From positions 50,215-114,214 of the forward strand of contig JABTVA010000008.1 of NCBI GenBank assembly GCA_015075075.1: 64,000 nt of DNA. Reading direction: 5' to 3'. Shown one piece after another: positions 1 through 64,000 of this stretch (within the stretch, counting starts at the first letter, position 1; each line of letters begins with the position of its first letter). The translations under genes and the position numbers were made by a program. The notes below the pieces were generated by a model. The model was given only the letters and a program-made list of their open reading frames with translations, did no database searches and was not told where the DNA came from. This stretch comes from Deltaproteobacteria bacterium (GTDB lineage: Bacteria > Desulfobacterota > GWC2-55-46).

Positions 1-285
1 AAAGAGCTTAAGCAGCCTAAAGAATGGGTCTATTTTATAGTCCAGGAACGGATCGGAAAAACCGTATCATCCCTCACTGAATTAGGCGAACGCGATATTC
101 AGAAGTTATATCGAATTCTGATGTCTATGGGTAGATAGAAATCGAGTAGCTATAAATCAAAAAGTTATTGATTCTATACCTGCAAGTCCTGCCACATCCA
201 AGCACTTCCCACACGCGCGGCGCGATTTTTAGCATTTCCCCCTAACTTCCTTTAACAATCCCCAATAATCAAGCACGTCGGGATA

Positions 286-1473
286 TTGAGCGCCCTTCCG
301 CACCTCTTCGCCTCCATCATACAACTGAAGGGCCCGGACATAACGGAGAAGCTCCGTTCCCGGAAGCTCGCCGTGGGGCTTTTCATCCTCCTTCAGGCAT
401 TGATGCTCCCGCTGATGGTGGGGAGCTATTTCCTGGGCGACTGGAAGGTCGCGGCCTTCATAGCGGTTGTTGCGCTCTTTACGGCGTTCGGAGCCATCAC
501 GGTGCCGGCATGGGGGAGCCTCATGTCCGATCTGGTCGAGGAAGACAGGAGGGGCGAGTTCTTCGGCTGGCTCCAGAAGATCCTCGCCATAGTAACTGTA
601 TTAGCCACCTTCGTCGCCGGTTTCGTCCTCCACAGGGCCGAGAGGTCGGACGCCTTCTGGGGCTTTGCCGCCATATTCGGGCTTGCCTTCGCCTTCAGGC
701 TCGGCTCGTGGAGATACTTGAGAAAGATGCACGAGCCGCGCCTTGTAAGGAAGGAAGAGGATTACTTCTCTCTCCTGGATTTCGTCTCGAGGCTCCACAA
801 GAGCAACTTCCTCAAGTTCGTGGTCTTTGTCTCGGCCATGAAGTTCGCGGTCAATATCGCCTCCCCGTTCTTCGCGGTCCTGATGCTCAAGAACCTGGGG
901 TTCGGCTACATGACATTCACCCTGGTCACCCTTGCCGCGACAATGGCGACCATACTCTCCATAAAGCGGTGGGGCGTGCACGCGGACAGGGTCGGGAACC
1001 TGAAGGTGCTCCGCTCGACCTCAGTGCTCGTGGCCCTGATACCGCTCTTCTGGCTCGTGAACCAGAACCCCGTCTATCTCTTTTTCGTGCAGGTCTTCTC
1101 CGGGTTTGCGTGGGCCGGCTTCAACCTCTCGGCCTCGAATTTCATATACGACGCCGCGTCGCCCGGGAAAAGGGAGAGGTGCATCGCGTATTACAACTTC
1201 TTCGGGGGCGCGTCGCTCGCCCTCGGCTCTCTTCTCGGCGGCTGGCTTGCATGGGTCCTGCCCACGGGCTTTCTGGAGTTCAGGACCATGAACCTCATAC
1301 TCATATCCGCGATACTCCGCCTGGCGGTCGCGTTCTTCCTGCCTTTCAGGCTGAAGGAGGTGAGGGAGGTGGAGAAGATACGGACGCACGAGCTACTTTT
1401 CAGCATGCTGAGGCTCGGGCCCGCTCTGGCCCGGCTCGGGCGCGGGACAGGGAGGAAGGGGTTTACTTCGTGA
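286..1473 (+). CDS. MFS-type multi-TM transporter
   Basis: 395-aa ORF dominated by hydrophobic helices with MFS-like loop motifs. It is preceded by an AT-rich segment, so the true start is uncertain. Confidence 0.55.
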   Translation: MSALPHLFASIIQLKGPDITEKLRSRKLAVGLFILLQALMLPLMVGSYFLGDWKVAAFIAVVALFTAFGAITVPAWGSLMSDLVEEDRRGEFFGWLQKILAIVTVLATFVAGFVLHRAERSDAFWGFAAIFGLAFAFRLGSWRYLRKMHEPRLVRKEEDYFSLLDFVSRLHKSNFLKFVVFVSAMKFAVNIASPFFAVLMLKNLGFGYMTFTLVTLAATMATILSIKRWGVHADRVGNLKVLRSTSVLVALIPLFWLVNQNPVYLFFVQVFSGFAWAGFNLSASNFIYDAASPGKRERCIAYYNFFGGASLALGSLLGGWLAWVLPTGFLEFRTMNLILISAILRLAVAFFLPFRLKEVREVEKIRTHELLFSMLRLGPALARLGRGTGRKGFTS

Positions 1474-2470
1474 GGTATGAGCCCAGGGTCTCCCTCGTGC
1501 CCTCGAAGGTGGAGACGGTCTTTCTTGCCCACTCGGGCCTGACTTCGTACCCTTTGCTATCGGCGTAGCACGCGTCCACCGCCTCGCGGAGCACTTTGGT
1601 CATCGCGGCGACGTAGCTTTTTGTCCGCTGCCTGCCCTCTATCTTGAGGGCCGAAACGCCCGCGTCCATAAGGCCGGGCAGCACCCGGAGGACGTTCAGC
1701 GATTCCGGTTCCTCGAAGGCGTACTCGTAGCTCCCGCCAGGCGTCACATACCTCCCCTTGCAGCAGGTGGGATACGGCGAGGACTCGTCCTTGCCGAGCC
1801 TGTTGAGAGTGACCCCGTTCAGCGCGATGCTCATTCCGCCGTCCGCGGAAGGGTTGAAGCGGACGAACCTTGAAGGGGAGCACGCCCCTTCCGTATTGGT
1901 GGACGCGCCCGTGACCCAGGAGGAGAGATAGCACCTGCCTTCGATGTTTATGCAGAGGCCGCCGAGGGCGAAGACCTCAATCTCGGCGTCCGTCCTCTCC
2001 TTCAGGCGCTTCATCTCCTCGATTGTGAGCACCCGCGGCAAAACGACCCGTTTTATGCCGAAGTGCTTCCTGTAGAAGTTTATGGATTCGTAATTCGACG
2101 AGCTTGCCTGCGTTGAGAGGTGGAGGACCGAATCCGGGTGGCGCTCCCTGGCGTATTTGAGTATGCCGAGGTTGGCTATTATCACGGCGTCAGCGCCGAG
2201 CTCCACCGCCGCATCAACGGCCTTGTACCATTTGCCGGAGGTATCACCCTGCGGGAAGGTGTTTATCGCCACATAGAATTTCCGCCCCTTCGACCTGACG
2301 TACCCTATGCCGTCGGCTATCTCGGCGGGCGTGAAGTTGAGCCCCTCGAAGTTCCGGGCGTTTGTCGAGTCGCTGAAGCCCAGGTATACGGCGTCGGCCC
2401 CGTTGTCGATAGCGGCCTTAAGCGAGGCCAGGTTCCCGGCAGGGGACACAATCTCCGGTTTCCCTTTCAT
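1463..2470 (-). CDS. Peptidase U32 family (collagenase-like) protein
   Basis: 335-aa ORF with an N-terminal TIM-barrel-like 'GADAVYLG...NARNF' segment and the conserved Cys-rich C-terminal region typical of U32 peptidases. Confidence 0.8.
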   Translation of the reverse strand: MKGKPEIVSPAGNLASLKAAIDNGADAVYLGFSDSTNARNFEGLNFTPAEIADGIGYVRSKGRKFYVAINTFPQGDTSGKWYKAVDAAVELGADAVIIANLGILKYARERHPDSVLHLSTQASSSNYESINFYRKHFGIKRVVLPRVLTIEEMKRLKERTDAEIEVFALGGLCINIEGRCYLSSWVTGASTNTEGACSPSRFVRFNPSADGGMSIALNGVTLNRLGKDESSPYPTCCKGRYVTPGGSYEYAFEEPESLNVLRVLPGLMDAGVSALKIEGRQRTKSYVAAMTKVLREAVDACYADSKGYEVRPEWARKTVSTFEGTRETLGSYLTK

Positions 2471-2620
2471 GTGACCTCCACGCTTTTTTTATGGTACGCA
2501 CCAATATACAATTTCATATATTCCCGGTCAAACGCCGGATTTCCTGAAATATCCTTTATCTGGAGAGAATTGTCAAAGGCGGGTATCCGTGCCGGCAGCC
2601 CGGCACGGACCGAAGATATG

Positions 2621-3034
2621 TCAGAACGGCACGTCGTCTATGTCGCTTGGCGGAACGTCGTCTGCCGAGACGTCGGAGGCTCCCGCGGATGCGCCGGACT
2701 CGCCCCTGGACCCGAGCATCTGCATGATGTTGGCGAGGATCTCGGTCGTGTACTTTTTGTTGCCGTCCTTGTCCTCCCAGCTCCTTGTCTGAATCTTCCC
2801 CTCTATGTAGACCTGCTTGCCCTTGGAGAGGTACTCGCCGCATATCTCGGCGAGCTTGCCGAAGGCCACCACCCTGTGCCATTCGGTCTTGGTCTCCTTC
2901 TGCCCGTCCCTGTTGGCCCTGGTCTCGCTCGTGGCCAGCCTGAAGTTTGCCACCGCCATTCCGCCGGGGGTATAGCGCATCTCCGGGTCCGCGCCCAGGT
3001 TGCCGACCAGGATGACCTTGTTTATGCCTGCCAT
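2621..3034 (-). CDS. ssb: Single-stranded DNA-binding protein
   Basis: 137 aa. N-terminal OB-fold '[25 protein letters not shown]...' and acidic C-terminal tail '...DDVPF' are the canonical SSB signature. Confidence 0.92.
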
Positions 3035-3097
3035 GTGGACGTTCTCCTTTCAGATTGTGCGGCTATTATAACTACCGGCATGGCCGGTTGCAAGCCA

Positions 3098-4609
3098 TTA
3101 TTCCCCGGAGACGGCCCCCCATGCCTCAAGGTCCTTGAGATACCGATAGGCCGCCGGGTCCCCGAGCTCGTGCGCCTTTTTCATGCTGAGATATGAGTTC
3201 CTCCCGTCGCCGAGGTGCATGTAGGCCTTGCCGAGGTCTATGTGCATCGAGGAATCGGAAGGGTCGAGATCCGCTGCCTTCCGGAAGTCTTCGAGGGCGT
3301 CCCCGTACCGGCCCGCGATGGCATGGGCCGTGCCGCGCCCCTTGAACCCCTGTGCGTTGTCCGGGTATAACGCTATCTGGCGGCCCCATAACGTGAGAGA
3401 GTCCTTCCAGACCGCCTGTTGCCTGAATGTCATGGCGGAGAAGATGGCCGAAACCATGAAGACGGCCAGCAGCACTGGGAAGAAGGCCTTCGCGCGCCTC
3501 CGGACCGCCCAACCTGCGCCTGCGGAGGCAAGCATCGCGAAGCCTATGCCGGGGATGTACATGAACCTGTCGGCGGCGGCGTGCATCCCGACCTGCAATA
3601 TGCCGATTATCGGAAGGAGAGTCATAAGGAAGTAGGCCCATACGGAAACACAGACCCTGCTCCACCTGCAAAGATAGACGGCGAGCGCGGTAATCGCCGA
3701 AAGCGCAAGGACGTAAACCGCGAAGAGCGTATCGAGGCCCGCGGGGAAATCGCGGGGATAGAGCGGGGCGAGGTTGACCGGGATAAGCGTTTTATAGATA
3801 TAAAAAAGATAGCCCCTGGCGGTGATGTGCAGGCGGCCCTCAAGCGGGAGCGCTTCCGCGGATATTATGACGCTGTCCACAGTATGAGACCAGACGTTCA
3901 GAAGCCCCGTTGCCATGCTCAACGCGAAGAAGGGGGCCTTCTCCAGCACGAGCCTCTTCCAACCGTCAGTCCTGGACCTCTCAAGGGGGTAGAAGTCGAG
4001 TATGAGTAGCACAAGAGGCATGGTGACGGTCATGGGTTTACTGAGAAGCGACAGGACGAAAAAGACGAGCGTAAGCGCGTAGGATAATGCCTTCCGGCCC
4101 CGTGCATAGCTCAGATAGGCGTGCAGGCCCAGGAGGAAGAAAAAGGCGTTAAGGACGTCCTTCCTTTCGCTCACCCATGCGACCGATTCGACCTTGAGCG
4201 GGTGGAGCCCGAAGAGGAGGCCCGCTGAAAGGGCGATTATGAAGAGCGCCTTCGGCCTGAGGCCGCCCCTTGCTGACGCGAGCCTCGTTGCCAGCAGGGC
4301 CACGAGGAAGGCGTTCGCGCCGTGGAGTATCGCATTTGAAAGGTGGTAGCCGAAAGGGTCGAGGCCCCAGAACGCGTAATCGAGCGAGAAGGAGAGGAGC
4401 GTAACCGGGATCCAGGCGCCGTTCGCGAACGAGGTGAAGACGGCCTCGAGGTTCAGGCCCCGGATAGCCGTGTTGTTATGGACGTACATGAGGTCGTCCC
4501 AGTTGACGAAATCGAACGAGAGGGAGGGAAGGTAGATGACGAAAGAGGCCAGGGCCGATATGAGTGCGGCAACGAGGACTATCTTCGGTTGTCTTCTGTT
4601 TTCATTCAT
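3098..4609 (-). CDS. GT-C-fold (PMT_2/TMTC-like, DUF1736-type) membrane protein with C-terminal TPR repeats, paralog 1
   Basis: 503 aa. Multi-TM N-domain with an 'FDFVNWDD' loop motif (DD/DE motif of PMT/TMTC-type glycosyltransferases). C-terminal soluble TPR repeats ('...GRYGDALEDFRKAADLDP...'). First of four tandem paralogs. Confidence 0.7.
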   Translation of the reverse strand: MNENRRQPKIVLVAALISALASFVIYLPSLSFDFVNWDDLMYVHNNTAIRGLNLEAVFTSFANGAWIPVTLLSFSLDYAFWGLDPFGYHLSNAILHGANAFLVALLATRLASARGGLRPKALFIIALSAGLLFGLHPLKVESVAWVSERKDVLNAFFFLLGLHAYLSYARGRKALSYALTLVFFVLSLLSKPMTVTMPLVLLILDFYPLERSRTDGWKRLVLEKAPFFALSMATGLLNVWSHTVDSVIISAEALPLEGRLHITARGYLFYIYKTLIPVNLAPLYPRDFPAGLDTLFAVYVLALSAITALAVYLCRWSRVCVSVWAYFLMTLLPIIGILQVGMHAAADRFMYIPGIGFAMLASAGAGWAVRRRAKAFFPVLLAVFMVSAIFSAMTFRQQAVWKDSLTLWGRQIALYPDNAQGFKGRGTAHAIAGRYGDALEDFRKAADLDPSDSSMHIDLGKAYMHLGDGRNSYLSMKKAHELGDPAAYRYLKDLEAWGAVSGE

Positions 4610-4635
4610 TTCCGGTCCTGATCATCGGGGCCAGC

Positions 4636-6441
4636 TCATTTACCCGGGCCCTGCGCTTCGAGGTCCTTCAGATACCTTGAAGCCGCCGGGTCCCCGAGGT
4701 CATGGGCCCGCTTCATGCTGAGGTACGAGTTTTCGCTGTCGCCCAGGTGCATGTAGGCCTTTCCGAGGTCTATGTGCGCCGAAGGGTCCGCGGGGTCGAG
4801 CAGGACGGCGTTCTTGAAGTCCTCGACCGCCTTCCCGTACTGGCCTGAGATGGCATGTGCAACGCCGCGGGCCCTGTAAGCGTCCTTGTTCCGGGGGTCC
4901 CCGTCCAGGACGAACGTGAGGTCCGCGATCCCCTCCTCGAACCTGCCGGCGTTTACAAGGGCGCCCCCGCGTTTCATATAGGCGTCGGTCGATACCGGGC
5001 CGAGCTCTATCGCCCGGTCCAGGTTTTCGATGGCAAGGTCGAATTTACCGAGGCTTATATACGCGTTGGCGCGGTTCATGAACCCGCTCGCCGTGTCCGG
5101 GGTGATCCTGCCAAGGTCCTCCATGGCGAGGTCGAGCCTCCCCTGGACGAGATAGGCGTTCCCCCGGTTTACATACCCGTATGGATGGTCCGGGAAGAGC
5201 CTTATCTGCTGGTTCCAGAGTGAGAAAGAGTCCTTCCATACGGATATCTGCTTGAGCGCAAGAATTGAGAGCAATGCCGAGGCCGCGATAATTACAGCCA
5301 GGACCGGCGCGAACGCGCCCTTTTTCCTTTCCGCCAGCCTCCCGGCCCCTGCCGCGACGAGCACGGCGATCCCCATGCCAGGGATATATGTGTACCTGTC
5401 AGCCGCGGCCTGCATCCCCACCTGCACGAGCCCTATTACCGGGATTAGCGTTATCACGAAGTAGGCCCAGACCGCGATGAAGGCCCAGCTCCGCCTCCGA
5501 AGTAAAATCGCGAGCGCGGTCAGGGCCGAAAGCGCGAGCACATAGAGGGCGAAAAGGCCAGGTCCCATAGCGAAGTCGCGGGGGTATACAGGCGCAAGAT
5601 TGACCGGCACGAGGGTCTTGTAGATATAGAAGAGATAGCCCCGGGCCGCGATATGGAGACGGCTCCCGAAGGCAAGCTCTTCTGCCGGGACCATTGCCAT
5701 GGTCTGGGACCACATGGTAGCGAGCACGGCTGCCAGGCTCAATATGATAAAAGGGAGCTTCTCTATTATTAGCCTTTTCCAGCCGTCTTTTCTATGCCTC
5801 CCGAGCGGATACAGGTCGAGTATCAATAAAACCAGCGGCATGGTTACGGTCATGGGCTTGCTGAGGAGCGATAAAACAAAAAAGACGAGCGTCAAAACAT
5901 ATGAGGAAGCCTTTTTGGTTTTGGCGTAGCCGAGATAGGAAAGGACACCCAGGAGGAAAAAGAAGGCGTTAAGGACGTCCTTCCTTTCGCTTATCCAGGC
6001 AACCGACTCTACCCTGAGGGGATGGAGCCCGAATAGGAGCCCGGCTGAAATGGCTATTATGAAGAGCGCCTTTGCATTCGAGCCCCTTGTCCCCGCGAGC
6101 CTTGCCGCGAGCAGGGCCACAAGGAAAACGTTAGCCGCGTGGAGCGCCGAGTTCGTCAGGTGATAGCCCAATGGGTTAAGCCCCCAGAGGGCGTAATCGA
6201 GAGAGAGGGATAGGAACGTTACAGGGACCCACGTCCCGAGGATGACGGATGTAAAGGCCCACTTGAGGCCGGGCCCCTGCAATCGGGGGTTCTCATAGAC
6301 GTAGAGCTGGTCGTCCCAGTTTACGAAATCGAAGCCGAGGGAAGGGAGATAGAGCGCGAATGCGGCTATGGCCGATAAGAGGGCCGCGATGAGGATTATG
6401 TTTTCTGGTTTGCGGTTATCCGGCATACCGGAACGGTCCAT
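4636..6441 (-). CDS. GT-C-fold (PMT_2/TMTC-like) membrane protein with C-terminal TPR repeats, paralog 2
   Basis: 601 aa. Same architecture as paralog 1 ('FDFVNWDD' loop, about 11 TM helices, longer TPR domain). Confidence 0.7.
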   Translation of the reverse strand: MDRSGMPDNRKPENIILIAALLSAIAAFALYLPSLGFDFVNWDDQLYVYENPRLQGPGLKWAFTSVILGTWVPVTFLSLSLDYALWGLNPLGYHLTNSALHAANVFLVALLAARLAGTRGSNAKALFIIAISAGLLFGLHPLRVESVAWISERKDVLNAFFFLLGVLSYLGYAKTKKASSYVLTLVFFVLSLLSKPMTVTMPLVLLILDLYPLGRHRKDGWKRLIIEKLPFIILSLAAVLATMWSQTMAMVPAEELAFGSRLHIAARGYLFYIYKTLVPVNLAPVYPRDFAMGPGLFALYVLALSALTALAILLRRRSWAFIAVWAYFVITLIPVIGLVQVGMQAAADRYTYIPGMGIAVLVAAGAGRLAERKKGAFAPVLAVIIAASALLSILALKQISVWKDSFSLWNQQIRLFPDHPYGYVNRGNAYLVQGRLDLAMEDLGRITPDTASGFMNRANAYISLGKFDLAIENLDRAIELGPVSTDAYMKRGGALVNAGRFEEGIADLTFVLDGDPRNKDAYRARGVAHAISGQYGKAVEDFKNAVLLDPADPSAHIDLGKAYMHLGDSENSYLSMKRAHDLGDPAASRYLKDLEAQGPGK

Positions 6442-6671
6442 ATGAAGATTGTTGAAGGTTTTCAGGAGTTTACCACCGGGGCCCGCCGGTTTGCAAGCCG
6501 ATATTACCTTTGTCCGGCGCCCCTGGCCTCAAGGTCCGAAATGTATCTGGAGGCAGAAGTGTCGCCGAGCTCAAGCGCCTTTCTCATGCTGGCGTATGAT
6601 CTCTCGAAATTGCCGAGGTGCATATATACCTTGCCGAGGTCAATGTGCGCGGACGGGTCCGAGGGGTCGAG
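6371..6671. repeat. Near-identical ~300-bp segmental duplication, copy A (gene 3 end / intergenic / gene 2 start)
   Basis: Direct sequence comparison. Positions 6380-6612 match 8170-8402 exactly, with scattered mismatches beyond. Confidence 0.9.
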
Positions 6672-8228
6672 CGCAATCGCCTTCTGGAAGTCTTTAAGCG
6701 CATCGACGTAACGGCCTGCAAGGGCGTATGCCGTGCCGCGCGCCTTGTATACGGCCTTGCTTTCAGGGTCCGAATCCACTAACACGGTGAGGTCGGCGAT
6801 CCCTTTATCGAGCCTGCCCGCATTTACGAGGGCTACTCCGCGATTGAAATATATCTCGTTTATGAACGAAGGATGGAGGCTTACGCTCTTGTCCAGGTCT
6901 TTGATGGCATCTTCGTACATTCCCTTGGCAAGGTACACGGCGCCGCGGTTTACGTACCCGTATGCATAATCCGGGAAGAGCCTGACCTGATGGCTCCAGA
7001 GGGACAGTGAGTCCTTCCATACTCCAGCCTGCCCGAGCGTAGTGAAAGAGAGAAGGGCCGAGGCCGCTACCACTGAAGCCAGGACCGGCGCGAACGCGCT
7101 CCGGTTCTTTCCCGCGGCCCACCCTGCCCCTGCCGCAGCCAGTACCGCGAGGCCCATCCCCGGAATATAGGTGTATCTGTCGGCCGCGGCCTGCATCCCG
7201 ACCTGCAAAAACCCTATTACCGGGAGGAGCGTTACCGCAAAATAGGCCCAAACGGCTATGAAAACCCCGCTCCGCCTCCTGAGATAGACGGCGAGCGCCG
7301 TAATCGCAAGGAGCGCGAGGGCATAGGCCGCAAAGTGAAGGTTAAGGCCGGTTTGGAAATTCCGCGGGTAAAGTGGGGCGAGGTCCATGGGCGCAAGGGT
7401 CTTGTAGATATAAAAGAGGTAGCCTCTTTCCGCGACATGGAGCCGTCCGCTAAAGACGAGCTCCTGGACCGTGACCATTGCCTTGCTCTGCGACCAGACG
7501 GTGATAAGCCCGGTCGCGAGGCTCAGCATGAAGAAAGGGAGCTTCTCGATAACGGGCCTCGTCCAGCCTTCTTTCCTGAACCTGTCGAATGGGTAGAAGT
7601 CGAGTATCAGGAGCACGAGCGGCATGGTGACGGTCATGGGCTTACTGAGAAGCGAGAGGACGAAAAAGACAAGCGCCAATATATACGACGAGGCTTTTTT
7701 GTGCTTGGCGTAGCCGAGATAGGAAAGGATACCCAGGAGGAAAAAGAACGCGTTCAGGACGTCCTTTCTTTCACTTATCCAGACCACGGACTCTACCCTT
7801 AGCGGATGGAGCCCGAAGAGGAGCCCGGCTGAAAGGGCGATTAAAAATAGCCCCCGTGCCCCGAAGCCGCCTCTTGTCCCCGCGAGCCTCGCGCCGAGCA
7901 AGGCGACAAGAAAGACGTTTGCCGCATGGAGTGCCGAGTTCGTGAGGTGGTATCCCAGCGGGTTCAGTCCCCATATGGCGTAATCGAGCGTGAAGGAGAG
8001 GAAAGTTACTGGCACCCATGTCCCGACCACGACCGAGGTAAAGGCCTGTTTGAGATCCAGGCCCCGGATATCCGGGTTCCCGGTCACGTAGGAAGGGTCG
8101 TCCAGGTCCACGAACTCGAAACCGAGGGAAGGCAGATAGACCGCGAACGAAGCCACGGCCGATAGGAGGGCCGCGATGAGGATTATGTTTTCTGGTTTGC
8201 GGTTATCCGGCATACCGGAACGGTCCAT
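6504..8228 (-). CDS. GT-C-fold (PMT_2/TMTC-like) membrane protein with C-terminal TPR repeats, paralog 3
   Basis: 574 aa. N-terminus identical to paralog 2 ('MDRSGMPDNRKPENIILIAALLSA'). C-terminus identical to paralog 4 ('...SYASMRKALELGDTSASRYISDLEARGAGQR'). Confidence 0.7.
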   Translation of the reverse strand: MDRSGMPDNRKPENIILIAALLSAVASFAVYLPSLGFEFVDLDDPSYVTGNPDIRGLDLKQAFTSVVVGTWVPVTFLSFTLDYAIWGLNPLGYHLTNSALHAANVFLVALLGARLAGTRGGFGARGLFLIALSAGLLFGLHPLRVESVVWISERKDVLNAFFFLLGILSYLGYAKHKKASSYILALVFFVLSLLSKPMTVTMPLVLLILDFYPFDRFRKEGWTRPVIEKLPFFMLSLATGLITVWSQSKAMVTVQELVFSGRLHVAERGYLFYIYKTLAPMDLAPLYPRNFQTGLNLHFAAYALALLAITALAVYLRRRSGVFIAVWAYFAVTLLPVIGFLQVGMQAAADRYTYIPGMGLAVLAAAGAGWAAGKNRSAFAPVLASVVAASALLSFTTLGQAGVWKDSLSLWSHQVRLFPDYAYGYVNRGAVYLAKGMYEDAIKDLDKSVSLHPSFINEIYFNRGVALVNAGRLDKGIADLTVLVDSDPESKAVYKARGTAYALAGRYVDALKDFQKAIALDPSDPSAHIDLGKVYMHLGNFERSYASMRKALELGDTSASRYISDLEARGAGQR

Positions 8229-8461
8229 ATGAAGATTGTTGAAGGTTTTCAGGAGTTTACCACCGGGGCCCGCCGGTTTGCAAGCCGATATTACCTTTGT
8301 CCGGCGCCCCTGGCCTCAAGGTCCGAAATGTATCTGGAGGCAGAAGTGTCGCCGAGCTCAAGCGCCTTTCTCATGCTGGCGTATGATCTTTCGAAATTGC
8401 CGAGGTGCATATATACCTTGCCGAGGTCTATGTGCGCCGAAGGGTCTCCGGGGTCGAGCTC
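8161..8461. repeat. Near-identical ~300-bp segmental duplication, copy B (gene 4 end / intergenic / gene 3 start)
   Basis: See copy A. Includes the identical 62-bp intergenic spacer. Confidence 0.9.
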
Positions 8462-10090
8462 CGCTGCCTTCAGGAAGTCTTCGAGCGCCTCCCCGTATTG
8501 GCCGGAAATGGCGTATGCGGTGCCGCGCGCCCTGAATATGGCCTTGTTCCCCGGGTCTGAATCGAGGACTACAGTAAAATCCGAGATACCTTCCCTGAAC
8601 CTGCCGGCGTTTACGAGGGCGCTCCCGCGGCTTGAGTACGCAGGCAATGTGTTCGGCTCCAGCTCTATGGCCTTATCGAGGTCCGGGATGGCCAGGTCGA
8701 ACCTGCCGAGGGTCAAATAGGCGTTCCCGCGGTTAAAGTACCCGTGGCCGCTTTCAGGAGACATCTTACGGAGGTCCTCTATCGCGGATTCGTTCATGCC
8801 AAGCGCAACATAAGCGGCGCTCCGGTTCACATACCCCTGGCTGTGGGACGGGAAGACCTCTATCTGCCGGCTCCAGAGGGAGACCGGATTTTTCCAGATC
8901 ATTTCCTGCTTGAAGGCGAAAAAGGAGAGTAGCCCCGATGCCGCCAAAACCAGCGCCAAAACGGCCGGGAGACTTTTGCTATTCCTTTTCACAATCCAGC
9001 CTGCCGCGGCGGAAACGAGAATCGCCAGTCCGATGGCCGGAATATATGTATACCTGTCGGCAGCCGCCTGCCTTCCTACCTGCATGAGGCCTATGACAGG
9101 GAGCAGCGTGACCGCGTAGCAGGCCCATGCGGAAATAAAGGCCTTGCTCCATCTACGAAGGTAAAGGGCGAGAATGGTTATGGCTGCAAGCGCCGCGAGG
9201 TAAAGGACCGCCGAAAGGTTAAGGCCTGAGGCGAAGTCGCGGGGGTAGAGGGGCGCAAGGCCGGCCGGGATGACCGACTTGTAAATATAGAATAGATACC
9301 CCCTCGCCGCGATATGGATCCGGTCGGCGAACGGGAGCGCCTCCGGCGGCATCACGGCCTTTCCCTGCGACCAGATGGTCATTAGCCCGGCTGCCAGGCT
9401 CAGCATTAAAAATGGGAGTTTTTCAATTAGCGGCCTCTTCCACCCTTCCCTCTTGAGCCTTTCAAGAGGATAGTAGTCTAATATGAGAAGCACGAGCGGC
9501 ATGGTGACCGTCATGGGCTTACTTAGAAGTGAAAGGACGAAAAGGACGAGCGTCAATACATAGGAGGATGCCTTTTTGTTTTCAGCATACCCGAGATAGG
9601 CGTGGAGGCCGAGGAGAAAGAAGAAGGCGTTCAGGACGTCCTTTCTTTCGCTGACCCATGCCACTGACTCGGCCCTTAGAGGGTGTAGTCCGAAAAGGAG
9701 CCCGGCCGAGAGGGCCATGAGGAATAGCCCGCCTGCCCCGAGACCGCCCCTTCTGCCGGCGAGCCTCGCGGCCAGGAAGGCCACGAGAAAGACGTTGGCG
9801 GAGTGGAGTATCGTGTTCGTGAGGTGGTACCCCAGCGGGTCCAGCCCCCATACGGCGTAATCGAGGGCGAATGACAGGAACGTGAGCGGTATCCAGGTGC
9901 CTACCACGACAGCCGTGAAGGCCCATTTGAGGTCAATGCCCTGGATATCAGGGTTCTCGGATACGTACGCGGGGTCGTCCCAGTCAACGAAATCGAAGCC
10001 CAGGGAAGGGAGATAGAGCGCGAATGCGGCTATAGCGGATATGAGGGCCGCGAGGAAAATAAGTTTAAAAGAATAATCTCTTTCCGGCAT
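8291..10090 (-). CDS. GT-C-fold (PMT_2/TMTC-like) membrane protein with C-terminal TPR repeats, paralog 4
   Basis: 599 aa, same architecture ('FDFVDWDD'). Confidence 0.7.
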   Translation of the reverse strand: MPERDYSFKLIFLAALISAIAAFALYLPSLGFDFVDWDDPAYVSENPDIQGIDLKWAFTAVVVGTWIPLTFLSFALDYAVWGLDPLGYHLTNTILHSANVFLVAFLAARLAGRRGGLGAGGLFLMALSAGLLFGLHPLRAESVAWVSERKDVLNAFFFLLGLHAYLGYAENKKASSYVLTLVLFVLSLLSKPMTVTMPLVLLILDYYPLERLKREGWKRPLIEKLPFLMLSLAAGLMTIWSQGKAVMPPEALPFADRIHIAARGYLFYIYKSVIPAGLAPLYPRDFASGLNLSAVLYLAALAAITILALYLRRWSKAFISAWACYAVTLLPVIGLMQVGRQAAADRYTYIPAIGLAILVSAAAGWIVKRNSKSLPAVLALVLAASGLLSFFAFKQEMIWKNPVSLWSRQIEVFPSHSQGYVNRSAAYVALGMNESAIEDLRKMSPESGHGYFNRGNAYLTLGRFDLAIPDLDKAIELEPNTLPAYSSRGSALVNAGRFREGISDFTVVLDSDPGNKAIFRARGTAYAISGQYGEALEDFLKAAELDPGDPSAHIDLGKVYMHLGNFERSYASMRKALELGDTSASRYISDLEARGAGQR

Positions 10091-10344
10091 TCCTTTTCCC
10101 AGGCTCTTTGCAATAAAGAGCGGCCCTTTCCGGCTGGACTGCTTGCGCGTTAACCGCTTGCAAGCTTTAAGGAAATTGACTCGAGTTCGTCCGTTTAGTC
10201 AGCCAGTATACCATTGCGGGGTTTTGGTTTGCAAGGGTGCCGCGGCCCGGGATTTTTTTGTGCTATTAGGGCGTTTCGCATGATATATTATGACGATTAA
10301 GGACCGAGGAGAGACTCCGCCCCGGCTGGGGCGCGCATTCGCCT

Positions 10345-11058
10345 ATGACCGTTCTGAGGACCCTTGCCGTATGGCTCCTGGGCCTGCCCATAACCATAGC
10401 CCTTTTCATCCTCGTCCTCTTTTCCCTTCCGTTCGAAAGGCAGGGCAGGGCCGTCCATTCGATAGGGGCCTTCTGGTCGAGGGTGGTGCTCGCGCTATCG
10501 GGCGTAAGGGTGGACGTGCAAGGAAGGGAGAACGTCCCTTCGGGCAGGCCTGTTATCTTCGTCTCCAACCACCAGGGCGCCTTTGATATACCCGCGCTCC
10601 AGGCCTTTTTGCCCGTGCAGTTCCGCTGGGTGGCCAAAAAGAGCCTTTTCAGGATACCGGTCATAGGCTGGAGCATGAGCCTTGCCGGGTATGTAGGCAT
10701 CGACAGGGACAACCCGGCGGAGGCCATGAAGAACATGGAAGAGGCCTCGGAAAAGATAAAAAGGGGTACTTCGGTATTGATATTCCCCGAGGGCACGAGG
10801 TCCGGTTCTGTCCGGCTCCTCCCCTTTAAGCGAGGGGCCTTCGTCCTCGCAAAAAAAAGCGGCGTCCCTGTCGTGCCTGTCGCAATAGACGGCACTTCGG
10901 ATATAATGAGGCGTGGGGGCATCCTCATAAGGCCATCGCGTGTCAGGATACGGATAGGCAGGCTCGTGGAAACCGGGCCTCTTGACGAGAAGGAGCTACG
11001 GAACAGGATGAAGAAGGACATAGAAGGACTGTTGCAGGCCGGGGCAGGGAGGCCCTGA
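10345..11058 (+). CDS. plsC: 1-acyl-sn-glycerol-3-phosphate acyltransferase
   Basis: 237 aa. Has the 'NHQGAFD' (HX4D) and 'FPEGTR' acyltransferase motifs and an N-terminal TM anchor. Confidence 0.85.
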   Translation: MTVLRTLAVWLLGLPITIALFILVLFSLPFERQGRAVHSIGAFWSRVVLALSGVRVDVQGRENVPSGRPVIFVSNHQGAFDIPALQAFLPVQFRWVAKKSLFRIPVIGWSMSLAGYVGIDRDNPAEAMKNMEEASEKIKRGTSVLIFPEGTRSGSVRLLPFKRGAFVLAKKSGVPVVPVAIDGTSDIMRRGGILIRPSRVRIRIGRLVETGPLDEKELRNRMKKDIEGLLQAGAGRP

Positions 11059-11067
11059 AGAGGATTC

Positions 11068-12729
11068 ATGGGAGAGCCCCTTAAGATAATCCCGCTCGGC
11101 GGGCTGGGCGAGATAGGCCTTAACATGATGGCCATCGAGTACGGCGACTCCATAATGGTCGTGGACTGCGGCCTCATGTTCCCCGAGGACTACATGCTCG
11201 GGATAGACATCGTCATCCCGGACGTGAGCTATCTTAAGAAGAACGCCGAAAAGGTAAAGGCCTACATAATAACCCACGGCCACGAGGACCACACCGGCGC
11301 CCTGCCTTTCATCCTGCCCCAGGTCGACGCGCCTATATACGGCACCGCCCTCACCATAGGTCTCATAGAGGAAAAGCTCGAGGAGTTCGGACTCGCCAAA
11401 TCGACATTATTCGAGACGGTCCGCCCGAGGGACAGGGTATCCATAGGGCCCTTTGATATAGAATTCATACGCGTCAGCCACTCGATAGTGGACGGCTGCG
11501 GCCTTGCCATAAGGACGCCCGTGGGCACCGTTATCCATACCGGGGACTTCAAGATGGACCAGACCCCGGTGGACGGAGAGGTAATGGACTACGCCCGGTT
11601 CTCGGAATACGGTGAATCCGGGGTGCTCCTTCTCATGTCGGACTCGACGAACGTCGAAAAGGAGGGCTATTCCCTTTCCGAGCGCGAGATAGGGAAAAAC
11701 CTCGAGGAGATATTCAGGAGGTGCGAGGGCAGGATAATAGTCGCCGCCTTCTCCTCCAACATACACCGCATCCAGCAGGTCATGGAAGCCGCCGCAAGGC
11801 ACGGGCGCAGAGTGATACTCAACGGCAAGAGCATGGTCGCCAACGTGCGGATAGCGCACGCCCTCGGGTATCTCAAGTACCCGGAAGGGCTCATGGCCGA
11901 CTTGAAGGAAATAGACTCGATACCCCACGACCAGGTCGTGCTCCTCACTACCGGGAGCCAGGGCGAGCCCATGAGCGCCCTTACCCGCATGGCAATGGAC
12001 AACCACAAGCAGATAAAGGTAAGGAAGGGCGATACCGTCATCCTTTCCTCCAAGTTCATACCCGGCCACGAGAAGGCCATATCCACCATGATGAACCACC
12101 TCTACAGGAGAGGCGCTGACGTCATATACGAGAAGGTCTCGGAGGTGCACGTCTCCGGGCACGCGAGCCAGGAGGAGCTTAAGATAATGCTCAACATGGT
12201 GCGCCCGAAATACTTTATCCCGGTGCACGGCGAGTACAGGCACCTGGTCCTCCATTCGAGGCTCGCCGCGAGGATCGGCATACCTGAAGAGAACGTAATA
12301 ATAGCCGAGGACGGGGACGTGGTCGAGTTCGCCCCTGAAGGCGGGTTCGTGAAGGCCGGGAAGGTCGAGTCCGGGAGGGTATTCGTTGACGGCAAGGGCG
12401 TGGGAGACGTGGGCGAGATGGTATTGAAGGACAGGAACCACCTGGCCCAGGACGGCATGGTGCTCGCCCTCGTTGCCATAAACGCCACGACCGGCGACAT
12501 GGTCTACGGCCCCGAGATAGTGACCCGCGGGCTTGTGCTCGAAGAGGGCAGGCCCGGCCTCATCGAGGAAGCCCGGAAGGTGGTCATAGAGTCGCTCAAC
12601 AGCCTCAATGCCGAGGTAAAGACCGAGCAGCTCGAGATAAAGGAAGAGGTGAGGAGGGCGCTACGCCGTTACTTCAACAGGACGTTGGAGCGGAAACCCG
12701 TCATACTCCCGATGATAATCGAGATATAG
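11068..12729 (+). CDS. rnj: Ribonuclease J (metallo-beta-lactamase/beta-CASP RNase)
   Basis: 553 aa with the 'HGHEDHTGALP' MBL motif and beta-CASP C-terminal domain. Length and motifs are typical of RNase J. Confidence 0.85.
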   Translation: MGEPLKIIPLGGLGEIGLNMMAIEYGDSIMVVDCGLMFPEDYMLGIDIVIPDVSYLKKNAEKVKAYIITHGHEDHTGALPFILPQVDAPIYGTALTIGLIEEKLEEFGLAKSTLFETVRPRDRVSIGPFDIEFIRVSHSIVDGCGLAIRTPVGTVIHTGDFKMDQTPVDGEVMDYARFSEYGESGVLLLMSDSTNVEKEGYSLSEREIGKNLEEIFRRCEGRIIVAAFSSNIHRIQQVMEAAARHGRRVILNGKSMVANVRIAHALGYLKYPEGLMADLKEIDSIPHDQVVLLTTGSQGEPMSALTRMAMDNHKQIKVRKGDTVILSSKFIPGHEKAISTMMNHLYRRGADVIYEKVSEVHVSGHASQEELKIMLNMVRPKYFIPVHGEYRHLVLHSRLAARIGIPEENVIIAEDGDVVEFAPEGGFVKAGKVESGRVFVDGKGVGDVGEMVLKDRNHLAQDGMVLALVAINATTGDMVYGPEIVTRGLVLEEGRPGLIEEARKVVIESLNSLNAEVKTEQLEIKEEVRRALRRYFNRTLERKPVILPMIIEI

Positions 12730-12860
12730 GCTGCTGCTCAAAAAATCCATCTGCGTCGAAGGCTACGTCGCTGGACACTCCGGCGTACGCGAAAAGTACG
12801 CCTCGTTCCTTGCTCCCCTGTTCCTAATGGGGCCTCGCATCCGGAGCTTTTTGAGCAGCC
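12729..12860. mobile_element. MITE-like element, family C (TIR GGCTGCTCAAAAA / TTTTTGAGCAGCC)
   Basis: Terminal inverted repeats. Homologous copies at 24033, 31811, 35350 and 56511. Its 3' end is read through by the artificial N-terminal extension of the next ORF. Confidence 0.7.
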
Positions 12861-12913
12861 TAAGCGAATTTTGTATTTTCCCGCAACCTGTTGGCCGAAG
12901 GGTTTTTATTGAG

Positions 12914-14017
12914 ATGAGCTCGAAAGTCTACTTCGCGGACCTGAGGACCACCCCCAAAAGAAACCTACATAACAAGCTCGACTCCCTCCTTGAGAACGTA
13001 GGCATAAGGGAGAGGTTCAGGAAAGGGCACCTTGTCGCCCTTAAGCTCCATTTCGGGGAAAAGGGCAACGCCTCCTACGTGAGGCCCGTTTTCGTAAGGC
13101 GGATCGTCGAGCGCGTAAGGGAGACAGGCGGAAACCCCTTTCTTACCGACACAAACACCCTTTACGTAGGCACCAGGGGCAACACGGTAGACCACCTGAG
13201 GACCGCCGTCGAGAACGGCTTCGATTTCGCCGTGGTCTCAGCCCCCCTCGTCATAGCCGACGGCTTAAGGGGAGCCTCCGGGACGCCGATAAGGGTAGGG
13301 GGGAAGCACCTCAGGGAAGTAAGCATAGCGAGCGAGATAGTCGCCGCCGACGGGCTCGTGGCGGTGACCCATTTCAAATGCCACGAGCTTTCCGGCTTCG
13401 GGGGCGCGTTGAAGAACGTCGGCATGGGGTGCGCAAGCCGCGAGGGGAAGCTCGCGCAGCACTCGAACTGCTCCCCGATCGTAGACCCCGGAGGCTGCGT
13501 TGCCTGCGGCGACTGCGCCGCCGCGTGCCCCTCGGGGGCCATAACGGTCGGGACCGCCGCAGTCATAGACAAGGAGGCCTGCATAGGATGCGGCCACTGC
13601 ATCGCCGTTTGCCCGGAGGGTACGATAAAGGTAAGCTGGGACGAGTCGTCCGGGAGGCTCCAGGAGAAGATGGTCGAGCACTTCGAGGGGGCCGTCAAGG
13701 GGAAGTCTGGCAGGTGCGTATATATCTCATTCGTGACCCAGGTGAGCCCGGCCTGCGACTGCTACGGCCATAACGACGCCCCCATAGTGCCGGACGCCGG
13801 GGTGCTGGCCTCGATTGACCCGGTGGCCATAGACCAGGCCGCTGCGGACATCGTAAACGGGATGGAAGGGTTCAGGGGGAGCGCCTTAAGGAGCGGGCAC
13901 GGGCCGGGTGGCGACAAGTTCAGGGGGGTCCACCCTTCCGTAGACTGGGAAGTGCAGCTGTCATACGCCGAGGAGAGGGGCCTCGGGTCGAGGGATTACT
14001 CCCTTGTTAAAATCTGA
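12914..14017 (+). CDS. DUF362 domain protein with 2x[4Fe-4S] ferredoxin domain
   Basis: DUF362-like N-region followed by 'CVACGDCAAACP' and 'CIGCGHCIAVCP' cluster motifs. Start was moved to the ATG at 12914, downstream of the MITE-derived extension. Confidence 0.7.
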   Translation: MSSKVYFADLRTTPKRNLHNKLDSLLENVGIRERFRKGHLVALKLHFGEKGNASYVRPVFVRRIVERVRETGGNPFLTDTNTLYVGTRGNTVDHLRTAVENGFDFAVVSAPLVIADGLRGASGTPIRVGGKHLREVSIASEIVAADGLVAVTHFKCHELSGFGGALKNVGMGCASREGKLAQHSNCSPIVDPGGCVACGDCAAACPSGAITVGTAAVIDKEACIGCGHCIAVCPEGTIKVSWDESSGRLQEKMVEHFEGAVKGKSGRCVYISFVTQVSPACDCYGHNDAPIVPDAGVLASIDPVAIDQAAADIVNGMEGFRGSALRSGHGPGGDKFRGVHPSVDWEVQLSYAEERGLGSRDYSLVKI

Positions 14018-14053
14018 TATCATGGGTTTGGCGGTAAGCCGGACGGAGCGGAT

Positions 14054-15921
14054 ATGGCGGTAAAGAAGATAGGCGAGCTCCTGGTCGAATCAGGGCTCAT
14101 AATGAGGACCAGCTCGAAGAGGCCCTTGCCGCGGGCAAGGAGAACAAGGGCACCAGGACAGGCGCCCTGCTCGTAAAGCTCGGGTACGCAACGGAGATTG
14201 ACATAGCCCAGACCCTCTCCTACCAGGTCGGCATCCCCTTCGTGGATATGGCTTCCACGACCGTGGACCCGGAGAGCATCAAGCTGGTCAACGAAAAGCT
14301 CGCCAGGAAGTACCTCCTTGTGCCGCTCTACCATGACAAGAAGGTCCTGAGGGTCGCCATGTCGGACCCGCTGAACCTGAACGCCATAGACGACCTGAGG
14401 TTTTCGACGGGCTTGGAGATACAGCCCTTCATCTCCACGCTCTCGGACATCAACGCCGCGATATCGAGGCACTATCACCTGAACGAGCCCATGATGGACG
14501 AGATACTGGGCGATTTCAAGAAGGACAGGTACGTCGAGGTATTCCACGAGTCCGAATCGAGCAGGGACCTTTCCGAGCAGGTAAAGAAGTCCGCCGCCCC
14601 GCCCATCATAAAGATGGTCGATTCCATCCTGATACACGGCTTCGACAACAGGGCGAGCGACATCCACATCGAGCCGCAGGAAAAGGGCGTGAAGCTCAGG
14701 ATACGGGTGGACGGGCTCATGCGCGAAACCAAGCAGCTCCCCAAATGGGTGCAGGGGCCTGTCGTTTCGAGGATAAAGATAATGGCCCGGATGGACATAG
14801 CCGAGAGGAGGACGGCCCAGGACGGCAGGTTCAAGGTGCGGATAGGGGAAAAGAGCATGGACGTGAGGGTCTCGTCGCTCCCGACCCAGCACGGCGAGAC
14901 GATAGTCATGCGGCTCCTCGACCCCAAGGCCGCCATGATAGACATAGAGGGCATAGGGATAGGAAAGGGTGAGCTCGACCGGGTGCTTGATATCATAGAG
15001 CGCCCCCAGGGGGTCGTGCTCGTCACCGGCCCCACTGGCTCGGGAAAGACCTCGACCCTTTACGCCATGCTCGCCCGCATAAAAAAGGAAGAGATAAACA
15101 TAATCACGATAGAGGACCCGATAGAGTACGAGCTCAAGGACGTAAACCAGGTGGCCGTGAACGACAAGACCGGCCTGACCTTCTCGTACACCCTGAGGTC
15201 GGTACTACGGCAGGACCCGGACGTCATACTCGTCGGCGAGATGAGGGACGCGGAGACGGCCACGATCGCCCACCAGGCCTCCCTTACGGGGCACCTTGTC
15301 TTCTCGACCCTGCACACAAACGACGCGGTATCATCGGTAACGAGGCTCCGTAACCTCGGCGTGCCTTCGTACATGATAGCGTCGGCCCTGAACGGCATAG
15401 TGGCCCAGAGGCTCGTGAGGATGATATGCAAGGGGTGCAGGGAGGAGTACACGCCGACCGGGCAGGAGATACGGAAGGCTGGGCTCAAGTGGTCCGGGAA
15501 GAAGCTCTACAGGGGCGCGGGATGCAGCCTCTGCGCCAATACCGGCTACTCGGGGAGGACCGGGATATTCGAGATAATATCGGTAAACGGCGCGATAAAG
15601 AACCTCATAGCCGCCGACGCCCCCGAGCACGAGATAATCGCCGCCGCCCTGGAAGGCGGCATGACCCCCATGCACATGGACGGGCTCGATAAGGTCTCTT
15701 CCGGCATAACCACGCTCGAAGAGCTCGCTCGGGTCATATACATGGCCAAGGAACCGGTATGCCCGGTTTGCCTTAAGACCGTACCGGCCGGTACGGAGAG
15801 ATGCGGCGAATGCGAAGCTGCCAAGGCCGCCGTCTGTCAATGGTGCGGGAAGGGACGGGAGGAGGGCTGGGTAGCGTGCCCCTGGTGCGCGCACGAGTTC
15901 GCCGCCGCCCCGCTATCATGA
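14054..15921 (+). CDS. MshE/GspE/PilB-family secretion ATPase with N-terminal c-di-GMP-binding MshEN-type domain and extra C-terminal double zinc ribbon; apparent -1 frameshift near 14100
   Basis: Walker A 'VLVTGPTGSGKTSTL' and the canonical tetracysteine 'CKGCREEY...CSLCANTGY'. Upstream, in another frame, 'MAVKKIGELLVESGLI|TEDQLEEAL...LVKLGYATEIDIAQTLSYQ' matches the MshEN motifs. The intact ORF starts at 14242. The C-terminus adds 'CPVCLK...CGECEA...CQWC...CPWCAHEF'. Confidence 0.75.
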
Positions 15922-16055
15922 TGTTGAAAAGCACTTCCTGGACTTTTTCAATCACGGCTTGGCCGGAATAATCCGTCCAAGCCCCGCAAAATGCTCGACC
16001 TTGGACAGTCTTCGCAATTTGGCATCCATCCGTGGATTGCATATCAGGATGTTTT
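15922..16055. repeat. Structured repeat element, family E (copy 1), abutting the stop codon of the ATPase gene
   Basis: About 135 bp with nested inverted repeats (TTGAAAAAGTCC...GGACTTTTTCAA; GGCTTGG...CCAAGCC; GTTGAAAAA...TTTTTCAAC). A second copy at 52580 is about 85% identical. Confidence 0.75.
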
Positions 16056-16213
16056 TCAACACCCTGATAAAGTCCTGATGAGGCCTGCTCCTTTTCGGGG
16101 CTTTCCCTTTTTCCTGCTATCCTGATTTCCATGAGCCAGGCTTTTTTTGGTTTGCGGAAAAGTTCCACTTGTGATATATTCCGGCAATCCACTATGTGAG
16201 CGAGTTCAGGCGG

Positions 16214-16252
16214 GGGCCTTCCCCGAAGGTACCCCCTCGTTTTTAATGCTTC
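16214..16252 (+). terminator. Possible intrinsic terminator
   Basis: GC-rich imperfect hairpin 'GGGGGCCTT...AAGGTACCCCC' followed by 'TCGTTTTTA'. Confidence 0.3.
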
Positions 16253-16276
16253 TTGTTCTGAATCCTCTGCCCTGAG

Positions 16277-16846
16277 ATGCTGAAATCCTCGCTGACCATA
16301 GCGCTCTTTGCCTTGGCTTGCATGCCGGGCTCCGCAATCGGGGAATTCTTTTCAATGGACCCGGCCCCTGCGGACAGGCCGTTCCTGGAACAAAAGAGGA
16401 AGCCGGGCGATATTAAGAAGGACAAGTACGGCCTCCCGGACCCCACTCCAGACGTAATCTCCCTTACGCACCTTCCAAAGGACCGATACGGCTTCGTAGA
16501 CTGGGCCGAGGCCATCTCCACGGGCGTAATCTCGCCGAAATCGTCGATCGACGGCTTGCCCGCAAGGCTCTCTCCCGTTGACAGGGAGAGGTTCGACGGG
16601 GACGTCCTCATAAGGTCCGGGAAGGAATTCATGCCGGACGTGCTCTTCCCGCATTCGGCCCACAACGAGTGGCTCAAGTGCTCCACCTGCCACCCCCGCA
16701 TATTCTCGAAGAAGGCCGGCGCGAGCCGCATTACGATGACGGGGATATGGAAGGGCAGGTTCTGCGGCGTATGCCATGACAAGGTGGCCTTTCCGACGAG
16801 GAACTGCTTCAAATGCCATTCGGTTCGGAAGGACGCGGGGAAATAG
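16277..16846 (+). CDS. Periplasmic triheme c-type cytochrome
   Basis: Signal peptide 'MLKSSLTIALFALACMPGSA'. Three CxxCH motifs (CSTCH, CGVCH, CFKCH). Confidence 0.75.
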   Translation: MLKSSLTIALFALACMPGSAIGEFFSMDPAPADRPFLEQKRKPGDIKKDKYGLPDPTPDVISLTHLPKDRYGFVDWAEAISTGVISPKSSIDGLPARLSPVDRERFDGDVLIRSGKEFMPDVLFPHSAHNEWLKCSTCHPRIFSKKAGASRITMTGIWKGRFCGVCHDKVAFPTRNCFKCHSVRKDAGK

Positions 16847-16869
16847 CATGTATTGTCCAGAGGAACAAC

Positions 16870-17469
16870 ATGCCTTTTGAAGACTTTTCAAAAAAGGAAC
16901 TTATAAGCATCCTGGAGATCATCGAGTCCGCCCAGAAATGCACGGGGGCGGACCAGATAAAGGACCTCATATTGAAGGCGAGGGGCGTCGTAGAGGCCGA
17001 TTACGCCGTCTGCGGACTATTGGGAAAGGAAAAATCAGGGGCGCCATGCATCAGCTCCTATATAAACGGAAATTATTCGGACGAATGGGTCAATAGATAC
17101 ATGAATGAGGGGTATGCCGCCAACGATCCGATAGTCAGGCACATGTCCAAGTATTCACTGAGCCGGTTATGGACCGAAATATTCAAGGAGCACAGGGACC
17201 CCGCCTCAACGAGGCTCCTTAAGGACGCTGAAGACTTCGACCTTAAGTTCGGGGTAACCGGCGGGGTGTTCGTGCCCGAGCTTGACCAGGTGGCCATCTT
17301 CACGTTCGCAGGGGGGAAAGACCGCTTCAGGGCCCACCATAAGAGGATAATGGACATACTCGTCCTCCATCTGCAGAGCGCGCTTGTAACTTCGATTGCG
17401 ACCGACGCAGCACTGGAAAAACTGCCGGACAAGGGGATGCCCAACTGGAGGTGCAAATATGGATTATAG
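16870..17469 (+). CDS. LuxR-type autoinducer-binding domain protein lacking the HTH domain (TrlR-like)
   Basis: Autoind_bind signature 'YSDEWVNRYMNEGYAANDPIVRH'. The protein ends at 199 aa with no LuxR-type HTH in any frame. Its stop overlaps the start of the downstream paralog. Confidence 0.65.
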   Translation: MPFEDFSKKELISILEIIESAQKCTGADQIKDLILKARGVVEADYAVCGLLGKEKSGAPCISSYINGNYSDEWVNRYMNEGYAANDPIVRHMSKYSLSRLWTEIFKEHRDPASTRLLKDAEDFDLKFGVTGGVFVPELDQVAIFTFAGGKDRFRAHHKRIMDILVLHLQSALVTSIATDAALEKLPDKGMPNWRCKYGL

Positions 17470-18200
17470 GAAATTCTCGAAAAAGGAGCTTGGAGATATC
17501 CTCGACCTCATCTAGATGTCCGTTGCGTGCCGGGCAGACGAGGACATCCTGAGATTGACAGGGAAAATAAAGGACCTCGTTTGCGCGGACCAGGGTGTAT
17601 GCGGGCTGGGCGGCATCGTTTCAGGCGAGCTCTCGAATATCATCAAGATAGTGAACTATGACTACTCTACCGAGTGGCTTTCCATGTATGCCGCCGAAAA
17701 ACTGTACAAGAACGATCCGATAATCAGGTACAATTACGAGCGCTTCGAGACGCATTTCTGGTCTGAGGCGATCGAGGCTTTCAATGACGAGTCCAGCAGG
17801 GATTTCATGAGGAAGGCTTCTGATTTCGGACTTGTCCACGGCGTGGCAAGCGGCATGCGCGACGGCGGCTCGAAGGGTTCGATATTTTCGTTCTCAAGCT
17901 CCAAGAACCGTTTCAGTAAACACCACAAGGACGTCCTGGACATACTCACCCCGCACGTCCACATGGCGCTGGCGAGGGTCGGAGGCGTCAGGAGCGAAAA
18001 GAGCGGTCCTCAGATCTCGGAAAGGGAAAAAGAGGTCTTGAACTGGATGAAGGAAGGCAAGACCAACTGGGAGATTTCGGTCATTGAACATCAGCGAAAG
18101 GACGGTCAAGTTCCACGTCCAGAATATAGAAAGAAAGCTCAATGCCGTAAATAAGGCTCGTACGATTGCGATAGCGATGGATATCGGGCTGGTAATGTAA
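17459..18200 (+). pseudogene. LuxR-family regulator (autoinducer-binding + LuxR HTH) interrupted by an in-frame TAG (17513-17515) and a -1 frameshift near 18095
   Basis: Paralog of the upstream gene (MDYRKFSKKELGDILDLI*MSVACRADED... vs MPFEDFSKKELISILEIIESAQKCTGADQ...). It has 'YSTEWLSMYAAEKLYKNDPIIRY'. In the -1 frame, 'NISERTVKFHVQNIERKLNAVNKARTIAIAMDIGLVM*' is the LuxR-type HTH. Confidence 0.55.
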
Positions 18201-18239
18201 GATCCATGCAAGGAGCTCGGTCTTCTGTCCGCGCATAGT

Positions 18240-18789
18240 TCCTCGAAAGACCCCAGTCAAGCTCTATCGCGCCCGCGACTACGCCGTCCGGCATCGTGAC
18301 GAAATCCGCCAGCTGCGTTACCGGGAAGCCGCAGAGCCCTCAAAAGCCTGTAGTATCGCTTGTCCACTACCATGACCATGCGCCTTACGCCTCTCAGGGC
18401 GCTCCAATTGTATATGGCCTTGTAAATCAAGCGGGAGATGAGCGACGCGTTCTTCTCCGCTCCTCTTTACGCAGAGCCGGGTGATTTCAGGCCATGTCCG
18501 TCTTTGCGGAACTCGCCCTCGCCGGCATCATGCAGGCGAACTCCTTTCCACCATGAACGGATAAGGATGCGTTATGAGCCTGGCATGTCCGAGAATGCTC
18601 ATGTCCATCCTGAACACGCCGATGCATTCCGCAAACCTGTCATACTCGTCGGTCTCCATCCCGTCCTGCGAGCACCGCACCCACTTGAGTTCCGGGCGAA
18701 GACCTCATGGCGGAGCTAAGCGCCGCCTCGAATTCCTCAGAGCGGAGATGGTCTTTATTGAACCCGCTATCCTCGAATATCAGTTCCAT
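18240..18789 (-). pseudogene. LuxI-family acyl-homoserine-lactone synthase, multiply frameshifted (not in ORF track)
   Basis: Minus-strand translation across three frames gives MELIFEDSGFNKDHLRSEEFEAA | LRHEVFAR | ELKWV..ETDEYDRFAECIGVF...HARLITHPYPF | TWPEITRLCV | LIYKAIYNWSALRGVRRMVMVVDKRYYRLLRAL | PVTQLADFVTMPDGVVAGAIELD. This is colinear with the LuxI blocks LRYQVFKQRLEWDL..ESDEYD, WELSRFA, LFEAIYKHAV..VTVTSTAIERFLKRI. The 3' boundary is uncertain. Confidence 0.55.
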
Positions 18790-19008
18790 GTCCCTTTTAG
18801 CAGGAAGGGGCGGGGTCACGTAACTGGCAGGCATATCAGTTCACTTTATGCGGCGTAGTTGTAAAATAAAAAATTTAATTCCGGGGACCTGGCCAAAGTG
18901 CAGTGGGACCGGGCGGGTAAATGATGTATAATGCTGCCGTTCCGATTTGAGAGAGGGCAGGGCAAAACCCGGTACTTAAGGCGTGCAGGCATCCTGAAAG
19001 GAGTTTGT

Positions 19009-19719
19009 ATGGACGCTGACTACAGGAGGTGCCGTGAGACCGCTTTCAAGGCGCTCATTGGTCCTCATACGGACTCGCGGAGTTCGGCAGGAACGTCTTC
19101 TGGAGCTAATGGTATCGTACGCAGCGCCCAGGAAAGACGCCCGGACGTCTCCGACAGGCTCCTCAGGAGGTTCAGGGGTTTAAAGGCGCCTCGACGCATC
19201 CCGGAAGAGCTTAAGGCCGAGGGCTCGCTGGGCGACGACGGCATAGTGCTCGTCAAGCTATTCAAGGAGATGGCGGGCGCCTATCTTAAGGAGCGGACGG
19301 TCGGGCAGGATGCCGAGGCCGGCATGGCGGACCTCCTCGACTACCTTTGCCTTACGCTATCCGGCGAGAGGGTCGAGAAGTTCTTAGCGGTATACATGGG
19401 GTTCAGGAAAGAGATAATCTCCATAGACGTTCTGCACGAGGGCACCATAAACCAGACCGTCGTGTATCCGAGGAAGGCCATTGAGATGGCCTTCAGGCAT
19501 AACGCCAGGTCGGTCATCTTCGTCCACAACCACCCGAGCGGCGACCCCACGCCGTCGAGCCAGGACAGGCAGCTTACAAGGGTCCTGGACAGGGCCGCTT
19601 CCGCGGTCGACATACTGGTCCTTGACCACCTGATAATCGGCAGGGACAGGCACTTCAGCGCCAGGGAGAACGGCTGGTCGATGGGGCTTCCCTTCAACTG
19701 CATCGCCGCAAGCCCCTGA
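19009..19719 (+). CDS. radC: RadC-family JAB/MPN domain protein
   Basis: C-terminal 'HNHPSGDPTPSSQD' JAMM motif. RBS AAAGGAG precedes the ATG at 19009. Confidence 0.8.
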   Translation: MDADYRRCRETAFKALIGPHTDSRSSAGTSSGANGIVRSAQERRPDVSDRLLRRFRGLKAPRRIPEELKAEGSLGDDGIVLVKLFKEMAGAYLKERTVGQDAEAGMADLLDYLCLTLSGERVEKFLAVYMGFRKEIISIDVLHEGTINQTVVYPRKAIEMAFRHNARSVIFVHNHPSGDPTPSSQDRQLTRVLDRAASAVDILVLDHLIIGRDRHFSARENGWSMGLPFNCIAASP

Positions 19720-19737
19720 TGTCGACTTAAAAGGCCT

Positions 19738-19880
19738 TTGTTGTCATTGCGGAGCTTTGGCTCGAAGCAATCTCAAATGCCCGATATTCCAAAAAATGAG
19801 AGTGCTTCCCGCCACGCTTCGCTCGCGGCTTCGGCTCACACGCTCGCAATGACGAATATGCGAATCAGTCAGAGCTTCCT
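19738..19880. mobile_element. MITE-like element, family B (degenerate copy)
   Basis: Shares the core 'TTGTCATTGC...GATTGCTTCCCGCCACGCTTCGCTCGCGGCTTCGGCTCACACGCTCGCAATGACGAA' with the copy at 22226. The right TIR is degenerate ('GAATCAGTCAGAGCTTCC'). Confidence 0.65.
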
Positions 19881-19912
19881 TAACTTGGTGCTCTTAAGAA
19901 GAGTCGGCCTGT

Positions 19913-22114
19913 TCAATCCGGCCTCTTTGAGCGTTCGAGCGCCTCTGAAACGGCCTTCAAGAGGCTTCCTACCGAATAGGGCTTGGGGAGAAAGCTGTAG
20001 CCTTTTTCCTTGAGGAGAGGCCTCGATGTCTCCTCGGCGTAGCCGCTCGTTATTACCACCGCCATGCCGGGTTTTTTCGTAAGGAGCTCCTCGGCGAGAT
20101 TGAAACCGCTCTTGTCCTTGAGGACAAGGTCCGAAAATAAGACCTTGAGGTCCGGTTCCCTCTGGAACGCCTCCATCGCCTCTTTCGCGTTCCCGGCCTC
20201 GACGACCTTGAACCCGTTATTCGCAAGCGCTGCCTTCGTGAACTCCCTTACCGGCAGGTCGTCCTCGACGAGAAGGACCTTTTCCCCTCCGCCCTTCAAG
20301 GGCTTAACCTCGCGCGCCTCCTTCTCCGGGAGTGCGGCCGGGAAATAGATCTTGAAAATGGTGCCCCTGCCCGGTTCGCTCTTGACAGATATCCACCCCC
20401 GGTGCTGCTTGACTATGCTGTAGACTATGGAGAGCCCGAACCCCGTCCCCTTGCCGGCCTCCTTGGTGGTAAAGAAAGGCTCGAATATCCTGGACAGGAA
20501 CTCCTTCTCAATGCCCACGCCCGTGTCGGCCACGGTAAGGCAGACCGCCTCCCCGGGGCGGGCGTCAGGTACTGATTTGGCCCGGCGCTCGTCTATGAAG
20601 ACGTTTTCCGTCTTTATGGAGAGCGTCCCGCCCGCGGGCATGGCGTCCTTCGCGTTCAGGGCGAGGTTCATGATGACCTGCTCGATATTGCTCTCGTCGG
20701 CCTCTATGGTACAGAGGTCGGGGGCCAGGTCGGTCGAGATGGTGATGTCCTCCCCGATTATGTGGGTGATCATGACCAGGAGCTCATCGACGAGCTTGTT
20801 CACGTTGAGCGGCACGAGCTCGAAGGGCTGGCCGCGGCTGAAGAGGAGGAGCTGCCGGGTAAGCTTGGAGGCGAGCATCACGGAGTTGACAATGCCGTCA
20901 ACGCGCGGGTATGCAGGGTCGGACTTCTTCATTTCCTCGAGGGCCAGCTCTGCATTGCCCCTTATCGCCGTGAGGATGTTGTTGAAGTCGTGCGATATCC
21001 CTCCCGCGAACCTCCCTATTGCCTCCATCTTCTGCGACTGGCTGAGGCGCGCCTGTATGAGCTCCCTTTCGCGTTCGGCGCGCTTCCTTTCGGTTATGTC
21101 CCGGACCATGCCCGTGAAGTGGAGCACACCGCCGAGGGTGAAGTTATTGAGGGCGAGCTCCAGCGGGAATATCTCTCCGTTTTTCCTCAAGCCTTCGAAT
21201 TCGTGTATCCTGCCCTGTACCGTGCTCTCCCCGGTCCTCAAAAACCTTTCAAGCCCCTCCTTGTGGGCCTTCTTGTATTTGTCAGGGACGAGGACCCCGA
21301 CGTCCTGCCCGATGAGCTCTTCCCTGGGATATCCGAATATCCGGGCCGCGCTCTCGTTGCAGTCGATTATCCTGTCCTTTGCGTCGGCTATGATTATGCC
21401 GTCGAATGCGGTATTGTGGACGAGCCGGTACCTGGTCTCGCTCTCCTTCAGGGCCATCTCGGTCTTCTTCCTCTCGGTTATGTCCTCGCCGGAGCTCAAT
21501 GTGCCGGCTGCGATGCCGCCCTCCATCAGCACGGCGTTGTGCCACAGGACGACCCTTTCCTCGCCGCTTCTCGTCAATACCGGGTTCTCGAAATAGCCCT
21601 CGGCCTCCCTGCCGCCGGAGATGAGCCTGGCGAACTCGAACCGAACCTCTTTTTTGAGCCTGGCCGGCAAGAAGTTCTCGACCCAGTCCCTGCCGAGGAC
21701 CTCTTCCTCCCGGTACCCGAGCGTCTGGCAGGCGTTCCTGTTTATAAGGCGCACCTTCCCTTCCCGGTCAAGGACGACCACCATCACCCCTGCCACATCG
21801 AGGTACTTCTGGAACCGGTCCCTTTCCCTCGAAGCCGTCCTCTCGGCCTCCTCGCGTTTTTCAACGAGCGCCATGAGCGGCCTGAATATGAAGAAATAAA
21901 GGATGGGCGAGAGGATGAGCACAAGGAGCGGGGCGTCTATGAAGATGGCATGGACCGGCTCAAGGAAGTCCCTGTAGAAATAGAAGAGCATCATTATAAA
22001 GGCCTCGACGAAGAAAACCGAAAGGACCAGTATGACGATTATCTTTATCGGCGAATAGGTCCGGGCTTCCGTCCTCTGCTCTGGCCTGCCCTGGCGTGAG
22101 GTCTTCTCTTCCAT
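19913..22114 (-). CDS. Hybrid sensor histidine kinase (TM - PAS x2 - HisKA - HATPase_c - receiver)
   Basis: 733 aa. H-box 'SHDFNNILTAIRGNAELA', an ATPase G-box, and a C-terminal receiver 'KVLLVEDD...'. An N-terminal TM segment is present. Confidence 0.85.
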   Translation of the reverse strand: MEEKTSRQGRPEQRTEARTYSPIKIIVILVLSVFFVEAFIMMLFYFYRDFLEPVHAIFIDAPLLVLILSPILYFFIFRPLMALVEKREEAERTASRERDRFQKYLDVAGVMVVVLDREGKVRLINRNACQTLGYREEEVLGRDWVENFLPARLKKEVRFEFARLISGGREAEGYFENPVLTRSGEERVVLWHNAVLMEGGIAAGTLSSGEDITERKKTEMALKESETRYRLVHNTAFDGIIIADAKDRIIDCNESAARIFGYPREELIGQDVGVLVPDKYKKAHKEGLERFLRTGESTVQGRIHEFEGLRKNGEIFPLELALNNFTLGGVLHFTGMVRDITERKRAERERELIQARLSQSQKMEAIGRFAGGISHDFNNILTAIRGNAELALEEMKKSDPAYPRVDGIVNSVMLASKLTRQLLLFSRGQPFELVPLNVNKLVDELLVMITHIIGEDITISTDLAPDLCTIEADESNIEQVIMNLALNAKDAMPAGGTLSIKTENVFIDERRAKSVPDARPGEAVCLTVADTGVGIEKEFLSRIFEPFFTTKEAGKGTGFGLSIVYSIVKQHRGWISVKSEPGRGTIFKIYFPAALPEKEAREVKPLKGGGEKVLLVEDDLPVREFTKAALANNGFKVVEAGNAKEAMEAFQREPDLKVLFSDLVLKDKSGFNLAEELLTKKPGMAVVITSGYAEETSRPLLKEKGYSFLPKPYSVGSLLKAVSEALERSKRPD

Positions 22115-22225
22115 TTTCCTTTTCCTGGAGAAATGTCGCGCTTCTGATTGACGGGTTGAGGTCTTTCCAGGCTGCTATCCCGTTCCGGGCAGCCTGGCAT
22201 CCCGCCGCGGGAATGGGCTGGTTTA

Positions 22226-22398
22226 GGGAAGGTCTGATTAATTCTGTTTTCTGTTGTCATTGCTTAGGAGCTAAAGCTACGAAGCAATCTCTAAGTGCTT
22301 GATTTTCCAAAAGATAAGATTGCTTCCCGCCACGCTTCGCTCGCGGCTTCGGCTCACACGCTCGCAATGACGAACACATTGAATTAATCAGAGCTTCC
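22226..22398. mobile_element. MITE-like element, family B (TIR GGAAG(G/C)TCTGATTAATTC)
   Basis: About 18-bp TIRs enclose an internal hairpin (ATTGCTTAGGAGC / GCTACGAAGCAAT). It lies in the same orientation as the copy at 19738; the two flank the kinase gene. Confidence 0.7.
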
Positions 22399-22544
22399 TT
22401 AGTTTTGATTTTTATTCCAAAATTCCGGCTTTTCGCGCGTAATCGGAATATTTGCCCGCCCGTCCTGTATACCAGCCTGGCCCTCGGTAGAGCCGGGCAG
22501 AAGGCCTGAACTAAATATTCTGTATTTCTCGGCTTTCGTCAAGC

Positions 22545-22572
22545 TTGACAGGCCTGAATCTCGGTGTAGATT
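22545..22572 (+). promoter_or_regulatory. Sigma70-like promoter (TTGACA-N16-TAGATT)
   Basis: Consensus -35 and a reasonable -10 about 50 bp upstream of the 22621 ORF. RBS 'AAGGAAGGAGAG'. Confidence 0.4.
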
Positions 22573-22620
22573 CAACATAATGCGTTTTAACCCGCCTGAA
22601 ATAAGGAAGGAGAGCGTATT

Positions 22621-23385
22621 ATGAGAAAGGCAGCATATTTCATGTTTTTCGCCATTGCCGCCCCGTCGGTCGCGTTCGCATACCCGAACGGGACCCCCAT
22701 GTACCTTACGGATACCGGCCCGTTTTGCGCATCGTGCCACTCGGCCATGAAGGCCGAGTACATGCCGGAAGCGCCGCCGGATTTCGCGAAGTCCGAGGTG
22801 CCCGAGGCCAAGCACTACGCACTTGTGCGCGCCAAACTCCCGCCTTCTCCTTATATAGAGCTCACGGATGAAGAGAAGGAGGAGGTCATACGGGTAGCCA
22901 GGCTCATCGACTCCAGGTCGTCCGTAACTATTTCTGCCCCGGAAAGCGTAAGGGCCGGGGCGGAGACGGTCGTCGAGGTCAAGGCGAGGGGCGGAAACGG
23001 CCCTGCAATCGGCATCATGCTCGTGGACCGGGCCCTGAGGTTCCAGTCCAGGCCGGTCTCGTCCTCGGGATGGCAGGTGCTGGGCGAACCGGAGGTCAGG
23101 GGGCAGGACGGCAAGCCCCAGAGGAGCTGGTTTGAGAAAAGGTCCGAAGGCCTTCCCGCGAACCTCAACTATGCGGCCGTAGAGGGGCAGGATTTCAACC
23201 TGGAAAGGGACATCCTCCCGGGTGGTACCGTCACTTACAGGCTAAGGGCGCCCCTTGCCCCCGGCGTTTACACTATGTCCGCCGCCTTCCTGTACGGAAC
23301 GGAAAACACGGACAAGGCGGGATTTTTCCAGCGGCCTTCCGGCAGGATACTGTTTTCCGAAGAGATACGGGTGAGGGTCGAGTAA
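22621..23385 (+). CDS. Secreted protein with a single CxxCH heme-binding motif (monoheme cytochrome-like) and a C-terminal beta-rich domain
   Basis: Signal peptide 'MRKAAYFMFFAIAAPSVAFA' and 'CASCHS'. No recognisable family beyond that. Confidence 0.55.
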   Translation: MRKAAYFMFFAIAAPSVAFAYPNGTPMYLTDTGPFCASCHSAMKAEYMPEAPPDFAKSEVPEAKHYALVRAKLPPSPYIELTDEEKEEVIRVARLIDSRSSVTISAPESVRAGAETVVEVKARGGNGPAIGIMLVDRALRFQSRPVSSSGWQVLGEPEVRGQDGKPQRSWFEKRSEGLPANLNYAAVEGQDFNLERDILPGGTVTYRLRAPLAPGVYTMSAAFLYGTENTDKAGFFQRPSGRILFSEEIRVRVE

Positions 23386-23732
23386 AAGTTCAGGGGAGCG
23401 GACTAAAAAAAATTATTTTCAGGACTGAAACCCCTTTTTTTCTATTTACACCGGATATTATTCGGGTTATCCTCGGGTCCATTATTCATACAATTACGGC
23501 ATCTTGCCATTGGTATTCAAATCCTTTTTCGGCGCAGTCCGGCAAAGGATTTTTTATATAAGGGAGAATATATGCGCCTACGGGTTTTGCGAGGTGAAGT
23601 AGGCCCCTTGGGAAGGAGGCGGGTGAATCCTTTCAGGGGGGTTTGAAAAACCGTTGCATCAGGATATTGCCAGGGTAGTCGAACCGGAAGCAAAAAACTT
23701 TCAAGAGGTAAAAACTTTCAAAGGAGAAGAAA

Positions 23733-23942
23733 ATGAAAAAGCTCGGATTCGCCCTCGTTGTAGCGCTCTTCGGACTCTCGATGCTCGTGACTGCCTGCCA
23801 GAAGCAGGAAGCGCCCAAGGAGCAGCCCGCTCCCCCGACAGCTGAGCAGCCGGCCCCTCCGGCTGACCAGCAGCCTCCTGCCGACCAGGCCGCTCCCCCG
23901 GCTGACCAGGCCGCTCCCCCGGCGGGACAGCCCCAGAACTAA
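23733..23942 (+). CDS. Small proline-rich lipoprotein
   Basis: 69 aa. Signal peptide with lipobox 'LVTAC'. Tandem 'PADQAAPP' repeats. RBS 'AAAGGAGAAG'. A strong terminator follows. Confidence 0.55.
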   Translation: MKKLGFALVVALFGLSMLVTACQKQEAPKEQPAPPTAEQPAPPADQQPPADQAAPPADQAAPPAGQPQN

Positions 23943-23984
23943 TCACGAACGGGGCTTAAAGCCGTAATGGTCTGAACCGAAAAA

Positions 23985-24029
23985 CGGCGGATCGGAAGGG
24001 GGTGCCCCGGAACATCCGCCGCTTTTTTT
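23985..24029 (+). terminator. Intrinsic terminator
   Basis: Hairpin 'GGCGGAT...GGGGGTGCCCC...ATCCGCC' followed by T7. Confidence 0.7.
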
Positions 24030-24032
24030 ACA

Positions 24033-24300
24033 GGCTGCTGAAAAAGCCCAATCTGCTGTGTCGTCTTCAAAGTTGGACACTCCGGCGTACAAGAAAAGTA
24101 CGCCTCATTCCTAAGGAAGCTCTGATTAATTCAATGTGTCGTCATTGCGAGCGAAGTTGAAACAATCTTATCTTTGGAAAATCAAGCATTAGAGATTGCT
24201 TCGGAGCTAAAGCTCCTAAGCAATGACAACAGAAAACAGAATTAATCAGACCTTCCCTAATTTTTCGACTCCTTGCATCTTGAGCTTTTTGAGCAGCCTG
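24033..24300. mobile_element. MITE family C copy interrupted by a nested family B MITE (24120-24251)
   Basis: Left part 24033-24119 and right part 24252-24300 match the intact C copies. The inserted B element carries TIRs 'GGAAGCTCTGATTAATTC / GAATTAATCAGACCTTCC'. Confidence 0.75.
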
Positions 24301-24380
24301 AATGTGGGTTTTTGAAGTAATCTTTTAAAGCCCAAGCCGGTTCTGATTTCTGTCCGTCCATCAAGGCCGGGAGGCCTGCC

Positions 24381-25115
24381 ATGGAAGAGAAGGGCGTCTA
24401 CATAGCTACCTCCGGATGGCAGTACGGCCACTGGATAGGGCCATTCTATCCGGAGCATATCGCGAAATCGAAGCTCTTCGAATTCTACGCCACCCGCTTC
24501 AATACCGTCGAGGTCAATAACTCCTTTTACAGGCTCCCCGAGAAGACCACCTTCGCCCGCTGGAAGGAAAAAAGCCCTGAAAAGTTCATCTTCGCCCTCA
24601 AGGCGAGCCGCTTCATAACCCATGTGAAAAGGCTCAAGGACCCGGTGGAGCCGGTCAGGAACTTTATGGACCGGGCCGTGGCGCTCGGAGAAAAGTTAGG
24701 GCCCATCCTATTCCAGCTGCCGCCCAGGTGGAACCTAAATATCGAACGGCTCGCCATTTTTCTCGAGGCCCTTCCCAGGAATTTCAGGTTCGCGTTCGAG
24801 TGCAGGGACCCGAGCTGGTTCCATCCCGAGGTCTACGGGCTTCTTAAGGAGCATAACTCAGCCTTTTGCATATTCGATTTCGATTTCCTCCTCTCGCCCA
24901 GGGAGGTCACGGCGGACTTCATCTACATCAGGCTCCACGGCCCGGCAGGCAAATACAGGGGGCAGTATTCGGAGGAAACGCTCCGGGACTGGGCCGGGTT
25001 CATAAGGAAATGGAAGGGGAAGACCAAGGCCGTTTACTGCTATTTCGACAACGACGAGGCCGGGTACGCGGCAGCGGACGCACAGAGGCTCAAGAATATT
25101 CTGCGCCTTGAATAG
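24381..25115 (+). CDS. DUF72 family protein
   Basis: 244 aa with the conserved DUF72 blocks ('YIATSGWQY', 'TVEVNNSFYRLP', 'QLPPRW'). Confidence 0.7.
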   Translation: MEEKGVYIATSGWQYGHWIGPFYPEHIAKSKLFEFYATRFNTVEVNNSFYRLPEKTTFARWKEKSPEKFIFALKASRFITHVKRLKDPVEPVRNFMDRAVALGEKLGPILFQLPPRWNLNIERLAIFLEALPRNFRFAFECRDPSWFHPEVYGLLKEHNSAFCIFDFDFLLSPREVTADFIYIRLHGPAGKYRGQYSEETLRDWAGFIRKWKGKTKAVYCYFDNDEAGYAAADAQRLKNILRLE

Positions 25116-25131
25116 CGCGAGCCCCTGCCCC

Positions 25132-26000
25132 TCAATGCGACGTCTTCCTCAGCACGCCGCCGTTACAGAGCTTCAAGGCCCTCAGGAGCTCTATAGTCCT
25201 CCGAGCGGCCTCCTCTGGCCTCCGGGGGTCGTAGAGGTCCACTGTAATGAAGCCCCGGTACGAGCGCCTTTCGAATAAAGAGAAGAGCCCCTTCAGGTCC
25301 ATCTCGGCGGCATCAGGGATGAGGCGCAGGCGTTTTCTGCCTGAGAGGTCCTCGATATGGACGTGGAATATCCTGCCGTCAAGGAGGTTTACCGTGGACT
25401 CCGGCTCCTCGCCGAGGGCAAAGCTGTGCCCCAGGTCAAGGTTGGCGCCCAGGAAGCGCGAGCCTATCTCGCTTATGAGGCACGATAGCTCGGAGCCGGA
25501 CTCGATAAGTAGCCCCGGCTCGTACTCAAGGCCTATGAAGACCCTCTTCTCCTCGGCGTAGCGCATGATGTCCTTAAGCGAGCCCTTCAGGAACTCTATC
25601 CCCTCCTCGGGGGTCGTCTCGGGCTGTATCGGCCCGGAGGTAACGCTTACATTGGATGAGCCGAGCGCCTTCGCGAGGTCTATGCACTTTTTGGTGTAGT
25701 CAACCCGCCATGCCCTTACGCCGGGGTCGGGGTCCGCGAGGCACGGCTCGAAGAGCGGCTCGTTGGCCCCCGATTCGTAGTACCCCCGGACCGTGTTCGC
25801 GTTTATGTTCGAGACCTGGATGCCGGTCCGCGCAAGCACCGCCTTGAGCCTCTTGAGCTCGGGCTCCTTAAGGCTGTGCATGTATAGGTGGGGGATGTCC
25901 GCGAGTATCTCGACCCCCTCGTACCCTGCGGCGGCTATCTTTTCCACGGCCTCGAATACGGAGTAGTCTGTGAACGCGTTAGTGCTGAAGGAGAACCTCA
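25132..26000 (-). CDS. Sugar phosphate isomerase/epimerase (xylose-isomerase-like TIM barrel)
   Basis: 289 aa starting 'MRFSFSTNAFTDYSVFEAVEKIAAAGYEGVEI'. Its start ATG overlaps the stop of the upstream ino1-like gene (ATGA). The longer 517-aa ORF in the track is an artificial upstream extension. Confidence 0.7.
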
Positions 26001-27206
26001 TGTGTGCACCCCGCTCTCTTTTGCTTTTTCCGCGTACCTGAAGAGCATCTCGGCCTGCTTGAAATAACGGTGTTCGTCCACGCCGACCGGCGCCTTGAAG
26101 AAAGAGGCGAGGTGGGTCATGGGGCCGCCCTCGCCCCTCCTTTTCGAGAGATCTGAAAGCCTCACGAGGTCGAGTATGAGAGGGGCCGCGAGCAGGGAAT
26201 CGTACCCCTGCCAGATGAACTGCATGGTCATCCGCGAGCCGAGGAAACCCCTGAAGTGGATGAAGTTCCACGCGGTCTTCACATCGTCGAGCGAGGGGAC
26301 GAAGTCGATGCGGACCCTTGAGTGGGGGGCGTATCCGAGGACCTTGTGGAGAATGCCGTCCTTGCTGATTATCTTCGATTCCCTGTTCTCCGGGTCGCTT
26401 AAGACCCTTCCGTCCATGTTCCCCAGGAGATTGACCCCCTCCCAGCTCAGCACCTCGAGGTTCCTGTAGAGGAACATCGGCGCGAGGGCGGACTTTACGA
26501 GCGTTTCCCCGGTCTTCCCGTCGTTTCCCATGACCGGCACGCCGTTTTTCCGGGCAAGCTCGACGAGGGCGGGTACAAGGGCGTTCGAGGGCGTGAAGTT
26601 TATGTAAGGGCAGCCCTCGAGAATGGCGGCGTAGGCGTAGATGGCCGATGCCCGGACCTCTTCCGAACGGTCCTCCATGACGCATTCCTCGAAGCCGTCC
26701 GGTGTTTCATGCGAGGGCCTCGCCTCAAGGGGCGGCTCGGTCGAGGCGAGGTTCACGACGACCACGCAGTCGAGCGAATTCTTTTCCCTGAAACCGGCTA
26801 TGTCCTTCCTGAGCTTCAGCGCCTGCGCTTCGAGGGTCATGGCCCGCTCTGTCGCGGTATCAGCCGAAAGGAGCTCTATCGTCCTCCCGCAGTTGGTGGT
26901 TATGCCGTGGCAGATGTTCGGCGAGACCTCGATGAGGCCGCCTTCGATGGCGGAGAGGAGCTCGGATGGAAGCCCGGCGGACTTGAAAAGGGAGACGGCG
27001 CTCTCGAGAGGCGAGCCGGTCCTTATGTCCCATCCGCCGAAGGCCATATCCGCGGGCTCCGCGAGCGCGAGACCATTGAAGTGCGGAAGCTCCGTGACCA
27101 TGCCGGTCCTGTCGGAAAGCCCCTTTTTAAGGGCCAGGGCCCCGGCGATGACGGCGGTGGCTATATAGCCCGAGACGCCTATGAAGAACACCCCTGTCTT
27201 ACCCAC
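25998..27206 (-). CDS. myo-Inositol-1-phosphate synthase family (archaeal/bacterial short type)
   Basis: 402 aa. Has an N-terminal Rossmann segment 'GVFFIGVSGYIATAVIAG' and the conserved MIPS catalytic core. Confidence 0.75.
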   Translation of the reverse strand: MGKTGVFFIGVSGYIATAVIAGALALKKGLSDRTGMVTELPHFNGLALAEPADMAFGGWDIRTGSPLESAVSLFKSAGLPSELLSAIEGGLIEVSPNICHGITTNCGRTIELLSADTATERAMTLEAQALKLRKDIAGFREKNSLDCVVVVNLASTEPPLEARPSHETPDGFEECVMEDRSEEVRASAIYAYAAILEGCPYINFTPSNALVPALVELARKNGVPVMGNDGKTGETLVKSALAPMFLYRNLEVLSWEGVNLLGNMDGRVLSDPENRESKIISKDGILHKVLGYAPHSRVRIDFVPSLDDVKTAWNFIHFRGFLGSRMTMQFIWQGYDSLLAAPLILDLVRLSDLSKRRGEGGPMTHLASFFKAPVGVDEHRYFKQAEMLFRYAEKAKESGVHT

Positions 27207-27579
27207 GGCAAGGGCGCGCCTTCAGGACAGGACCAGCGGTGACGGCCAGCATAAGAAATCGTACCATCCCGGCCTCCTCTTTTTTCAGGCACCGGGCCCG
27301 TTTTTCCAGGGCCCCTTCCGCCTTTGGGACCAGGCAGGGCCGGTCATTTTTTCTGTGGGGTTTTAAGGATCGCGTCCGGTAAAGTGCCGGACCGGACGCA
27401 GTCTTCCTGGGCTGGCTGCCGGATAAGGCCCGGCTCGGTTACCCTTATTGGATTCTATGGCAAGAACGGTGTTTGTCAAGAAGCCGGGAATGCATTCTGC
27501 AGCGTGGAAAGGATGGCGAGCGCGGGGCCTCTACGGGCGCCGCCGCGCTTGAGGGCCAGGAGTGACCGGGCCTGAAGAC

Positions 27580-27759
27580 TCAGGCGTTCCCGCCTTTTTC
27601 GAGGTTCTTTATCATGTCCGTGAACATGGTGCCCCGTATCGTGGTCTGCTCTCCGCACTTGGGGCATTTTATGACTGCGCCGTCCTTCAATTCGCGCGCC
27701 TTCTTCTTGAAGACGTTCTCGCATACAGGGCAGGTTATGTCTATTATTACGTCGGCCAT
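27580..27759 (-). CDS. Small zinc-ribbon protein
   Basis: 59 aa 'MADVIIDITCPVCENVFKK...IKCPKCGE'. RBS GAAGGGAG precedes the ATG. Confidence 0.5.
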   Translation of the reverse strand: MADVIIDITCPVCENVFKKKARELKDGAVIKCPKCGEQTTIRGTMFTDMIKNLEKGGNA

Positions 27760-27906
27760 TTCAGGGGCTCCCTTCAAACGATTTCAGCGTTATTTTTTTT
27801 ACCATAAAAGGGGGCGGGAGGCAACAGCGGTACGGGCTCCCGGCAACGTCCCCGGGACGTGAGCGGGTTTAACATGTCAAAGAAGAATTCAAAGCCGATT
27901 ACATGT

Positions 27907-27935
27907 TTGACACCCTGGCGAGATGGTGTTAGCAT
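27907..27935 (+). promoter_or_regulatory. Sigma70-like promoter (TTGACA-N17-TAGCAT) for the glycosylation gene cluster
   Basis: Perfect -35 with 17-bp spacing to a 4/6 -10, about 45 bp upstream of the 27981 ORF. Confidence 0.4.
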
Positions 27936-27980
27936 TTCGGAATCCTGAATACAATCGGTGCCCTCTGGGGTTGACGAGAC

Positions 27981-29543
27981 GTGTTTTGCCTGACCCGAAA
28001 GACGAGTCCGCGGGGACTGGCCGTAAAGGCGCTCTTCGCATTGAGCCTCCTCCTCGTAGCGTTCGCGGGCGCAAAGGGCTTTTACGGGCCGGTAAGCGAG
28101 ATGCACGGCTTCCGGCAGGCCCAGACCGCCATATCCGCAAGCTACATCCTCAATGGCGGGCCGTGGCTTGCCTACGAGACCCCGGTCCTGGGGCCGCCCT
28201 GGCCGATACCGTTCGAGTTTCCTCTTTACCAGTGGGCGGTCGCGCTTGCCGCCAAGACCGGCCTTTTTCCGCTCGTCCAGTCCGGCAGACTGGTAAGCAT
28301 ACTTTTTTTCCTTTCGTCACTCGTCCCGCTCTACGGGATACTGCGGGTTCTCAATCTCGGCAAAAACCAGGCCCTGGCAATCCTCTCCCTCTATTGCGTA
28401 AGCCCTCAGTACCTCTTCTGGTCGCGCACCCTCATGATAGAGTCTGCCGCCCTGGCCCTCGCGCTTTATTATATATGGTCCGTTATGCTCTATTCGGAAG
28501 GGCGGGCTGCGAGCGCCGGTAAATGGGCGCTACTGGGTTTCGCGGCGGCCATAGGGGCGCTTGCCGGGATGGTCAAGGTGACCACCTTCGGGGCTTTCTG
28601 GGCCGCGGCGCTCGTTGTGCTCGGAATCCGCGTCCTTAGCGACTTAAGGAAAGGCCATGCTTTTCTCGGGAACTGGCGCCTCCTTCTATTCGGCGCCATA
28701 GTCCCGGTAATGGCAGTATACCTCTGGACCTCATACGCCGATTCCAATAAGGCGCTTAACCCATTCGGGGCGCACCTGACCTCTTCAGCGCTCAAGGCCT
28801 GGAACTTCGGGACATTGAAGCAGAGGCTCTCGGTCGGGACTTACGAGACGTTCTGCCTGAGGGACCTGACCAACATCATGGGTTCGTATCTGCTTATCGT
28901 CCCGGCGATTATTGCGGGCCTTTTTTGCGGGCTGGAAAGGCGGAAGACGGCGCTTATCCTCTCGGCCCTCTTTGCCATGCCGTTTTTCGTATTCACGAAT
29001 CTTTATTTCGTGCACGATTATTATGCTTACGCAAACGGCGTTTTCCTCCTGGCCGCAATCGGAGTTGTGTGCGCCGGCCTAACGGAGTCGGGCAGCCGCC
29101 TTAAATGGACCTCAGGCGTCCTCCTTTTCTCGCTTGTATACGCCTCTTCCGCATACCACTACGCCGCCAGGTACTGGCCTGTCCAGGGGACGGGCTACAG
29201 CTATTCTGATATGAAGGGGGATTTCGAGGCTTACACGCATGCCGACGACGTGATAATCGCATTTGGAGCCGACTGGTCGTCAGAGGCCCCGTTCTACCTC
29301 GAGAGGCGCGGCCTCATGATGGCGGATTGGATGAGAAGACGGACCCCAGGCATGGGTCTCGGGGACATATCCCGGAACCTTGCCGGATACAGGGCAGGTG
29401 CCGTCCTTTTCTGCGGAAAAGCCAGGAGCGACAAGTCTTTTCAGGAGGAGGCGCTCTCCGGGCTCGGCCTGGCCGGATACAAAAAGGTTGTGGAATATGA
29501 GCGCTGCAAGGTTTATTATATGCCGGGACCGGACAACGCGTGA
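27981..29543 (+). CDS. GT-C superfamily membrane glycosyltransferase-like protein (ArnT/PMT-like)
   Basis: 520 aa with about 12 TM helices and a large first periplasmic loop. It sits in a cluster with UDP-sugar-modifying enzymes and a DPM1-like GT2. Confidence 0.6.
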   Translation: MFCLTRKTSPRGLAVKALFALSLLLVAFAGAKGFYGPVSEMHGFRQAQTAISASYILNGGPWLAYETPVLGPPWPIPFEFPLYQWAVALAAKTGLFPLVQSGRLVSILFFLSSLVPLYGILRVLNLGKNQALAILSLYCVSPQYLFWSRTLMIESAALALALYYIWSVMLYSEGRAASAGKWALLGFAAAIGALAGMVKVTTFGAFWAAALVVLGIRVLSDLRKGHAFLGNWRLLLFGAIVPVMAVYLWTSYADSNKALNPFGAHLTSSALKAWNFGTLKQRLSVGTYETFCLRDLTNIMGSYLLIVPAIIAGLFCGLERRKTALILSALFAMPFFVFTNLYFVHDYYAYANGVFLLAAIGVVCAGLTESGSRLKWTSGVLLFSLVYASSAYHYAARYWPVQGTGYSYSDMKGDFEAYTHADDVIIAFGADWSSEAPFYLERRGLMMADWMRRRTPGMGLGDISRNLAGYRAGAVLFCGKARSDKSFQEEALSGLGLAGYKKVVEYERCKVYYMPGPDNA

Positions 29544-29589
29544 AACCGGCCGGCCTCTGCCTTTGATTACGGAATTCGAGGAGTCCTGA

Positions 29590-30789
29590 ATGGAACGAAA
29601 AGGGAGCGGACACGATATCTGCATAGTCGGCGGGCTCGGGCACGTGGGCCTGCCGCTCGGCATAGCCTTTGCCAGGGCCGGACGGAAGGTAGTCCTCTAT
29701 GACATAGACAAGAAGGCGAGCGAGCTGGTCCTCGGCGGCAAGCTCCCCTTCAAGGAGGCAGGCGGCGAGGAGGCGCTGAAGCCCGTCCTCGGCAAAACGC
29801 TCTTCATATCCAACGACAAAGGTTCGATCTCTGAGAGCCATTTCGTCATTATAGTAATCGGCACCCCGGTCGACGAGCACCTGAACCCCAAGTTCACGAT
29901 ATTCAAGAAGTTCTTTGACGATATAGCCGCGCACGTAAGGGACGGCCAGCATGTAATCCTACGGAGCACCGTTTACCCTGGCACGACGGAGCTCGTCGAG
30001 AAGCTCCTCAGGGAAGCGGGGAAGAAGGTCAGGGTCTCCTACTGCCCGGAGAGGATAGCGCAGGGGAACGCACTCGAGGAGCTTAAGACCCTGCCGCAGA
30101 TAGTCTCGTCATTCGACGAGGAGGCCCGGGCCGAGGCAGGCGGGCTCTTCGGCGACATAGCCCTGGAGATAATACGCCTTTCCCCGCCGGAAGCGGAGCT
30201 TGCGAAGCTGTTTACGAACGTCTGGAGGTACATGCAGTTCGCCATCTCCAACCAGTTCTACCAGGTGGCGACCCAGTACGGCCTCGATTTCTACAGGATA
30301 TACGACGCGATCACGCACAAGTACCCGCGCGCGAAGAGCTTCCCCTCGGCCGGGTTCGCCGCAGGGCCGTGCCTGTTCAAGGACACCATGCAGCTCGCCG
30401 CCTTCAACAACAACAATTTCTTCATGGGCCACGCGGCCATGCTCATAAACGAGGGCCTCCCGAACTTCATCGTGCAGAGGATAAAGGAGAGGCACGGCCT
30501 CAAGGACAAGACCGTCGGGGTGCTCGGCATGGCGTTCAAGGCGAATAACGACGACAAGCGCGAGTCCCTCTCCTACAAGCTCAAGAAGATCCTCGAGGTC
30601 GAGGCGAGGGAGGTCGTCTGCTCGGACGTGTACATCAAGGAGGACGGGTTCGTATCCGTCGACGAGCTCGTAAGGAGGTCAGACATTGTGATACTCGGCA
30701 CGCCCCACCGCGAGTACAAGGGGCTCGACATATCCGGCAGGATGCTCGTTGACATCTGGAACTTTTTCGGAAAGGGAGGGCTTTTCTGA
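29590..30789 (+). CDS. Nucleotide-sugar (UDP-glucose/UDP-ManNAc) 6-dehydrogenase family
   Basis: 399 aa. N-terminal NAD fold 'ICIVGGLGHVGLPLG' and the catalytic Cys region 'AGFAAGPCLFKD'. Confidence 0.8.
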   Translation: MERKGSGHDICIVGGLGHVGLPLGIAFARAGRKVVLYDIDKKASELVLGGKLPFKEAGGEEALKPVLGKTLFISNDKGSISESHFVIIVIGTPVDEHLNPKFTIFKKFFDDIAAHVRDGQHVILRSTVYPGTTELVEKLLREAGKKVRVSYCPERIAQGNALEELKTLPQIVSSFDEEARAEAGGLFGDIALEIIRLSPPEAELAKLFTNVWRYMQFAISNQFYQVATQYGLDFYRIYDAITHKYPRAKSFPSAGFAAGPCLFKDTMQLAAFNNNNFFMGHAAMLINEGLPNFIVQRIKERHGLKDKTVGVLGMAFKANNDDKRESLSYKLKKILEVEAREVVCSDVYIKEDGFVSVDELVRRSDIVILGTPHREYKGLDISGRMLVDIWNFFGKGGLF

Positions 30790-31808
30790 TGAGGATACTC
30801 GTTACCGGCGCCGCCGGTTTCATAGCGGGCTACGTGGTGGAGGAGCTCCTTAACAAGGGCCACGAGGTAGTGGGCATAGACAACTACTCCAAGTACGGCA
30901 AGGTGGAGAAGAGCTACGACAGCCACCCGAAGTACGCCTTCCGGGAGGGCGACGCAAAGGACACGGCCCTCATGAAGGAGCTAATATCCGACTGCGACCA
31001 TGTGCTGGCGGGCGCCGCCATGATAGGCGGCATTTCCTATTTCCACGAGTTCGCCTACGACCTCCTGGCCGAGAACGAGAGGATAGCGGCCTCCACGTTC
31101 GACGCCGCCATATGGGCGCACAAGCACCGGAAATTGAAGAAGATAAACGTCCTTTCCTCCTCGATGGTCTTCGAGAACTCGGATACCTTCCCCACGCCGG
31201 AAGGAGAGCAGTTGAGGTGCCCGCCGCCTCTTTCGACCTACGGCTTCCAGAAGCTCGCCTGCGAATACTTCGCAAGGGGCGCGAACGAGCAGTACGGCCT
31301 TCCTTACACCATCATAAGGCCTTTCAACTGCGTGGGCACAGGCGAGAAGAGGGCCCTTTCTGACAGGGAGATAATGTCGGGGAACGTGAGCATGGCAATG
31401 AGCCACGTCGTCCCTGACCTCGCGCAGAAGATATTGAAAGGGCAGGACCCGCTCCACATACTCGGCGATGGAAGACAGGTCCGCCATTATACGTACGGAG
31501 GCGATTTGGCGGAGGGCATAAGGCTCTGCATAGAGAGCGAAAAGGCAATAAACGACGACTTCAACCTCTCGACACCGGTCTCTACGAGCGTCATCGAGCT
31601 TGCCGAGCTTATCTGGAAGAAGATAAAGGGAGACGTCCCGTTCAGGTACACATCGGACCCGCCCTTCAGGTACGACATAAGGAAAAGGGTCCCTTCGGTG
31701 GAGAAGGCGAAAAGGGTCTTGGGCTTCGAGGCGAAGACCTCGTTATCAGAGGCCCTGGACGAGATAATACCGTGGATAGAGAAGCAGATAGCCGTGGGCG
31801 GGATATAG
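30789..31808 (+). CDS. NAD-dependent epimerase/dehydratase (extended SDR; UDP-glucuronate 4-epimerase/decarboxylase-like)
   Basis: 'GAAGFIAGYV' glycine motif and the 'YGFQK' catalytic YxxxK. The start overlaps the upstream stop (ATGA). Confidence 0.75.
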   Translation: MRILVTGAAGFIAGYVVEELLNKGHEVVGIDNYSKYGKVEKSYDSHPKYAFREGDAKDTALMKELISDCDHVLAGAAMIGGISYFHEFAYDLLAENERIAASTFDAAIWAHKHRKLKKINVLSSSMVFENSDTFPTPEGEQLRCPPPLSTYGFQKLACEYFARGANEQYGLPYTIIRPFNCVGTGEKRALSDREIMSGNVSMAMSHVVPDLAQKILKGQDPLHILGDGRQVRHYTYGGDLAEGIRLCIESEKAINDDFNLSTPVSTSVIELAELIWKKIKGDVPFRYTSDPPFRYDIRKRVPSVEKAKRVLGFEAKTSLSEALDEIIPWIEKQIAVGGI

Positions 31809-31810
31809 CG

Positions 31811-31958
31811 GGCTGCTGAAAAAGCCCAATCTGCTGTGTCGTCTTCAAAATTCGTCATTGCAGCGTACAAAAAAGTACGCCTCATTCCTCATTTTTCGAC
31901 TCCTTGCATCTTGGACTTTTTGAGCAGCCTGGATGTGATTTTTGAGTTTTTCAGCAAT
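31811..31958. mobile_element. MITE family C (intact copy)
   Basis: TIR GGCTGCTGAAAAAG...CTTTTTGAGCAGCC, plus the conserved tail GAGTTTTTCAGCAATCT. Confidence 0.75.
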
Positions 31959-31985
31959 CTTTAGATAGCCGTGGGCGGGATATAG

Positions 31986-32124
31986 GCAACCCTGAAAATT
32001 GATCTTTTCCCCGGACTCTGCGTCAGTCCGGGAATAAAAATGCTCACATATTATCCATATATGCTCCGCTTTTTATTCCCGGCCTTCCGGGAAAAGCGGG
32101 AAATCTCTAATTTTTAAGGTTGCC
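31986..32124. mobile_element. MITE family D (TIR GGCAACCYCTAAA / TTTARAGGTTGCC)
   Basis: About 140 bp. Core 'TTTTCCCCGGACTCTGCG...GGGAATAAAAATGCTCACATATT...ATATGCTCCGCTTTTTATTCCCGGCCTTCCGGGAAAAGCGGGAAA'. Four copies in the window. Confidence 0.75.
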
Positions 32125-32140
32125 TACATGGTATCCAGAG

Positions 32141-32199
32141 CCTTGCATCTTGGACTTTTTGAGCAGCCTGGATGTGGTTTTGAGTTTTTCAGCAATCTG
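32141..32199. mobile_element. Partial MITE family C (3' half)
   Basis: Matches the 3' terminal ~60 bp of C copies. Confidence 0.6.
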
Positions 32200-32218
32200 T
32201 TAGAAGGCAGGGTGTCAT

Positions 32219-32965
32219 TTGAAGAGCCGTAAGAGGCAGGGCGGGATATCCATCGTCATCCCCGTGTATAACGAGGGCGGCAACATCAGGGCGGCCCTGG
32301 CCGAGATAAAGGCCAAGGTCAGGACCCCGCACAATGTCCTCATAGTCTACGATTTCGAGGAGGACAATACCCTCCCGGTCGTAAGGGAGATGGCGGCCAG
32401 GGGCGAGGTCGCCGGGCTCGCCCTTGTAAGGAACAAGTACGGCAGGGGCGTCTTGAACGCCATAAAGACCGGTTTCGAGAGCGCGGATAGGGAGGCGGTC
32501 CTGGTCGTAATGGCCGACCTTTCCGACGACCTCGCGGTGGTCGACGGGATGTACGCGAAACTAAAGGCCGGCTACGGCGTCGTCTGCGGCTCGCGCTACA
32601 TGAAAGGCGGAAGGCAGATAGGCGGCCCCTTCCTCAAGAAGGCCCTTTCAAGGACAGCCGGGCTTACCCTTCACCTCATCGCCGGCATCCCCACCCACGA
32701 CGCCACGAACAGCTTCAAGATGTATTCGAAAGAGCTCCTTGATAACATTGAAATAGAAAGCACCGGCGGCTTCGAGCTCGGGATGGAACTGGTCATAAAG
32801 GCCCATTTCAAGGGCTACGGCGTAACCGAGGTCCCTTCCACCTGGAAAGACAGGGTGGAGGGCGAGTCCAGGTTCATGCTCATGAAATGGCTCCCGAGAT
32901 ACCTGCACTGGTACTTCTTCGCCTTCAGGAACGCGGCCTTCGGGAAGAGGCCGGGGAAGGCGTAA
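32219..32965 (+). CDS. GT2 polyprenyl-phosphate glycosyltransferase (DPM1/ArnC/GtrB-like)
   Basis: 'ISIVIPVYNEGGNI' start motif, a DxD region 'VVMADLSDD', and a C-terminal amphipathic region. The track ORF uses a TTG start; the true start is uncertain. Confidence 0.75.
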   Translation: MKSRKRQGGISIVIPVYNEGGNIRAALAEIKAKVRTPHNVLIVYDFEEDNTLPVVREMAARGEVAGLALVRNKYGRGVLNAIKTGFESADREAVLVVMADLSDDLAVVDGMYAKLKAGYGVVCGSRYMKGGRQIGGPFLKKALSRTAGLTLHLIAGIPTHDATNSFKMYSKELLDNIEIESTGGFELGMELVIKAHFKGYGVTEVPSTWKDRVEGESRFMLMKWLPRYLHWYFFAFRNAAFGKRPGKA

Positions 32966-32974
32966 CCGGGGCCG

Positions 32975-34204
32975 ATGGCAATAGGCGTCCGGGATATCGC
33001 CTGGAGGGCCCTCGTATTCGCCGCGCTCGCGGCTCCACCGGTCTATTTCTTTTCGATAATCCATAAATACGCAGCTAACGTCCCCTACGGGGACGACTAT
33101 TCCGCTATCCTCGATTTCCTTTTAAGATACCAGGACGCCGACGGCGCTCTCCAGAAGCTCGGAATGCTCTTCGCCCAGCATAACGAGCACAGGATAGCGT
33201 TCGGCAATCTCGCGACCGTCGCCATGTATAAGCTCACCGGCACGGTTGACTTCCGGTCCATGATATTCTTCGGGAACGCCGCGCTCCTGGGGCTCGTCCT
33301 GGTATTCTACCGCATGTTCCATGCGTCCGGGAGAAAGCCCCTGTACTTCATCCCCGTGGTCTTATTCCTTTTCCAGTTCCAGTTCGGGCATACGATATTC
33401 TGGGCCAGGCATCGGTCTCGAACTTCTACGTGCTCCTCTTCACTTTCTTCGCTTCTCGTGCTGGAGAGGGGGCGGCCTTTTACATGGCGGCCTTTCTCCT
33501 GGCCGCGCTCGCGTCGGTCACGCAGGAGCGGCATATTCGCCTCGTCTCGTGCGCGCTGCTCCCTGCACTGAAAAGAGACTTAGGGACTGCCGCCTGGGCG
33601 CGCTCTCAGCGTTGTGCTGGCCCTGTTTCGGTTTTACGAGAAGCCACCTGAGCACCCGAGCATGGCCGAGGCTGTTTTTGAAGAGCCGGTCAATACCATC
33701 AGATATTTCTTCACGCTCGCAGGCGCGTCTTTCCCGTTCCCGTTTTTGGCGGGCCTCGTATTCGCCGCCCTTTTCATCGTCCTTACCTTAAAGGGCCATT
33801 ACCGGAAAAACCCGGCGCTCTACTGCGGCATCGTCTATGTCTTCCTTACGGTTGCCGCGACCTCGCTCGCACGTTCTGGCCTTGGAATAGAAGGGGCGCT
33901 CTCGTCGAGGTACAAGATAGTCTCGGCCCTTTTCCCCGTCCTCCTGTACATGGCTTTTTTCGAGCACAAGACGCCCTGGAAGCGGATATTCTTCCCGGCG
34001 GTCCTTGCCGGGGCGCTCGTATTCAATATCCATGCGAATATCATGGAGACGCACAAGGCCCGGAACCTGTCTTATTTGCTGACCGAAGGCATGAAATGGT
34101 GGGCGACCGGGGCGCCGTCGCTAAAGTACCCCGACCAGGAAACGGCCAACCGGATACTCGTCGAGTCCATCAAGCGCGGCATTTACAAGCCGGGTTTCAG
34201 GTAA
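32975..34204 (+). CDS. Integral membrane protein (possible acceptor-side glycosyltransferase), with two compensating frameshifts between ~33400 and ~33600
   Basis: The N-part 32975-33400 and C-part 33614-34204 are in the same frame and hydrophobic. The stretch between reads as membrane-like sequence only in the -1 frame ('...NFYVLLFTFFASRAGEGAAFYMAAFLLAALASV...'). Confidence 0.5.
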
Positions 34205-34291
34205 AAAGCGCATTCCGTATTTTCCCTTGCTTCTTTTTTATCTGTCGAATTTCCCTAAAGCCCCCTCCTCTCATTTCCGATAAGGTACCGT

Positions 34292-35347
34292 ATGATAATA
34301 GCGGGTTCAGACATACAGATGGGCGCTGCCCGTTCCCGGGCCGAGCACAGGGAGACAAGGAACGAGCTGAAGGTCTGGCTTGGCCCCAGGCCCCCTGAAG
34401 GCGGAAGGGGAGCGGCCCGTCCGCTTCCGGCGCGCGACGTCCTCAACATCTCCGGCGAGGCCAGGGCCAGGTTCGAGTCCGTCAAGAACAAGTCCAGGTC
34501 CCTCTACAAAGGCATGGAGAGGAAGATAGATATCGAGGGTGGCGTGGACCACCAGACCTTCATAAGGAAGCTCCTCATAGAGGCGCTCACGGGCGCGAAG
34601 ATAAATATAAAGGAACTGGTCACGAAAGCGCCTGAAAAGACCGAAGCGGAAGAACCGCAAACCCGCGAGGCCGGCAGGGGCGGCGAATGGGGCATGTCCT
34701 ACGAATCAAGCACCGTCTCCGCGAGCTTCGAGGCCGTCACCATCAGCGCCTCAGGCACCATAAAGACAGCGGACGGGGCCGAGATAGGCTTCTCGCTCGA
34801 GCTTGTGATGGCCAGGGCCTCGATAACCATGACCGACACTACCGTAAGGGCCGGTAACGCGGTCGACCCGCTTGTCATAAACTACGGGGGCAAGGCCGCG
34901 GACCTTACCTCCATGCGCTTCTCGTTCGACCTCGACGCAGACGGCAACCAGGAGCTTATCCCCTTTGCCGGACACGGCTCCGGGTTCCTGGCTCTGGATA
35001 AGAACGGCGACGGGGTAATAAACGACGGCCGGGAGCTCTTCGGCCCCACGACGGGCCACGGCTTCAGGGAGCTTCTGCAATACGACTCCGACGGGAACAA
35101 CTGGATAGACGAGGCCGACCCTGTATTCAAGGACCTCCGCGTCTGGACCAAGGACGCGCCCGGTAACGACACCTTCCTAAGCCTTGCTGAACTCGGCATC
35201 GGGGCCATTTACCTGGGCTATGCCGAAGGGGACTTCGACGTCAGGGACCAGGGCGATAACCCCCTCGGACAGGTAAGGCGTACCGGCCTCTTTGTCTCTG
35301 AAGACCTGACACCCGGCACTGTCCAGCAGATAGACCTCATAATCTGA
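34292..35347 (+). CDS. Hypothetical protein with three EF-hand-like DxDxDG calcium-binding loops
   Basis: 351 aa with no signal peptide. C-terminal half carries 'DLDADGNQE', 'DKNGDGVINDGRE' and 'DSDGNNWIDEADP'. Confidence 0.5.
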   Translation: MIIAGSDIQMGAARSRAEHRETRNELKVWLGPRPPEGGRGAARPLPARDVLNISGEARARFESVKNKSRSLYKGMERKIDIEGGVDHQTFIRKLLIEALTGAKINIKELVTKAPEKTEAEEPQTREAGRGGEWGMSYESSTVSASFEAVTISASGTIKTADGAEIGFSLELVMARASITMTDTTVRAGNAVDPLVINYGGKAADLTSMRFSFDLDADGNQELIPFAGHGSGFLALDKNGDGVINDGRELFGPTTGHGFRELLQYDSDGNNWIDEADPVFKDLRVWTKDAPGNDTFLSLAELGIGAIYLGYAEGDFDVRDQGDNPLGQVRRTGLFVSEDLTPGTVQQIDLII

Positions 35348-35349
35348 CA

Positions 35350-35495
35350 GGCTGCTCAAAACGCCCTTGAATGCGTCGTCTTCAAATTGGCAACTCCGGC
35401 GTACAGGAAAGTACGACTCATTCCTCATTTTTCGACCCCTTGCATCTTGGACTTTTTGAGCAGCCTGAACGTGCCATGAGTTTTTCAGCAACCTG
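35350..35495. mobile_element. MITE family C
   Basis: TIRs GGCTGCTCAAAA...CTTTTTGAGCAGCC and the tail GAGTTTTTCAGCAACCT. Confidence 0.7.
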
Positions 35496-35621
35496 CTAAG
35501 AATTCTTCCGACACCCCTTTCCTCACGTTTTACATAGCAATTCCTGCTTCCGGCCATTCCAAAGACGCCTTCTTTTTGTTATACTCTTAATCGTCGTTTC
35601 GATTAAAGGAGAGTCCGCATA

Positions 35622-36425
35622 ATGAGAAGGAATAAGAGGTCCAGGCCAAAGGCGGAGCCCCCGGCAGTCAGCCGGAACATATCGATAGTGCTGGTAGAGC
35701 CGCAGAGCTCAGGCAACGTCGGAAGCACTGCCCGGGCCATGAGAAACACGGGTTTTTCCGACCTGGTGCTCATAAACCCGTGCGAATACAAAAATAACGA
35801 GTCCTATTCAATGGCCTGCAAGGCCGACGGCGTGCTTGAGACGGCCCGGGTCTTCCCTGACCTTGAAAGCTACATCCCCGAGCCGCGCGTCCTCGTCGGG
35901 ACGACCCGGAGGATAGGCAGGCACAGGTACCCGGTCCTGACCCTTTCCGAGGCGGTCCCGGAGATCCTCAGGCTTGCGGCTTCCAACAGGGTGGCCATAC
36001 TCTTCGGCAGGGAGGACAAGGGGCTCCTTAACGAGGAGATACCGCTTTGCGACATGCTCGTTGAGATACCCACATCCGACGATTACCCCTCCATAAACCT
36101 CTCGCACGCGGTCTTTACGGTCTGCCACCACCTCTACACCGCCGCCGCGCCCAAGGCGCCTGCCATAAAGGTAGCGCCGAGAGGCGAACTCGAGCGGATG
36201 TACGAGCACATGGAGAGGACGCTCCGGGGAATAGGCTACGGCGACAAGGGCGGGGAATATCTCCTCGAAGCAATGATGCGGAGCTTCAGGCGCCTCTTCG
36301 GCAGGACAGGCCTCATGGAAAAGGAGGTCAACATGCTCCGGGGAGTATTCACGCAGATAGAGGCCCGGACGATAAACCCTGAAGAGGACGGGGGAAACAG
36401 GCATGCAGGAGCAGGAGCTCAATAG
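35622..36425 (+). CDS. SpoU/TrmH-family RNA 2'-O-methyltransferase (TrmJ-like)
   Basis: SPOUT motifs 'VLVEPQSSGNVGSTARAM', 'ILFGREDKGL' and 'SINLSHAVFTVCHHL'. Confidence 0.75.
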   Translation: MRRNKRSRPKAEPPAVSRNISIVLVEPQSSGNVGSTARAMRNTGFSDLVLINPCEYKNNESYSMACKADGVLETARVFPDLESYIPEPRVLVGTTRRIGRHRYPVLTLSEAVPEILRLAASNRVAILFGREDKGLLNEEIPLCDMLVEIPTSDDYPSINLSHAVFTVCHHLYTAAAPKAPAIKVAPRGELERMYEHMERTLRGIGYGDKGGEYLLEAMMRSFRRLFGRTGLMEKEVNMLRGVFTQIEARTINPEEDGGNRHAGAGAQ

Positions 36426-37320
36426 AAAAATGCTCGAAAGCGCTTCCGCGGCCCTGAAGGACGCGAGGGCCGAAGCGCTCCTCCTTTTTGTCGACGCGGC
36501 GGAGGACAAGACCTTCTGGCGGAGGTCCAGGGCCAGGAAAAAGTTCATCCTCGTCACGCAGGACGCCGAGACCGCCTCGGCCCTTGAATGCTTCAGAAAA
36601 GAGGTCAAGGCCATCCTCAAGCTCCCTGTCGTAAGGCTCACCAGGGTAGGCCAGGTAAAGCTCTCCCTCATCATGGGCGTGACCGAAGGGCTTATAAAAA
36701 GCTCGGACAAGGTCGTATGCGTGGCGGGCCTCCCTGTCCACGGCGTCCTCGATACCCTCATGATAATAGACCTCGAGCGCGAGGCCGAGGTCTTCAGCGC
36801 CATGGGCATCTCAATGGACCTTCTGAAAAAGGTCAAGCCAGAGGTGCTCGAAGCGGTCTTGAACATCGCGCTCGAGCTATCGAGCGAGGGCCGCGAAGGG
36901 AGGACCGTCGGCACGACCTTCGTCATAGGCGACAACGACAAGGTCATGGAGCTATCGCGTCCGCTCATAATGAACCCCTTCAAGGGCTATCCCGAGGAGG
37001 CCCGGAACATACTCGACGAGGCGGTCCACGAGACCATAAAGGAATACTCCCTCCTTGACGGCGCGTTCGTCATAAGGGAGGACGGGGTCGTCATGGCCGC
37101 CGGCATCCACCTGGACGCTGCCCTCAAGGAAGAGGGGCTCATGCCTGGGCTCGGCTGCAGGCACATGGCAGCCGCGGGCATAACCGACGTGACCGGGGCC
37201 GCGGCCATAACCATCTCCGGCTCAACGGGCATAGTCCGAATATTCAGGAAAGGCAAGGTCCTCCTCGAGCTTGAAAAGCCGCTCGCCAAGCCCGTAAACA
37301 AATCCGTATCCGCGCCTTGA
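36403..37320 (+). CDS. Diadenylate cyclase (DAC/DisA_N) domain protein with N-terminal uncharacterised domain
   Basis: C-terminal 'DGAFVIREDGVV..AAG' and 'LGCRHMAAAGITDVTGAAAITISGSTGIVRIF'. These correspond to the DGA and (T)RHRAA motifs of c-di-AMP synthases. Confidence 0.6.
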   Translation: MQEQELNRKMLESASAALKDARAEALLLFVDAAEDKTFWRRSRARKKFILVTQDAETASALECFRKEVKAILKLPVVRLTRVGQVKLSLIMGVTEGLIKSSDKVVCVAGLPVHGVLDTLMIIDLEREAEVFSAMGISMDLLKKVKPEVLEAVLNIALELSSEGREGRTVGTTFVIGDNDKVMELSRPLIMNPFKGYPEEARNILDEAVHETIKEYSLLDGAFVIREDGVVMAAGIHLDAALKEEGLMPGLGCRHMAAAGITDVTGAAAITISGSTGIVRIFRKGKVLLELEKPLAKPVNKSVSAP

Positions 37321-37689
37321 GCCTTGCGCTTGACAAGCGGCTCCAAGCCGGGTAGGGTGGACACAGCCCACCATTTCTCTGAGGTACAGGGCGACAGAAG
37401 AATCTCGTATTCAAGCCTCGTCGAAAAAGACCTTATAACGCGCTGCCGCGCTCTTTTTGGGCATGAGGCTCCGCGCCCTTTCCGCCTCCATCCTCCGGGC
37501 TCGGCCCTTAAGTCGCTCGGCCTTCGGCCTCGCTCCTAACAGCCCCGCCTCGCCCGCCCCGCCCCCATCCCCATGTTCGCTCCGCCTCATGCCCCCGGGG
37601 TTGTTTAAAAACAAACCAGCGCCTTCCTTGAGCTTGACAAGCGGCTCATGGAAATGCAATCATCATCCTGGAAATAGAAATGACATGTC

Positions 37690-37845
37690 CTGGTCAAGGG
37701 AATCCCGTGATCCGCCTGGGTGCGGAGAATCGGGAACGGACCCGCCACTGTGAGCGGATACGAAACCCGCACGAGCCACTGGCCTTAAGGCCGGGAAGGC
37801 GCGGGGAGTAGGTTGTTAATCCGCAAGTCAGGAGACCTGCCAGGA
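37690..37845 (+). promoter_or_regulatory. Cobalamin (AdoCbl) riboswitch
   Basis: 'AAGGGAATCCCGTGATCCGCCTGGGTGCGGAGAATCGGGAACGGACCCGCCACTGTGAGCGG' matches the 5' consensus, including the GCCACTG core. The B12 box 'AAGTCAGGAGACCTGCC' lies at 37825-37841. Confidence 0.8.
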
Positions 37846-37911
37846 TATGCCTCACGGATCTTCGATGGTAAAGAAGGTGAGGGCGGTTGCACTGGTTTTT
37901 CGAGTCTCCGC

Positions 37912-37950
37912 AGACCCTCCCTTCGCAAGAAGAGAGGGTTTTTTTATTTT
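37912..37950 (+). terminator. Riboswitch expression-platform terminator
   Basis: 'CCCTCCCTTCGCAAGAAGAGAGGG' hairpin followed by T7ATTTT. Confidence 0.6.
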
Positions 37951-38021
37951 CAAGCGGTCATGGCGGTTTTGTTCGAGAGCGCCGGTTTCCCGGGCGTACA
38001 TCTGAAACGGAGCATGTTGCG

Positions 38022-39050
38022 ATGTCTGATGCGAGAGGGTCAAAGGCCGTATTGCTTCTCGGCCACGGGAGCAAGGCCGACGAGGCCAACGAGACGCTTA
38101 GAAGGATTGCGAAGGCCGTGAAGGAGGCGGGCGGGTACGGCATAGTCCAGCCGGCCTTTCTCCAGATGGAGAGCCCGGACTTCCAGGAGGCCGTGGATAT
38201 GATGGTCGGGAGGGGGTTTACGGATATTACGGTCATGCCGTATTTCCTCTACATGGGCCTCCATGTGACAAAGGACCTGCCCGATGAGATAGAGCGGGCA
38301 AAGACGAGGCACAAGGGCCTCAGGATTTCAGTCAAGGACAACCTGGGCTTCCATGAAAAGCTCGTTGACATAACAATAGAGCGGATAGAGGCGGGGGCTA
38401 CCCGGGACGCGGGCGTGCCCAGCCAGCACCCGATAGAAAAAGAGAGCTTCAGGATATTGTCGTCCGAGATGGACGATAGCGCTTTTTCCTCCCTCGAACT
38501 CCCGATAATAAAGAGGGTCGTACACTCGACCGCCGATTTCGAGTACAAGGACCACGTGGGTTTCAGCCCTGGCGCTGTGGAGGCCGGCATAGAGGCCCTG
38601 AGGGCCGGGCGGGACATAATAACGGACGTAAGGATGATAGAGGCCGGGATATCGAAGGCTCGATTAACTCCCTTCGGTTCCGCCGTCCGCTGTTTCTCAT
38701 CTGACAGGGACGTGGCCGTGATTGCGGAGAAGGAGGGGCTTACCAAGACCGCGGCCTCCATGAGAAAGGCCTCGAAGCGGATGGACGGCTCGATAGTGGC
38801 GATAGGGAACGCGCCGACCGCGCTACAGGAGCTTCTGAAAATCGTCAAGGAAGGCGGGCCGAGGCCAGCCCTCGTCATAGGCGTGCCCGTCGGCTTCGTC
38901 GGCGCGGTCGAATCCAAGGAAGAGCTCGCGAAGAGCGGCATTCCTCATATACTCACGAGAGGGCGTAAGGGCGGGAGCACGGTCGCCGTGGCCATAGTGA
39001 ACGCACTTGCGATACTCGCCTCCGAGCTCGTGGAGGGTAGCGTCAAATAA
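38022..39050 (+). CDS. cbiC: Fused sirohydrochlorin cobaltochelatase (CbiX-small) / precorrin-8X methylmutase (CbiC)
   Basis: N-terminal CbiX signature 'VLLLGHGSKADEANE...MPYFLYMGLHV'. C-terminal CbiC/CobH domain with the conserved His-containing 'VVHSTADFEY' segment. Lies downstream of the B12 riboswitch. Confidence 0.75.
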   Translation: MSDARGSKAVLLLGHGSKADEANETLRRIAKAVKEAGGYGIVQPAFLQMESPDFQEAVDMMVGRGFTDITVMPYFLYMGLHVTKDLPDEIERAKTRHKGLRISVKDNLGFHEKLVDITIERIEAGATRDAGVPSQHPIEKESFRILSSEMDDSAFSSLELPIIKRVVHSTADFEYKDHVGFSPGAVEAGIEALRAGRDIITDVRMIEAGISKARLTPFGSAVRCFSSDRDVAVIAEKEGLTKTAASMRKASKRMDGSIVAIGNAPTALQELLKIVKEGGPRPALVIGVPVGFVGAVESKEELAKSGIPHILTRGRKGGSTVAVAIVNALAILASELVEGSVK

Positions 39051-39067
39051 CTGAAATACGGTTGTTT

Positions 39068-39351
39068 GCAACCTCTAAAAATTGCTATTTTCCCCGGACT
39101 CTGCGTAGTGCGGGAATAAAAATGCTCACATATTCAAAATATATGCTCCGCTTTTTATTCCCGCCTTTCCGGGAAAAGCGGGAAAAATCTCTAAGGAACC
39201 TCTGATTAATTCATGTGTTCGTCATTGCGAGCGAAGCGAAGCAATCTTATCTTTTGGAAAATCAAGCGCTTAGAGATTGCTTCGGAGCTGAAGCTCCGCA
39301 ACGACAAGAAACGAGAATTAATCAGAGCTTCTCTAATTTTTAGAGGTCGCC
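39068..39351. mobile_element. MITE family D with a nested family B MITE (39200-39327)
   Basis: Left D TIR 'GCAACCTCTAAAAATT' at 39068 and right D TIR 'TTTTTAGAGGTCGCC' at 39337-39351. The B element 'CTCTGATTAATTC...GAATTAATCAGAG' is inserted just before the right TIR. Confidence 0.75.
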
Positions 39352-39395
39352 TTGAATCAGCCTTTTGCCTCTTTCGATCTCAATGGGGAGCGAGA

Positions 39396-40367
39396 ATGCA
39401 CATACCTGACGGATACCTGAGCCCGGCGACCTGCGGCGTTTTTTACGCGGCAATGGCCCCGGTCTGGTACTTCGCCTCGAAGAGGGCGGAGAAGGTCCTT
39501 AAGCTCAGGGAGATGCCGTTACTTGCGCTCGGCGCGGCCTTCGTCTTCGTCATCATGATGTTCAACATCCCGCTCCCCGGCGGCTCTTCAGGGCACATGG
39601 CGGGCGGGGCGGTCGTGGCCATAGCGCTCGGGCCCTGGGCCGGGATAATCGCCATGAGCCTCGCGCTCGCGCTCCAGGCATTCCTCTTCGGCGACGGCGG
39701 CATCATGACGCTTGCGGCCAATTGCTTCAACATGGCCGTCATAATGAGCCTTTCGGGATACGGCATTTACCGGGCGCTCGCCTTCGGGGAGCCCGGCGCC
39801 GGAAGAAGGTTTTTCGCCGCCGCGGTTGCGGCATACGTCGCCGTCAACCTGGCCGCGCTCGCGGTGGCAGTGGAGCTGGGCATGCAGCCTCTTCTGGCAG
39901 CCGGGGCTGACGGCAGGCCGCTCTACGCGCCGTACCCGCTCTCCATCGCGGTGCCGGCGATGATGATCCCGCACCTCTTCTTTTTCGGGCCTGTCGAGGC
40001 TGTCGGGACGGCCCTTGTGGTATCCTATGTGCACTGGATGGATAGGGGCCTCCTCCACAAGGGGAAGGGGTCGCTTAAGCCCTTATGGATCGCGTTGTCC
40101 GTTCTTGCAGTGCTTACGCCCGCAGGGCTTATCGCGTCTGGCACGCCCTGGGGCGAATGGGGAAAGGATGAGCTTATGGAGCTCATAGGCTATGTGCCCG
40201 CCGGGATGGAGAAGTACGGGGAGACATGGAAGGGGTTTGTCCCGGATTACAGCCTCCCGCGGATGAGCGGCTTGCCTGAGCCCGTTATCTATATGCTCTC
40301 GGCCCTCCTTGGGAGCGCGCTCCTGGTCGCGGCCGTATACGCGTGGGGCAGGCTATGGCGGAGGTGA
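39396..40367 (+). CDS. cbiM: Cobalt ECF transporter S component CbiM fused to CbiN
   Basis: Starts 'MHIPDGYLS...' (CbiM N-terminal His motif). The C-terminal extension carries a CbiN-like TM pair. Confidence 0.8.
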   Translation: MHIPDGYLSPATCGVFYAAMAPVWYFASKRAEKVLKLREMPLLALGAAFVFVIMMFNIPLPGGSSGHMAGGAVVAIALGPWAGIIAMSLALALQAFLFGDGGIMTLAANCFNMAVIMSLSGYGIYRALAFGEPGAGRRFFAAAVAAYVAVNLAALAVAVELGMQPLLAAGADGRPLYAPYPLSIAVPAMMIPHLFFFGPVEAVGTALVVSYVHWMDRGLLHKGKGSLKPLWIALSVLAVLTPAGLIASGTPWGEWGKDELMELIGYVPAGMEKYGETWKGFVPDYSLPRMSGLPEPVIYMLSALLGSALLVAAVYAWGRLWRR

Positions 40368-41224
40368 TCCTGCCGGAGTGGCTCAAGGGCCGGGAAGAGG
40401 CGCCCGCCTCCTTGAGGGCCGGGAGCGCAGGCTTCATTGAAAGGAGCCTCGTTAACTTCGCCTCAACGATGAAAAGGCTCTATGTTGACGGAGACTACTC
40501 TTCTAAAAAAGGCGCGCTCCAGGCGATAGAGCCCAGGGCGAAGCTTGCGGGGTTTTTCTTCATCATAATAGCCGCCTCGCTTGCCCATAGCGCGGTCTTT
40601 CTGGGAGGGGTGCTCGTACTGGCCTTTGCCCTTTCATTTGTATCGCGGATAGGGCCGGGCCCCCTCGCGAAGAGGACGTTTCCGGCGTTCGTATTTACGT
40701 CCGTCATAGTCATACCCGTTATATTCGGCGCGGTCACGCCCGGAAGGGAAGTGCTGGACGTTTTCGGGGCGTCGGTCACTGGAGAGGGGCTCCGTAGCGC
40801 GGGTTTCTTCCTCGTGAGGGTCGCTGCCATGGTCTCGACTGCGATGCTCCTTTCGCTTACGACCAGGGAGGCGGATTTCTTCCGCGGGCTCGGCAGGTTC
40901 GTCCCGTCGTTTTTCGCCACCGCGCTCTTTTTGACCTTCAGGTACGCGTTCGTGCTTATAAAGACCGCCGAGGACTCGGCCCTCGCGATGAAGGCGAGGA
41001 CCATAGCAGGGGCCCGCGCAGTCGAGTCCCGGACTTGGTTCGCTGGAAGGGCAGCGTTACTTCTGAAAAAGGCATACGGCGTTGCCGAAGAGGTTGGCAT
41101 GGCGATGGTATCGAGGGGCTTTGACGGGAAGCTTAAGGGTGCAGCGGCCCGGGCGCTCCGGGGAAGGGACTACATCTGGCTCGGGTTCGCGAGCTTCGTC
41201 CTCTTCCTCTCCTTCGGAGCGTGA
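40343..41224 (+). CDS. cbiQ: Cobalt ECF transporter T component
   Basis: Polytopic membrane protein in the position of the EcfT/CbiQ family, between cbiMN and cbiO. Confidence 0.75.
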   Translation: MGQAMAEVILPEWLKGREEAPASLRAGSAGFIERSLVNFASTMKRLYVDGDYSSKKGALQAIEPRAKLAGFFFIIIAASLAHSAVFLGGVLVLAFALSFVSRIGPGPLAKRTFPAFVFTSVIVIPVIFGAVTPGREVLDVFGASVTGEGLRSAGFFLVRVAAMVSTAMLLSLTTREADFFRGLGRFVPSFFATALFLTFRYAFVLIKTAEDSALAMKARTIAGARAVESRTWFAGRAALLLKKAYGVAEEVGMAMVSRGFDGKLKGAAARALRGRDYIWLGFASFVLFLSFGA

Positions 41225-42042
41225 GCCGCGTAGCGGAAGAGGTCCTGGGGGCCGAAGGAGTAAGCTTCTCATACGGCCCGGCCCCGGCCCTCTCCAACGT
41301 AAGCTTAAGCGTCGCCAAAGGCGAATGCCTGGCCATACTCGGGGCGAACGGGAGCGGGAAGTCGACTCTCCTTAAGCTCCTGGACGGCCTCATATTCCCG
41401 TCCGCCGGATGTGTTTTCTTCGAGGGCAGGCCGATAACGGAAGAGGCCTTGAAGGGCGAGTTCCTCGTCCGCTTGAGGTCCGGCCTGGGCTTCCTCTTCC
41501 CCGAGCCGGACGTGCAGCTCTTCTGCCCTACGGTCTTCGACGAGCTGGCGTTCGGCCCGCTCCAGCTCGGGCTCGGGGCAGAGGAGGCTGCAAAGAGGGC
41601 GGGGGACCTCCTCCGTATGCTCGGGATAGAGGCGCTAAGGGACAGGCCGCCCTACTCCCTTAGCGGAGGAGAGAAGAAAAAGGTGGCGATAGCGTCGGTC
41701 CTGGCGATAAATCCAGGGGTGCTACTGCTGGATGAGCCCACGAACGGGCTCGACCCGAGAAGCCAGGTCTGGCTCTACGAGCTCCTTCTCTCCTTGAGGG
41801 GCCACGGGAAAACGGTTATAATCGCAACCCATGACCTGAGCCTCGCTGGCGACCTCTCGGAAAGGGTCTTGGTGCTGGACGAATCGCATGCGGTAGCGGC
41901 GGACGGGCCGGCAGGCGAGATACTGAAGGACAAGGGCCTGCTACTTAAGGCTAACATCATACACGAGCACGAGCACAGGCACGGCGATGTAGTGCACAGG
42001 CACAGCCACGGGCCGTTCTCCACTCACGACGAGCACGATTAG
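41221..42042 (+). CDS. cbiO: Cobalt ECF transporter ATPase with His-rich C-terminal tail
   Basis: Walker A 'GANGSGKST', signature 'LSGGEKKK' and Walker B 'LLLDEPT'. Tail 'HEHEHRHGDVVHRHSHGPFSTHDEHD'. Confidence 0.85.
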   Translation: MSRVAEEVLGAEGVSFSYGPAPALSNVSLSVAKGECLAILGANGSGKSTLLKLLDGLIFPSAGCVFFEGRPITEEALKGEFLVRLRSGLGFLFPEPDVQLFCPTVFDELAFGPLQLGLGAEEAAKRAGDLLRMLGIEALRDRPPYSLSGGEKKKVAIASVLAINPGVLLLDEPTNGLDPRSQVWLYELLLSLRGHGKTVIIATHDLSLAGDLSERVLVLDESHAVAADGPAGEILKDKGLLLKANIIHEHEHRHGDVVHRHSHGPFSTHDEHD

Positions 42043-42099
42043 GGCCTGAGCCCGCATTGATAACACAAACGAGGTCAAATCAAAAAGGAGGCAGCAGAT

Positions 42100-42270
42100 A
42101 TGGAAAGGACACTTGAAAGGGGCGGCATGGACGCGCTCATACCGGGCATCGTACTCGTGGCCCTGGCGTTCGCGATGGTGGTTATCGCCTTCGGTATGGA
42201 GTCGATAGCGCCCGGGGTGCACGACACCCTACACGACTTCAGGCATGTTCTCGGAATGCCGTGCCACTGA
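42100..42270 (+). CDS. CbtB-like small membrane protein (single TM + His-rich C-terminus)
   Basis: 56 aa 'MERTLERGGMDALIPGIVLVALAFAMVVIAFGMESIAPGVHDTLHDFRHVLGMPCH'. Strong RBS AAAAAGGAGG. Below the ORF-track size cut-off. Confidence 0.55.
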   Translation: MERTLERGGMDALIPGIVLVALAFAMVVIAFGMESIAPGVHDTLHDFRHVLGMPCH

Positions 42271-42281
42271 CCGGAGGTGCC

Positions 42282-42704
42282 ATGATCTCTCTCAAGAACA
42301 GCCTAAAGGCCGGCGCCATAGCCGGGGTCCTCTGGGGGTGGCTCTGCTACCTCGCGAACTTCGTAAGCGGCGTTTTCCCCTTTGAAGGGAGCTTCGCGCA
42401 GAACTTCATCACCTTCTCGTTCGGCGGGGCCGTCTTCGGAGTGGTCACGGGCGGCCTCCTGGCCGTGGTCGGGAGGTTCCTGCCGTTCAGGAAGACTGTC
42501 TTCAGGGCCGTCTTCATCTCGGCGGCGCTCTGGGTCGTCCTTCGCCTTGCCGGGGACTTCCTCTCGATGATGGAGCCCGAGAGATACCATCTCGTGAAGC
42601 CGGAGACGGTGCAGGGGTTCTTCCTTGCGCTCGCGCTCGGCGCCATACTCGGGCTACTCCTTAAGAAGGACGAGAGGGCAACGGCAGGGAATGCCCGGGC
42701 GTAA
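42282..42704 (+). CDS. Small 4-TM membrane protein (possible CbtA-like partner)
   Basis: About 140 aa, hydrophobic. Its start overlaps the stop of the CbtB-like ORF. Function inferred from context only. Confidence 0.4.
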   Translation: MISLKNSLKAGAIAGVLWGWLCYLANFVSGVFPFEGSFAQNFITFSFGGAVFGVVTGGLLAVVGRFLPFRKTVFRAVFISAALWVVLRLAGDFLSMMEPERYHLVKPETVQGFFLALALGAILGLLLKKDERATAGNARA

Positions 42705-43776
42705 GCTCAGGAAAGGGTATACGACAGGGACTTGCGCCGCTGCCGGGGCAAAGGCAGCGGCGCTCTTGCTTCTGGGCGGCCTGAGGCCGGGACACGTGGA
42801 TGTGCCGCTGCCGCGCGGCGGGATCTTGAGGGTGCCGGTAAAGTCGGTTGCCGGCGGAAAGGGTTTTGCGAGGGCCGTAATAGTGAAAGACGCCGGCGAC
42901 GACCCGGATGTGACGGACAAGGCCGAGTTCGTGGCCGAGGTCGAGATGCTCGGCGAGAACGCCAGGCGCGCGTCCGTAAGGGTGAGGGGCGGTAAGGGGG
43001 TAGGGGTCGTTACGAAACCCGGGCTAAAGGTCAGGCCCGGAAAACCCGCCATAAACCCCGTGCCGCTTTCGATGATACGGAAGGCGGTAAGGGAAGCTGC
43101 GGCCCGTTATCATAAGAAGGCGTCCTTCCTCGTGACCATATCCGTGCCGCTTGGAGCAGAGCTTGCCGCCAGGACCATGAACCCCAGGCTCGTCATCGTC
43201 GGCGGCATCTCGATTTTAGGCACTACCGGCATAGTCGAGCCCATGTCCCTTGCCGCGTACACCCATTCCATCTCGTGCGGCGTGAGCGTGGCCGTGGCAA
43301 GCGGACTTCAAGATGTGGTGTTCTCGACCGGCCGGTCGAGCGAAAAGGCCGTGGAGAAAAGGCTCAAGGTCCCGGAGGCGGCCTGCGTACTTACAGGCGA
43401 CCACATGGGCTATGCGCTCAGGGACGCGGCCACGAGGCCGGAAATAAAAAAGGTGGTCGTCGCCGGCCAGTTCGGGAAATTCACCAAGCTCGCCGCTGGG
43501 CGCTTCGAGACGCACTGCGACGACGCGCCCATAGAGCTCGATTTCCTGGCCGGGCTTTGCGAAAGGCTCGGCGCAGGGAAGGCGCTGGCCGGGCGGATAA
43601 GAGAGGCAAATACCGCGAGGCATGCGTTTTTCATGCTAAAGGAAAGCGGCCTTGAGAAGGCGCTGGACGAGGTCTCTATCCTGGTGAAAAGGAATGCGGA
43701 AAGGATACTCGGCAAGGGGAAGTCCGTGACCGCGGTCCTCGTCGGGTATGACGGGGACATAGCTTCGATAAGATGA
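42691..43776 (+). CDS. cbiD: Cobalt-precorrin-5B (C1)-methyltransferase
   Basis: 'LRKGYTTGTCAAAGAKAA' N-terminal signature. Length and order fit CbiD. Confidence 0.85.
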   Translation: MPGRKLRKGYTTGTCAAAGAKAAALLLLGGLRPGHVDVPLPRGGILRVPVKSVAGGKGFARAVIVKDAGDDPDVTDKAEFVAEVEMLGENARRASVRVRGGKGVGVVTKPGLKVRPGKPAINPVPLSMIRKAVREAAARYHKKASFLVTISVPLGAELAARTMNPRLVIVGGISILGTTGIVEPMSLAAYTHSISCGVSVAVASGLQDVVFSTGRSSEKAVEKRLKVPEAACVLTGDHMGYALRDAATRPEIKKVVVAGQFGKFTKLAAGRFETHCDDAPIELDFLAGLCERLGAGKALAGRIREANTARHAFFMLKESGLEKALDEVSILVKRNAERILGKGKSVTAVLVGYDGDIASIR

Positions 43777-44987
43777 TATACGTAATAGGTATAGGGATAC
43801 AGGGCAGAGATAGCCTCCTTCCAGAGGCGCTCGGCATAATAGAAAAGGCGGGCTTGCTTGTCGGAGGGAAAAGGCACCTTTCGGAATTCCCGGGGAGCGG
43901 AGCTATTAAAGTCCAGCTGGGAGGTCTTGAAGAGGCCGCGCGCGAGATGGAAAAGTATCTCGGAAGGAAGGACAGGCGGCCCGTCGCGGTCCTTGCGACC
44001 GGCGACCCGCTCATCTTCGGCATAGGCTCGTTCATCATAAGGAGATTCGGGAAGAGACGCGTCCGGGTGATTCCGAACGTGAGCGCGATACAGGAGGCCT
44101 TCTCGCGCATAAAAGAGGACATGAACGGGGTAAAGCTCCTGAGCGTCCACGGGAGGGAAGCGGATTACGCGCTACTCTCGAAAGAGGCGATGTCGAATGA
44201 GAAGCTCGCCCTCTTTACAGACATGGTCAACACCCCGGCCCGGATATGCCGGGAACTTATAGGGCGCGGCCTGGAAGGCTTCAGGGCCTTTGTCTGCGAG
44301 TCCCTCGGGGCAAATGAAAGGATGACCGAAGGCACGCTCGAATCGATCTCCAAAAGAAGGTCCTTTGCCCCGCTCAACGTCCTGGTTCTCATAAAAGATC
44401 CAAGACCCGCTGCCCGTGAAACCGGTTTCGGCATCCCGGACAGCCTCTTTTCGCATGCAGGCGGGATGATAACAAAAGAGGAGTTCAGGGTCGTTTCCCT
44501 ATCCAAGCTCGGTTTGTCCGAAGGCAGTGTTGTCTGGGACATAGGCGCCTGCTCCGGGTCGGTCGCCAGAGAGGCCGCGCTTCTTACAGGCGGAAAGGTC
44601 TTCGCCATAGAGCGCGACAGAAAACGCATTTCCGACATACGCGAGAACAAGGGCCGCTTCGGCTGCGCCAACCTCAGGGTAATTGAGGGCGAGGCGCCGG
44701 GGGCGCTTAAGGGCCTTCCTGCGCCTGACGCGGTATTCGTGGGCGGCGGCGGAAAAGGCATAAGGGCGATACTCTCCTATGCGGCAAACAGGCTTAAGCC
44801 TGGGGGCAGGGTCGTTGTGAACGCGGTTACGATCGAGACCGCCTCTGCCGCGTTCGAGTTCTTCGGGAAAAAGGGCTGGGAAAAGGGGCTTATACAGATG
44901 TCGATTTCCAAGGCAAGGCCCGCGGGCGGTTTGAATATGCTCGCCGCCTGCAACCCGGTATTCATAATAAGCGGGAAAAAACCTTGA
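43773..44987 (+). CDS. cbiET: Cobalt-precorrin-6Y C5,15-methyltransferase/decarboxylase (CbiE-CbiT fusion)
   Basis: N-terminal tetrapyrrole methylase fold 'MIYVIGIGIQGRD'. C-terminal SAM-MTase 'VVWDIGACSGSVA'. Confidence 0.8.
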   Translation: MIYVIGIGIQGRDSLLPEALGIIEKAGLLVGGKRHLSEFPGSGAIKVQLGGLEEAAREMEKYLGRKDRRPVAVLATGDPLIFGIGSFIIRRFGKRRVRVIPNVSAIQEAFSRIKEDMNGVKLLSVHGREADYALLSKEAMSNEKLALFTDMVNTPARICRELIGRGLEGFRAFVCESLGANERMTEGTLESISKRRSFAPLNVLVLIKDPRPAARETGFGIPDSLFSHAGGMITKEEFRVVSLSKLGLSEGSVVWDIGACSGSVAREAALLTGGKVFAIERDRKRISDIRENKGRFGCANLRVIEGEAPGALKGLPAPDAVFVGGGGKGIRAILSYAANRLKPGGRVVVNAVTIETASAAFEFFGKKGWEKGLIQMSISKARPAGGLNMLAACNPVFIISGKKP

Positions 44988-45700
44988 AGAAGGCTGGCGT
45001 ATTCTACGGAATAGGCGTCGGGCCGGGCGACCCGGAGCTACTTACCCTTAAGGCCGTGAGGGTAATAGGCGCGGCCGGGGTGCTCGCGGTGCCGAAATCA
45101 GAGGGAGGGGAGGATAGCCTCGCCCTCTCGATAGTCAGGAAGGCCGTCGACCTTGACGGGAAGGAGGTCCTTTTGCTTCCCTTCCCCATGACAAGGGACC
45201 CCGAGGCCCTCAAGGAATCGAGGAGGAGCGCGGCCCGGCTCATATCGGCAAGACTCAATCAAGGCATTGACGCGGCCTTCGTGACCCTGGGCGACCCGCT
45301 CAGATATTCTACCTTCAGCTATCTCATGCCATTCGTAAAGGAGTTCTCGCCGGGCTCGGAGATAAGGGTCGTGCCAGGTGTCGCCTCCTTCTCGGCCTCT
45401 GCCGCCGCGCTCCCTGTTGCCCTTGCGGAAACCTCCGAGAGGGTTATAATTATACCTGCGGCCTACGAGCTCGATAAGGTGAGAGATGCGCTCGGCTCTG
45501 CCGAGACGATAGTTTTGATGAAGGTGAACAGGGCCGTTGACGGGGTGATCGACCTCTTGACAGAAGCCGGGCTTCTGGAGAGGTCTTTTTTCGTCTCAAG
45601 GGCGGGCTGGCCCGGGGAAGAGCTTGTTACCGACTTGAGGGCCGTCAAGGGGAGCAAGCCCGATTATTTTTCCATGATAATAGTGAGAAGGAATGCCTGA
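44984..45700 (+). CDS. cbiL: Cobalt-factor II / precorrin-2 C20-methyltransferase
   Basis: 'VFYGIGVGPGDPELLTLKA' tetrapyrrole-methylase motif, about 238 aa. Confidence 0.8.
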   Translation: MKKAGVFYGIGVGPGDPELLTLKAVRVIGAAGVLAVPKSEGGEDSLALSIVRKAVDLDGKEVLLLPFPMTRDPEALKESRRSAARLISARLNQGIDAAFVTLGDPLRYSTFSYLMPFVKEFSPGSEIRVVPGVASFSASAAALPVALAETSERVIIIPAAYELDKVRDALGSAETIVLMKVNRAVDGVIDLLTEAGLLERSFFVSRAGWPGEELVTDLRAVKGSKPDYFSMIIVRRNA

Positions 45701-46469
45701 GGATAATAATAGAGAGCCTTCCAGGGTATGGTTCGTGGGCTCAGGCCCCGGCGACCCGGAGCTTATAACGGTAAAGGGGATGAGGCTCCTCAGGGACGCC
45801 GACGTCGTCATTTACGCCGGGTCGCTCGTGAGAGAGAAGGTATTGGAGTGGTGCGAAAAGGGCCCTGAGGTGCATAACAGCGCCTCAATGGACCTCGGAG
45901 CCATAGTCTCTCTCATGATAGACGCATCCAGAAAGGGCAGGAAGGTAGTGAGGCTCCACACCGGCGACCCCTCTCTCTACGGGGCGTTGAGGGAGCAGAC
46001 CGAGGCCCTGGAAAAGGCGGGCGTCCCCTATGGCATAGTGCCGGGCGTCTCGTCGGCCTTTGCCTCGGCAGCGGCCCTCAAAAGGGAGCTTACGCTCCCG
46101 GGCGTTACGCAGACGGTCGTTTTTACGAGGCTCGAGGGCAGGACCCCTGTGCCGGAGAAGGAGCGCCTGGGCTCGCTTGCCGCGCACGGCGCGACCATCT
46201 GCATATTCCTGAGCGTTTCCATGATGGACGAGGTCGTAAGGGAGCTTAGTTGCGGCTACCCGCCGGAAACGCCTGTCGCGGTCGTATACAGGGCCTCGTG
46301 GGAGGACGAGCTTGTGGTAAAGGGCACTCTCGCTGACATAAAAGAGAAGGTCGGGGAGTCCGGTATTAAAAGGCAGGCCATGATAATAGTCGGAAAGGCC
46401 ATAGGCGACGGCCCGGTCGAGCAATCGAGGCTCTACGACCCGGGCTTCAGCCACGGGTTCAGGAAGTGA
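45693..46469 (+). CDS. cbiF: Cobalt-precorrin-4 C11-methyltransferase
   Basis: 'VWFVGSGPGDPELITVKG' and 'LHTGDPSLYGA' motifs. Confidence 0.8.
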   Translation: MPEDNNREPSRVWFVGSGPGDPELITVKGMRLLRDADVVIYAGSLVREKVLEWCEKGPEVHNSASMDLGAIVSLMIDASRKGRKVVRLHTGDPSLYGALREQTEALEKAGVPYGIVPGVSSAFASAAALKRELTLPGVTQTVVFTRLEGRTPVPEKERLGSLAAHGATICIFLSVSMMDEVVRELSCGYPPETPVAVVYRASWEDELVVKGTLADIKEKVGESGIKRQAMIIVGKAIGDGPVEQSRLYDPGFSHGFRK

Positions 46470-46861
46470 GCGCGTTCCGGGGCTGGGGGCCGGTGCTGCC
46501 GTATGCCCTCCTCATAATAGCGCTCTCGCTTCTGCCGTCATCCGAGGCCGAGGAGCACATCATCGGGATGGACAAGGTCTACCACGCGCTCGCCTATGGA
46601 GGCCTGGCCTGGCTCCTCATGAGGGCGCTCTCCGCTTCGATGCCGGGCCGGAAGGCCCCAGCGGTCCTGGCGGCCTTTTTGGCGGCTTCCGTCTTCGGGG
46701 CGTTCATGGAGTTCCTCCAGTCCGCCCTGACAACGACCCGTACGGGCGACCTCTATGACGCGCTCGCTAACGGGGTCGGCGCGGCCCTGGGCTTGATAGC
46801 GTACCAGCTTGCAAAGCCACTCAGGAGATCCTCCCTGACGAGCCCCGAGGCCCGAAGGTGA
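46466..46861 (+). CDS. VanZ-family membrane protein
   Basis: 131 aa, 4 TM, VanZ-like 'YHALAYGGLAWLL' segment. Confidence 0.5.
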   Translation: MSAFRGWGPVLPYALLIIALSLLPSSEAEEHIIGMDKVYHALAYGGLAWLLMRALSASMPGRKAPAVLAAFLAASVFGAFMEFLQSALTTTRTGDLYDALANGVGAALGLIAYQLAKPLRRSSLTSPEARR

Positions 46862-46908
46862 TAAAATTGGCCCCTTAAAGGGAAGCCGTATTCGAAGGAG
46901 GTGACGCC

Positions 46909-47625
46909 ATGCTCCTCGGCGAGTTGACGATGAAGGAATTCAAGAGGCTTGTGCCCAAGGCGACCCTTGTCGTGCCGTTCGGCACGATCGAGGCCCACGG
47001 CACGCACCTCCCGTTGAATACAGATACGCTCATAATACGCGAGACGGTGCGGAAGGTCGCTTCCGAAAGAAAGGACGTGATAATGGCGCCGCCTCTCCAG
47101 TACGGCGTCTGCACCTCGACAGCGGAGCACCCCGGCACGATCGGGATAAGCGCGCCGACCCTGAGGGCGTTCGTGACGGATACGGTACGTGGCGCCTATG
47201 AGCAGGGGTTCAGGAAGATGATCCTCGTCTCCGGTCACGGCGGCGGGATCCATGTGTCTGCCATGAAGGAGGCTTCCGAGGGGCTCGTAAAGGAGCTTCC
47301 CGGTTTGAGGCTTGCCGCCTTCTCGATATACGAGGTCCTCGGAAAGGAAGCGGGCGAGATAGCCGAGACAAGGAACGACTCCCATGCGGGCGAGATGGAG
47401 ACCTCCCTCATGCTCCACCTCGCGCCGGGACTCGTAAACGGCAGGGCAAAAGAAGAGTACCCGGCGTTCCCGAAGCCCCTTGTCGTAAAAGACAAGCTCA
47501 AATACTGGCCAGGCGCGGTCTGGGGAAACCCGGCAAAGGCGACAAAGGAAAAAGGCGAGAGGCTATTCAGGCTCATGACCGGAAGACTCGAAGAGGCGAT
47601 ACGGGCAGTTGAGCGGGCGCGCTGA
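46909..47625 (+). CDS. Creatininase-family amidohydrolase
   Basis: Metal-binding motifs 'GTIEAHGTHLPLNTD' and 'SGHGGG...HAGEMETS'. RBS GAAGGAGG. Confidence 0.7.
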   Translation: MLLGELTMKEFKRLVPKATLVVPFGTIEAHGTHLPLNTDTLIIRETVRKVASERKDVIMAPPLQYGVCTSTAEHPGTIGISAPTLRAFVTDTVRGAYEQGFRKMILVSGHGGGIHVSAMKEASEGLVKELPGLRLAAFSIYEVLGKEAGEIAETRNDSHAGEMETSLMLHLAPGLVNGRAKEEYPAFPKPLVVKDKLKYWPGAVWGNPAKATKEKGERLFRLMTGRLEEAIRAVERAR

Positions 47626-48674
47626 TGAAAGGGCCGGGATAGCCGTATTCGCGGTGACCCAAAGGGGGCTTAAGGTCTCCAAGAGGCTTGAAGCCGCCCT
47701 TAACGGCGTCAAGGTCTTTTCACCGGAAGAGCTCAAGGACAAGGGCTTGAGGAAAATGGCCGCTTTTGCCTTCAAGCGCTCCGGGGCGCTCGTCTTCGTC
47801 TCTGCGGCGGGCATTGCGATAAGGGCCATAGCCCCGCTCGTCAAGGCCAAGCACCTCGACCCCGCGGTCGTGGTCGTCGACGAGCGGGCGCGTTTCTCAA
47901 TAAGCCTCCTTTCCGGCCACCTCGGCGGCGCCAACAGGCTCGCAGCGGAAATAGCCGCCGCGATCAGGGCGACTCCGGTCATAACGACGGCGACCGAGCT
48001 ATGGGGCCTCCCCTCGGCAGAGGATATCGCGGGGGCCTTCTCGCTCTCGATCGAAAACCCGGGCGGCATAAAGGCCGTAAACTCCGCCATACTGGGAGGC
48101 AGGACCGTCCATGTGGTGGATACCGACATGGCCCGGCTCAAGGCCATTAAGAAGCGGTTCGGGAAGGGCGGTTTCAAATTCACGAAGGGCGCGCCCCGGC
48201 GGCTAAAAGAGGGCGAGGCAATAATACGCGTAACGAGCGGGGCCCGGAAAAACTCCGGTCCGGAAGCAAGGCGTACCCTGATATTTAGGCCCAGGGATGT
48301 CGTCGCGGGCATAGGCTGCGTGAAAGGGCGTCCCTAAAGAGGAATTGAAAAGCCTCAGGGCCGCTCTGAGGAAAGTCGGTATATCGCCGCTTTCGATAAA
48401 GGGCTTCGCTACGATAGAGCTTAAGAGGGGCGAAAAGGGGATAACGGCGCTCGCCAAGGAGATGCGGGTAAGCGTTGAGTATTTCGGGAGCGCGCGGCTT
48501 AAAAAGGTAAAAACCCCTTCTCCGCGCTCCGTTTTCGTAAAAAAGATAACAGGCACGTGGGGGGTGGCCGAGCCTGCCGCCCTCATCTCATCAGGGGCAA
48601 AGGAGCTATGCTTAAGGAAGATAAAGCGCGGCAGGGTGACGGTGGCGCTGGCAAGGGCGCCGTTTACATCATAG
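47609..48674 (+). CDS. cbiG: Cobalt-precorrin-5A hydrolase CbiG, split by an apparent +1 frameshift near 48330
   Basis: N-terminal and middle CbiG domains in 47609-48337 ('...GIGCVKGRP*'). The C-terminal domain continues in another frame at 48345-48674 ('...EELKSLRAALRKVGISPLSIKGFATIELK...'). Confidence 0.65.
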
Positions 48675-49411
48675 GCATAGGGCCGGGAGGGCCCGGGCAC
48701 CTTACCGGAAGGGCCCTTGAGATGATCGAGGCCGCCGACTGCGTCGTAGGCTATACGAGATATGTCGGCCTCATTAAACACCTCACAGAGGGGAAGAAGG
48801 TCTTCTCAACGGGCATGACCCATGAGGTCGAGCGCTGCGCCCAGGCGATCGAGTTCGCCAGGGAAGGGAAGAAGGTGGCGGTCGTCTCCTCGGGCGACGC
48901 GGGCATATACGGGATGGCGGGGCTCGTATTCGAGCTCCTTGCCGCTTCGGGAAACGAGGAGATGGAGATAGAGGTAGTCCCTGGAGTCCCGGCCTTTGTC
49001 GCGGCGTCGGCCCTTTTAGGCGCGCCCCTCATGCACGACTTCGCGTCCATCTCGCTTTCAGACCTTCTTACTGACTGGAAGGTCATAGAGGAAAGGCTCG
49101 ATGCGGCTGCCCGGGCCGACTTCGTCCTCGTGCTCTATAACCCGAAGAGCTCTAAAAGGGTCGAGGGCCTCGGCAAGGCCCTTTCCATCATAGGACGCCA
49201 CAGGAAGGGCTCGACCCCGGTCGGGATCGTCCGTAACGCCTCGCGCGCCGACGAAGACGCGGTTTTGACTACCCTTGATAACGTCAGCGCCCTATACGAC
49301 AGGATAGACATGCTTACCATCCTCATAATAGGGAATTCATCCACCTTCTTAGCGCTGGGGAGGATGGTTACGCCGCGCGGCTACAGGCTCCAGGGAGGGG
49401 CCGGGGGCTGA
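48608..49411 (+). CDS. cbiH: Cobalt-factor III / precorrin-3B C17-methyltransferase
   Basis: 'VYIIGIGPGGPGHLTGRALEMIEAADCVVGY' methylase signature. The start is uncertain (ATG 48608 or a downstream GTG). Confidence 0.8.
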   Translation: MLKEDKARQGDGGAGKGAVYIIGIGPGGPGHLTGRALEMIEAADCVVGYTRYVGLIKHLTEGKKVFSTGMTHEVERCAQAIEFAREGKKVAVVSSGDAGIYGMAGLVFELLAASGNEEMEIEVVPGVPAFVAASALLGAPLMHDFASISLSDLLTDWKVIEERLDAAARADFVLVLYNPKSSKRVEGLGKALSIIGRHRKGSTPVGIVRNASRADEDAVLTTLDNVSALYDRIDMLTILIIGNSSTFLALGRMVTPRGYRLQGGAGG

Positions 49412-50583
49412 TGCCGCTTTTCGACCGGGTAATCATTATAGTGTTCGACGGCCTGGGAATGGCGAGCTCCCTGACGCGAAGGCGCAGGCGACGAAGGCCC
49501 CATACGCTCGACAACACCTCCCGCGCGGTCAACGGGCTCAAGGCGCCTGTTCTCGCATCGCTCGGCCTCGGGCACATCGAGGGCGTAAGCGAGATACCGC
49601 GCGTTGAGAGGCCTGCCGCCTCCTTTGGCCGGATGCGCGAGGCCTCGCCCGGGAAGGACACCGCGACCGGACACTGGGAGATGGCGGGGGTCGTGCTCGA
49701 TAAGCCCTTCCCGGTATTCCCCCAGGGCTTCCCGCCCGAGATAATGGAATCGTTTACGAACGAGACCGGCTGGGGCTGGCTCTGGGGCAAGACCGCCTCG
49801 GGCACCGACATTATCGAGCGCTTCGGCGAGGAGCACCTTAGGACCCGCAAACTCATAGTCTACACCTCGGCTGACAGCGTCTTCCAGATAGCCGCCCACG
49901 ATAGCGTGCTGCCCGTGGAAGGACTATACAGGGTATGCGAAAAGACGAGGCTCATTGCTGACTCCTACAATATCGGGCGCGTCATAGCGCGCCCGTTCAC
50001 CGGTCCGCCCGGGGCCTTCACAAGGCTCCCGGCAAGGAAGGACTTTTCGGTCCCGCCGCCGCACGAGACCCTCCTCGACAACATAGCCGAAGCAGGGCTC
50101 GATGTGACGGGCATCGGAAAGATCGGCGACATATTCGTCCACAAAGGCATAACCAGCGAGGTCCACACATCGAGCAACGACGACGGCATGGACAGGACCA
50201 TCGAGGCGATGGAGCGGAAGTCGCGCGGGCTCGTATTCACGAACCTCGTGGACTTCGATACCTACTACGGCCACAGGAACGACGCCAACGGGTTCGCGGA
50301 GGCCCTGGGCCGCATGGATGCCCGCCTCCCTGAGATAATGGAAAGGCTCGGCCCCCGCGATGTGCTTTTCATTACCGGGGACCACGGCTGCGACCCCACG
50401 ACCCCCTCGACCGACCATTCAAGGGAGCATGTACCGCTACTCGTATACGGCGATGCGGTCCGGCCCGGAGTTGACCTCGGCACAAGGCAGACATTCGCAG
50501 ACCTGGGTGCGACGATCGCCTCCGCGCTCGGGGTAAGAGCCCCCAGGAACGGAATTTCTTTCCTCGACCATATCCTCAAGTAG
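49411..50583 (+). CDS. deoB: Phosphopentomutase, with a local frame disruption at ~49455-49500
   Basis: 'TGHWEMAG' and 'ITGDHGCDPT' signatures. The aberrant 'SSLTRRRRRRRP' stretch is replaced by DeoB-like 'GELPDAKA...' in the +2 frame. Confidence 0.8.
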   Translation: MPLFDRVIIIVFDGLGMASSLTRRRRRRRPHTLDNTSRAVNGLKAPVLASLGLGHIEGVSEIPRVERPAASFGRMREASPGKDTATGHWEMAGVVLDKPFPVFPQGFPPEIMESFTNETGWGWLWGKTASGTDIIERFGEEHLRTRKLIVYTSADSVFQIAAHDSVLPVEGLYRVCEKTRLIADSYNIGRVIARPFTGPPGAFTRLPARKDFSVPPPHETLLDNIAEAGLDVTGIGKIGDIFVHKGITSEVHTSSNDDGMDRTIEAMERKSRGLVFTNLVDFDTYYGHRNDANGFAEALGRMDARLPEIMERLGPRDVLFITGDHGCDPTTPSTDHSREHVPLLVYGDAVRPGVDLGTRQTFADLGATIASALGVRAPRNGISFLDHILK

Positions 50584-50722
50584 CTGTTCTTATTATATTT
50601 TTAAACCTGCAGGCACAACCATCCCGTTTTTCCTGAGACTTCCCTTGATTTTTTTACGATATGGTACTAAGCTATGTGACTCGCTATAGCATATGCTTGG
50701 GCCTAAGGGGGGATGGCTGGAT

Positions 50723-51166
50723 ATGGGTCCTGATGATATCAAGCGTTTGCGGTATTTATTCGGGTGGTCGCAGGAGAGGCTGGCGCGGGAGCTGGGGGTC
50801 AGCTTCTCGACGGTTAACAGGTGGGAGAAGGGCAGGTCAAGGCCGAGCCCGCTGGCAATAAGCACATTGGCAACTCTGGGTGCGGGCTTCTCGGTGAACA
50901 AGAGGTCGTCACCGAGGTTCGCCTCCGGGCTTCCGCTGGATTTTAGAATAGCGGGCCATGCGGTCTCTTTCAGCTCGGTAATCGAGAACATAAGCTCAGG
51001 GGGGCTCATGTTCAATACCGCCGAGGAGCTTGGCCCGGGAGACCTGCTGACCCTCGGGTTCAGCCCGGACAGCGGCCCGCAGAGGTTCCTCGATGCGGAT
51101 GTGGTCTGGGTAAGGGAAAACGGCGGGAGCAGGCGCGTCGGGGTGCGCTTCCACCCGGGGCTTTGA
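50723..51166 (+). CDS. XRE-family HTH fused to a PilZ domain (putative c-di-GMP-responsive regulator)
   Basis: HTH 'LRYLFGWSQERLARELGVSFSTVNRWEKGRSRPS'. PilZ motifs 'RSSPR' (RxxxR) and 'ENISSGG' (D/NxSxxG). Confidence 0.65.
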   Translation: MGPDDIKRLRYLFGWSQERLARELGVSFSTVNRWEKGRSRPSPLAISTLATLGAGFSVNKRSSPRFASGLPLDFRIAGHAVSFSSVIENISSGGLMFNTAEELGPGDLLTLGFSPDSGPQRFLDADVVWVRENGGSRRVGVRFHPGL

Positions 51167-51208
51167 TCCACTTCCTATAATTGTATTTCCATACAAAGGT
51201 AAACGAAG

Positions 51209-52585
51209 ATGTTGAAGGAAGGCAGCATCAGCCTCGACAGGCAGGGGCGCATAATAAGGTTCAGCAACAGCCTCGAGGAGATGCTCGGCTACTCGCCGGA
51301 CGAGGTGATGGGAAGGGAGTTCTCCATCTTTGTCCCGCCAGGAGCGGAATCCCCTGTAGAGGCCTTTCTCAGCGGCCCCGAGGAGGAGCCGCACCACGCG
51401 TCCAGGAAGACCGGCATACTCCGGAAGGACGGGACTCTCTCCGAGCCGTACATGTCAATACACCCTTTGAGGGACCGCACGGGCGCGCTCTATTCCGTCC
51501 TCCTTACGCTCTCTGTCAGGAAGAGCGGCCTTCCTGCCTTCCTTACCGAGGAGTTCAGGCGCATATTCAAGTTCTCCAACGACGGGGTCGCCATAACCGA
51601 CCGGGACGGCTCGATAATAGACGTAAACCCCGCTTTCCTCGAGACCTACGGCTATCAAAGGCACGAGGTCCTTGGAAAGAACCCGAGGATACTCAAGTCC
51701 TGCCATTCCACAAGGGACCTCTATGAGAGGATGTGGCAGGACATACTCGACCCCGCGAAAGGCTTCTGGAGGGGCGAGATAATCAACATGGCGCGGGACG
51801 GCTCCGAGGTGCCGGTGCTCCTTTCGATAAACGCGATAAAGGACGAGCACGGGGATATAAGGAACTTCCTCGGCATAACCTTCAACATGACGAGGGAGAA
51901 AAAGCTCGAGAAGCTCCGGAAGATGTACATCGACCATATCGTCCATGACATAAGGGGCCCTCTTACCTCGATATCCATAAATTCCGAGCTCCTACTCATG
52001 GGCCAGGAGCTTCCTGAAAAGGCCAGGAAGAAGCTGGACGTTATCCTCTCCTCGGCCCAGAGGATAGAGTCCATGACCTCCGACATACTCGATTTCAGCA
52101 GGGCCGAGAACGGGAAGCTCGTTTTGAGGAGGGAGGCCGTAATGCTCTCGGAAACAGTCAGGGACGCGGCCCTTCCTTTCGAGGGCTCGGGGAAGAAGCT
52201 CCTCGTCAATGGCGCGCCCATGTCCGACGGGGCCCTCGATTTCGAGGTCTTCGCGGACGAGGACAAGCTGAGGAGGGTCATATACAACCTCTTGAGCAAT
52301 GCCTTCAAGCACGCCTCCGAAATCGTGGACATCTCGGCCGAGGCCGGCGCCGAGGGCCTCAGGTTCACGGTCTGGAACGACGGGAGGGGCATTGCCCAGG
52401 AGGAGGCGGAAAGGATCTTCGACGCCTTCTTCCAGACCGCCGAAGGCGTAAAGACCGGCGGGGCAGGGCTGGGCCTTAGCATCGTCAAGAGCTTTGTAGA
52501 GGCCCACGGCGGAAGGGTCTGGGTCGAGGCCGGAAAAGAGAGGGGAGTTACCTTCGGCTTCACGATACCTTTAGCAGGATGTTGA
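51209..52585 (+). CDS. Cytoplasmic PAS-PAS sensor histidine kinase
   Basis: Two PAS segments, H-box 'HDIRGPLTSISINSELL', and N/G boxes 'YNLLSNAFKHA' and 'GGAGLGLSIVK'. No TM helices. Confidence 0.85.
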   Translation: MLKEGSISLDRQGRIIRFSNSLEEMLGYSPDEVMGREFSIFVPPGAESPVEAFLSGPEEEPHHASRKTGILRKDGTLSEPYMSIHPLRDRTGALYSVLLTLSVRKSGLPAFLTEEFRRIFKFSNDGVAITDRDGSIIDVNPAFLETYGYQRHEVLGKNPRILKSCHSTRDLYERMWQDILDPAKGFWRGEIINMARDGSEVPVLLSINAIKDEHGDIRNFLGITFNMTREKKLEKLRKMYIDHIVHDIRGPLTSISINSELLLMGQELPEKARKKLDVILSSAQRIESMTSDILDFSRAENGKLVLRREAVMLSETVRDAALPFEGSGKKLLVNGAPMSDGALDFEVFADEDKLRRVIYNLLSNAFKHASEIVDISAEAGAEGLRFTVWNDGRGIAQEEAERIFDAFFQTAEGVKTGGAGLGLSIVKSFVEAHGGRVWVEAGKERGVTFGFTIPLAGC

Positions 52586-52715
52586 AAAAGTCCTTCCTGG
52601 ACTTTTTCAACCACGGCTTGGCCGGAATGAATACGACCAAGCCTTGCAAATTGCCCGACTTGAATAGTCTTCGCAATTTGGCAAATCCATCCGTGGTTGC
52701 CTGACAGGATGTTTT
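52580..52715. repeat. Structured repeat element, family E (copy 2); supplies the TGA stop of the kinase gene
   Basis: About 85% identical to the copy at 15922, with the same nested inverted repeats. Confidence 0.75.
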
Positions 52716-52849
52716 TCGACACCCTGTTAGAGGGGGCGAGCTTAAGCGCGCCTTGACTCTTACGCATCCTCCGTGTTAACATTTTTTACCGAAGGGCCGG
52801 TTTCTCTCTCAATATAGGCCCCGGGTATTAGATTTCCTAAAATCAAATA

Positions 52850-53005
52850 GAAACGATCTCCGAGCCATCCTGCCTAAAGCCGGTCCTTTTCATGGCCGCG
52901 CAACGGGGGGTGGCCGATAGGGCCCTGCTGGAAACGGTTTGGCCTCCCCACTGGAAAGGAGATTGACAGTGCCAACCCCTTTCCGTGGCGGTTGGTTTTT
53001 TTTTG
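52850..53005 (+). promoter_or_regulatory. Molybdenum-cofactor (Moco) riboswitch-like leader with terminator
   Basis: 'CTCCGAGCCATCCTGCC..AAAGCCGG...GGAAACGG...GGCCTCCCCACTGGAAAGGAGA' matches hallmark blocks of the Moco RNA motif. It is followed by hairpin 'CCAACC...GGTTGG' plus T9, immediately upstream of modABC. Confidence 0.55.
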
Positions 53006-53023
53006 CTTACTGAGGGGCGTGCC

Positions 53024-53791
53024 ATGATGCTCAGGTCTGTATTACTTTCATTCCTTTTTTTAGCGCAAATAATATGCCCGTTTCCCTCTGTAGCCGGAGA
53101 CCGGCAGCTTACTGTCGCGGGCGCATCGGACCTGGCATTCGCCTTCAAGGAGATAGCCGCGCTGTTCGAGAAGGAGACGGGCTGGAAGGTGGTGCTCTCT
53201 ATGGGCTCGACCGGGATGCTCGCCAAGCAGATAGAGCACGGCGCGCCTTTCGATGCGTTTTTCGCCGCCAACAAGAGCTATATAGACGGCCTTGCAGATA
53301 AGGGGAAGGTCATATCCGAGACCGTCGGACTATACGCGAGAGGGAGGATAGTCCTCGCCGTTCGGAAGGGGTCGGAGATGAAGCCCGAGGGGCTTCAAGG
53401 CCTCGTCAGCGGTTCATACAGGATAGCCATCGCCAACCCGGACCACGCGCCTTATGGCAAGGCCGCGATGGAAGCCATGAAGGCCGCCGGTGTCTGGGAC
53501 AAGGTGAAAACCAGGCTCGTCTACGGAGAGAACATAAGGCAGGCCCTCCAGTTCGTCCAGTCAGGGAACGCCCCTGTCGGGGTAGTGGCGCTATCTGTCG
53601 CCGACGTGCCGGAGATAGACTACATTCTCATACCCGAAGAGCTGCATGCCCCCATAGACCAGGCCGCGGCAGTGGTGACCGCGTCGAAGAACGGGCAGGC
53701 TGCAAGGGACTTCATAAGGTTCGTCAACGGGCCCTGGGGCGCCCCGATAATGGAAAAATACGGGTTCATGCTTCCGGGGGTGCTTGAATAA
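53024..53791 (+). CDS. modA: Molybdate/tungstate ABC transporter periplasmic binding protein
   Basis: Signal peptide 'MMLRSVLLSFLFLAQII' and ModA-family motifs ('SMGSTG', 'ANPDHAPYG'). Start set at the ATG after the leader terminator. Confidence 0.8.
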   Translation: MMLRSVLLSFLFLAQIICPFPSVAGDRQLTVAGASDLAFAFKEIAALFEKETGWKVVLSMGSTGMLAKQIEHGAPFDAFFAANKSYIDGLADKGKVISETVGLYARGRIVLAVRKGSEMKPEGLQGLVSGSYRIAIANPDHAPYGKAAMEAMKAAGVWDKVKTRLVYGENIRQALQFVQSGNAPVGVVALSVADVPEIDYILIPEELHAPIDQAAAVVTASKNGQAARDFIRFVNGPWGAPIMEKYGFMLPGVLE

Positions 53792-54448
53792 GTGGATTTG
53801 TTCCCTTTATACATAACCGTAAAGGTCTCGCTCACGGCGACGGTAATAACCGTCGCCGTAGGCCTTGTTCTCGCCTGGGTCATGGCAAAGCGGGAATTTT
53901 TCGGTAAAAGCATCGTGGACGTAGTGATAATGCAGCCGCTCGTCATCCCGCCCACGGTTCTCGGCTACTACCTCCTTGTAGCCTTCGGGAAATCGAGCTG
54001 GTTAGGGCAGTTCCTCTCCGACGGATTGGGCATCGAGCTCGTCTTTACCTGGAAGGGGGCGGTCATCGCAGCCTTCATCTCGTCGCTTCCCCTTTTCGTC
54101 AAGCCCGCGAGGGCAGCGCTCGAAGGCGTGGGCTCGGAGCTCGAGGACGCGGCAAGGCTCCTCGGGAAGACCGAGCTGCAGGTCATAACGACCATAACCC
54201 TGCCGCTTGCGTGGCGGGGGCTATTCGCGGGCGCGGTCATGGCCTTTGCGCGCGCGACCGGCGAGTTCGGCGCGACCCTAATGATAGCGGGGAACATCCC
54301 GGGCCTTACCCAGACCTTGCCCATAGCCATATACGACGCGGTGCAGGCAGGGGACTACGCGACAGCCAACCTGCTCGTCGGCATAATAACGCTATTCTCC
54401 TTCACGGTCCTCTTCATAGCCGGGAGGTTCAGCCGGGTGAGGTTCTGA
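53792..54448 (+). CDS. modB: Molybdate ABC transporter permease
   Basis: EAA loop region 'ARATGEFGATLMIAGN', about 218 aa with 5 TM. Confidence 0.8.
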   Translation: MDLFPLYITVKVSLTATVITVAVGLVLAWVMAKREFFGKSIVDVVIMQPLVIPPTVLGYYLLVAFGKSSWLGQFLSDGLGIELVFTWKGAVIAAFISSLPLFVKPARAALEGVGSELEDAARLLGKTELQVITTITLPLAWRGLFAGAVMAFARATGEFGATLMIAGNIPGLTQTLPIAIYDAVQAGDYATANLLVGIITLFSFTVLFIAGRFSRVRF

Positions 54449-54449
54449 G

Positions 54450-55460
54450 ATGCTGGACATATCCCTGAGAAAAAGGCTCCCCGGCTTCAATGTGGAGGTG
54501 GACCTCTCCGTGGACGAGGAGCTCCTTGTGCTCTTCGGCCCGTCCGGCGCCGGAAAGAGCCTGGTACTCAAGATGATATCCGGCATCGTCGAGCCTGACG
54601 CGGGCCGGGTGGCTGTTGCCAACGAAACGCTCTTCGATTCGGGCATTGGCGTAAACCTCCCCATGAGGATGAGGAAGGTAGGGCACCTCTTCCAGGACTA
54701 CGCGCTTTTCCCGCACATGACCGTATCGGAGAACATAGCCTACGGCATAGGGGGCGGGAACAAGGACGAGGCCCGTAAGAAGGTAGGGGAGCTCATTACC
54801 GTGATGAGGCTTTCGGGGCTTGAAAAGAGGTACCCGCAGGAGCTTTCGGGCGGGCAGAAGCAGAGGACCGCCCTTGCGAGGACCCTTGCGGCAGGGCCCA
54901 GGGTACTCCTCCTTGACGAGCCCTTCTCGGCCCTCGATTATCAGGTCAGGGAAAAGCTCAGGGCCGACCTCCTCAATATCCACCGCATCTACCCGATTAC
55001 GACCGTACTCGTAACGCACGACCTCGAAGAGGCCTTCATGCTGGGCAAAAGGATAGCGGTCATAAATAACGGGACTATCGAGCAGGCCGGCACCCAGGAG
55101 GACGTCTTCTACAGGCCCCTTACGAGGAACGTGGCCCGGTTCATGGGCGTGCGTAATATCTTCTCAGGAAAAGTTGCCGCCCTGGAAGGGGCGCACCTCG
55201 TCATAGACAACCCGGACATAGGCATGGTCAAGGCCCCATTGCCGCCCGGCCCGGCCTTGAGCCCCGGGACTGAAGTCTCTTTCTGCATACGCCCCGAGGA
55301 GATACTCGTCATTAGGCCCGACAGGGTGCTCGGGAAGGTCCAGGACAACATACTGGAATGCATGATAACGGGCACTGTCGGCAGGGGCCTGACCACATAC
55401 TCTACCTGGACGGCAGGAGGGCAGTACCGCCAAAGGCGGAGCTTCCAATTTTGTGCTTAG
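54450..55460 (+). CDS. modC: Molybdate ABC transporter ATPase with C-terminal TOBE-like domain
   Basis: Walker A 'GPSGAGKS', signature 'LSGGQKQR', Walker B 'LLLDEPF'. The last ~25 aa may be frame-disturbed. Confidence 0.8.
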   Translation: MLDISLRKRLPGFNVEVDLSVDEELLVLFGPSGAGKSLVLKMISGIVEPDAGRVAVANETLFDSGIGVNLPMRMRKVGHLFQDYALFPHMTVSENIAYGIGGGNKDEARKKVGELITVMRLSGLEKRYPQELSGGQKQRTALARTLAAGPRVLLLDEPFSALDYQVREKLRADLLNIHRIYPITTVLVTHDLEEAFMLGKRIAVINNGTIEQAGTQEDVFYRPLTRNVARFMGVRNIFSGKVAALEGAHLVIDNPDIGMVKAPLPPGPALSPGTEVSFCIRPEEILVIRPDRVLGKVQDNILECMITGTVGRGLTTYSTWTAGGQYRQRRSFQFCA

Positions 55461-55543
55461 AAAACTTGGACGTGCGGCCAGCGTATCAGTTGTTGAAAAA
55501 GGAGAATATTTGGGTAATAAGATAAAACCCTGAAAAGGTTTCA

Positions 55544-56491
55544 ATGGACACACACCGGCACGACACTCACGGGCATGAGGTTGAAGCCGACTCCGGCCTC
55601 AAAAGGCGCCTCCTCGTATCCATAACGCTTACGAGCGTAATCTTCATTGCCGAGCTCATAGGCGGTTTCCTTACGAACTCGCTCGCCCTCATGACCGACG
55701 CGGCGCACGTCTTCATGGACGTCTTCGCGCTTTCGCTCTCCCTATTCGCCATATACATAGCCGAGCTTCCGCCGACCGAGAAAAGGACCTACGGCTTCCA
55801 CAGGGTCGAGGTCTTCGTGTCGTTCATAAATAGCTTCGTCCTCGTCCTCATAACCGCCTTCATCTTCTACAAGGGCTTCCTCCGGTTCTTCAACCCCGAG
55901 CCGGTCGAGAGCGCCGGGGTGCTCATCGTGGGCTCCATAGGCCTGGTCGTTAACCTGATGGTCGCGAAATGGCTGCACGGCCACGCAAAGTCCGACCTGA
56001 ACGTCAGGAGCGCCTTCATACACGTCGTGGGCGACGCTGCGGCCTCGGTGGGAGTCATAATCTCGGCTGTCGTAATATATTATACTGGATGGTATCCCAT
56101 CGACCCGCTCATAAGCATGGCCATCTGCGCGCTTATCATAAACGGGGCGGTTAAGATAATAAGGGAGTCCTCGCACATACTCCTTGAGGGTGTGCCGAGG
56201 GAGATAGATTTCGGGAGGGTCAGGGACGACATACTCTCGCCCGAGGGCGTAACAGGCGTGCACAGCCTGCACATCTGGTCAATATGCCACAACGTCTACG
56301 CCCTTAGCGCGCACGTGGACATAATCCCGACCCAGAGGTGGAGGATGGGGGAGATATTCAGCGAGATAAACGAGAAGCTCGCGCATGACCACCATATCTT
56401 CTACACCACCCTGCAGGCCGAATGCTCAGGATGCGAGCCGAATGACATATTCCGGAAGATAGCCCACAGGGGGCGCGGACACCTGCATTGA
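55544..56491 (+). CDS. Cation diffusion facilitator family transporter (CzcD/ZitB-like)
   Basis: N-terminal His-rich 'HRHDTHGHE', about 6 TM with 'HVFMD' and 'HVVGD' metal sites, and a C-terminal cytoplasmic domain. Confidence 0.8.
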   Translation: MDTHRHDTHGHEVEADSGLKRRLLVSITLTSVIFIAELIGGFLTNSLALMTDAAHVFMDVFALSLSLFAIYIAELPPTEKRTYGFHRVEVFVSFINSFVLVLITAFIFYKGFLRFFNPEPVESAGVLIVGSIGLVVNLMVAKWLHGHAKSDLNVRSAFIHVVGDAAASVGVIISAVVIYYTGWYPIDPLISMAICALIINGAVKIIRESSHILLEGVPREIDFGRVRDDILSPEGVTGVHSLHIWSICHNVYALSAHVDIIPTQRWRMGEIFSEINEKLAHDHHIFYTTLQAECSGCEPNDIFRKIAHRGRGHLH

Positions 56492-56497
56492 CGTGCG

Positions 56498-56781
56498 GCA
56501 ACCTCTAACAGGCTGCTGAAAAAGTCGTTCTCCGTCGAAGGCTACGTCGCTCGTCACTGCGGCGTACAAGAAAAGTACGCCTCATTCCTCGCTCCTCGAC
56601 GCCTCGCATCTGGAGCTTTTTGAGCAGCCTGAACAAAAACGGAGTTTTTCAGCAAGCTGCCAAGAAAGGATCTTTTCCCCGGACTCTGCTTCGGGCCGGG
56701 AATAAAATGCTATATGCTCCGTTTTTTATTCCCGGCCTTCCGGGAAAAGCGGGAAAAATCTCTGATTTTTTAGAGGTTGCC
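56498..56781. mobile_element. MITE family D with a nested family C MITE (56511-56658)
   Basis: D left TIR 'GGCAACCTCTAACA' at 56498. Directly followed by C 'GGCTGCTGAAAAAG...GAGTTTTTCAGCAAGCTG'. The D body then runs to the right TIR 'TTTTTAGAGGTTGCC' at 56781. Confidence 0.7.
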
Positions 56782-56833
56782 GCCTTATGATATAATTGAA
56801 TGCAGGCCCACAATTCCAGCCCAGGGGGGTGCC

Positions 56834-59277
56834 ATGCCCAGAGAGAAGCGGTTGCCGGTCGAAGAGCTCGCCTGGAGGTGCAGCCCCGAGAGGTTCTCCT
56901 TCGCGACTACTAACGAGCTCGCGTCCCTCCAGGAGATAATAGGCCAGGACAGGGCGCTCCGCTCCATCCAGTTCGGCCTCGGAATAACAAACCACAACTA
57001 TAACATCTTCGTCCTGGGCGACACAGGGGTGGGGAAATCCACCTCGATAAAGGAGATCATAGAGGCCAGGGCCAAGGGCGAGCCCGTGCCGGACGATTGG
57101 TGCTATGTCTTCAACTTCGAGGACGTGGACACGCCGACGGCCATAAGCCTGCCGCCCGGCAGGGGCGCCGACTTCGCCGCCGAAATGGACGAGCTCGTGG
57201 AGACGCTGCTGCGCGACATACCCAAAGTCTTCGAGTCAAAGGACTACGAGAAGCACAGGGACGAGATAATCGAGGGGCAGCAGGAACGGACGAGGTCTCT
57301 CTTTTTCAGGCTCGAGCAGAGGGCCATGGAAAGGGGGCTCGTCCTCAAGAAGACCGTTAGCGGCTTAGCGGTAGTGCCTGCCAAGAACGGCAAGCCCATG
57401 AGCCAGGAGGAGTTCGAGTCCCTGCCGCCAGAGCGGAGGGCCATGATAGAGCAGGACCTGGCCGTCATGCAGGACAAGCTCTCGGACGCCGTCAGGGAGG
57501 CCCGGAACATAGAGAAGGAGACCAAGGAGCGGATAAACGCCCTCGACAGGGAGGTCGTCCAATACGTGGTGAACCCCGCGATAAACGAGCTCCTCGATAA
57601 GTTCAAGGAGTTCAAGGGGGTTGTGGACTACCTCTACAAGGTCAAGGAGAATATCCTGAATAACATCGACGACTTCAGGCCCAAGGAGGAGGTCCCGCTC
57701 GCCATCGGGGGCCTCCGGCTCCAGAAGCCCGAGCCCTCCTTCGAGCGCTACAAGGTGAACCTCTTCGTCGGCAACAGGGAGTCCGAGGGCGCGCCTGTCG
57801 TGTACGAGTCCAACCCCACATACACCAACCTCTTCGGGAGGATCGAGTACAAGGTGCAGCTCGGGGCCGCCACCACCGACTTCACCATGGTAAAGCCCGG
57901 GAGCGTGCACAAGGCAAACGGCGGCTATCTCATCGTCAACGCCCTTGACATACTACGGAACATATTCGTATACGATTCTCTGAAGAGGATGATAAAGAAC
58001 AGGGAGGCGCGCATAGAGGACCCGTGGGAGCAGTACAGGATCGTATCCGCCACGACTTTAAAGCCGGCGCCCATCCCCGTGAACATAAAGCTCGTCATCA
58101 TAGGCGAGCCGTTCATCTACTACCTCCTCTACAACCTCGATACCGAATACAGGAAGTCTTCAAGGTCAAGGCCGACTTCGATACCGTCATGCCGAGGACC
58201 GACGCGAATATCGAGAAGTACGCGTATCATCGCCACCTGGTGCAGGAGGAGGGGCTCATACCCTTCGACAGGACCGGTGTGGGAAAGGTCGTGGAGTTCG
58301 GCGCGCGGCTTGCCGGCGACAGGGAGAAGCTCTCGGCCAGATTTAACGAGGTGACGAACATCATCGTGGAGGCGAGCTACTGGGCCGGTGTCGAGGGGTC
58401 CGGGACCGTCTCGGCCTCGCACGTGGAGAAGGCCGATTCAGAGCGGGTCTACAGGAACTCGAAGTTATCCGATGGAGCCCGACTACATAAGGGAAGATAC
58501 GCTTATGGTCGCCACCGTTGGAAAGATGGCTGCAGGTGAACGGCCTTGCCATCCTCGACCTGGGCGACTACGCCTTCGGCAAGCCTTCGAGGGTAACGGC
58601 CAGGGTCTTCATGGGAGATGCCGGGGTCGTCAACATAGAGCGGGAAGTGAAGATGAGCGGCCGCATACACAACAAGGCCCTCATGATATTCACGAGCTTT
58701 CTGGGCGAGAGGTTCGCCCAGAGTTCCTCTCACCCTCTCGGCGTCCATAACCTTCGAGCAGCTTTATGGAGGATAGAGGGCGACAGCGCGACATGCACGG
58801 AGATATCGCTCCTTATTTCGCCTCTGGCGTGCCTCTGACCAGGACATAGCGGTAACCGGCTCAATGAACCAGCGGGGCGAGGTCCAGCCCATAGCGGCGT
58901 GAACGAGAAGATAGGCGATTTTCGAGATATAAGCGCTGGCGGGCTCACCGGCGGACGGGGTCATAATACCCAGAAGGAACGTCAAGAACCTGATGTCAGA
59001 GGAGGTAATATAGAGGGCAGCGACGGCAAGTTCGCGATATACCCCATAGAGCACGTTGACGAGGGTCTCGAGATATTGACCGGCATGCCGGTCGGGGAAA
59101 GGGACGAGAAGGGAGGCTTCCCTGAGGGGAGCGTGAACCGGCTTGTCGAGGCGAGGCTGGGTCGCCGCTAAGAGCTTCAAGGAGTTCGGAAGGCCCCCGC
59201 CAAAGGAACTGGCCGGCGGCGGAATGGGAGAGGCCGCGAAGGGCACGGACAAGAAGGACGGGAAGGACGGGAAATAA
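56834..59277 (+). pseudogene. Lon-like AAA+ protease (LonB/LonC-type), C-terminal half disrupted by >=6 frameshifts
   Basis: Intact N-part to ~58150 has Walker A 'VLGDTGVGKST'. Downstream Lon S16 blocks are scattered over three frames, e.g. 'LAILDLGDYAFGKPSRVTARVFMGDAGVVNIEREVKMSGRIHNKALMI' and 'PLTQDIAVTGSMNQRGEVQPI'. Confidence 0.6.
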
Positions 59278-59281
59278 GAAG

Positions 59282-59900
59282 ATGCTGGTCTATGAGATAT
59301 TCAAGAGTATCCAGGGGGAGTCGGCCGGCGCTGGCTCCCTGTGTTTTCATAAGGCTTGCGGGCTGCAACCTCGGGTGCAGGTGGTGCGACACCCCTTACG
59401 CCAGGGTCCCTGACGGCGAATGAGCTTCGATAGACGAGGTCATGAGGAGGTTACGCCTACGGGACTGCAGGCTGGTCGAGATAACGGGGCGCCGCTCCAG
59501 GAGGAGACGAAAGAGCTGGCCCGATGCTCGCAGGACAGGGGCGGACCGTGCTCATGGAGACCAACGGCTCCGTGCCGGTCTCAGGCCTCGACGAGAGGGT
59601 CATAAAGATAGTCGATGTGAAGTGCCCGTCCAGCGGGCACGCCGGCTCCTTTCTCCTGAAAACCTCTCCCACATAACCCCGGAGGACGAGGTAAAGCTCG
59701 TGGTCGCGGACAGGGGCGACTACGACTGGGCCAAGGAGTTCATTGAAGAGGTGCTAGGGAAGGAACCGAAAAGTGCTTTTGCGCCCGTGAGGCCCCGATC
59801 TAATCCCAGTGACCCGCCGCCTGATACTTAGGACGGCTGCGGGTCAGTCAGCTCCAGCCCATTCCCACATATGGCCGGAAGAGCGCGGCAGGGCTTTACT
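59282..59900 (+). pseudogene. queE: 7-carboxy-7-deazaguanine synthase, multiply frameshifted
   Basis: '[13 protein letters not shown]..' continues in other frames as '[21 protein letters not shown]', 'VEITGGEP.LQEETKELARCSQDRG' and 'VLMETNGSVPVSGLDERVIKIVDVKCPSSGHAG'. Confidence 0.55.
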
Positions 59901-59930
59901 TTCGGCCTCAATCTGTAAAATCCCTGATAT

Positions 59931-60066
59931 GGCAACCTCTAAAGTGATCTTTTCCCCGGATCTCTTAGTCAGGCCGGAAATAAAATGCTCACATATTGTC
60001 ATATATGCTCCGCTTTTATTCGGCCTTCCTCGATTGTGAGGAAAATCTCCAATTTTAGAGGTTGCC
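59931..60066. mobile_element. MITE family D (intact, perfect TIRs GGCAACCTCTAAA / TTTAGAGGTTGCC)
   Basis: Perfect 13-bp TIRs. The body is homologous to the other D copies. Confidence 0.8.
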
Positions 60067-60157
60067 ATGAATGATATGAACGGAGCCGTCCGGCTTCCTG
60101 CATAGCATCGGGCCCGGCCTGCCGGGTCCGGACACTTAGGAGAGTGTTGGCAGCACG

Positions 60158-60925
60158 ATGAAGCCGTTCCTTATAGCCGCAATTACACTCTATGCCCTGA
60201 GCGTAATCACCGTCGTAATCCACCACGCCTCCGGCTCGGAAAAAGCTCGGGAGCGCGTCCAAATGGCCTCGTCCTGGGCCTCCTTTCGTCCATTCTGGGC
60301 CTAATCGAGCGCATCGTAACAACGGGGCATGCGCCGATGGCCTCCATGTACGAAACGCTCGTCTTTTTCAGCTGGACGACCGTGCTCGTGAGCGCGGTCG
60401 TGATATTCAGGTACGACGAGCGGGAGACCGAGGTCATAACCCTGCCCGTAGCCGTCCTCGCCTCTCTTCTTCGCCCTCGAACGAGAAACCGGGCCGCTTA
60501 CGCTCGTCCTCCGCACCGTCTGGTTCCGAGACGCATCGCTATCCTCCTCGCGGCCTACGCGCTTACCGCGCCTTCTCCGAGCGGTCATATACTTCTGGAA
60601 GAATGAAGGGGTCCGGGCGGAGGACATAAAGAAGTTCCAGGAGATAGCCGCAAAGAGCATATTATGGGGCTTCTTTTTCTTCTCGGCCTCCATGTTCGCC
60701 GGCGCGGTATGGGCGTATCTCGCCTGGGGCACCTACTGGCTCTGGGAGCCTAAGGTAATATGGTCGTTCATAGTCTGGTTCTATTACGCGGGGGCCATGC
60801 ACGCGTGGTACGTGAGGGAGTGGCGCGGCGTGGGGCTCTCCATCGCTACGGTCCTGGGCTTTTTCGTCGTCCTCTTCACCTACCTCGGCGTATCGCTCCT
60901 CATGAAGAGCAGCCACAGCTTCTGA
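60158..60925 (+). pseudogene. ccsA: Cytochrome c-type biogenesis protein CcsA (system II), frameshifted at >=3 sites
   Basis: WWD-type tryptophan-rich motif 'WAYLAWGTYWLWEPKV' with conserved His residues. The N-terminal and middle TM segments lie in different frames (ORFs 60337-60606 and 60692-60925). Confidence 0.55.
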
Positions 60926-60947
60926 GCGCGCGAAACCACCAGCGCGC

Positions 60948-61700
60948 CTATTTTGCCCTCCCCTTCCTCCACCACATGACAGCCGACCTCTTGTGGAACT
61001 TCGCAAGCAGCACGCCCTTTTTCCTGACGAGCTTGCCTCCGAGATAGTCCCTTAATTTCCTGTCGTGCTCCTCGGTCACGATGCCGATGTACTCCTTCCA
61101 GAACTCGATTGCCTCGTCCAGGCTCTCGAAAGGCTGGTCGAAATCGTATTCGATTATCTCGACGTTCGCAAAGACGCCGAGCGAGTGGAGCGCGGAGTAG
61201 GTCTTGAAGTAGTCGGCCCTCTCGCCGAAGGGCTTGTTGAAGAGTAGCGGATAGAGCTCCCTGTAGTAGAACTTGTCGGCCGTGGGGTCTGCGTTCTCGA
61301 TGATGAATACGGCCTTCCTCGCAAGGCGGTCCATCTCCTTGAGGTTCGCCTCGGGCTCGGCGAGTAGCGTGGGGACGTTCGCGCAGATGACCGCGTCGTG
61401 CTGCCTGATCTCCACCTTCCCCCATTCCGCCTGCACAGGCCTTATGTTCCGTATCTTGTCCCTCGCCATGTCCTCCCTGAGTATCTCGATCATGGCAGCC
61501 GACGAGTCGAGCGCCGTAACGCTTTTCCCGGCCTTTGCAAGCGGCATGGCAAGAGTACCGCACCCCGCGCCTATGTCGAGGAAGGTCTTCGCGTCAGCGG
61601 CCCTCGGGAGTATCACAGAGAGCGCCTTCTCGGGAAAATCGGTGTAATCCAGCCCTTTCCTGTACCAATTGGCCTTCAGCCTGTTCCAGAAACCCTGCAT
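60948..61700 (-). CDS. Class I SAM-dependent methyltransferase
   Basis: Motif I 'LDIGAGCGTLA', 250 aa. Confidence 0.75.
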   Translation of the reverse strand: MQGFWNRLKANWYRKGLDYTDFPEKALSVILPRAADAKTFLDIGAGCGTLAMPLAKAGKSVTALDSSAAMIEILREDMARDKIRNIRPVQAEWGKVEIRQHDAVICANVPTLLAEPEANLKEMDRLARKAVFIIENADPTADKFYYRELYPLLFNKPFGERADYFKTYSALHSLGVFANVEIIEYDFDQPFESLDEAIEFWKEYIGIVTEEHDRKLRDYLGGKLVRKKGVLLAKFHKRSAVMWWRKGRAK

Positions 61701-61718
61701 GGGAGACTGCCCTCCTTC

Positions 61719-64000
61719 TTATTCGAATAGCCTGAACGGGGCCCTCAAAAGCCTCTCGATGATGCCGAAGACGTTCCTTCTTATGGATTTTACCGGCAAC
61801 GGCGTGACCGACGGCTTCCTCAGGTCGCCTTCCATTTCGAAATAGAGGCTCACGGCGCTGTCATTGTCGCCTGTTATCACCCAGCCCGCAAGCGGTATGT
61901 TGGATATGAGCCTGTCCAGGGTGACGAAGGGATGGAGCGCGATTGTAGCGTCTATGGCCAGCGCCGGGGTGTTTATCTCGCCGACCGCGGACATGCGCAT
62001 GACGTTGCTGTCGAGGAAGAGGTCGTCCGTCGAGATAACGCCGTCCGTCATCGTGAATCTTCCCTCTATGCCCCTGTGCGGCAGGCCCGAGCCGCGCAGC
62101 AGCTCGTCTATCGTGAGTATGTTCACTATGGCGAAGATGTCGGATATGAAGCCGAAACGCCAGAGCCTGCCGCCTCCAGTGGAGAGGGCCGCGTAGCCGT
62201 TAAGGCCCTGCCGGAAGGGCTCTGCCCCCCTCGTGCCCGAAAGGAGCAGGCTTCCGCCGAGGGCGCCGGAGAGGACCCTCCTTTTCACGCCAAAGGCCTC
62301 GATCATGCTCCTCGTCTCGACGTTGGCAAGGTTGAGGTCCGTCGTGAAGACGAGGGGCTCGTCCTTGTCGATAAAGTATATCGCGCTCCCTGAAACCGTG
62401 CCCTCGTGCATTTTGACGGACGCCGGGTTGAAAATGGCGATATTCCTCCCGAGCTCGACGTTTGTCGAAAAGGACTCGAACCGGTGCCCCCAGAGTGTCC
62501 CTTCCGCCGCGCTTATCGAGCCCGCGCCATTGAGCTTCACCGCTTCCTTTCGGAGCCTTTCCCGGAACCCCTCCCCTCCGTCCTCCTTCTCCTCCCTCTT
62601 CCTCGGGAGGACGTCCGTTATATGGAAGCCTGGGAAGTCTATTGAGAAGCCCACGATCCTTTCAGCTATATTGACGAGGTCTACCCTCCCGTTCATGCGC
62701 GTTGAGCCCGTAGCGACGTTCCCGATGATGAGAGAGGCGCTGTTGCCCTTGAGCTCGGCTCGCACCTCCACGTTCTCTATCGGGTTTTTAAAGAGCCTGG
62801 TTTCGAACCGGCCTTCCCTTATGCCGAGCGCTCCTTCATAAACCGGCTTTTCACCGGGCGCCTTTTGAGTCCTTACGGAAAAAGAAACGAGGCCCGAGGA
62901 GGGGAAGTCCTTCCTGAGGAGCGGGGATACCTCGTCAAGGTCGGCTATGAGAAGCCCGTCGGATTCGAGGGATAGGGCGTAGCCGCCCTCGCCCCTGAAC
63001 GAGCCGCTCCCGCTTACAGCCGACCCCCCTATGTTCACGCGCGCCTCTTCGACAACCATCTCCCCGTTCCTCCGCCCTCCGGCGGCAAAGACCCGGAGCG
63101 GGAAGCCTTCGGCCTTCTCGACCAGCCTCCCGAAGGATACCCGGGAGCCTGTCGCGTCGACCTCGGCCCTTGCGCTCCAGTCTTTTGGCCTGCCCTCAGC
63201 CGTCAGGGAGAATGGCATTGCTCCGGCGACCATGATTTCGCCGTCCCTTTTTAAAAACGCCTTGAGCGCTTCGGCATTCAGGCCGCCGCTCGCAGCCAGG
63301 TTAAAGCGCGGGCCGGGCATCCTGTAGCCTTCGACGACGCCGGAAAGGGCGACGGTCGAGCCCTCGACAATCGCCCTCGCTTCATGGACGCGGAGAGTGT
63401 CTTTGTCAAACGAGGCGTTTGCGTCAAGGGAGCTTATTTTCGCGGGTATGCCCTCGTAGGAGAGCGCGCCTTCGTTTATTACGGCATCCCCGGCGTAGTC
63501 AAGCGGGATCCTTTTCCGAAGCGCCCCTGAAAGGGTGGCGTTTAAAAGCATGCTCCCTTTAACGTCAGCCTTTGCGAGCCTTTTTTTAACCTCCCCTTTG
63601 GTAAAGCCCTGTATGAGGCCTGCGGTCTCTTCCATGTCCATCGAGGCCTCGAACGAGGCGTCAAACGGGGCATCGCCTGAGAGGTCCCTTGCCGTGCCGC
63701 CGAGGCTCCTTATTATTTCTTTTCCGTACCGTCCGGAAAAGCCGGATACGGTCAGGACCGAGTCCTTGAAGGAGACCTTCCCGGAGACGTCCTGGAAGGG
63801 CCTTTCGAGCCCCTTGTACCTGAACGCGGCGTTGTCGATGGACGCGGAAGCTGACGCGCTTACCTGTCCCTCGAGTAGAGGCTTCAATTTAAGCCCGTCG
63901 AGGCGGCCTTTCATCCTTAGCTCGTCAAGCGTTATGGTGCCGCCGAGCGGCAGGACCGTCGCTATCCTTTCGGCGGCCCTTGCGGGCATGGCCCTTACAG
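61719..64000 (-). CDS. AsmA/TamB-like (DUF3971-type) envelope protein, N-terminus beyond window
   Basis: 756+ aa beta-rich protein with repetitive Gly/Ser-rich segments. The reading frame is open past the listed Met to the window edge. Confidence 0.5.
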   Translation of the reverse strand, partial: VRAMPARAAERIATVLPLGGTITLDELRMKGRLDGLKLKPLLEGQVSASASASIDNAAFRYKGLERPFQDVSGKVSFKDSVLTVSGFSGRYGKEIIRSLGGTARDLSGDAPFDASFEASMDMEETAGLIQGFTKGEVKKRLAKADVKGSMLLNATLSGALRKRIPLDYAGDAVINEGALSYEGIPAKISSLDANASFDKDTLRVHEARAIVEGSTVALSGVVEGYRMPGPRFNLAASGGLNAEALKAFLKRDGEIMVAGAMPFSLTAEGRPKDWSARAEVDATGSRVSFGRLVEKAEGFPLRVFAAGGRRNGEMVVEEARVNIGGSAVSGSGSFRGEGGYALSLESDGLLIADLDEVSPLLRKDFPSSGLVSFSVRTQKAPGEKPVYEGALGIREGRFETRLFKNPIENVEVRAELKGNSASLIIGNVATGSTRMNGRVDLVNIAERIVGFSIDFPGFHITDVLPRKREEKEDGGEGFRERLRKEAVKLNGAGSISAAEGTLWGHRFESFSTNVELGRNIAIFNPASVKMHEGTVSGSAIYFIDKDEPLVFTTDLNLANVETRSMIEAFGVKRRVLSGALGGSLLLSGTRGAEPFRQGLNGYAALSTGGGRLWRFGFISDIFAIVNILTIDELLRGSGLPHRGIEGRFTMTDGVISTDDLFLDSNVMRMSAVGEINTPALAIDATIALHPFVTLDRLISNIPLAGWVITGDNDSAVSLYFEMEGDLRKPSVTPLPVKSIRRNVFGIIERLLRAPFRLFE

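Follow-up and report, generated by a model that had tools for sequence, protein, structure and literature searches.

What are the two small membrane proteins encoded between the cobalt importer genes and cbiD in an anaerobic-pathway cobalamin operon of an uncultured sulfate-reducer-type bacterium, and does the pair take up cobalt in its own right? The operon spans 37.6 to 50.6 kb on the + strand of the window, by which we mean the whole 64,000-nucleotide stretch of DNA analyzed here. A riboswitch is followed in order by cbiX-cbiC, cbiM(PDGLE), cbiQ, cbiO, a cbtB-like gene, its partner, cbiD, cbiE/T, cbiL, and cbiH; a VanZ-like gene, a creatininase-family gene, cbiG, and cbiF lie 3′ of cbiH within the operon. 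The features that bear on the question are as follows.

37674..37858, + strand: cobalamin (AdoCbl) riboswitch aptamer heading the operon (Rfam RF00174, 108.4 bits versus a gathering score of 31.5)
38022..39050, + strand: cbiX-cbiC fusion, cobaltochelatase plus precorrin-8X methylmutase (Pfam CbiX 94.7 bits, CbiC 266 bits)
39396..40367, + strand: cbiM with fused C-terminal PDGLE, the ECF S component (Pfam CbiM 194.9 bits, PDGLE 34.7 bits; NF005598 373 bits)
40355..41224, + strand: cbiQ, the ECF T component (Pfam CbiQ 93.1 bits; TIGR02454 114 bits versus a cutoff of 111.8)
41221..42042, + strand: cbiO, the ECF ATPase (ABC_tran 104.4 bits)
41959..42039, + strand: His-rich C-terminal tail of CbiO, residues 247 to 273, IIHEHEHRHGDVVHRHSHGPFSTHDEHD (conserved motif)
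42085..42091, + strand: Shine-Dalgarno sequence AAGGAGG of the cbtB-like gene, read from the sequence, 8 nt 5′ of the ATG at 42100
42100..42270, + strand: cbtB-like gene for a single-pass membrane peptide (PF09489), ATG at 42100 and TGA at 42268 to 42270
42282..42704, + strand: partner gene for a 140-amino-acid protein with four transmembrane (TM) helices, here named mini-CbtA, ATG at 42282 and GGAGG at 42273 to 42277
42691..43776, + strand: cbiD, with its start placed according to the source-contig call and the sequence (Pfam CbiD 290 bits; TIGR00312 378 bits)

The M, Q, and O components of the ECF importer are all present in the operon, each above its Pfam threshold, and the gene calls of the source contigs give cbiM and cbiQ products of 323 and 289 aa. 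The best solved relative of CbiO is that of R. capsulatus (5x3x; E = 3e-50), aligned over residues 8 to 244 only. No discrete cbiN was detected in the operon; by Pfam, a PDGLE domain is instead fused to the C terminus of CbiM, which corrects the label cbiMNQO given in a preliminary description of this DNA. The start of cbiX-cbiC is placed at a likely ATG (38022) inferred from the orthologue at the related locus L015; the mechanical ORF starts at 37887.

By profile match, conservation, and selection, the small ORF is a real CbtB-family gene and a member of Pfam CbtB. The 56-amino-acid peptide (MERTLERGGMDALIPGIVLVALAFAMVVIAFGMESIAPGVHDTLHDFRHVLGMPCH) contains one hydrophobic stretch (residues ~13 to 32) and ends in VHDTLHDFRHVLGMPCH; like CbtB, it combines a single TM helix with a C-terminal His-rich motif closing on G-x-P-C-H. 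The match to PF09489 reached 37.6 bits (gathering score, 27; E = 2.4e-9), with residues 18 to 56 covering profile positions 13 to 51 of 51. The NCBIfam model TIGR02459, a hypothetical equivalog, gave 28.7 bits and fell short of its cutoff of 64.4 bits. A word-indexed search of 5.8 billion proteins recovered 24 homologues of 56 to 60 aa, PF09489 being detected in all 24, and the C-terminal sequence V-H-D-x-x-H-D-F-R-H-V-x-G-M-P-C-H was invariant or nearly so among them. Residues H41, H45, R48, H49, G52, C55, and H56 were invariant both in this subfamily and in seven canonical CbtB proteins from annotated plasmids. Comparison with the orthologues of three relatives yielded dN/dS values of 0.07 to 0.10 (Nei-Gojobori), indicative of purifying selection. 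We conclude that the ORF is real because the PF09489 score, the 24 homologues, the near-invariant C-terminal motif, and dN/dS agree; HMM score, conservation, and dN/dS led us to reject the alternatives of a leader peptide and of a spurious ORF in high-GC DNA.

The preliminary description had presented this gene as an uncalled 171-bp ORF with a strong ribosome binding site and a single TM segment, and had proposed a CbtB HMM search and conservation of the ORF in relatives as checks. Its account of the ORF itself stands: AAGGAGG precedes the ATG at 42100 by 8 nt, there is one hydrophobic stretch, PF09489 exceeds its gathering score, and the ORF is conserved, with 24 homologues that all carry PF09489 and the pair present in 28 of 28 loci (see below). 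The gene had, however, already been called. The gene calls of the source contigs include a 56-aa gene here, and an identical peptide is listed at NCBI as "CbtB-domain containing protein" (MBE7415160.1/MCL4873045.1).

The partner is less easily placed. With the ATG at 42282, it follows the cbtB-like gene after a spacer of 11 nt. An alternative GTG start at 42261, which would create a 10-nt overlap, was rejected on the basis of the ribosome binding site, the public gene calls, and the ATG used by relatives; the overlap between the two genes reported previously depends on that GTG. At the other end, the partner gene shares its final 14 nt with the beginning of cbiD, and translational coupling of the two is likely. 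The AlphaFold2 model contains four helices (mean pLDDT, 83.8), in agreement with the earlier reading of a 140-aa, 4-TM protein. The protein is 100% identical to a "hypothetical protein" of a Deltaproteobacteria MAG at NCBI and has no Pfam or NCBIfam match, direct scans having returned noise only (Acyl_transf_3, DUF6069). When 1.84 billion representatives were searched exhaustively with an HMMER profile, the family came to only 50 clusters, almost all 130 to 160 aa long. Purifying selection was again evident (dN/dS, 0.12 to 0.13 versus three orthologues; Nei-Gojobori). Conserved features comprise a Gly-rich TM1 ending in WGW, F-P-F-E in loop 1, GG in TM2, L-P-F-R/K in loop 2, M-E-P-x-R-Y-H in loop 3, and Q-G at the opening of TM4. 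A single borderline member of the family, P0107, showed a possible tie to DUF6789.

Formal criteria do not make this protein a CbtA. The CbtA family is described as having ~230 to 290 aa and five predicted TM segments, and the canonical CbtA proteins that we retrieved are 241 to 292 aa long, versus 140 aa and four helices here. The window partner gave no match to the CbtA model PF09490 even at an E value of ≤1, and PF09490 was not among the 25 Pfam families most often matched by 36 partner-family members (E ≤ 0.1, among the families listed). In the absence of a PF09490 match, the partner is not a formal member of CbtA, and the CbtA HMM check proposed in the preliminary description came back negative. 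Direct HHalign comparison with proteobacterial CbtA gave probabilities of 4 to 38% overall (6% with 7 CbtA sequences, 14% with 127, and 38% with a broader partner profile). These values were set aside as evidence of homology because a TM-rich profile compared with its own reverse reached 72%.

A relationship to CbtA emerged from a different set of sequences. Scanning metagenomes with the back-translated CbtB C-terminal motif yielded 120 general CbtB loci, in nearly all of which CbtA was the next gene where enough downstream DNA was available. The partner HMM matched 15 CbtA proteins encoded downstream of one CbtB subgroup, in collinear segments scoring 17 to 35 bits. These proteins form a divergent CbtA subgroup of ~240 aa, which we label type II (loci L044, L049, L071, L091, L094, and others), and are paired with CbtB proteins ending in ...GYDQG...HE[FL]THDMRHAAGFPCH. 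The matched segments correspond to TM1, to TM2 plus the loop/TM3 motif LPxKxxVxKAVxxSxxxW, and to the last TM with GxxLGxxWKK. HHalign aligned the partner family to type II CbtA over 97 columns with 88% probability (E = 3e-6), whereas reversed controls gave ~1% (E ~ 0.06); type II in turn aligned to canonical CbtA at 99.9%. Specificity was controlled with all six-frame ORFs of 80 aa or more in the fetched loci (5,608 ORFs in 1.15 Mb), 98 of them CbtA ORFs. At an E value of ≤10, the partner HMM matched 36 partner ORFs and 27 others, and all 27 of the others were CbtA, compared with ~0.5 expected by chance.

Given the 27 of 27 CbtA matches, the collinear segments, and the 88% HHalign probability against ~1% for reversed profiles, we read the partner as a remote, shortened CbtA homologue that stands outside formal CbtA membership. 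The term "CbtAB-like pair" used earlier for the two genes thus holds in the sense of homology to divergent CbtA but not in that of formal family membership. By alignment, the partner keeps TM1, the Glu after TM1, TM2, the LPxK/RxxVxK/RAVxxSxxxW loop, TM3, and the last TM of CbtA; the LP...KAV loop that it keeps would be cytoplasmic. The partner has lost the first outer loop of CbtA, which is long, together with the LKYPANPP/TM4/TM5/PxNPD region.

The arrangement of the pair was then compared across relatives. Scanning one genome per species gave 24 loci, all from MAGs and labeled Deltaproteobacteria or Thermodesulfobacteriota except for four (one Nitrospinota, one Ca. Desulfatibia, and two "uncultured bacterium"); together with the window and three metagenome loci, these make up a set of 28. 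A cbtB-like ORF lay directly 5′ of the partner in 28 of 28 loci, and a cobalamin riboswitch was found upstream of the module in 10 of 10 related loci tested. The ECF genes were more variable: of the 24 genome-scan loci, 13 have cbiXC-cbiM-cbiQ-cbiO ahead of the pair, 8 are without the set even though sequence 5′ of the pair was available, and 3 could not be judged, presence being scored at the locus only, so that absence there does not equal absence from the genomes of these MAGs. In the 13 loci with cbiMQO, a gene for an OprB-family porin usually sits between cbiO and cbtB, and in many relatives the gene just 5′ of cbtB encodes an OprB, Porin_4, or MetA-like outer-membrane barrel. The closest species-level relative, L015 (~90% identity), retains an intact pair beside a frame-broken cbiMQO remnant of ~360 bp. 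Loci L005, L025, L026, L027, L032, L034, and L038 likewise carry the pair without cbiMQO at the locus. Among them, L038 has the order cbiXC-Porin_4-cbtB-partner, and L025 the order riboswitch-nitroreductase-cbtB-partner; in the metagenome locus L005, the place of the porin is taken by a MetA-like outer-membrane barrel. L034 is a minimal unit, riboswitch-Porin_4-cbtB-partner, with no cbi enzyme genes. In L036, the order is cbiXC-cbiM-cbtB-partner, with a CbiM of 218 aa and neither Q nor O at the locus.

Neither cbiM nor cbiQ was detected in any of the 40 general CbtAB loci that, among the 120 loci from the motif scan, are at least 6 kb long. Because 0 of 40 general loci compare with 13 of 24 in this clade, the co-location of CbtAB with an ECF importer is unusual for the CbtB family and yet the commonest arrangement in this clade. 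The preliminary description, which had called the combination of both systems in one operon atypical, was therefore right about the family at large but not about the relatives of this bacterium.

The neighboring CbiO has a feature of its own. The His-rich stretch noted earlier at its end, read as HEHEHRHGDVVHRHSHGPFSTHDEHD, is present and lies outside every CbiO/ECF model match and outside the solved R. capsulatus CbiO. The motif NIIHEHxHRHGxxxHxHSHGPxSxHDEH was kept in 15 of 15 relatives, with 9 or 10 His residues within the last 40 positions. The tail may plausibly serve as a cytoplasmic metal acceptor or in trans-inhibition.

Charge distributions in the family alignments suggest how the pair is oriented in the membrane. 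Partner sequences average 2.1 K+R residues at the N terminus, 1.9 in loop 2, and 2.3 at the C terminus, and loops 1 and 3 are K+R poor and acidic. CbtB has 2.0 K+R before its TM, and its tail has 1.0 K+R, 3.0 D+E, and 4.0 His. Under the positive-inside rule, these values suggest that the partner has an N-in/C-in topology with the FPFE and MEPxRYH loops outside, and that CbtB is N-in/C-out with its tail outside. The predicted topology places all conserved polar residues and potential ligands on the periplasmic face: H41, D42, H45, D46, R48, H49, C55, and H56 of the CbtB tail and the F-P-F-E35 and M-E98-P-x-R-Y-H103 residues of the partner loops would all be exposed there.

We propose that the pair is probably a compact, divergent inner-membrane cobalt uptake module of the CbtAB type, cotranscribed with the anaerobic cobalamin pathway and repressed through the AdoCbl riboswitch. 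Its most likely role is that of a second, compact cobalt uptake system of the operon beside the ATP-driven importer. In the mechanism we envisage, Co2+ would cross the outer membrane, in many relatives via the porin encoded directly upstream, and would be captured in the periplasm by the His/Asp/Cys tail of CbtB. The ion would then be handed to acidic and His ligands (Glu/His) of mini-CbtA, which would conduct it inward. Mini-CbtA is probably oligomeric, with its many small-residue (Gly-rich) TM motifs allowing it to pack into a CbtB/mini-CbtA oligomer. Since the module has no ATPase, transport would proceed without ATP, presumably driven by the membrane potential or a metal gradient. In this genome, the module would work in parallel with the ECF importer CbiM(PDGLE)QO; we regard it as autonomous from that importer because the pair is intact in L015 and present in loci without cbiMQO. 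From the B12 context only, the metal would be cobalt rather than nickel.

Other readings of the pair differ in what they make of its neighbors and of its ancestry. It could serve as an ECF accessory, capturing Co2+ on the periplasmic face and handing it to CbiM in the manner of CbiN or NikK/NikL without being a transporter itself. Such a role would suit the position of the pair directly after cbiM-cbiQ-cbiO in the window and 13 of the 24 genome-scan loci, the lack of a discrete cbiN in the operon, and the L036 order, in which a 218-aa CbiM without Q or O at the locus is followed by cbtB and the partner; CbiN, too, is small and membrane bound, and its outer loop is essential (PMC7689651). We nevertheless judge this reading quite improbable: the pair is intact where cbiM is missing or decayed (L015, L005, L025, L026, L027, L032, L034, and L038), the 40 general loci that reach 6 kb encode no CbiM or CbiQ next to cbtB, and CbiM here already has a PDGLE domain. 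It is also unlikely that the 4-TM partner is unrelated to CbtA, that is, a small membrane family, possibly allied to DUF6789, that was recruited by CbtB and resembles CbtA through convergent TM composition. Against such convergence, the 27 nonself matches of the HMM were CbtA without exception, no other membrane ORF among the 5,608 being hit; the matches are collinear, span several segments, and include the loop motif LPxKxxVxKAVxxSxxxW; and the 88% HHalign probability contrasts with ~1% for reversed nulls.

Least credible to us is that the pair acts as a membrane-tethered cobalt chaperone or sensor, with a cytoplasmic tail that passes Co2+ to CbiX or buffers it, or as an exporter. The genes do adjoin cbiX/cbiC and are probably translationally coupled to cbiD, and the cytoplasmic His-rich tail of the neighboring CbiO points to cobalt handling in the cytoplasm. 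The charge distribution, however, puts the CbtB tail and the conserved loops outside; porin genes stand directly upstream in many loci, including L034, where porin-cbtB-partner occurs without cbi enzymes; riboswitch repression by B12 fits acquisition and not efflux; and knock-down of a canonical cbtB lowers cobalt toxicity (PMC13108547). We therefore put the chance of a chaperone, sensor, or exporter as very slight and retain the uptake module as the preferred reading.

A bolder version of the uptake reading is possible, and we offer it tentatively: the riboswitch-controlled porin, CbtB, and mini-CbtA may form a dedicated trans-envelope cobalt acquisition pathway in which mini-CbtA represents the minimal CbtA core and the CbiO tail perhaps acts as a cytoplasmic acceptor or sensor. 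This idea draws on L034, where the unit stands alone, and on the occurrence of three porin families in the same slot. If it is true, cobalt-selective channels of the outer membrane would have their first candidates in these porins, and mini-CbtA, with its four TMs, would delimit the smallest functional core of the CbtA family.

The pair is a compact version of a known, predicted system, CbtAB, of which the cbtB gene was already publicly annotated and the partner was listed only as a "hypothetical protein." As a natural minimal CbtAB of 56 plus 140 residues with five TM helices in total, it shows what CbtA can do without and which residues probably make up the core, and its small size makes it convenient to express, to assay for uptake, and to solve structurally. 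With the partner linked to CbtA, ~50 sequence clusters can be annotated. The recurrent B12-riboswitch-controlled porins beside the module are leads on how cobalt passes the outer membrane; according to a recent review, no component of that membrane has been confirmed to be specific to cobalt (PMC7689651). CbtAB is a widespread predicted cobalt importer; the practical impact of the finding is limited, this being a variant of a predicted system in uncultured bacteria.

What is known of CbtAB frames this proposal. The system was predicted by comparative genomics to transport cobalt and is described as predicted or putative (PMC2667541), and a 2021 review of cobalt does not mention it. Coenzyme B12 represses cbtBA of P. 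denitrificans 43-fold (PMC8123684), and cobalt is less toxic to M. capsulatus when cbtB is knocked down (PMC13108547); these published data on canonical cbtBA fit import. In the literature searched, we found no direct transport assay, biochemistry, or structure for CbtAB, and the function of the family therefore rests on genomic and indirect physiological evidence. Nor did our literature searches find a described CbtB with a short partner.

Set against CbtAB (PF09489 plus PF09490; TIGR02459/TIGR02458), the pair consists of the same two adjacent genes, cbtB and then cbtA. Its small subunit likewise has one TM and the C-terminal sequence VH[DE]xxHDxRHxxGxPCH, and its genes are likewise linked to B12 genes under a cobalamin riboswitch: B12 genes flank the pair, and the riboswitch lies upstream. 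The family is described as occurring where other known cobalt import systems are absent, whereas cbiM-cbiQ-cbiO lies immediately upstream here and in 13 of 24 loci. The setting also differs, with anaerobic-pathway operons of uncultured Thermodesulfobacteriota beside ECF CbiMQO on one side and sampled canonical loci without CbiM or CbiQ on the other. Compared with canonical CbtB, the peptide is shorter, is without the "EQGATS" insert, and scores below the TIGR02459 cutoff. The large subunits are remotely homologous over TM1 to TM3 and the last TM, but CbtA has ~240 to 290 aa and at least five TMs, versus 140 aa and four TMs here, and the partner has neither the long, often His-rich, first outer loop nor the LKYPANPP...TM4/TM5 region. 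Its closest detectable relative, type II CbtA, shares TM1, the Glu after TM1, LPxKxxVxKAVxxSxxxW, and a C-terminal TM ending in GxxLGxxWKK; unlike the partner, type II CbtA is full length and has the LKYPANPPxVG and PxNPDxI regions.

The ECF system CbiMNQO (Salmonella/Rhodobacter; 5x3x) likewise supplies cobalt for B12 synthesis from within cbi operons and is present in the same operon here. It differs in being ATP driven, with an unrelated fold and multi-TM S and T components, whereas the pair comes without an ATPase, and CbiMQO is absent at the locus in several relatives that keep the pair. CbiN and NikK-NikL are also small membrane proteins, encoded next to cbiM or nikM, with an outer loop or domain that takes part in metal loading (PMC7689651, PMC545781). 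They have no sequence relationship to the pair, which is kept in loci without CbiM.

In the closest species-level relative (MAG UBA5799, locus L015), a remnant of ~360 bp (7437-7818) stands in place of cbiM-cbiQ-cbiO, the ECF-type cobalt importer genes that lie upstream of the cbtB-like gene and its partner in the window. The CbiO fragments LLLDGPTNGLD and GKTVIIQTH are still recognisable in this remnant, with their frames broken, and the cbiXC, cbtB-like, and partner genes flanking it are intact. The locus looks like a case of recent ECF importer loss in which the CbtB pair was kept. At another related locus, L036, a stand-alone CbiM (218 aa; 1790-2446) is encoded immediately 5' of cbtB and the partner gene, under a cobalamin riboswitch, and the locus has neither cbiQ nor cbiO. 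Of all the arrangements seen, only this one suggests that CbiM and the pair may be functionally connected.

The slot directly 5' of cbtB is occupied, in operons controlled by B12 riboswitches, by genes for three different outer-membrane barrel families (OprB, Porin_4, and MetA-like), which are candidate cobalt-passing porins. In the window, this slot holds no porin gene. The barrel genes in related loci are:

L001:4523-5806
L034:575-1612
L038:6641-7741
L005:4998-5933

Other features were located within and beyond the cbi operon of the window:

39051-39395, cbiC-cbiM spacer (~345 nt)
41959-42039, C-terminal His-rich tail of CbiO (9 His in 27 residues)
46466-47625, VanZ-like membrane protein gene and creatininase-family gene, between cbiH and cbiG
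52846-52977, Moco/tungsten-cofactor riboswitch (58.5 bits)
52985-56491, ABC transporter (SBP_bac_11, permease, ATPase) and CDF cation-efflux gene, downstream of the riboswitch

The cbiC-cbiM spacer is AT-rich (43% GC versus ~62% in the flanks). Three inverted repeats are nested in it: 39068-39083/39335-39350, 39196-39212/39315-39331, and 39237-39247/39274-39284. Their core, GTCATTGCGAGCGAAGCGAAGCAATC, occurs once in the window. Because the corresponding spacer in relatives spans only 13-45 nt, that of the window looks like a MITE-like element inserted within the operon. The VanZ-like and creatininase-family genes occupy the same place in the cbi operons of relatives (L001, L004, and others). 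The genes at 52985-56491 probably constitute a molybdate or tungstate uptake operon. The His-rich tail of CbiO is a fixed motif, kept in 15/15 relatives; it is present neither in the solved R. capsulatus CbiO nor in the NCBIfam CbiO models.

Eight metagenome loci from a general CbtB motif scan (L044, L049, L067, L071, L091, L094, L103, and L107) encode a distinct CbtAB subgroup. Its CbtB has the C terminus GYDQG..F..(x)..HE[FL]THDMRHAAGFPCH, and its CbtA, of ~240 aa, carries VEPYLDQAIGIEN following TM1. The weakest member of the partner-family profile search, P0107, aligned from end to end with Pfam DUF6789 and scored 26 bits, slightly below the gathering score of 27.1; judged by this match, DUF6789 may be distantly linked to the mini-CbtA/CbtA membrane proteins. 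The ~240-aa metagenome CbtA subgroup bridges the 140-aa partner family and canonical CbtA.

Follow-up and report, generated by a model that had tools for sequence, protein, structure and literature searches.

A candidate one-component c-di-GMP-responsive regulator joining an XRE-type HTH to a PilZ domain in uncultured Thermodesulfobacteriota

Overview

The window, which is the whole 64 kb stretch of Deltaproteobacteria DNA that was analyzed, encodes a 147 aa protein in which an XRE-type HTH domain is fused to a PilZ domain. On balance, the HTH-PilZ protein is probably a one-component c-di-GMP-responsive transcription regulator, with its own promoter as the likeliest target. The first-pass annotation had read the fusion from this ORF, and both domains score above their Pfam cut-offs. 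The evidence is drawn from the conservation of the two domains and their motifs, a predicted structure, and a palindrome that recurs upstream of the gene in related genomes.

The gene and its protein

The HTH-PilZ gene may be considered in terms of the following features:

50705 to 50712, plus strand: Shine-Dalgarno-like AAGGGGGG, read from the sequence, 10 nt 5' of the ATG at 50723
50723 to 51166, plus strand: HTH-PilZ gene, an ORF of 147 aa plus stop
50738 to 50872, plus strand: XRE-type HTH domain, residues 6–50
50897 to 51157, plus strand: PilZ domain, residues 59–145, a six-stranded β-barrel without a C-terminal helix
50903 to 50917, plus strand: RxxxR motif, R61-S-S-P-R65
50987 to 51004, plus strand: (D/N)xSxxG motif, N89-I-S-S-G-G94

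The protein has the sequence MGPDDIKRLRYLFGWSQERLARELGVSFSTVNRWEKGRSRPSPLAISTLATLGAGFSVNKRSSPRFASGLPLDFRIAGHAVSFSSVIENISSGGLMFNTAEELGPGDLLTLGFSPDSGPQRFLDADVVWVRENGGSRRVGVRFHPGL. An alternative in-frame ATG at 50693 would give a protein of 157 aa with ten additional residues at the N-terminus. The start at 50723 is the likely one because the N-termini of the aligned homologues begin at the methionine of MGP..., matching this ATG, and because AAGGGGGG is placed 10 nt before it.

The ORF is a real gene. Full-length homologues of 35–79% identity are present in dozens of independent assemblies and share the same starting methionine. An identical protein is deposited at NCBI (MBE7415172.1 / MCL4873034.1) under the label "PilZ domain-containing protein". 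Since these entries carry a generic PilZ name, the gene has been annotated automatically and is unstudied. Two inverted repeats within the coding region (50890–50916 and 50986–51013) are short and were treated as chance occurrences.

The HTH domain

The N-terminal domain is a true XRE/HTH_3 HTH. The Pfam profile HTH_3 (PF01381) matches residues 6–50 with 46.5 bits (cut-off 23), and HTH_31 is likewise above threshold (34.6 against 27). In a profile search of the PDB, this part of the protein matched HigA2 (E = 3.5e-6), MBF and P22 C2. A Foldseek comparison with the PDB superimposed it on the HigA2 fold with an RMSD of 1.9 over 57 columns at 35% identity. The family alignment of 34 members was used to build an AlphaFold2 model, in which the domain is a compact four-helix bundle (helices 3–13, 17–24, 28–36 and 43–54) with a pLDDT of 89–96.

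The recognition helix, SFSTVNRWE, shows no variation across the 34 aligned members. The invariant residues of the domain are R10, Q17, E18, A21, R22, E23, S27, F28, T30 through E35, P41 and A45. From this domain assignment, the HTH-PilZ protein is predicted to bind DNA.

The PilZ domain

The Pfam PilZ profile (PF07238) matches residues 59–145 with 55.8 bits, well over the cut-off of 22.5, and covers profile positions 1–87 of 102. The two motifs noted in the first-pass annotation as RSSPR and NISSGG are present at R61–R65 and N89–G94, and both are conserved across the family. Within the 34-member alignment, the invariant residues of the PilZ part are R61, R65, G94, G106, W129, G140 and F143; thus, both arginines of the first motif and the final glycine of the second are included. 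The strict form [DN]xSxxG is found in 65 of 73 family members, and in 72 of the 73 when the serine may be replaced by glycine or alanine. From the alignment, the HTH and PilZ halves both appear to be under purifying selection, ligand-contact residues included, and the PilZ barrel is predicted from its domain assignment to bind c-di-GMP.

A canonical PilZ domain consists of a barrel with a C-terminal helix packed on it (Galperin and Chou, bioRxiv 10.1101/814665). This helix is absent from the window protein, as the end of the Pfam match at profile position 87 also indicates. The protein stops four residues past the last strand, as do its nearest relatives P0002 and P0254–P0256. The remaining family members have 17–23 additional C-terminal residues which, in the orthologue P0004, were modeled as a helix (H149–161). 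To our knowledge, the C-terminal helix makes no ligand contact in solved PilZ complexes. Because the helix is outside the ligand site, its absence was not counted against c-di-GMP binding; its loss may affect stability or the pairing of subunits.

The first-pass annotation took two other genes of the window as signs of rich cyclic-dinucleotide signaling in the organism:

14242 to 15921: ATPase gene with T2SSE and MshEN domains (70.7 bits, Pfam)
36403 to 37320: gene for a protein with DacZ_P and DAC domains (76.7 bits)

Both domain assignments held. The ATPase, however, has no c-di-GMP motif of the RLGxxLLxxG type that could be recognized by eye in its N-terminus, and the DAC protein bears on a different nucleotide, since DAC enzymes make c-di-AMP instead of c-di-GMP. 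When the long ORFs of the window were scanned for motifs, no GGDEF signature and no convincing EAL or HD-GYP signature were found. Given the ATPase without the motif and the absence of a GGDEF signature, the window gives little evidence on c-di-GMP turnover, and the broader statement on rich signaling is weak.

These observations bear on whether the barrel senses c-di-GMP at all. The protein could be a plain XRE repressor in which a PilZ-derived barrel serves for dimerization or as a scaffold, c-di-GMP sensing having been lost as in Xanthomonas PilZ. Such a loss would be in keeping with the missing canonical helix of the window protein and its nearest relatives, and with the lack of a GGDEF gene in the window. 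When the PilZ half was searched by sequence against the PDB, nothing significant was identified (E of 0.45 or worse), and the weak matches were the non-binding Xanthomonas PilZ proteins 3dsg and 4f48. Non-binding PilZ domains, however, characteristically lack RxxxR and (D/N)xSxxG, whereas both are intact here, and the invariance of R61, R65 and G94 in the family would be difficult to account for if no ligand were bound. A barrel that has lost c-di-GMP sensing is therefore considered improbable.

Predicted structure

The AlphaFold2 model (mean pLDDT = 87.3, pTM = 0.55) is composed of the four helices of the HTH, a flexible linker bearing RxxxR, and six β-strands spanning residues 71–143, with no C-terminal helix. 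The linker is of low confidence, with residues 57–60 having a pLDDT below 50, and RxxxR is located within it, seven residues past the final HTH helix. Because the pTM is 0.55, the placement of the HTH relative to the barrel is unreliable.

A Foldseek search of the PDB matched the barrel to many PilZ structures with a probability of 1.00 and an RMSD of 2–4 over approximately 90 columns. Among these were PilZ domains with c-di-GMP bound: BcsA (4p00), P. aeruginosa PilZ (4xrn), Alg44 (4rt0, 28% identity), PA0012 (8u0i), MotI (5vx6), PlzA (7mie), VCA0042 (2rde), YcgR (5y6g) and MrkH (5kgo). By profile search and Foldseek, no single solved chain in the PDB contains both an HTH and a PilZ part.

Gene neighborhood and transcription unit

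The gene is flanked by the following features:

48557 to 49411: cobJ/cbiH, upstream of the HTH-PilZ gene (316 bits)
49411 to 50583: deoB phosphopentomutase, upstream of the HTH-PilZ gene (476 bits)
51209 to 52585, plus strand: PAS-PAS-HisKA-HATPase_c histidine kinase, 458 aa (Pfam)
52753 to 52782: promoter-like site preceding modA
52846 to 52977: Moco riboswitch preceding modA (58.5 bits)

The kinase gene starts 42 nt past the HTH-PilZ gene in the same orientation and is followed by modA, modB and then an ABC ATPase gene. The kinase opens directly in a PAS domain and no N-terminal hydrophobic stretch could be seen by eye, which suggests a cytoplasmic protein; the description of the HTH-PilZ gene as lying directly upstream of a cytoplasmic PAS kinase is borne out to this extent. 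No terminator-like site was found in the 42 nt gap. With no terminator between the two genes, and with modA preceded by its own promoter-like site as well as a Moco riboswitch, the likely transcription unit is formed by the HTH-PilZ gene and the kinase, which are probably co-transcribed.

The gene order cobJ-deoB-(HTH-PilZ)-kinase-modAB recurs in related genomes. In 12 related loci, the HTH-PilZ gene is immediately followed by an orthologous kinase with 48–70% identity to that of the window; where the spacing can be read in orthologues, the gap is 3–42 nt. Since the entire neighborhood is syntenic, this adjacency in itself says little about a functional link. A second group of the family, the paralogues of loci L003–L010 and L013, is found in a different gene context, with neighbors that we take from their sequences to be di-heme-cytochrome-like, secretin-like and tRNA-modification (TilS)-like genes.

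The pairing with a kinase raises the possibility that the HTH-PilZ protein is an adaptor whose PilZ barrel would dock, depending on c-di-GMP, on the PAS-PAS histidine kinase encoded in the same transcription unit, the two working together without a classical receiver domain. In such a unit, the state of the kinase would control whether the HTH binds DNA, or else c-di-GMP would control the output of the kinase. There is precedent for PilZ proteins with such partners: HapZ acts on the kinase SagS in Pseudomonas aeruginosa (PMC10333796), and TssZ acts on the transcription factor HinK (PMC10912698). No response-regulator gene is located beside the kinase, and the same-strand pair with its short gap is kept in the 12 loci even though the kinases are just 48–70% identical. 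Adjacency within a fully syntenic block (cobJ-deoB-X-kinase-modABC), however, may merely reflect vertical inheritance. Three orthologous loci (L011, L016 and L012) have no kinase and yet retain the HTH-PilZ gene and the palindrome described below, and the paralogues are in other contexts without a kinase. Nor does the PilZ part, in the 34-member alignment, contain an invariant Asp, His, Ser or Thr that could serve as a phospho-acceptor. An adaptor role is therefore judged unlikely. It is also rather doubtful that the two proteins form a dedicated receiver-less pair, where the c-di-GMP-loaded barrel docks on the kinase and PilZ replaces the receiver of a response regulator. If such a pair did exist, an XRE repressor bound to DNA would be the point at which the level of c-di-GMP is directly combined with what the PAS domains sense, whether redox state or a ligand.

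The neighborhood also bears on whether the gene belongs to a toxin–antitoxin module. XRE antitoxins of the HigA2, MqsA and YiaG type are the nearest relatives of the HTH in sequence and fold, the closest being HigA2 antitoxins and short YiaG-like HTH proteins. Those antitoxins are paired with toxins and have no PilZ domain, whereas no toxin gene, nor any small toxin-like ORF, lies beside the gene in the window, its neighbors being the phosphopentomutase (476 bits) and the histidine kinase. Together with a stable chromosomal synteny and a C-terminal domain that is PilZ and not a toxin-binding segment, this places the antitoxin reading close to excluded.

A candidate operator

A comparison of the upstream regions of orthologues identified a recurring 10-bp palindrome, TGYTATARCA. 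In the window, the relevant features are as follows:

50645 to 50673, plus strand: weak promoter-like element TTGATT-17-TAAGCT, tentative, read by eye; it failed a strict promoter scan
50682 to 50691, no strand assigned: palindrome CGCTATAGCA, candidate operator, with one mismatch to TGYTATARCA, 41 nt 5' of the start codon

All 1,024 possible 10-bp palindromes were scanned with at most one mismatch, and 300 dinucleotide shuffles served as the control. Of 13 upstream regions chosen to represent lineages, 9 contained the palindrome TGCTATAGCA, compared to a shuffle maximum of 5 that was reached once (usually 2–3). Across 137 kb of orthologous loci, exact TGYTATARCA occurs ten times, and all ten copies are positioned 44–192 nt upstream of an HTH-PilZ start; elsewhere in the same 137 kb, copies with one mismatch are not above the background rate. 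Loci L011, L012 and L016, in which the kinase or deoB is missing, still have the palindrome with the HTH-PilZ gene. Within the window, CGCTATAGCA is the sole match to TGYTATARCA at up to one mismatch in 64 kb, where two are expected by chance, and it is not significant alone.

In loci L025 (TTGTCA-17-TATAAT, 11 of 12 consensus positions), L014 (TTGACA-17-TATATT, 11 of 12) and L015 (TTAGCA-17-TATAGT, 9 of 12), which represent three lineages, the palindrome begins exactly 2 nt past the -35 hexamer of a strong promoter-like site, within the 17-nt spacer. In the window, it starts 8 nt after the weak element, and the same arrangement was seen by eye in L001 (TTGATT-17-TATTCT) and L002 (TTGATT-17-TATGCT), so that in these three the palindrome lies 8–9 nt past a weak TTGATT-17-TA(A/T)(G/T)CT element. 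Sites within the spacer or just past the core promoter are classic repressor positions. Thus, TGYTATARCA is a candidate autoregulatory operator of the HTH-PilZ gene. At 10 bp it is short for an XRE dimer. Comparably compact sites are used by the controller C-proteins of restriction-modification systems and by BldD.

Two other identities for the palindrome were considered and set aside. It does not fit an extended -10 element (TGnTATAAT), since positions 5–6 are conserved as GC/AC and not AT, the copies in L014, L015 and L025 are in the spacer of a separate and better promoter, and there is one match in 64 kb. With modABC nearby, a ModE site was also considered, CGCTATA presumably resembling a ModE half-site; in no locus does a copy precede modA, which has a Moco riboswitch of its own.

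The paralogue group (L003–L010, L013) has an identical recognition helix, yet its upstream regions have no TGYTATARCA. They carry TGTGAC-N4-GTCACA instead, approximately 60 nt before the likely start site, which we take to have the form of a CRP-type site (TGTGA-N6-TCACA). The same helix with another palindrome leaves two readings: autoregulation is absent from this group, or TGYTATARCA is the site of a different factor. A sigma-54 promoter was also considered for the paralogues and rejected by eye, as the GG/GC spacing does not suit one.

Comparison with known systems

By analogy, the closest model of how the HTH-PilZ protein might operate is BldD of Streptomyces. Each is a small two-domain protein of approximately 18 kDa or less whose XRE-type HTH is at the N-terminus and is connected by a flexible linker to a C-terminal domain, which senses c-di-GMP in BldD and would do so here. 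In BldD, c-di-GMP drives dimerization and hence binding to a compact pseudo-palindrome (PMC4151990). The C-terminal domain of BldD, however, is helical and binds a c-di-GMP tetramer via RXD-X8-RXXD (PMC4151990), whereas that of the window protein is an all-β PilZ barrel with RxxxR and NxSxxG. The sequence relationship between the two is limited to the generic HTH.

The likeness to MrkH of Klebsiella pneumoniae is that of a transcription factor with a canonical PilZ c-di-GMP sensor, and its PilZ domain (5kgo) matches the model. MrkH has no HTH but a PilZN2 barrel at the N-terminus and a non-canonical DNA-binding surface (bioRxiv 10.1101/814665; PMC12564702), whereas the window protein has a classical XRE HTH. 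PlzA of Borreliella burgdorferi, an xPilZ-PilZ protein, provides an example of c-di-GMP-dependent binding to DNA and RNA (PMC10333796), and its structure (7mie) matches the PilZ part. It differs in that nucleic acid is bound through a degenerate PilZ-like N-terminal domain with no known operator specificity, and there is no HTH. In VCA0042/PlzD, YcgR and MotI (2rde, 5y6f and 5vx6, all of which match), RxxxR is likewise found in the linker between the N-terminal domain and the barrel, and the ligand re-orients the domains. Their N-terminal domains, however, are barrels of the PilZN type that target proteins of the flagellar motor and do not bind DNA.

Proposed mechanism

As a one-component regulator, the HTH-PilZ protein would read DNA with its XRE-type HTH and c-di-GMP with its PilZ barrel, the two being joined by a short, flexible RxxxR "switch" linker. 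When the ligand is absent, residues 55–65 of the linker would be flexible. When c-di-GMP is bound, R61 and R65 would wrap around the ligand and press it against N89, S91 and G94 of the barrel. Because RxxxR starts just seven residues past the last HTH helix, binding of c-di-GMP would have to fix the HTH relative to the barrel. In two-domain PilZ receptors, the RxxxR loop wraps around c-di-GMP and re-orients the adjacent domain, and that of VCA0042/PlzD is described as such a ligand-driven inter-domain switch (Benach et al. 2007, as cited in PMC10333796). The ligand may also change the pairing of two subunits and, with it, binding to a palindromic operator.

The placement of TGYTATARCA in or just past the core promoter of orthologues suggests autoregulation of the HTH-PilZ and kinase unit, most simply by repression. 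Either sign would fit, with c-di-GMP acting as a co-repressor or as an inducer.

Distribution and significance

The HTH-PilZ fusion is rare, as the first-pass annotation had anticipated. A search of 5.8 billion clustered proteins identified approximately 73 clusters (90% identity) with HTH_3 and PilZ at full-length coverage, and all organism-named clusters among them are metagenome-assembled genomes of Deltaproteobacteria or Thermodesulfobacteriota. When 1.84 billion representatives (50% identity) were searched with a profile, approximately 30 single-stretch full-length matches of 150–185 aa were obtained, the other strong matches being proteins with tandem HTH repeats. Among 185,579 species, each represented by one genome, approximately 30 loci encode a full-length relative, all in uncultured Deltaproteobacteria/Thermodesulfobacteriota. 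The nearest PilZ-only relatives are multi-PilZ, PilZ-Hsp70 and PilZNR-PilZ proteins, and no other DNA-binding fusion was found among them.

No description of an XRE-HTH/PilZ fusion was found in open-access papers and preprints. Fusions of PilZ to HTH or DNA-binding domains go unmentioned in the PilZ survey of Galperin and Chou (bioRxiv 10.1101/814665). A 2025 review presents MrkH as a PilZ-based transcription factor, the sole well-studied one, which binds DNA without an HTH, and regards other PilZ fusions as open targets (PMC12564702). The HTH-PilZ protein is thus an unstudied combination of two well-understood modules and not a new principle.

As the unit of two genes is defined and an operator has been proposed for it, binding, structure and the direction of control are directly testable. 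The compactness of the protein would also suit it to use in synthetic c-di-GMP reporters. Its host lineage, the uncultured Thermodesulfobacteriota, is one in which c-di-GMP biology is almost unexplored. A textbook HTH and a textbook PilZ domain within 147 aa would be the simplest sequence-predictable switch from c-di-GMP to transcription.

Operator-like elements of the HTH-PilZ genes

In addition to the copy of the full palindrome TGYTATARCA, the region upstream of the HTH-PilZ gene contains a further element:

50670–50680, + strand, half-palindrome-like element (A/T)GCTAT(G/A)TG(A/G)

The element overlaps the tentative -10 and occurs at the equivalent position in the related loci L001 and L002; in all three cases the full palindrome lies 12 nt downstream. 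By analogy with tandem operators, it may serve as a second, weaker site.

A different palindrome accompanies the second group of HTH-PilZ paralogues. All nine loci (L003–L010 and L013) have the 16-bp sequence TGTGAC-N4-GTCACA approximately 130–230 nt 5' of the paralogue start (in L008, for example, at approximately 5840–5860), which has the CRP-like form TGTGA-N6-TCACA. The probable start site in these loci is approximately 60 nt further downstream, a distance at which activators typically bind. These paralogues share an identical HTH recognition helix with the group of the window, yet the palindromes differ.

PAS kinases and riboswitches

The window encodes two cytoplasmic PAS kinases, the one that starts at 51209, next to the HTH-PilZ gene, and a second protein:

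19913–22114, - strand, PAS-PAS hybrid histidine kinase carrying a receiver domain at its C-terminus

Within the window, neither kinase gene is adjacent to a gene for a DNA-binding response regulator. Two riboswitches were identified:

37674–37858, + strand, cobalamin riboswitch (RF00174, 108 bits)
52846–52977, + strand, Moco (molybdenum/tungsten cofactor) riboswitch (RF01055, 58.5 bits)

The cobalamin riboswitch is upstream of an ORF beginning at 37887. The Moco riboswitch, preceded by a promoter-like site (52753–52782) and followed directly by the modA start (52985), lies between the HTH-PilZ/kinase pair and modABC and sets them apart.

Diadenylate cyclase and MshEN-type ATPase

36403–37320, + strand, diadenylate cyclase (DAC, 76.7 bits) with an N-terminal DacZ_P sensor domain (62.4 bits)
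14242–15921, + strand, T2SSE-family ATPase with a Pfam MshEN match (70.7 bits)

The domain arrangement of the cyclase is of the DacZ type, and the genome that encodes it is deltaproteobacterial. Since no RLGxxLLxxG-type c-di-GMP-binding motif was seen by eye in the N-terminal sequence of the ATPase, the MshEN name alone is not enough to infer c-di-GMP sensing.

HTH-repeat proteins and family expansion

The profile search also matched large proteins composed of many tandem XRE-type HTH repeats, among them P0124 (4162 aa, 32 matched stretches), P0121 (525 aa, seven HTH_3 domains), P0135 and P0133. This architecture is unusual and unrelated to PilZ. Within the HTH-PilZ family itself, a single genome, MAG OFTM298, carries four paralogues in differing contexts (L020, L021, L023 and L030), which suggests a lineage-specific expansion of this regulator type.

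Follow-up and report, generated by a model that had tools for sequence, protein, structure and literature searches.

The leader of the modABC-type operon described here, carried by a 64,000-nt stretch of an uncultured Desulfobacterota genome (hereafter the window), is a clear example of the molybdenum/tungsten-cofactor riboswitch in its P3-lacking form. All features of the RF01055 family that can be tested in silico were found, with the exception of the tetraloop receptor, which is degenerate. The promoter, the aptamer, the terminator/antiterminator segment, the ribosome-binding site (RBS), modA and modB follow one another in this order on the forward strand, and we are confident that the RNA attenuates the modA-modB-ATPase operon through the two alternative hairpins in response to a ligand of the Moco/Tuco cofactor family.

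An RF01055 aptamer without P3 and its genomic setting

A search of the whole 64-kb window against 4227 Rfam families with cmscan yielded two matches above threshold. The match in the modABC leader is to RF01055, the Moco RNA motif, and extends from 52846 to 52977 on the forward strand, as do all features described below; the alignment spans model positions 1-135 of 135, and the score of 58.5 bits (gathering score 36; E-value of 1.8e-11) indicates that the match is not due to chance. The other match is a cobalamin riboswitch at 37674-37858. The first-pass annotation had picked out the conserved blocks of the Moco motif in this leader, namely CTCCGAGCCATCCTGCC (52858-52874), GGAAACGG (52930-52937) and GGCCTCCCCACTGGAAAGGAGA (52941-52962), and the significant score from the Infernal search that it proposed bears out that reading.

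The annotation had further anticipated that these blocks would form a P1-P5 architecture, of which P1, P2, P4 and P5 are present and P3 is absent, so that the order of helices is P1-P2-P4-P5. These four helices are given by the Rfam alignment and, in agreement with the family consensus, by the minimum-energy fold of the aptamer alone (52856-52970). P1 is formed by AUCUCC (52856-52861) and GGAGAU (52958-52963), and P2 (52864-52914) includes a CCUAAA receptor-like internal loop. P2 and P4 are joined by CGAUA alone (52915-52919), at the site occupied by P3 in the Moco type; the P3 positions of the model are gaps in the alignment, and the five nucleotides are too few for a hairpin. P4 (52920-52945) is capped by a GAAA tetraloop (52931-52934), the predicted receptor of which reads CCUAAA/AACGG where the usual form is CCUAAG/UAUGG. 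The conserved 3' core (52946-52963) comprises P5, in which CC (52946-52947) pairs with GG (52953-52954), an AAA junction and the 3' strand of P1, and it doubles as the 5' arm of the antiterminator. By comparison with shuffled sequences, neither the aptamer alone (z -0.38) nor the fold of the whole leader (z -0.84) is unusually stable.

Upstream of the aptamer, a promoter scan located a sigma-70-type promoter at 52753-52782 (TTGACT as the -35 element, an 18-nt spacer and TG-n-TAACAT as an extended -10 element; 9 of 12 matches, TG present), from which transcription would start near 52789. The preceding gene, encoding a PAS histidine kinase, ends at 52585 and has a perfect 13-bp hairpin at its end (52581-52611). 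A 134-nt repeat follows at 52593-52726, with a second copy, 87% identical, at 15934-16066. The aptamer had been described as sitting immediately after this repeat, which is not the case: the repeat ends 120 nt before the aptamer, with the conserved promoter in between.

Downstream, modA (53024-53791; annotated in GenBank from the ATG at 53027) encodes a periplasmic molybdate/tungstate-binding protein (TIGR01256, 210.6 bits against a cutoff of 62.5; PF13531), and modB (53792-54448) encodes the permease (TIGR02141, 232.1 bits; cutoff 182.6). The third gene encodes an ABC ATPase in the modC position (54450-55460) that scores 198-210 bits with the modC model, below the cutoff of 285; in the window, an indel-rich patch breaks up the C-terminal end of this protein, which has 362 aa in the GenBank record. 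A gene for a CDF-family transporter, separated from the ATPase gene by a short gap, may be part of the same operon.

Two mutually exclusive hairpins between the aptamer and modA

An intrinsic terminator, consisting of a hairpin and a T9 tract, occupies 52971-53004. Its fold (-13.2 kcal/mol, z -2.46) contains the CCAACC (52972-52977) and GGTTGG (52990-52995) arms and the T9 (52996-53004) that had been recognized from the sequence; in full, 52971-52979 pairs with 52987-52996 through nine base pairs (6 G-C, 2 A-U, 1 G-U) interrupted by one bulged C, the loop is the 7-nt UUUCCGU, and the T9 tract comes directly after the stem. A simple pattern scan for terminators between 52000 and 53500 reported none, presumably on account of the bulged C: the rule requires a loop of 3-8 nt and probably leaves out bulged stems, and the 6-pair stem by itself leaves a loop of 12 nt.

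The competing hairpin, the antiterminator, extends from 52946 to 52991 (-19.4 kcal/mol, z -3.0; 2 of 200 shuffles reached as low an energy). It pairs 52946-52961 (CCCCAC-U-GGAAAGG-A-G) with 52977-52991 (C-CCUUUCC-GUGG-C-GG) around a GGAAAGG:CCUUUCC core that is extended by CCAC:GUGG and CC:GG. In other words, the 3' core of the aptamer, CCCCAC-U-GGAAAGG, is complementary to CCUUUCCGUGG within the terminator, and the duplex that it can form with the terminator region reaches -21.2 kcal/mol, compared with -10.2 +/- 3.2 kcal/mol for shuffled terminator regions, only 0.5% of which are as low. The complementarity is significant both by helix length (p 0.028) and by duplex energy (p 0.005). The 50-leader comparison set includes false 'terminator-type' cases, in which the T-run lies inside a coding region. 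As the antiterminator takes part of both terminator arms, the two hairpins are mutually exclusive, and as it uses G residues of P5 and P1, it likewise excludes the folded aptamer. Once the 3' strand of the aptamer is blocked, the terminator becomes the minimum-energy fold.

The RBS of modA, GAGGGG (53012-53017), which had been noted as an independent RBS, is located 6 nt before the ATG at 53024 and 9 nt before that at 53027, outside both alternative hairpins, and control is therefore most likely transcriptional. The riboswitch most likely shuts off modABC transcription via the terminator; a direction in which the cofactor-bound RNA terminates fits the structure and the literature on the class. 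Feedback by Moco or Tuco through transcription attenuation, as suggested in the first-pass annotation, is thus supported by the competing terminator and antiterminator built from the aptamer 3' core. In the mechanism that we propose, transcription would start from the conserved sigma-70 promoter (52753-52782), and an ample supply of the metal-bound pyranopterin cofactor would lead to its binding by the aptamer, with P1 and P5 locked. The locked aptamer would hold GGAAAGGAGAU (52953-52963) to itself, leaving the CCAACCCC...GG-C-GGUUGG hairpin to form ahead of U9, and RNA polymerase would terminate before modA. Under cofactor shortage, the 3' core CCCCAC-U-GGAAAGG would instead pair with CCUUUCCGUGG-GG inside the terminator segment, blocking the terminator and allowing read-through into the uptake genes. 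The net outcome would be end-product feedback on oxyanion uptake.

Conservation in related loci and in a metagenome sample

A scan of contigs with ModA found one close relative, and the others were collected by protein search and from the contigs of the matches. Another 'Deltaproteobacteria bacterium' MAG (GCA_023384475.1, contig JAHDWX010000002.1) encodes a protein with 100% identity to the window ModA; this record shares 99.0% identity with the window over 20.7 kb and has an identical riboswitch region. ModA proteins of the related contigs are 59-73% identical to that of the window, and a gene order of phosphopentomutase - HTH/PilZ - histidine kinase - modABC - CDF - LonC is common to these related uncultured Desulfobacterota (UBA5799-like).

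The riboswitch-bearing leaders fall into five distinct ones (window/L006, L001, L010/11/12/65/118, L014/15/51 and L081), all of them P3-less and having either an RF01055 match of 58.5-82.3 bits (59.6-82.3 bits when the window is excluded) or an aligned aptamer. The CCAAC...GUUGG hairpin with U9 and the CCUUUCC segment follow the aptamer in all five, and a TTGACT-18 nt-TAAnnT promoter is found 45-117 nt upstream of the aptamer in each (5 of 5), the promoter, aptamer and terminator being kept together in relatives whose ModA is 69-73% identical to that of the window. The distal hairpin of P2 is 11 nt longer in the window than in L010 and L014. The antiterminator is also present in L001, L010, L014 and L081, with a significant duplex energy in all four. 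Its flanking pairs differ between leaders in a compensating manner (CAC/GUG in the window, CUU/AAG in L010, AU/AU in L014), and one uncompensated mismatch is found in each of L001, where it is A-C, and L081. In the window, L001, L010 and L014, the antiterminator is the minimum-energy fold until the 3' strand of the aptamer is blocked, whereupon the terminator takes its place; for L081, a fold other than the antiterminator has the lowest energy.

Four further distinct loci (L007-9, L013, L016 and L017/18) lack the riboswitch and carry a gene of 123-141 aa between the kinase gene and modA. Its product matches the ModE N-terminal repressor domain at 84-87 bits (TIGR00637, E-value of ~1e-24), just below the cutoff of 98.5, and in two of the four loci the ModE-like gene is followed by a porin gene. 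The P3-less riboswitch and the ModE-like repressor gene alternate at the same syntenic site and are mutually exclusive among the sampled related loci; one locus, L019, has neither.

To place the architecture in a wider sample, metagenomes were searched with the pattern CTCCGAGCC-N25-55-GGCCGATAGGGC, which returned 111 loci, the majority with a complete 3' core. Together with the related loci, they yielded 79 distinct P3-less aptamers with a common GGCCGAUAGGGC junction, which were aligned with MAFFT. A one-column shift of about a dozen 3' ends in this alignment kept P1 and P5 out of the RNAalifold result; for the pair count the P1/P2/P4/P5 structure was supplied by hand, and P1 pairing reaches only 79% owing to the same misaligned ends. 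Across the 79 RNAs, 88.5% of cells are paired (73.7% in shuffled alignments), 356 cells are changed on both sides (133 shuffled), and the covariation score is 0.404 (0.151 shuffled, at most 0.152 in slid controls), with none of 500 shuffles reaching the observed value in any of the three measures. All seven variable pairs of P4 show changes on both sides, and P2 covaries too.

The first downstream gene was tallied for the 89 P3-less leaders with a callable ORF, including the window and related loci. TonB-dependent receptors (17 of 89) and MoaA (15) are the most frequent, followed by TupA-like proteins (12), a 107-aa ORF without family assignment that is possibly spurious (12), ModA (10), a 240-aa protein without family assignment (5), the xanthine-dehydrogenase FAD subunit (4), MoeA (3), a protein without family assignment but with a weak SorA-like match (2), a molybdopterin aldehyde oxidoreductase (2) and a formate-dehydrogenase-like protein (1); six further genes occur once each. 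The genes behind P3-less RNAs hence include tungsten-specific ones as well as members of typically Mo-dependent enzyme families. In a search of the literature, nothing specific was found on TonB-dependent receptors controlled by Moco riboswitches.

These comparisons bear on two other explanations of the leader. The aptamer could control translation through access to the RBS, the hairpin and T9 being incidental; the RBS does lie within the 3' strand of P1 in many RNAs of this class, E. coli moaA among them (PMC2408646), and in about a third of our metagenome sample (for example, ...GAAAAGGAGGACUUAUG). In the window, however, the RBS is 48 nt past P1 and outside both hairpins, and the four relatives retain the hairpin with T9 as well as its ability to pair with the aptamer core. 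In L010, moreover, the annotated start of modA lies ~150 nt beyond the terminator, with a repeat element in this interval, so that a direct interaction of the aptamer with the RBS is unlikely there. We therefore consider translational control very unlikely. Even less credible is a reading in which the aptamer reflects chance or is a relic in decay and the hairpin and T9 merely terminate the upstream histidine kinase gene. The unremarkable stability of the leader as a whole and the degenerate tetraloop receptor would accord with decay, but the E-value of the RF01055 match speaks against chance, the kinase gene has a perfect 13-bp hairpin of its own and is separated from the aptamer by the conserved promoter, and the aptamer has been kept, with compensatory changes, in relatives with ~70% identical ModA. 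Transcription attenuation by a P3-less riboswitch remains the preferred reading.

Ligand metal and comparison with known systems

The first-pass annotation had also called for a distinction between W-type and Mo-type variants. The missing P3 places the window RNA in the P3-lacking type, the association of which with Tuco is a correlation rather than a demonstrated ligand (PMC2408646, PMC11725836). In the survey by Regulski et al. 2008 (PMC2408646), P3-less RNAs constituted 58 of 176 representatives and showed a near-perfect correlation with tungsten-cofactor metabolism, Tuco-related genes being found in 17 of the 19 organisms with such RNAs; a P3-less RNA preceding a predicted molybdate transporter in Pelobacter carbinolicus was explained as Tuco-type. 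The same study had already described transporter genes, terminator-type platforms and repression by the cofactor for the class, ligand recognition resting on genetics (PMC2408646). In a 2024 study of Eubacterium limosum, the absence of P3 was taken as the signature of a Tuco riboswitch: the P3-less RNAs were located ahead of W-enzyme and tupABC genes, W limitation affects some of the genes downstream, and terminator-type platforms were described for two of the RNAs (PMC11725836).

Following the published P3 rule, we lean slightly towards Tuco over Moco as the probable ligand within the cofactor family. The specific reading that the ligand is Tuco and that the ModA-type system is mainly a tungstate importer, with architecture and mechanism as proposed above, falls just short of an even chance in our judgement. 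It draws on the absence of P3 in the window aptamer, on the precedents from P. carbinolicus and E. limosum and the 17 of 19 organisms, and on the TupA-like proteins behind 12 of the 89 P3-less leaders. Against it, the P3 rule is correlative, RNAs with the same junction also precede genes of Mo-type enzymes, the profile search assigns the window binder to ModA (TIGR01256) and not to TupA or WtpA, and the 64-kb window shows neither a tungsten enzyme nor a tup/wtp gene. Binders of the ModA type accept molybdate and tungstate without distinction, and ten large window ORFs that were scanned include no pterin enzyme of either the W or the Mo kind. That the ligand is instead Moco, or that the RNA responds to both cofactors alike, P3 loss being a structural variant without meaning for metal specificity, is a serious contender to which we give appreciable but clearly less than even weight. 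The operon is annotated, and scores, as one for molybdate transport; most of the related loci without the riboswitch have a ModE-like repressor gene at the same position; and the genes behind P3-less RNAs include those for MoaA (15), MoeA (3), the xanthine-dehydrogenase FAD subunit (4) and a molybdopterin aldehyde oxidoreductase (2). MoaA and MoeA, however, serve both Moco and Tuco, which makes their counts neutral, and this reading runs counter to the published finding that P3-less RNAs and Tuco metabolism go together almost perfectly (PMC2408646). The occurrence of P3-less RNAs before genes of typically Mo-dependent enzyme families calls for caution in equating 'no P3' with 'tungsten'.

A broader proposal is that, in this Desulfobacterota clade, the syntenic modABC operon is placed under either a P3-less riboswitch or a ModE-like repressor, and that the swap marks ModA-type importers turned to tungsten supply; we regard its being correct as doubtful. 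If the P3-less RNA truly senses Tuco, the riboswitch/ModE swap would offer a natural paired system for the claim that P3 loss underlies Mo/W selectivity.

The riboswitch class, its P3-less variant, the link to ModA-type transporters and the terminator-type platform have all been published already. For an uncultured sediment/groundwater Desulfobacterota MAG, the analysis provides a functional annotation of the leader of a metal-uptake operon, with predicted feedback by the finished pterin cofactor and not by the oxyanion; a modest extra value lies in the alternation of the riboswitch with a ModE-like gene at one syntenic site and in the mixed genes behind P3-less RNAs. The closest counterparts are the P3-lacking, 'Tuco-type' variants of RF01055 (PMC2408646), with which the window RNA shares the conserved core (CUCCGAGCC, AGGGC, the GAAA tetraloop, GCCUCCC and GGAAAGGAG), the P1-P2-P4-P5 arrangement without P3 and, as in P. 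carbinolicus, a position upstream of a ModA-type transporter. There is no difference in kind from these variants; what sets the window RNA apart is its host, an uncultured Desulfobacterota lineage (a UBA5799-like MAG), an extended distal P2 and the degenerate CCUAAA/AACGG form of the tetraloop receptor. The fetABC1 and focA examples of E. limosum (PMC11725836) resemble it in their terminators, that is, a hairpin with a U-tract and an antiterminator overlapping an aptamer helix. The Moco riboswitch of E. coli moaA shares the family model, the conserved core and the logic of repression by the finished cofactor, but it has P3, masks its RBS in P1 and thus acts on translation, regulates the synthesis of the cofactor and not uptake, and reportedly does not respond to the tungsten form (PMC2408646). 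Finally, repression of modABC by ModE, the E. coli paradigm, acts on the same target, the modABC promoter/leader, and likewise shuts down uptake when supply is sufficient; ModE is a protein that senses the oxyanion, whereas the window riboswitch is an RNA predicted to sense the finished cofactor.

Alternative elements between the kinase gene and modA

Among the related Desulfobacterota, the interval between the histidine kinase gene and modA (52586-53023 in the window) is occupied by the P3-less riboswitch in five distinct leaders, and by a small ModE-N-like repressor gene in four distinct loci (L007, 1304-1675; L013, 2328-2753; L016, 1335-1712; L017, 2573-2947), in two of which a porin gene accompanies it. 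The two elements occur together in none of the sampled relatives, and the interval of the related locus L019 contains neither. The kinase of L007, which lacks the riboswitch, is 87% identical to that of the window, versus 83% for the kinase of the riboswitch-bearing L001; judged by sequence, L007 is no farther from the window than L001.

The window contains several families of short repeats that lie between genes and have inverted ends, such as GCTGCTGAAAAAG...CTTTTTGAGCAGCC; one lies at 52593-52726 and 15934-16066, and further repeats at 12733-12890, 24035-24311, 31811-31942, 35384-35495 and 56512-56761. Related elements are present within the riboswitch leaders of the relatives, located between the terminator and modA in L010 and L081, and between the promoter and the aptamer in L014. 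Evidently, such elements insert into the leader without destroying it. At the end of the histidine kinase gene, the stop codon is overlapped by a perfect 13-bp inverted repeat (52581-52611; GUUGAAAAAGUCC-UUCCU-GGACUUUUUCAAC, -23.7 kcal/mol, z -4.05), with no T-tract on its 3' side.

The modABC neighborhood and other parts of the window

A CDF-family cation efflux gene (ZitB-like, 55544-56491) directly follows the ATPase gene, with a gap of 19 nt in the GenBank record, and holds the same position in all related loci. Given this constant position, the gene may share a transcript with modABC and thereby fall under riboswitch control. Its connection to molybdenum or tungsten is not obvious.

Comparison of the window with L006, which is the same MAG contig as deposited in GenBank, revealed 201 mismatched or gapped alignment columns, clustered in two indel-rich patches (window 55389-55580 and 58000-61000). 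In the window, these differences shorten the ATPase at the modC position to 336 aa (362 aa in L006) and break up the gene for the LonC protease (525 versus 824 aa). The two sequences do not differ in the riboswitch region.

Elsewhere in the window, a cobalamin riboswitch (RF00174, 37674-37858, 108.4 bits) precedes a CbiX/CbiC fusion gene (37887-39050) and a long cluster for cobalamin biosynthesis with CbiD, methylases and CbiG. Four tandem paralogous genes on the minus strand (3098-10090), each encoding about 500-600 aa, share 63-83% DNA identity at about 1.8 kb spacing; the product of the one scanned is a TPR-repeat protein.

Genes behind P3-less Moco RNAs in metagenomes

One metagenome contig, L044, carries two near-identical P3-less aptamers (118-175 and 570-627), both on one strand at an offset of 452 nt, each with a separate terminator.

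Behind those P3-less Moco RNAs that share the GGCCGAUAGGGC junction (metagenome loci L021-L131; for example, L114 3360-5450, L031 1005-1871 and L084 1698-4493), the commonest first gene encodes a TonB-dependent receptor (17 of the 89 leaders with a callable first downstream ORF, window and relatives included), and the examined flanks of these cases contained no mod or tup genes. RNAs of this type also precede xanthine-dehydrogenase-family subunits and, likewise, a molybdopterin aldehyde oxidoreductase gene, so that they do not match a strict rule by which absence of P3 denotes tungsten.

Follow-up and report, generated by a model that had tools for sequence, protein, structure and literature searches.

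[quoted passage not shown] False pseudogenes that stem from unpolished long-read-type sequence are an artefact of a kind that is already known. Bacterial genomes undergoing decay, in host-restricted or recently niche-shifted lineages, also contain clusters of pseudogenes, and the locus described here resembles these clusters in that adjacent genes carry multiple frameshifts. The genes concerned encode a Lon-like protease, QueE (7-carboxy-7-deazaguanine synthase, a radical SAM enzyme) and a protein of the CcsA family involved in cytochrome c assembly.

Three genes read by changing frame

The window is the whole 64-kb stretch of DNA that was analysed. On its plus strand, between positions 58157 and 60608, coding sequence can be followed only through repeated changes of frame, as is apparent both from the listing of open reading frames (ORFs) and from a three-frame translation of positions 58000-61050. 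The genes hit are that for the Lon-like protease from codon 442 onwards, the whole of queE and the first 60% of the ccsA-family gene. An earlier note on this DNA had claimed, for positions 58140-60925, that three consecutive genes could be read only by hopping between frames, and this is confirmed by alignment against both orthologues and a same-strain reference. The identities it gave to the three genes are borne out, for queE and ccsA at family level, by domain searches on intact orthologues. The frame changes are thus present in the sequence, but their edges have to be redrawn: the first lesion lies at 58157, 17 nt past the start originally given, and the last at 60608.

The breaks were mapped by frameshift-aware protein-to-DNA alignment, with the intact orthologues of the metagenome-assembled genome (MAG) UBA5799 (L001) as queries. 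At least 29 frameshifts are needed to align the three genes, with minima of 13, 10 and six for the Lon-like gene, queE and ccsA, respectively; 27 are deletions and two are insertions, and a further 13 codons are missing. In this alignment, frameshifts and lost codons span positions 58157-60604, whilst codons 1-441 of the Lon-like gene and the last 105 codons of ccsA are free of indels.

In the species-representative collection UBA5799 comes closest, at ~82-92% DNA identity, and scans of metagenomes found nothing closer than this GTDB relative. All three of its genes are intact, encoding a Lon-like protein of 821 amino acids, a radical-SAM QueE of 213 amino acids and a PF01578 CcsA-family protein of 260 amino acids. 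Among related loci, drawn from genomes as well as metagenomes, 37 of 37 keep the lon-queE-ccsA order, and up to the limit of the contig each gene is matched in one unbroken piece. The Pfam domains AAA_32, LonB_AAA-LID, LonC_helical and Lon_C are found in the UBA5799 Lon-like orthologue and are also listed for the 824-amino acid protein of the same-strain reference; against TIGR00764 the Lon-like protein scores 167 bits, under the cut-off of 516.6. QueE matches the radical SAM family PF04055 and has TIGR04349 as its best NCBIfam match (225.9 bits, where the cut-off is 300), whilst the CcsA-family protein scores 123.6 bits with PF01578 (cut-off 29.9) and 156.1 bits with TIGR03144, under the cut-off of 187.6. 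Because both proteins score below the NCBIfam equivalog cut-offs, the roles given to QueE and the CcsA-family protein are family-level assignments. No gene for a ResB/CcsB partner is found adjacent to the ccsA-family gene. Within their families the Lon-like, queE and ccsA-family genes are nothing out of the ordinary, and their order is conserved across the clade.

Independent assemblies of the same strain

A same-strain reference was located by exact look-up of the methyltransferase protein encoded next to the disrupted genes (60948-61700, minus strand). The identical protein was found in three places: the GenBank MAG contig JASNYS010000004.1 and the Logan assemblies of SRR11593520 and SRR19543874. 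The first of these (GCA_048500075.1; 182,602 bp) matches the window over all 64 kb and was used as the reference, with further exact look-ups along the contig and a stretch-by-stretch alignment providing a census of the whole window. Its genes neighbouring the methyltransferase gene are intact, encoding a CcsA-family protein of 260 amino acids, QueE of 213, a Lon-like protein of 824, a cation-efflux protein of 316 and a modC product of 362, and the 824-, 213- and 260-amino acid proteins carry the expected Pfam domains.

Between positions 51054 and 64000, window and reference differ at 142 sites, all of which lie in either 55389-55579 (Patch A) or 58157-60608 (Patch B), and the remaining 10 kb are identical. 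Patch B is a 2452-nt tract in which the consensus is dense in errors: it departs from the reference at 124 sites (73 deletions, 17 insertions and 34 substitutions; 5.1 per 100 nt), whereas its flanks show zero differences over 2577 nt upstream and 3392 nt downstream. Within the three coding sequences, 77 of the differences are frame-shifting indels. The gene for the Lon-like (LonB/LonC-type) AAA+ protease (56834..59277, plus strand) is clean for its first 1323 nt, to position 58156 in codon 441, and has 49 lesions from there on, 33 of which shift the frame; its true product has 824 amino acids. The queE gene (59282..59893, plus strand; true product 213 amino acids) has 36 lesions, 27 of them frame-shifting, and lacks its stop codon as a result of a 4-nt deletion at 59890. 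In the ccsA-family (PF01578) gene (60158..60925, plus strand; true product 260 amino acids) there are 21 lesions up to position 60608, of which 17 are frame-shifting, and the final 317 nt are clean. The borders of Patch B therefore ignore gene structure, the patch starting at codon 442 of one gene and ending 317 nt before the stop codon of another. The intergenic stretch between queE and ccsA (59894-60157) is no better preserved, with 18 lesions in 264 nt, a density at least as high as that of the coding parts.

This intergenic stretch includes a MITE-like repeat copy (59926..60066). MITEs had previously been placed at both ends of the patch but this is not how they lie: one copy is inside (~59926-60066) and the other is 1.4 kb upstream (~56665-56781). 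A comparison of MITE copies was tried as proof of excess deletions in the copy within the patch and was rejected, as the natural variation between copies is too large; the same-strain reference settled the point.

The reference does not stand alone: a second MAG and Logan assemblies from other runs concur with it at every point of overlap. Logan contigs of SRR11593520 and SRR19543874 are 100% identical to it across 60014-60608 and beyond, and the intact Lon and QueE proteins are likewise on record, as exact matches, from Logan assemblies. The second MAG, GCA_023384475.1 (476,205-bp contig), was compared with GCA_048500075.1 along two stretches of 21 kb, with identities of 100% and 99.995%, and the exact intact proteins are recorded from this second MAG as MCL4873028.1 (Lon), MCL4873027.1 (QueE) and MCL4873026.1 (CcsA). 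All 124 Patch B lesions are absent from GCA_048500075.1, and the lesion signature is missing from at least five other assemblies. A literature search on the accession numbers gave no match.

In other assemblies of the same strain, then, all three genes are intact, and the lesions are private to the assembly of the window, confined to patches and blind to gene borders. Since the other same-strain assemblies match the flanks of Patch B exactly and carry all three genes intact, the verdict is one of false pseudogenes: we are close to certain that consensus quality failed locally over 58157-60608, where uncorrected sequencing errors of a single assembly remain. The earlier note had itself proposed that the restoration of continuous ORFs by corrected reads would overturn the pseudogene reading, and continuous ORFs for all three genes are what the independent same-strain assemblies in effect supply.

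Patches of the same kind elsewhere in the window

Over the whole 64-kb window there are 222 sites that differ from the reference (132 deletions, 24 insertions and 66 substitutions), falling into eight clusters and ~14 single sites. Six of the clusters lie at 18083-19200 (33 events), 19737-20086 (seven), 24139-24189 (six), 33408-33649 (14), 48321-48354 (three) and 49461-49499 (four), followed by Patch A (55389..55579), with 18 lesions of the same kind as those in Patch B, and by Patch B itself, which is by far the largest. That 124 of 222 differences should fall by chance in 2452 of ~61,000 nt has a binomial P of ~1e-110. The seven smaller patches are of the same kind as Patch B and break other, unrelated genes of the window. 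The earlier view of an otherwise largely intact window holds only for the most part, given these seven patches.

Two genes are hit by Patch A, modC at its 3' end and the cation-efflux gene at its 5' end. Both of these genes are intact in a Logan contig (L178). An exact-protein look-up with the cation-efflux protein of the window found no match, because Patch A alters that protein.

Several other candidate frameshifts in the window were rejected. Those at ~26.0, 36.4 and 41.2 kb, suggested by ORF overlaps and by frame switches in codon usage, are ordinary adjacent genes, and an apparent frameshift at 53016 turns out to precede the true start codon.

Character of the lesions and alternative explanations

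Most deletions in the window are very short (90 of 1 nt, 31 of 2 nt and 11 of 3-4 nt). Of the 1-nt deletions window-wide, 40% fall in homopolymer runs of at least 3, compared with 17.6% expected, and one third are in non-repeated bases. The lesions are bursty, with a variance of 6.2 against a mean of 2.5 per 50 nt (a variance-to-mean ratio of 2.5), and a search for motifs around them found none that is strongly enriched. A deletion-to-insertion ratio above 5, enrichment in homopolymers and occurrence in bursts are what a low-depth, nanopore-type consensus looks like. In natural mutation spectra, substitutions outnumber indels.

The earlier note had offered two alternatives, a low-coverage or poorly polished patch and a genuine pseudogene island. 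In the latter case, the accumulation of frameshifts would truly have deprived the strain of all three proteins. This second alternative draws on the frameshifts being present in the deposited sequence, on the annotation in GenBank of a truncated product (MBE7415178.1, which an exact-sequence look-up equates with the 506-amino acid truncated Lon product of the window sequence) and on the absence of a second copy of queE or ccsA within the 64-kb window. We nevertheless regard it as highly improbable. Ordinary mutation cannot produce 124 differences in one tract and zero in the flanks, and the 90 indels and 34 substitutions of Patch B are the opposite of what is generally known of natural spectra. 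The distribution of the lesions within the genes is equally hard to reconcile with decay: the already broken Lon gene is spared over its 5' 1323 nt and ccsA over its 3' 317 nt, yet a dead gene with dozens of frameshifts should not retain a lesion-free 5' half.

Measured against the UBA5799 orthologues, which are from a different species, omega within Patch B comes to 0.12 in the Lon part and to 0.2-0.3 (up to 0.28) in queE and ccsA, well under 1 rather than near it; the clean parts give 0.04-0.09. Substitutions in Patch B relative to these orthologues fall mainly at third codon positions and are mostly synonymous, a pattern in which selection is still visible in the tract. Further evidence against a pseudogene island comes from the seven additional patches in unrelated genes, from the relatives, all of which keep the three genes intact as far as their contigs reach, and from the absence of the lesions in at least five other assemblies. 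Of the two alternatives, the poorly covered or poorly polished patch is thus supported, whilst the pseudogene island is refuted together with the consequence for cytochrome c maturation that had been attached to it.

Less probable still is a real but unusual local process, be it hypermutation, error-prone repair, an exchange for a decayed allele of some minority subpopulation, or a DNA modification that derailed base-calling. The errors are indeed patchy and bursty rather than uniform, and the sequence alone would be compatible with the assembler having taken a minority haplotype. Against this, the lesions share no strongly enriched motif, the same signature occurs at eight unrelated places and at least five other assemblies have none of it. 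We know of no natural process that makes ~5% of mostly 1-2-nt deletions over 2.5 kb. There is only the slightest chance that the patches mark some physical or population feature, for example a damaged minority haplotype or a local DNA modification affecting base-calling. That the largest patch contains a gene of the 7-deazaguanine pathway (queE) is a curious observation beside the idea of DNA modification.

Finally, expression of the three genes by recoding, through programmed ribosomal frameshifting or transcriptional slippage, has nothing to recommend it beyond the presence of frameshifts and can be dismissed: the 77 frame-shifting indels are spread over three genes rather than being limited to one conserved slippery site or a handful of them, one in three of the 1-nt deletions in the whole window lies outside repeated bases, and both the orthologues and the same-strain copies are plain continuous ORFs.

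Probable origin of the consensus errors

How might uncorrected errors come to be concentrated in this way? In the explanation that we favour, a local failure of consensus quality, the contig would have been assembled from, or bridged by, error-prone long reads and would then have been corrected to short-read accuracy nearly everywhere along its length. In a few stretches correction would have failed, so that raw-read-like errors, mostly 1-2-nt deletions at ~5 per 100 nt, were kept. Low depth, failed polishing and a long-read bridge are all candidates for the direct cause. The spectrum of the errors is nanopore-like, and from this we infer that they originate in error-prone long reads from a platform of that type; the stretches concerned probably lay outside the coverage of short-read polishing or of the short-read contigs. 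Short-read polishers can fail locally.

In the short-read (Logan) assemblies, contig breaks fall on MITE copies, namely at positions 39315, 52601/52616, ~56540 and 60014 of the window. Patch B straddles the break at 60014, and there are repeats close to two micro-patches. The edges of Patch B, however, do not coincide with breaks in the Logan contigs (those at 56.5 kb and 60.0 kb, both on MITE copies), so that a simple long-read-filled gap between short-read contigs does not fit exactly, and the patch at 33408-33649 is in the middle of a short-read contig. The breaks therefore do not single out one step of the pipeline as the one that failed.

Implications and comparison with known systems

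The disruption of the three genes has no biological significance, in that the organism retains its Lon-like protease, QueE and CcsA-family genes. As these genes are intact in the strain, nothing can be inferred from the window about a loss of cytochrome c maturation or of queuosine synthesis. The consequences are instead for users of the deposited MAG. The entry MBE7415178.1 comes from a MAG contig of 119,128 bp, evidently the source of the window, and no fewer than eight error patches within 64 kb give rise to false pseudogenes and to truncated database entries of this sort. Statistics on gene loss or pseudogenes drawn from this MAG would be inflated.

Viewed as members of known families, the proteins of this locus are a LonB/LonC-type Lon-like protease, a QueE of the queuosine/7-deazaguanine pathway and a member of the CcsA/ResC family, whose haem-handling membrane proteins act in system II cytochrome c maturation. 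In the same strain and in the orthologues, the intact proteins have the expected Pfam domains. The likeness to the pseudogene clusters of decaying genomes does not extend beyond adjacent genes with multiple frameshifts. Real decay is marked by substitutions in excess of indels, by lesions along whole genes, by reproducibility and by accompanying divergence, and all four fail here.

A much closer parallel is provided by the gene-fragmenting indel errors of long-read and hybrid assemblies, which are described in the literature (PMC12007338). The locus shares with such errors a predominance of indels, a bias towards deletions, an enrichment in homopolymers and an occurrence at several places in one assembly, whose ORFs are broken when those of accurate assemblies of the same genome are not. 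It differs in the way that the errors are distributed: rather than a uniform sprinkling over homopolymers, they form dense patches (3-12 per 100 nt) between many kb of exact sequence, a pattern that points to a local failure of polishing or coverage.

Further error patches and isolated differences

The second-largest error patch in the window, at 18083-19200, carries 33 events (deletions, insertions or substitutions) relative to the same-strain reference contig JASNYS010000004.1 and is followed by a cluster of seven at 19737-20086. Between them, these two clusters break the end of a LuxR-type gene, a gene for a LuxI-type acyl-homoserine-lactone synthase (PF00765) and radC. At this locus the reference encodes two Autoind_bind proteins and the synthase, with a cytochrome c7 gene beside them. 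The two Autoind_bind proteins and the LuxI-type synthase constitute a set of quorum-sensing genes, here carried by a Thermodesulfobacteriota-like MAG.

Other lesions, either small patches rich in deletions or single indels, are found at 33408-33649, 48321-48354, 49461-49499, 55389-55579, 24139-24189, 14104 and 6516. They disrupt an unknown gene of 415 aa, cbiG, a metalloenzyme-family gene and an MshEN/T2SSE ATPase gene (at its start), as well as the modC 3' end together with the 5' end of the cation-efflux gene. Every one of these genes is intact in the same-strain reference.

At 9727, 20086, 34071, 38554, 40814, 43193-43320, 44569 and 45303 the window departs from the reference by isolated single bases. 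Nearly all of these changes are transversions (five are T>G), whereas substitutions within the patches are mostly transitions; the isolated differences may represent another class of error or real SNPs.

Repeat families and other gene clusters

Copies of a MITE-like repeat of ~140 nt, conserved in its core and ends, lie at about 31979-32124, 39068-39192, 56665-56781 and 59926-60066, with a further copy at 9813-9940 of L001, the different-species MAG UBA5799. Logan short-read contigs (assemblies of other public sequencing runs) from several runs stop at or beside MITE-like copies, at 39315, 52601/52616, about 56540 and 60014. A second repeat family occupies 19739-19882, 22223-22326, 24159-24260 and 39191-39341, and the lesion at 24139-24189 falls in part inside a repeat copy.

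Four TPR-repeat protein genes (500-600 aa each) are arranged in tandem on the minus strand at 3101-10198, two of them having in common an internal stretch of ~1.6 kb with ~80% DNA identity (5162-6776 versus 6943-8563). At about 37.9-49.4 kb lies a long cluster for anaerobic cobalamin biosynthesis and cobalt transport (CbiK/X/C, CbiM, CbiQ, a CbiO-like ABC ATPase, CbtB, CbiD, several TP_methylase genes and CbiG), which contains one of the micro-patches.

Comparison with a related species

The cation-efflux and Lon-like genes (55537-59265) show 91-92% DNA identity to UBA5799, and the N-terminal half of the Lon-like protein 99% protein identity, against just 82-84% identity for the flanking genes. 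Either unusually strong conservation of these genes or a recent exchange of DNA with the UBA5799 lineage could account for the difference.
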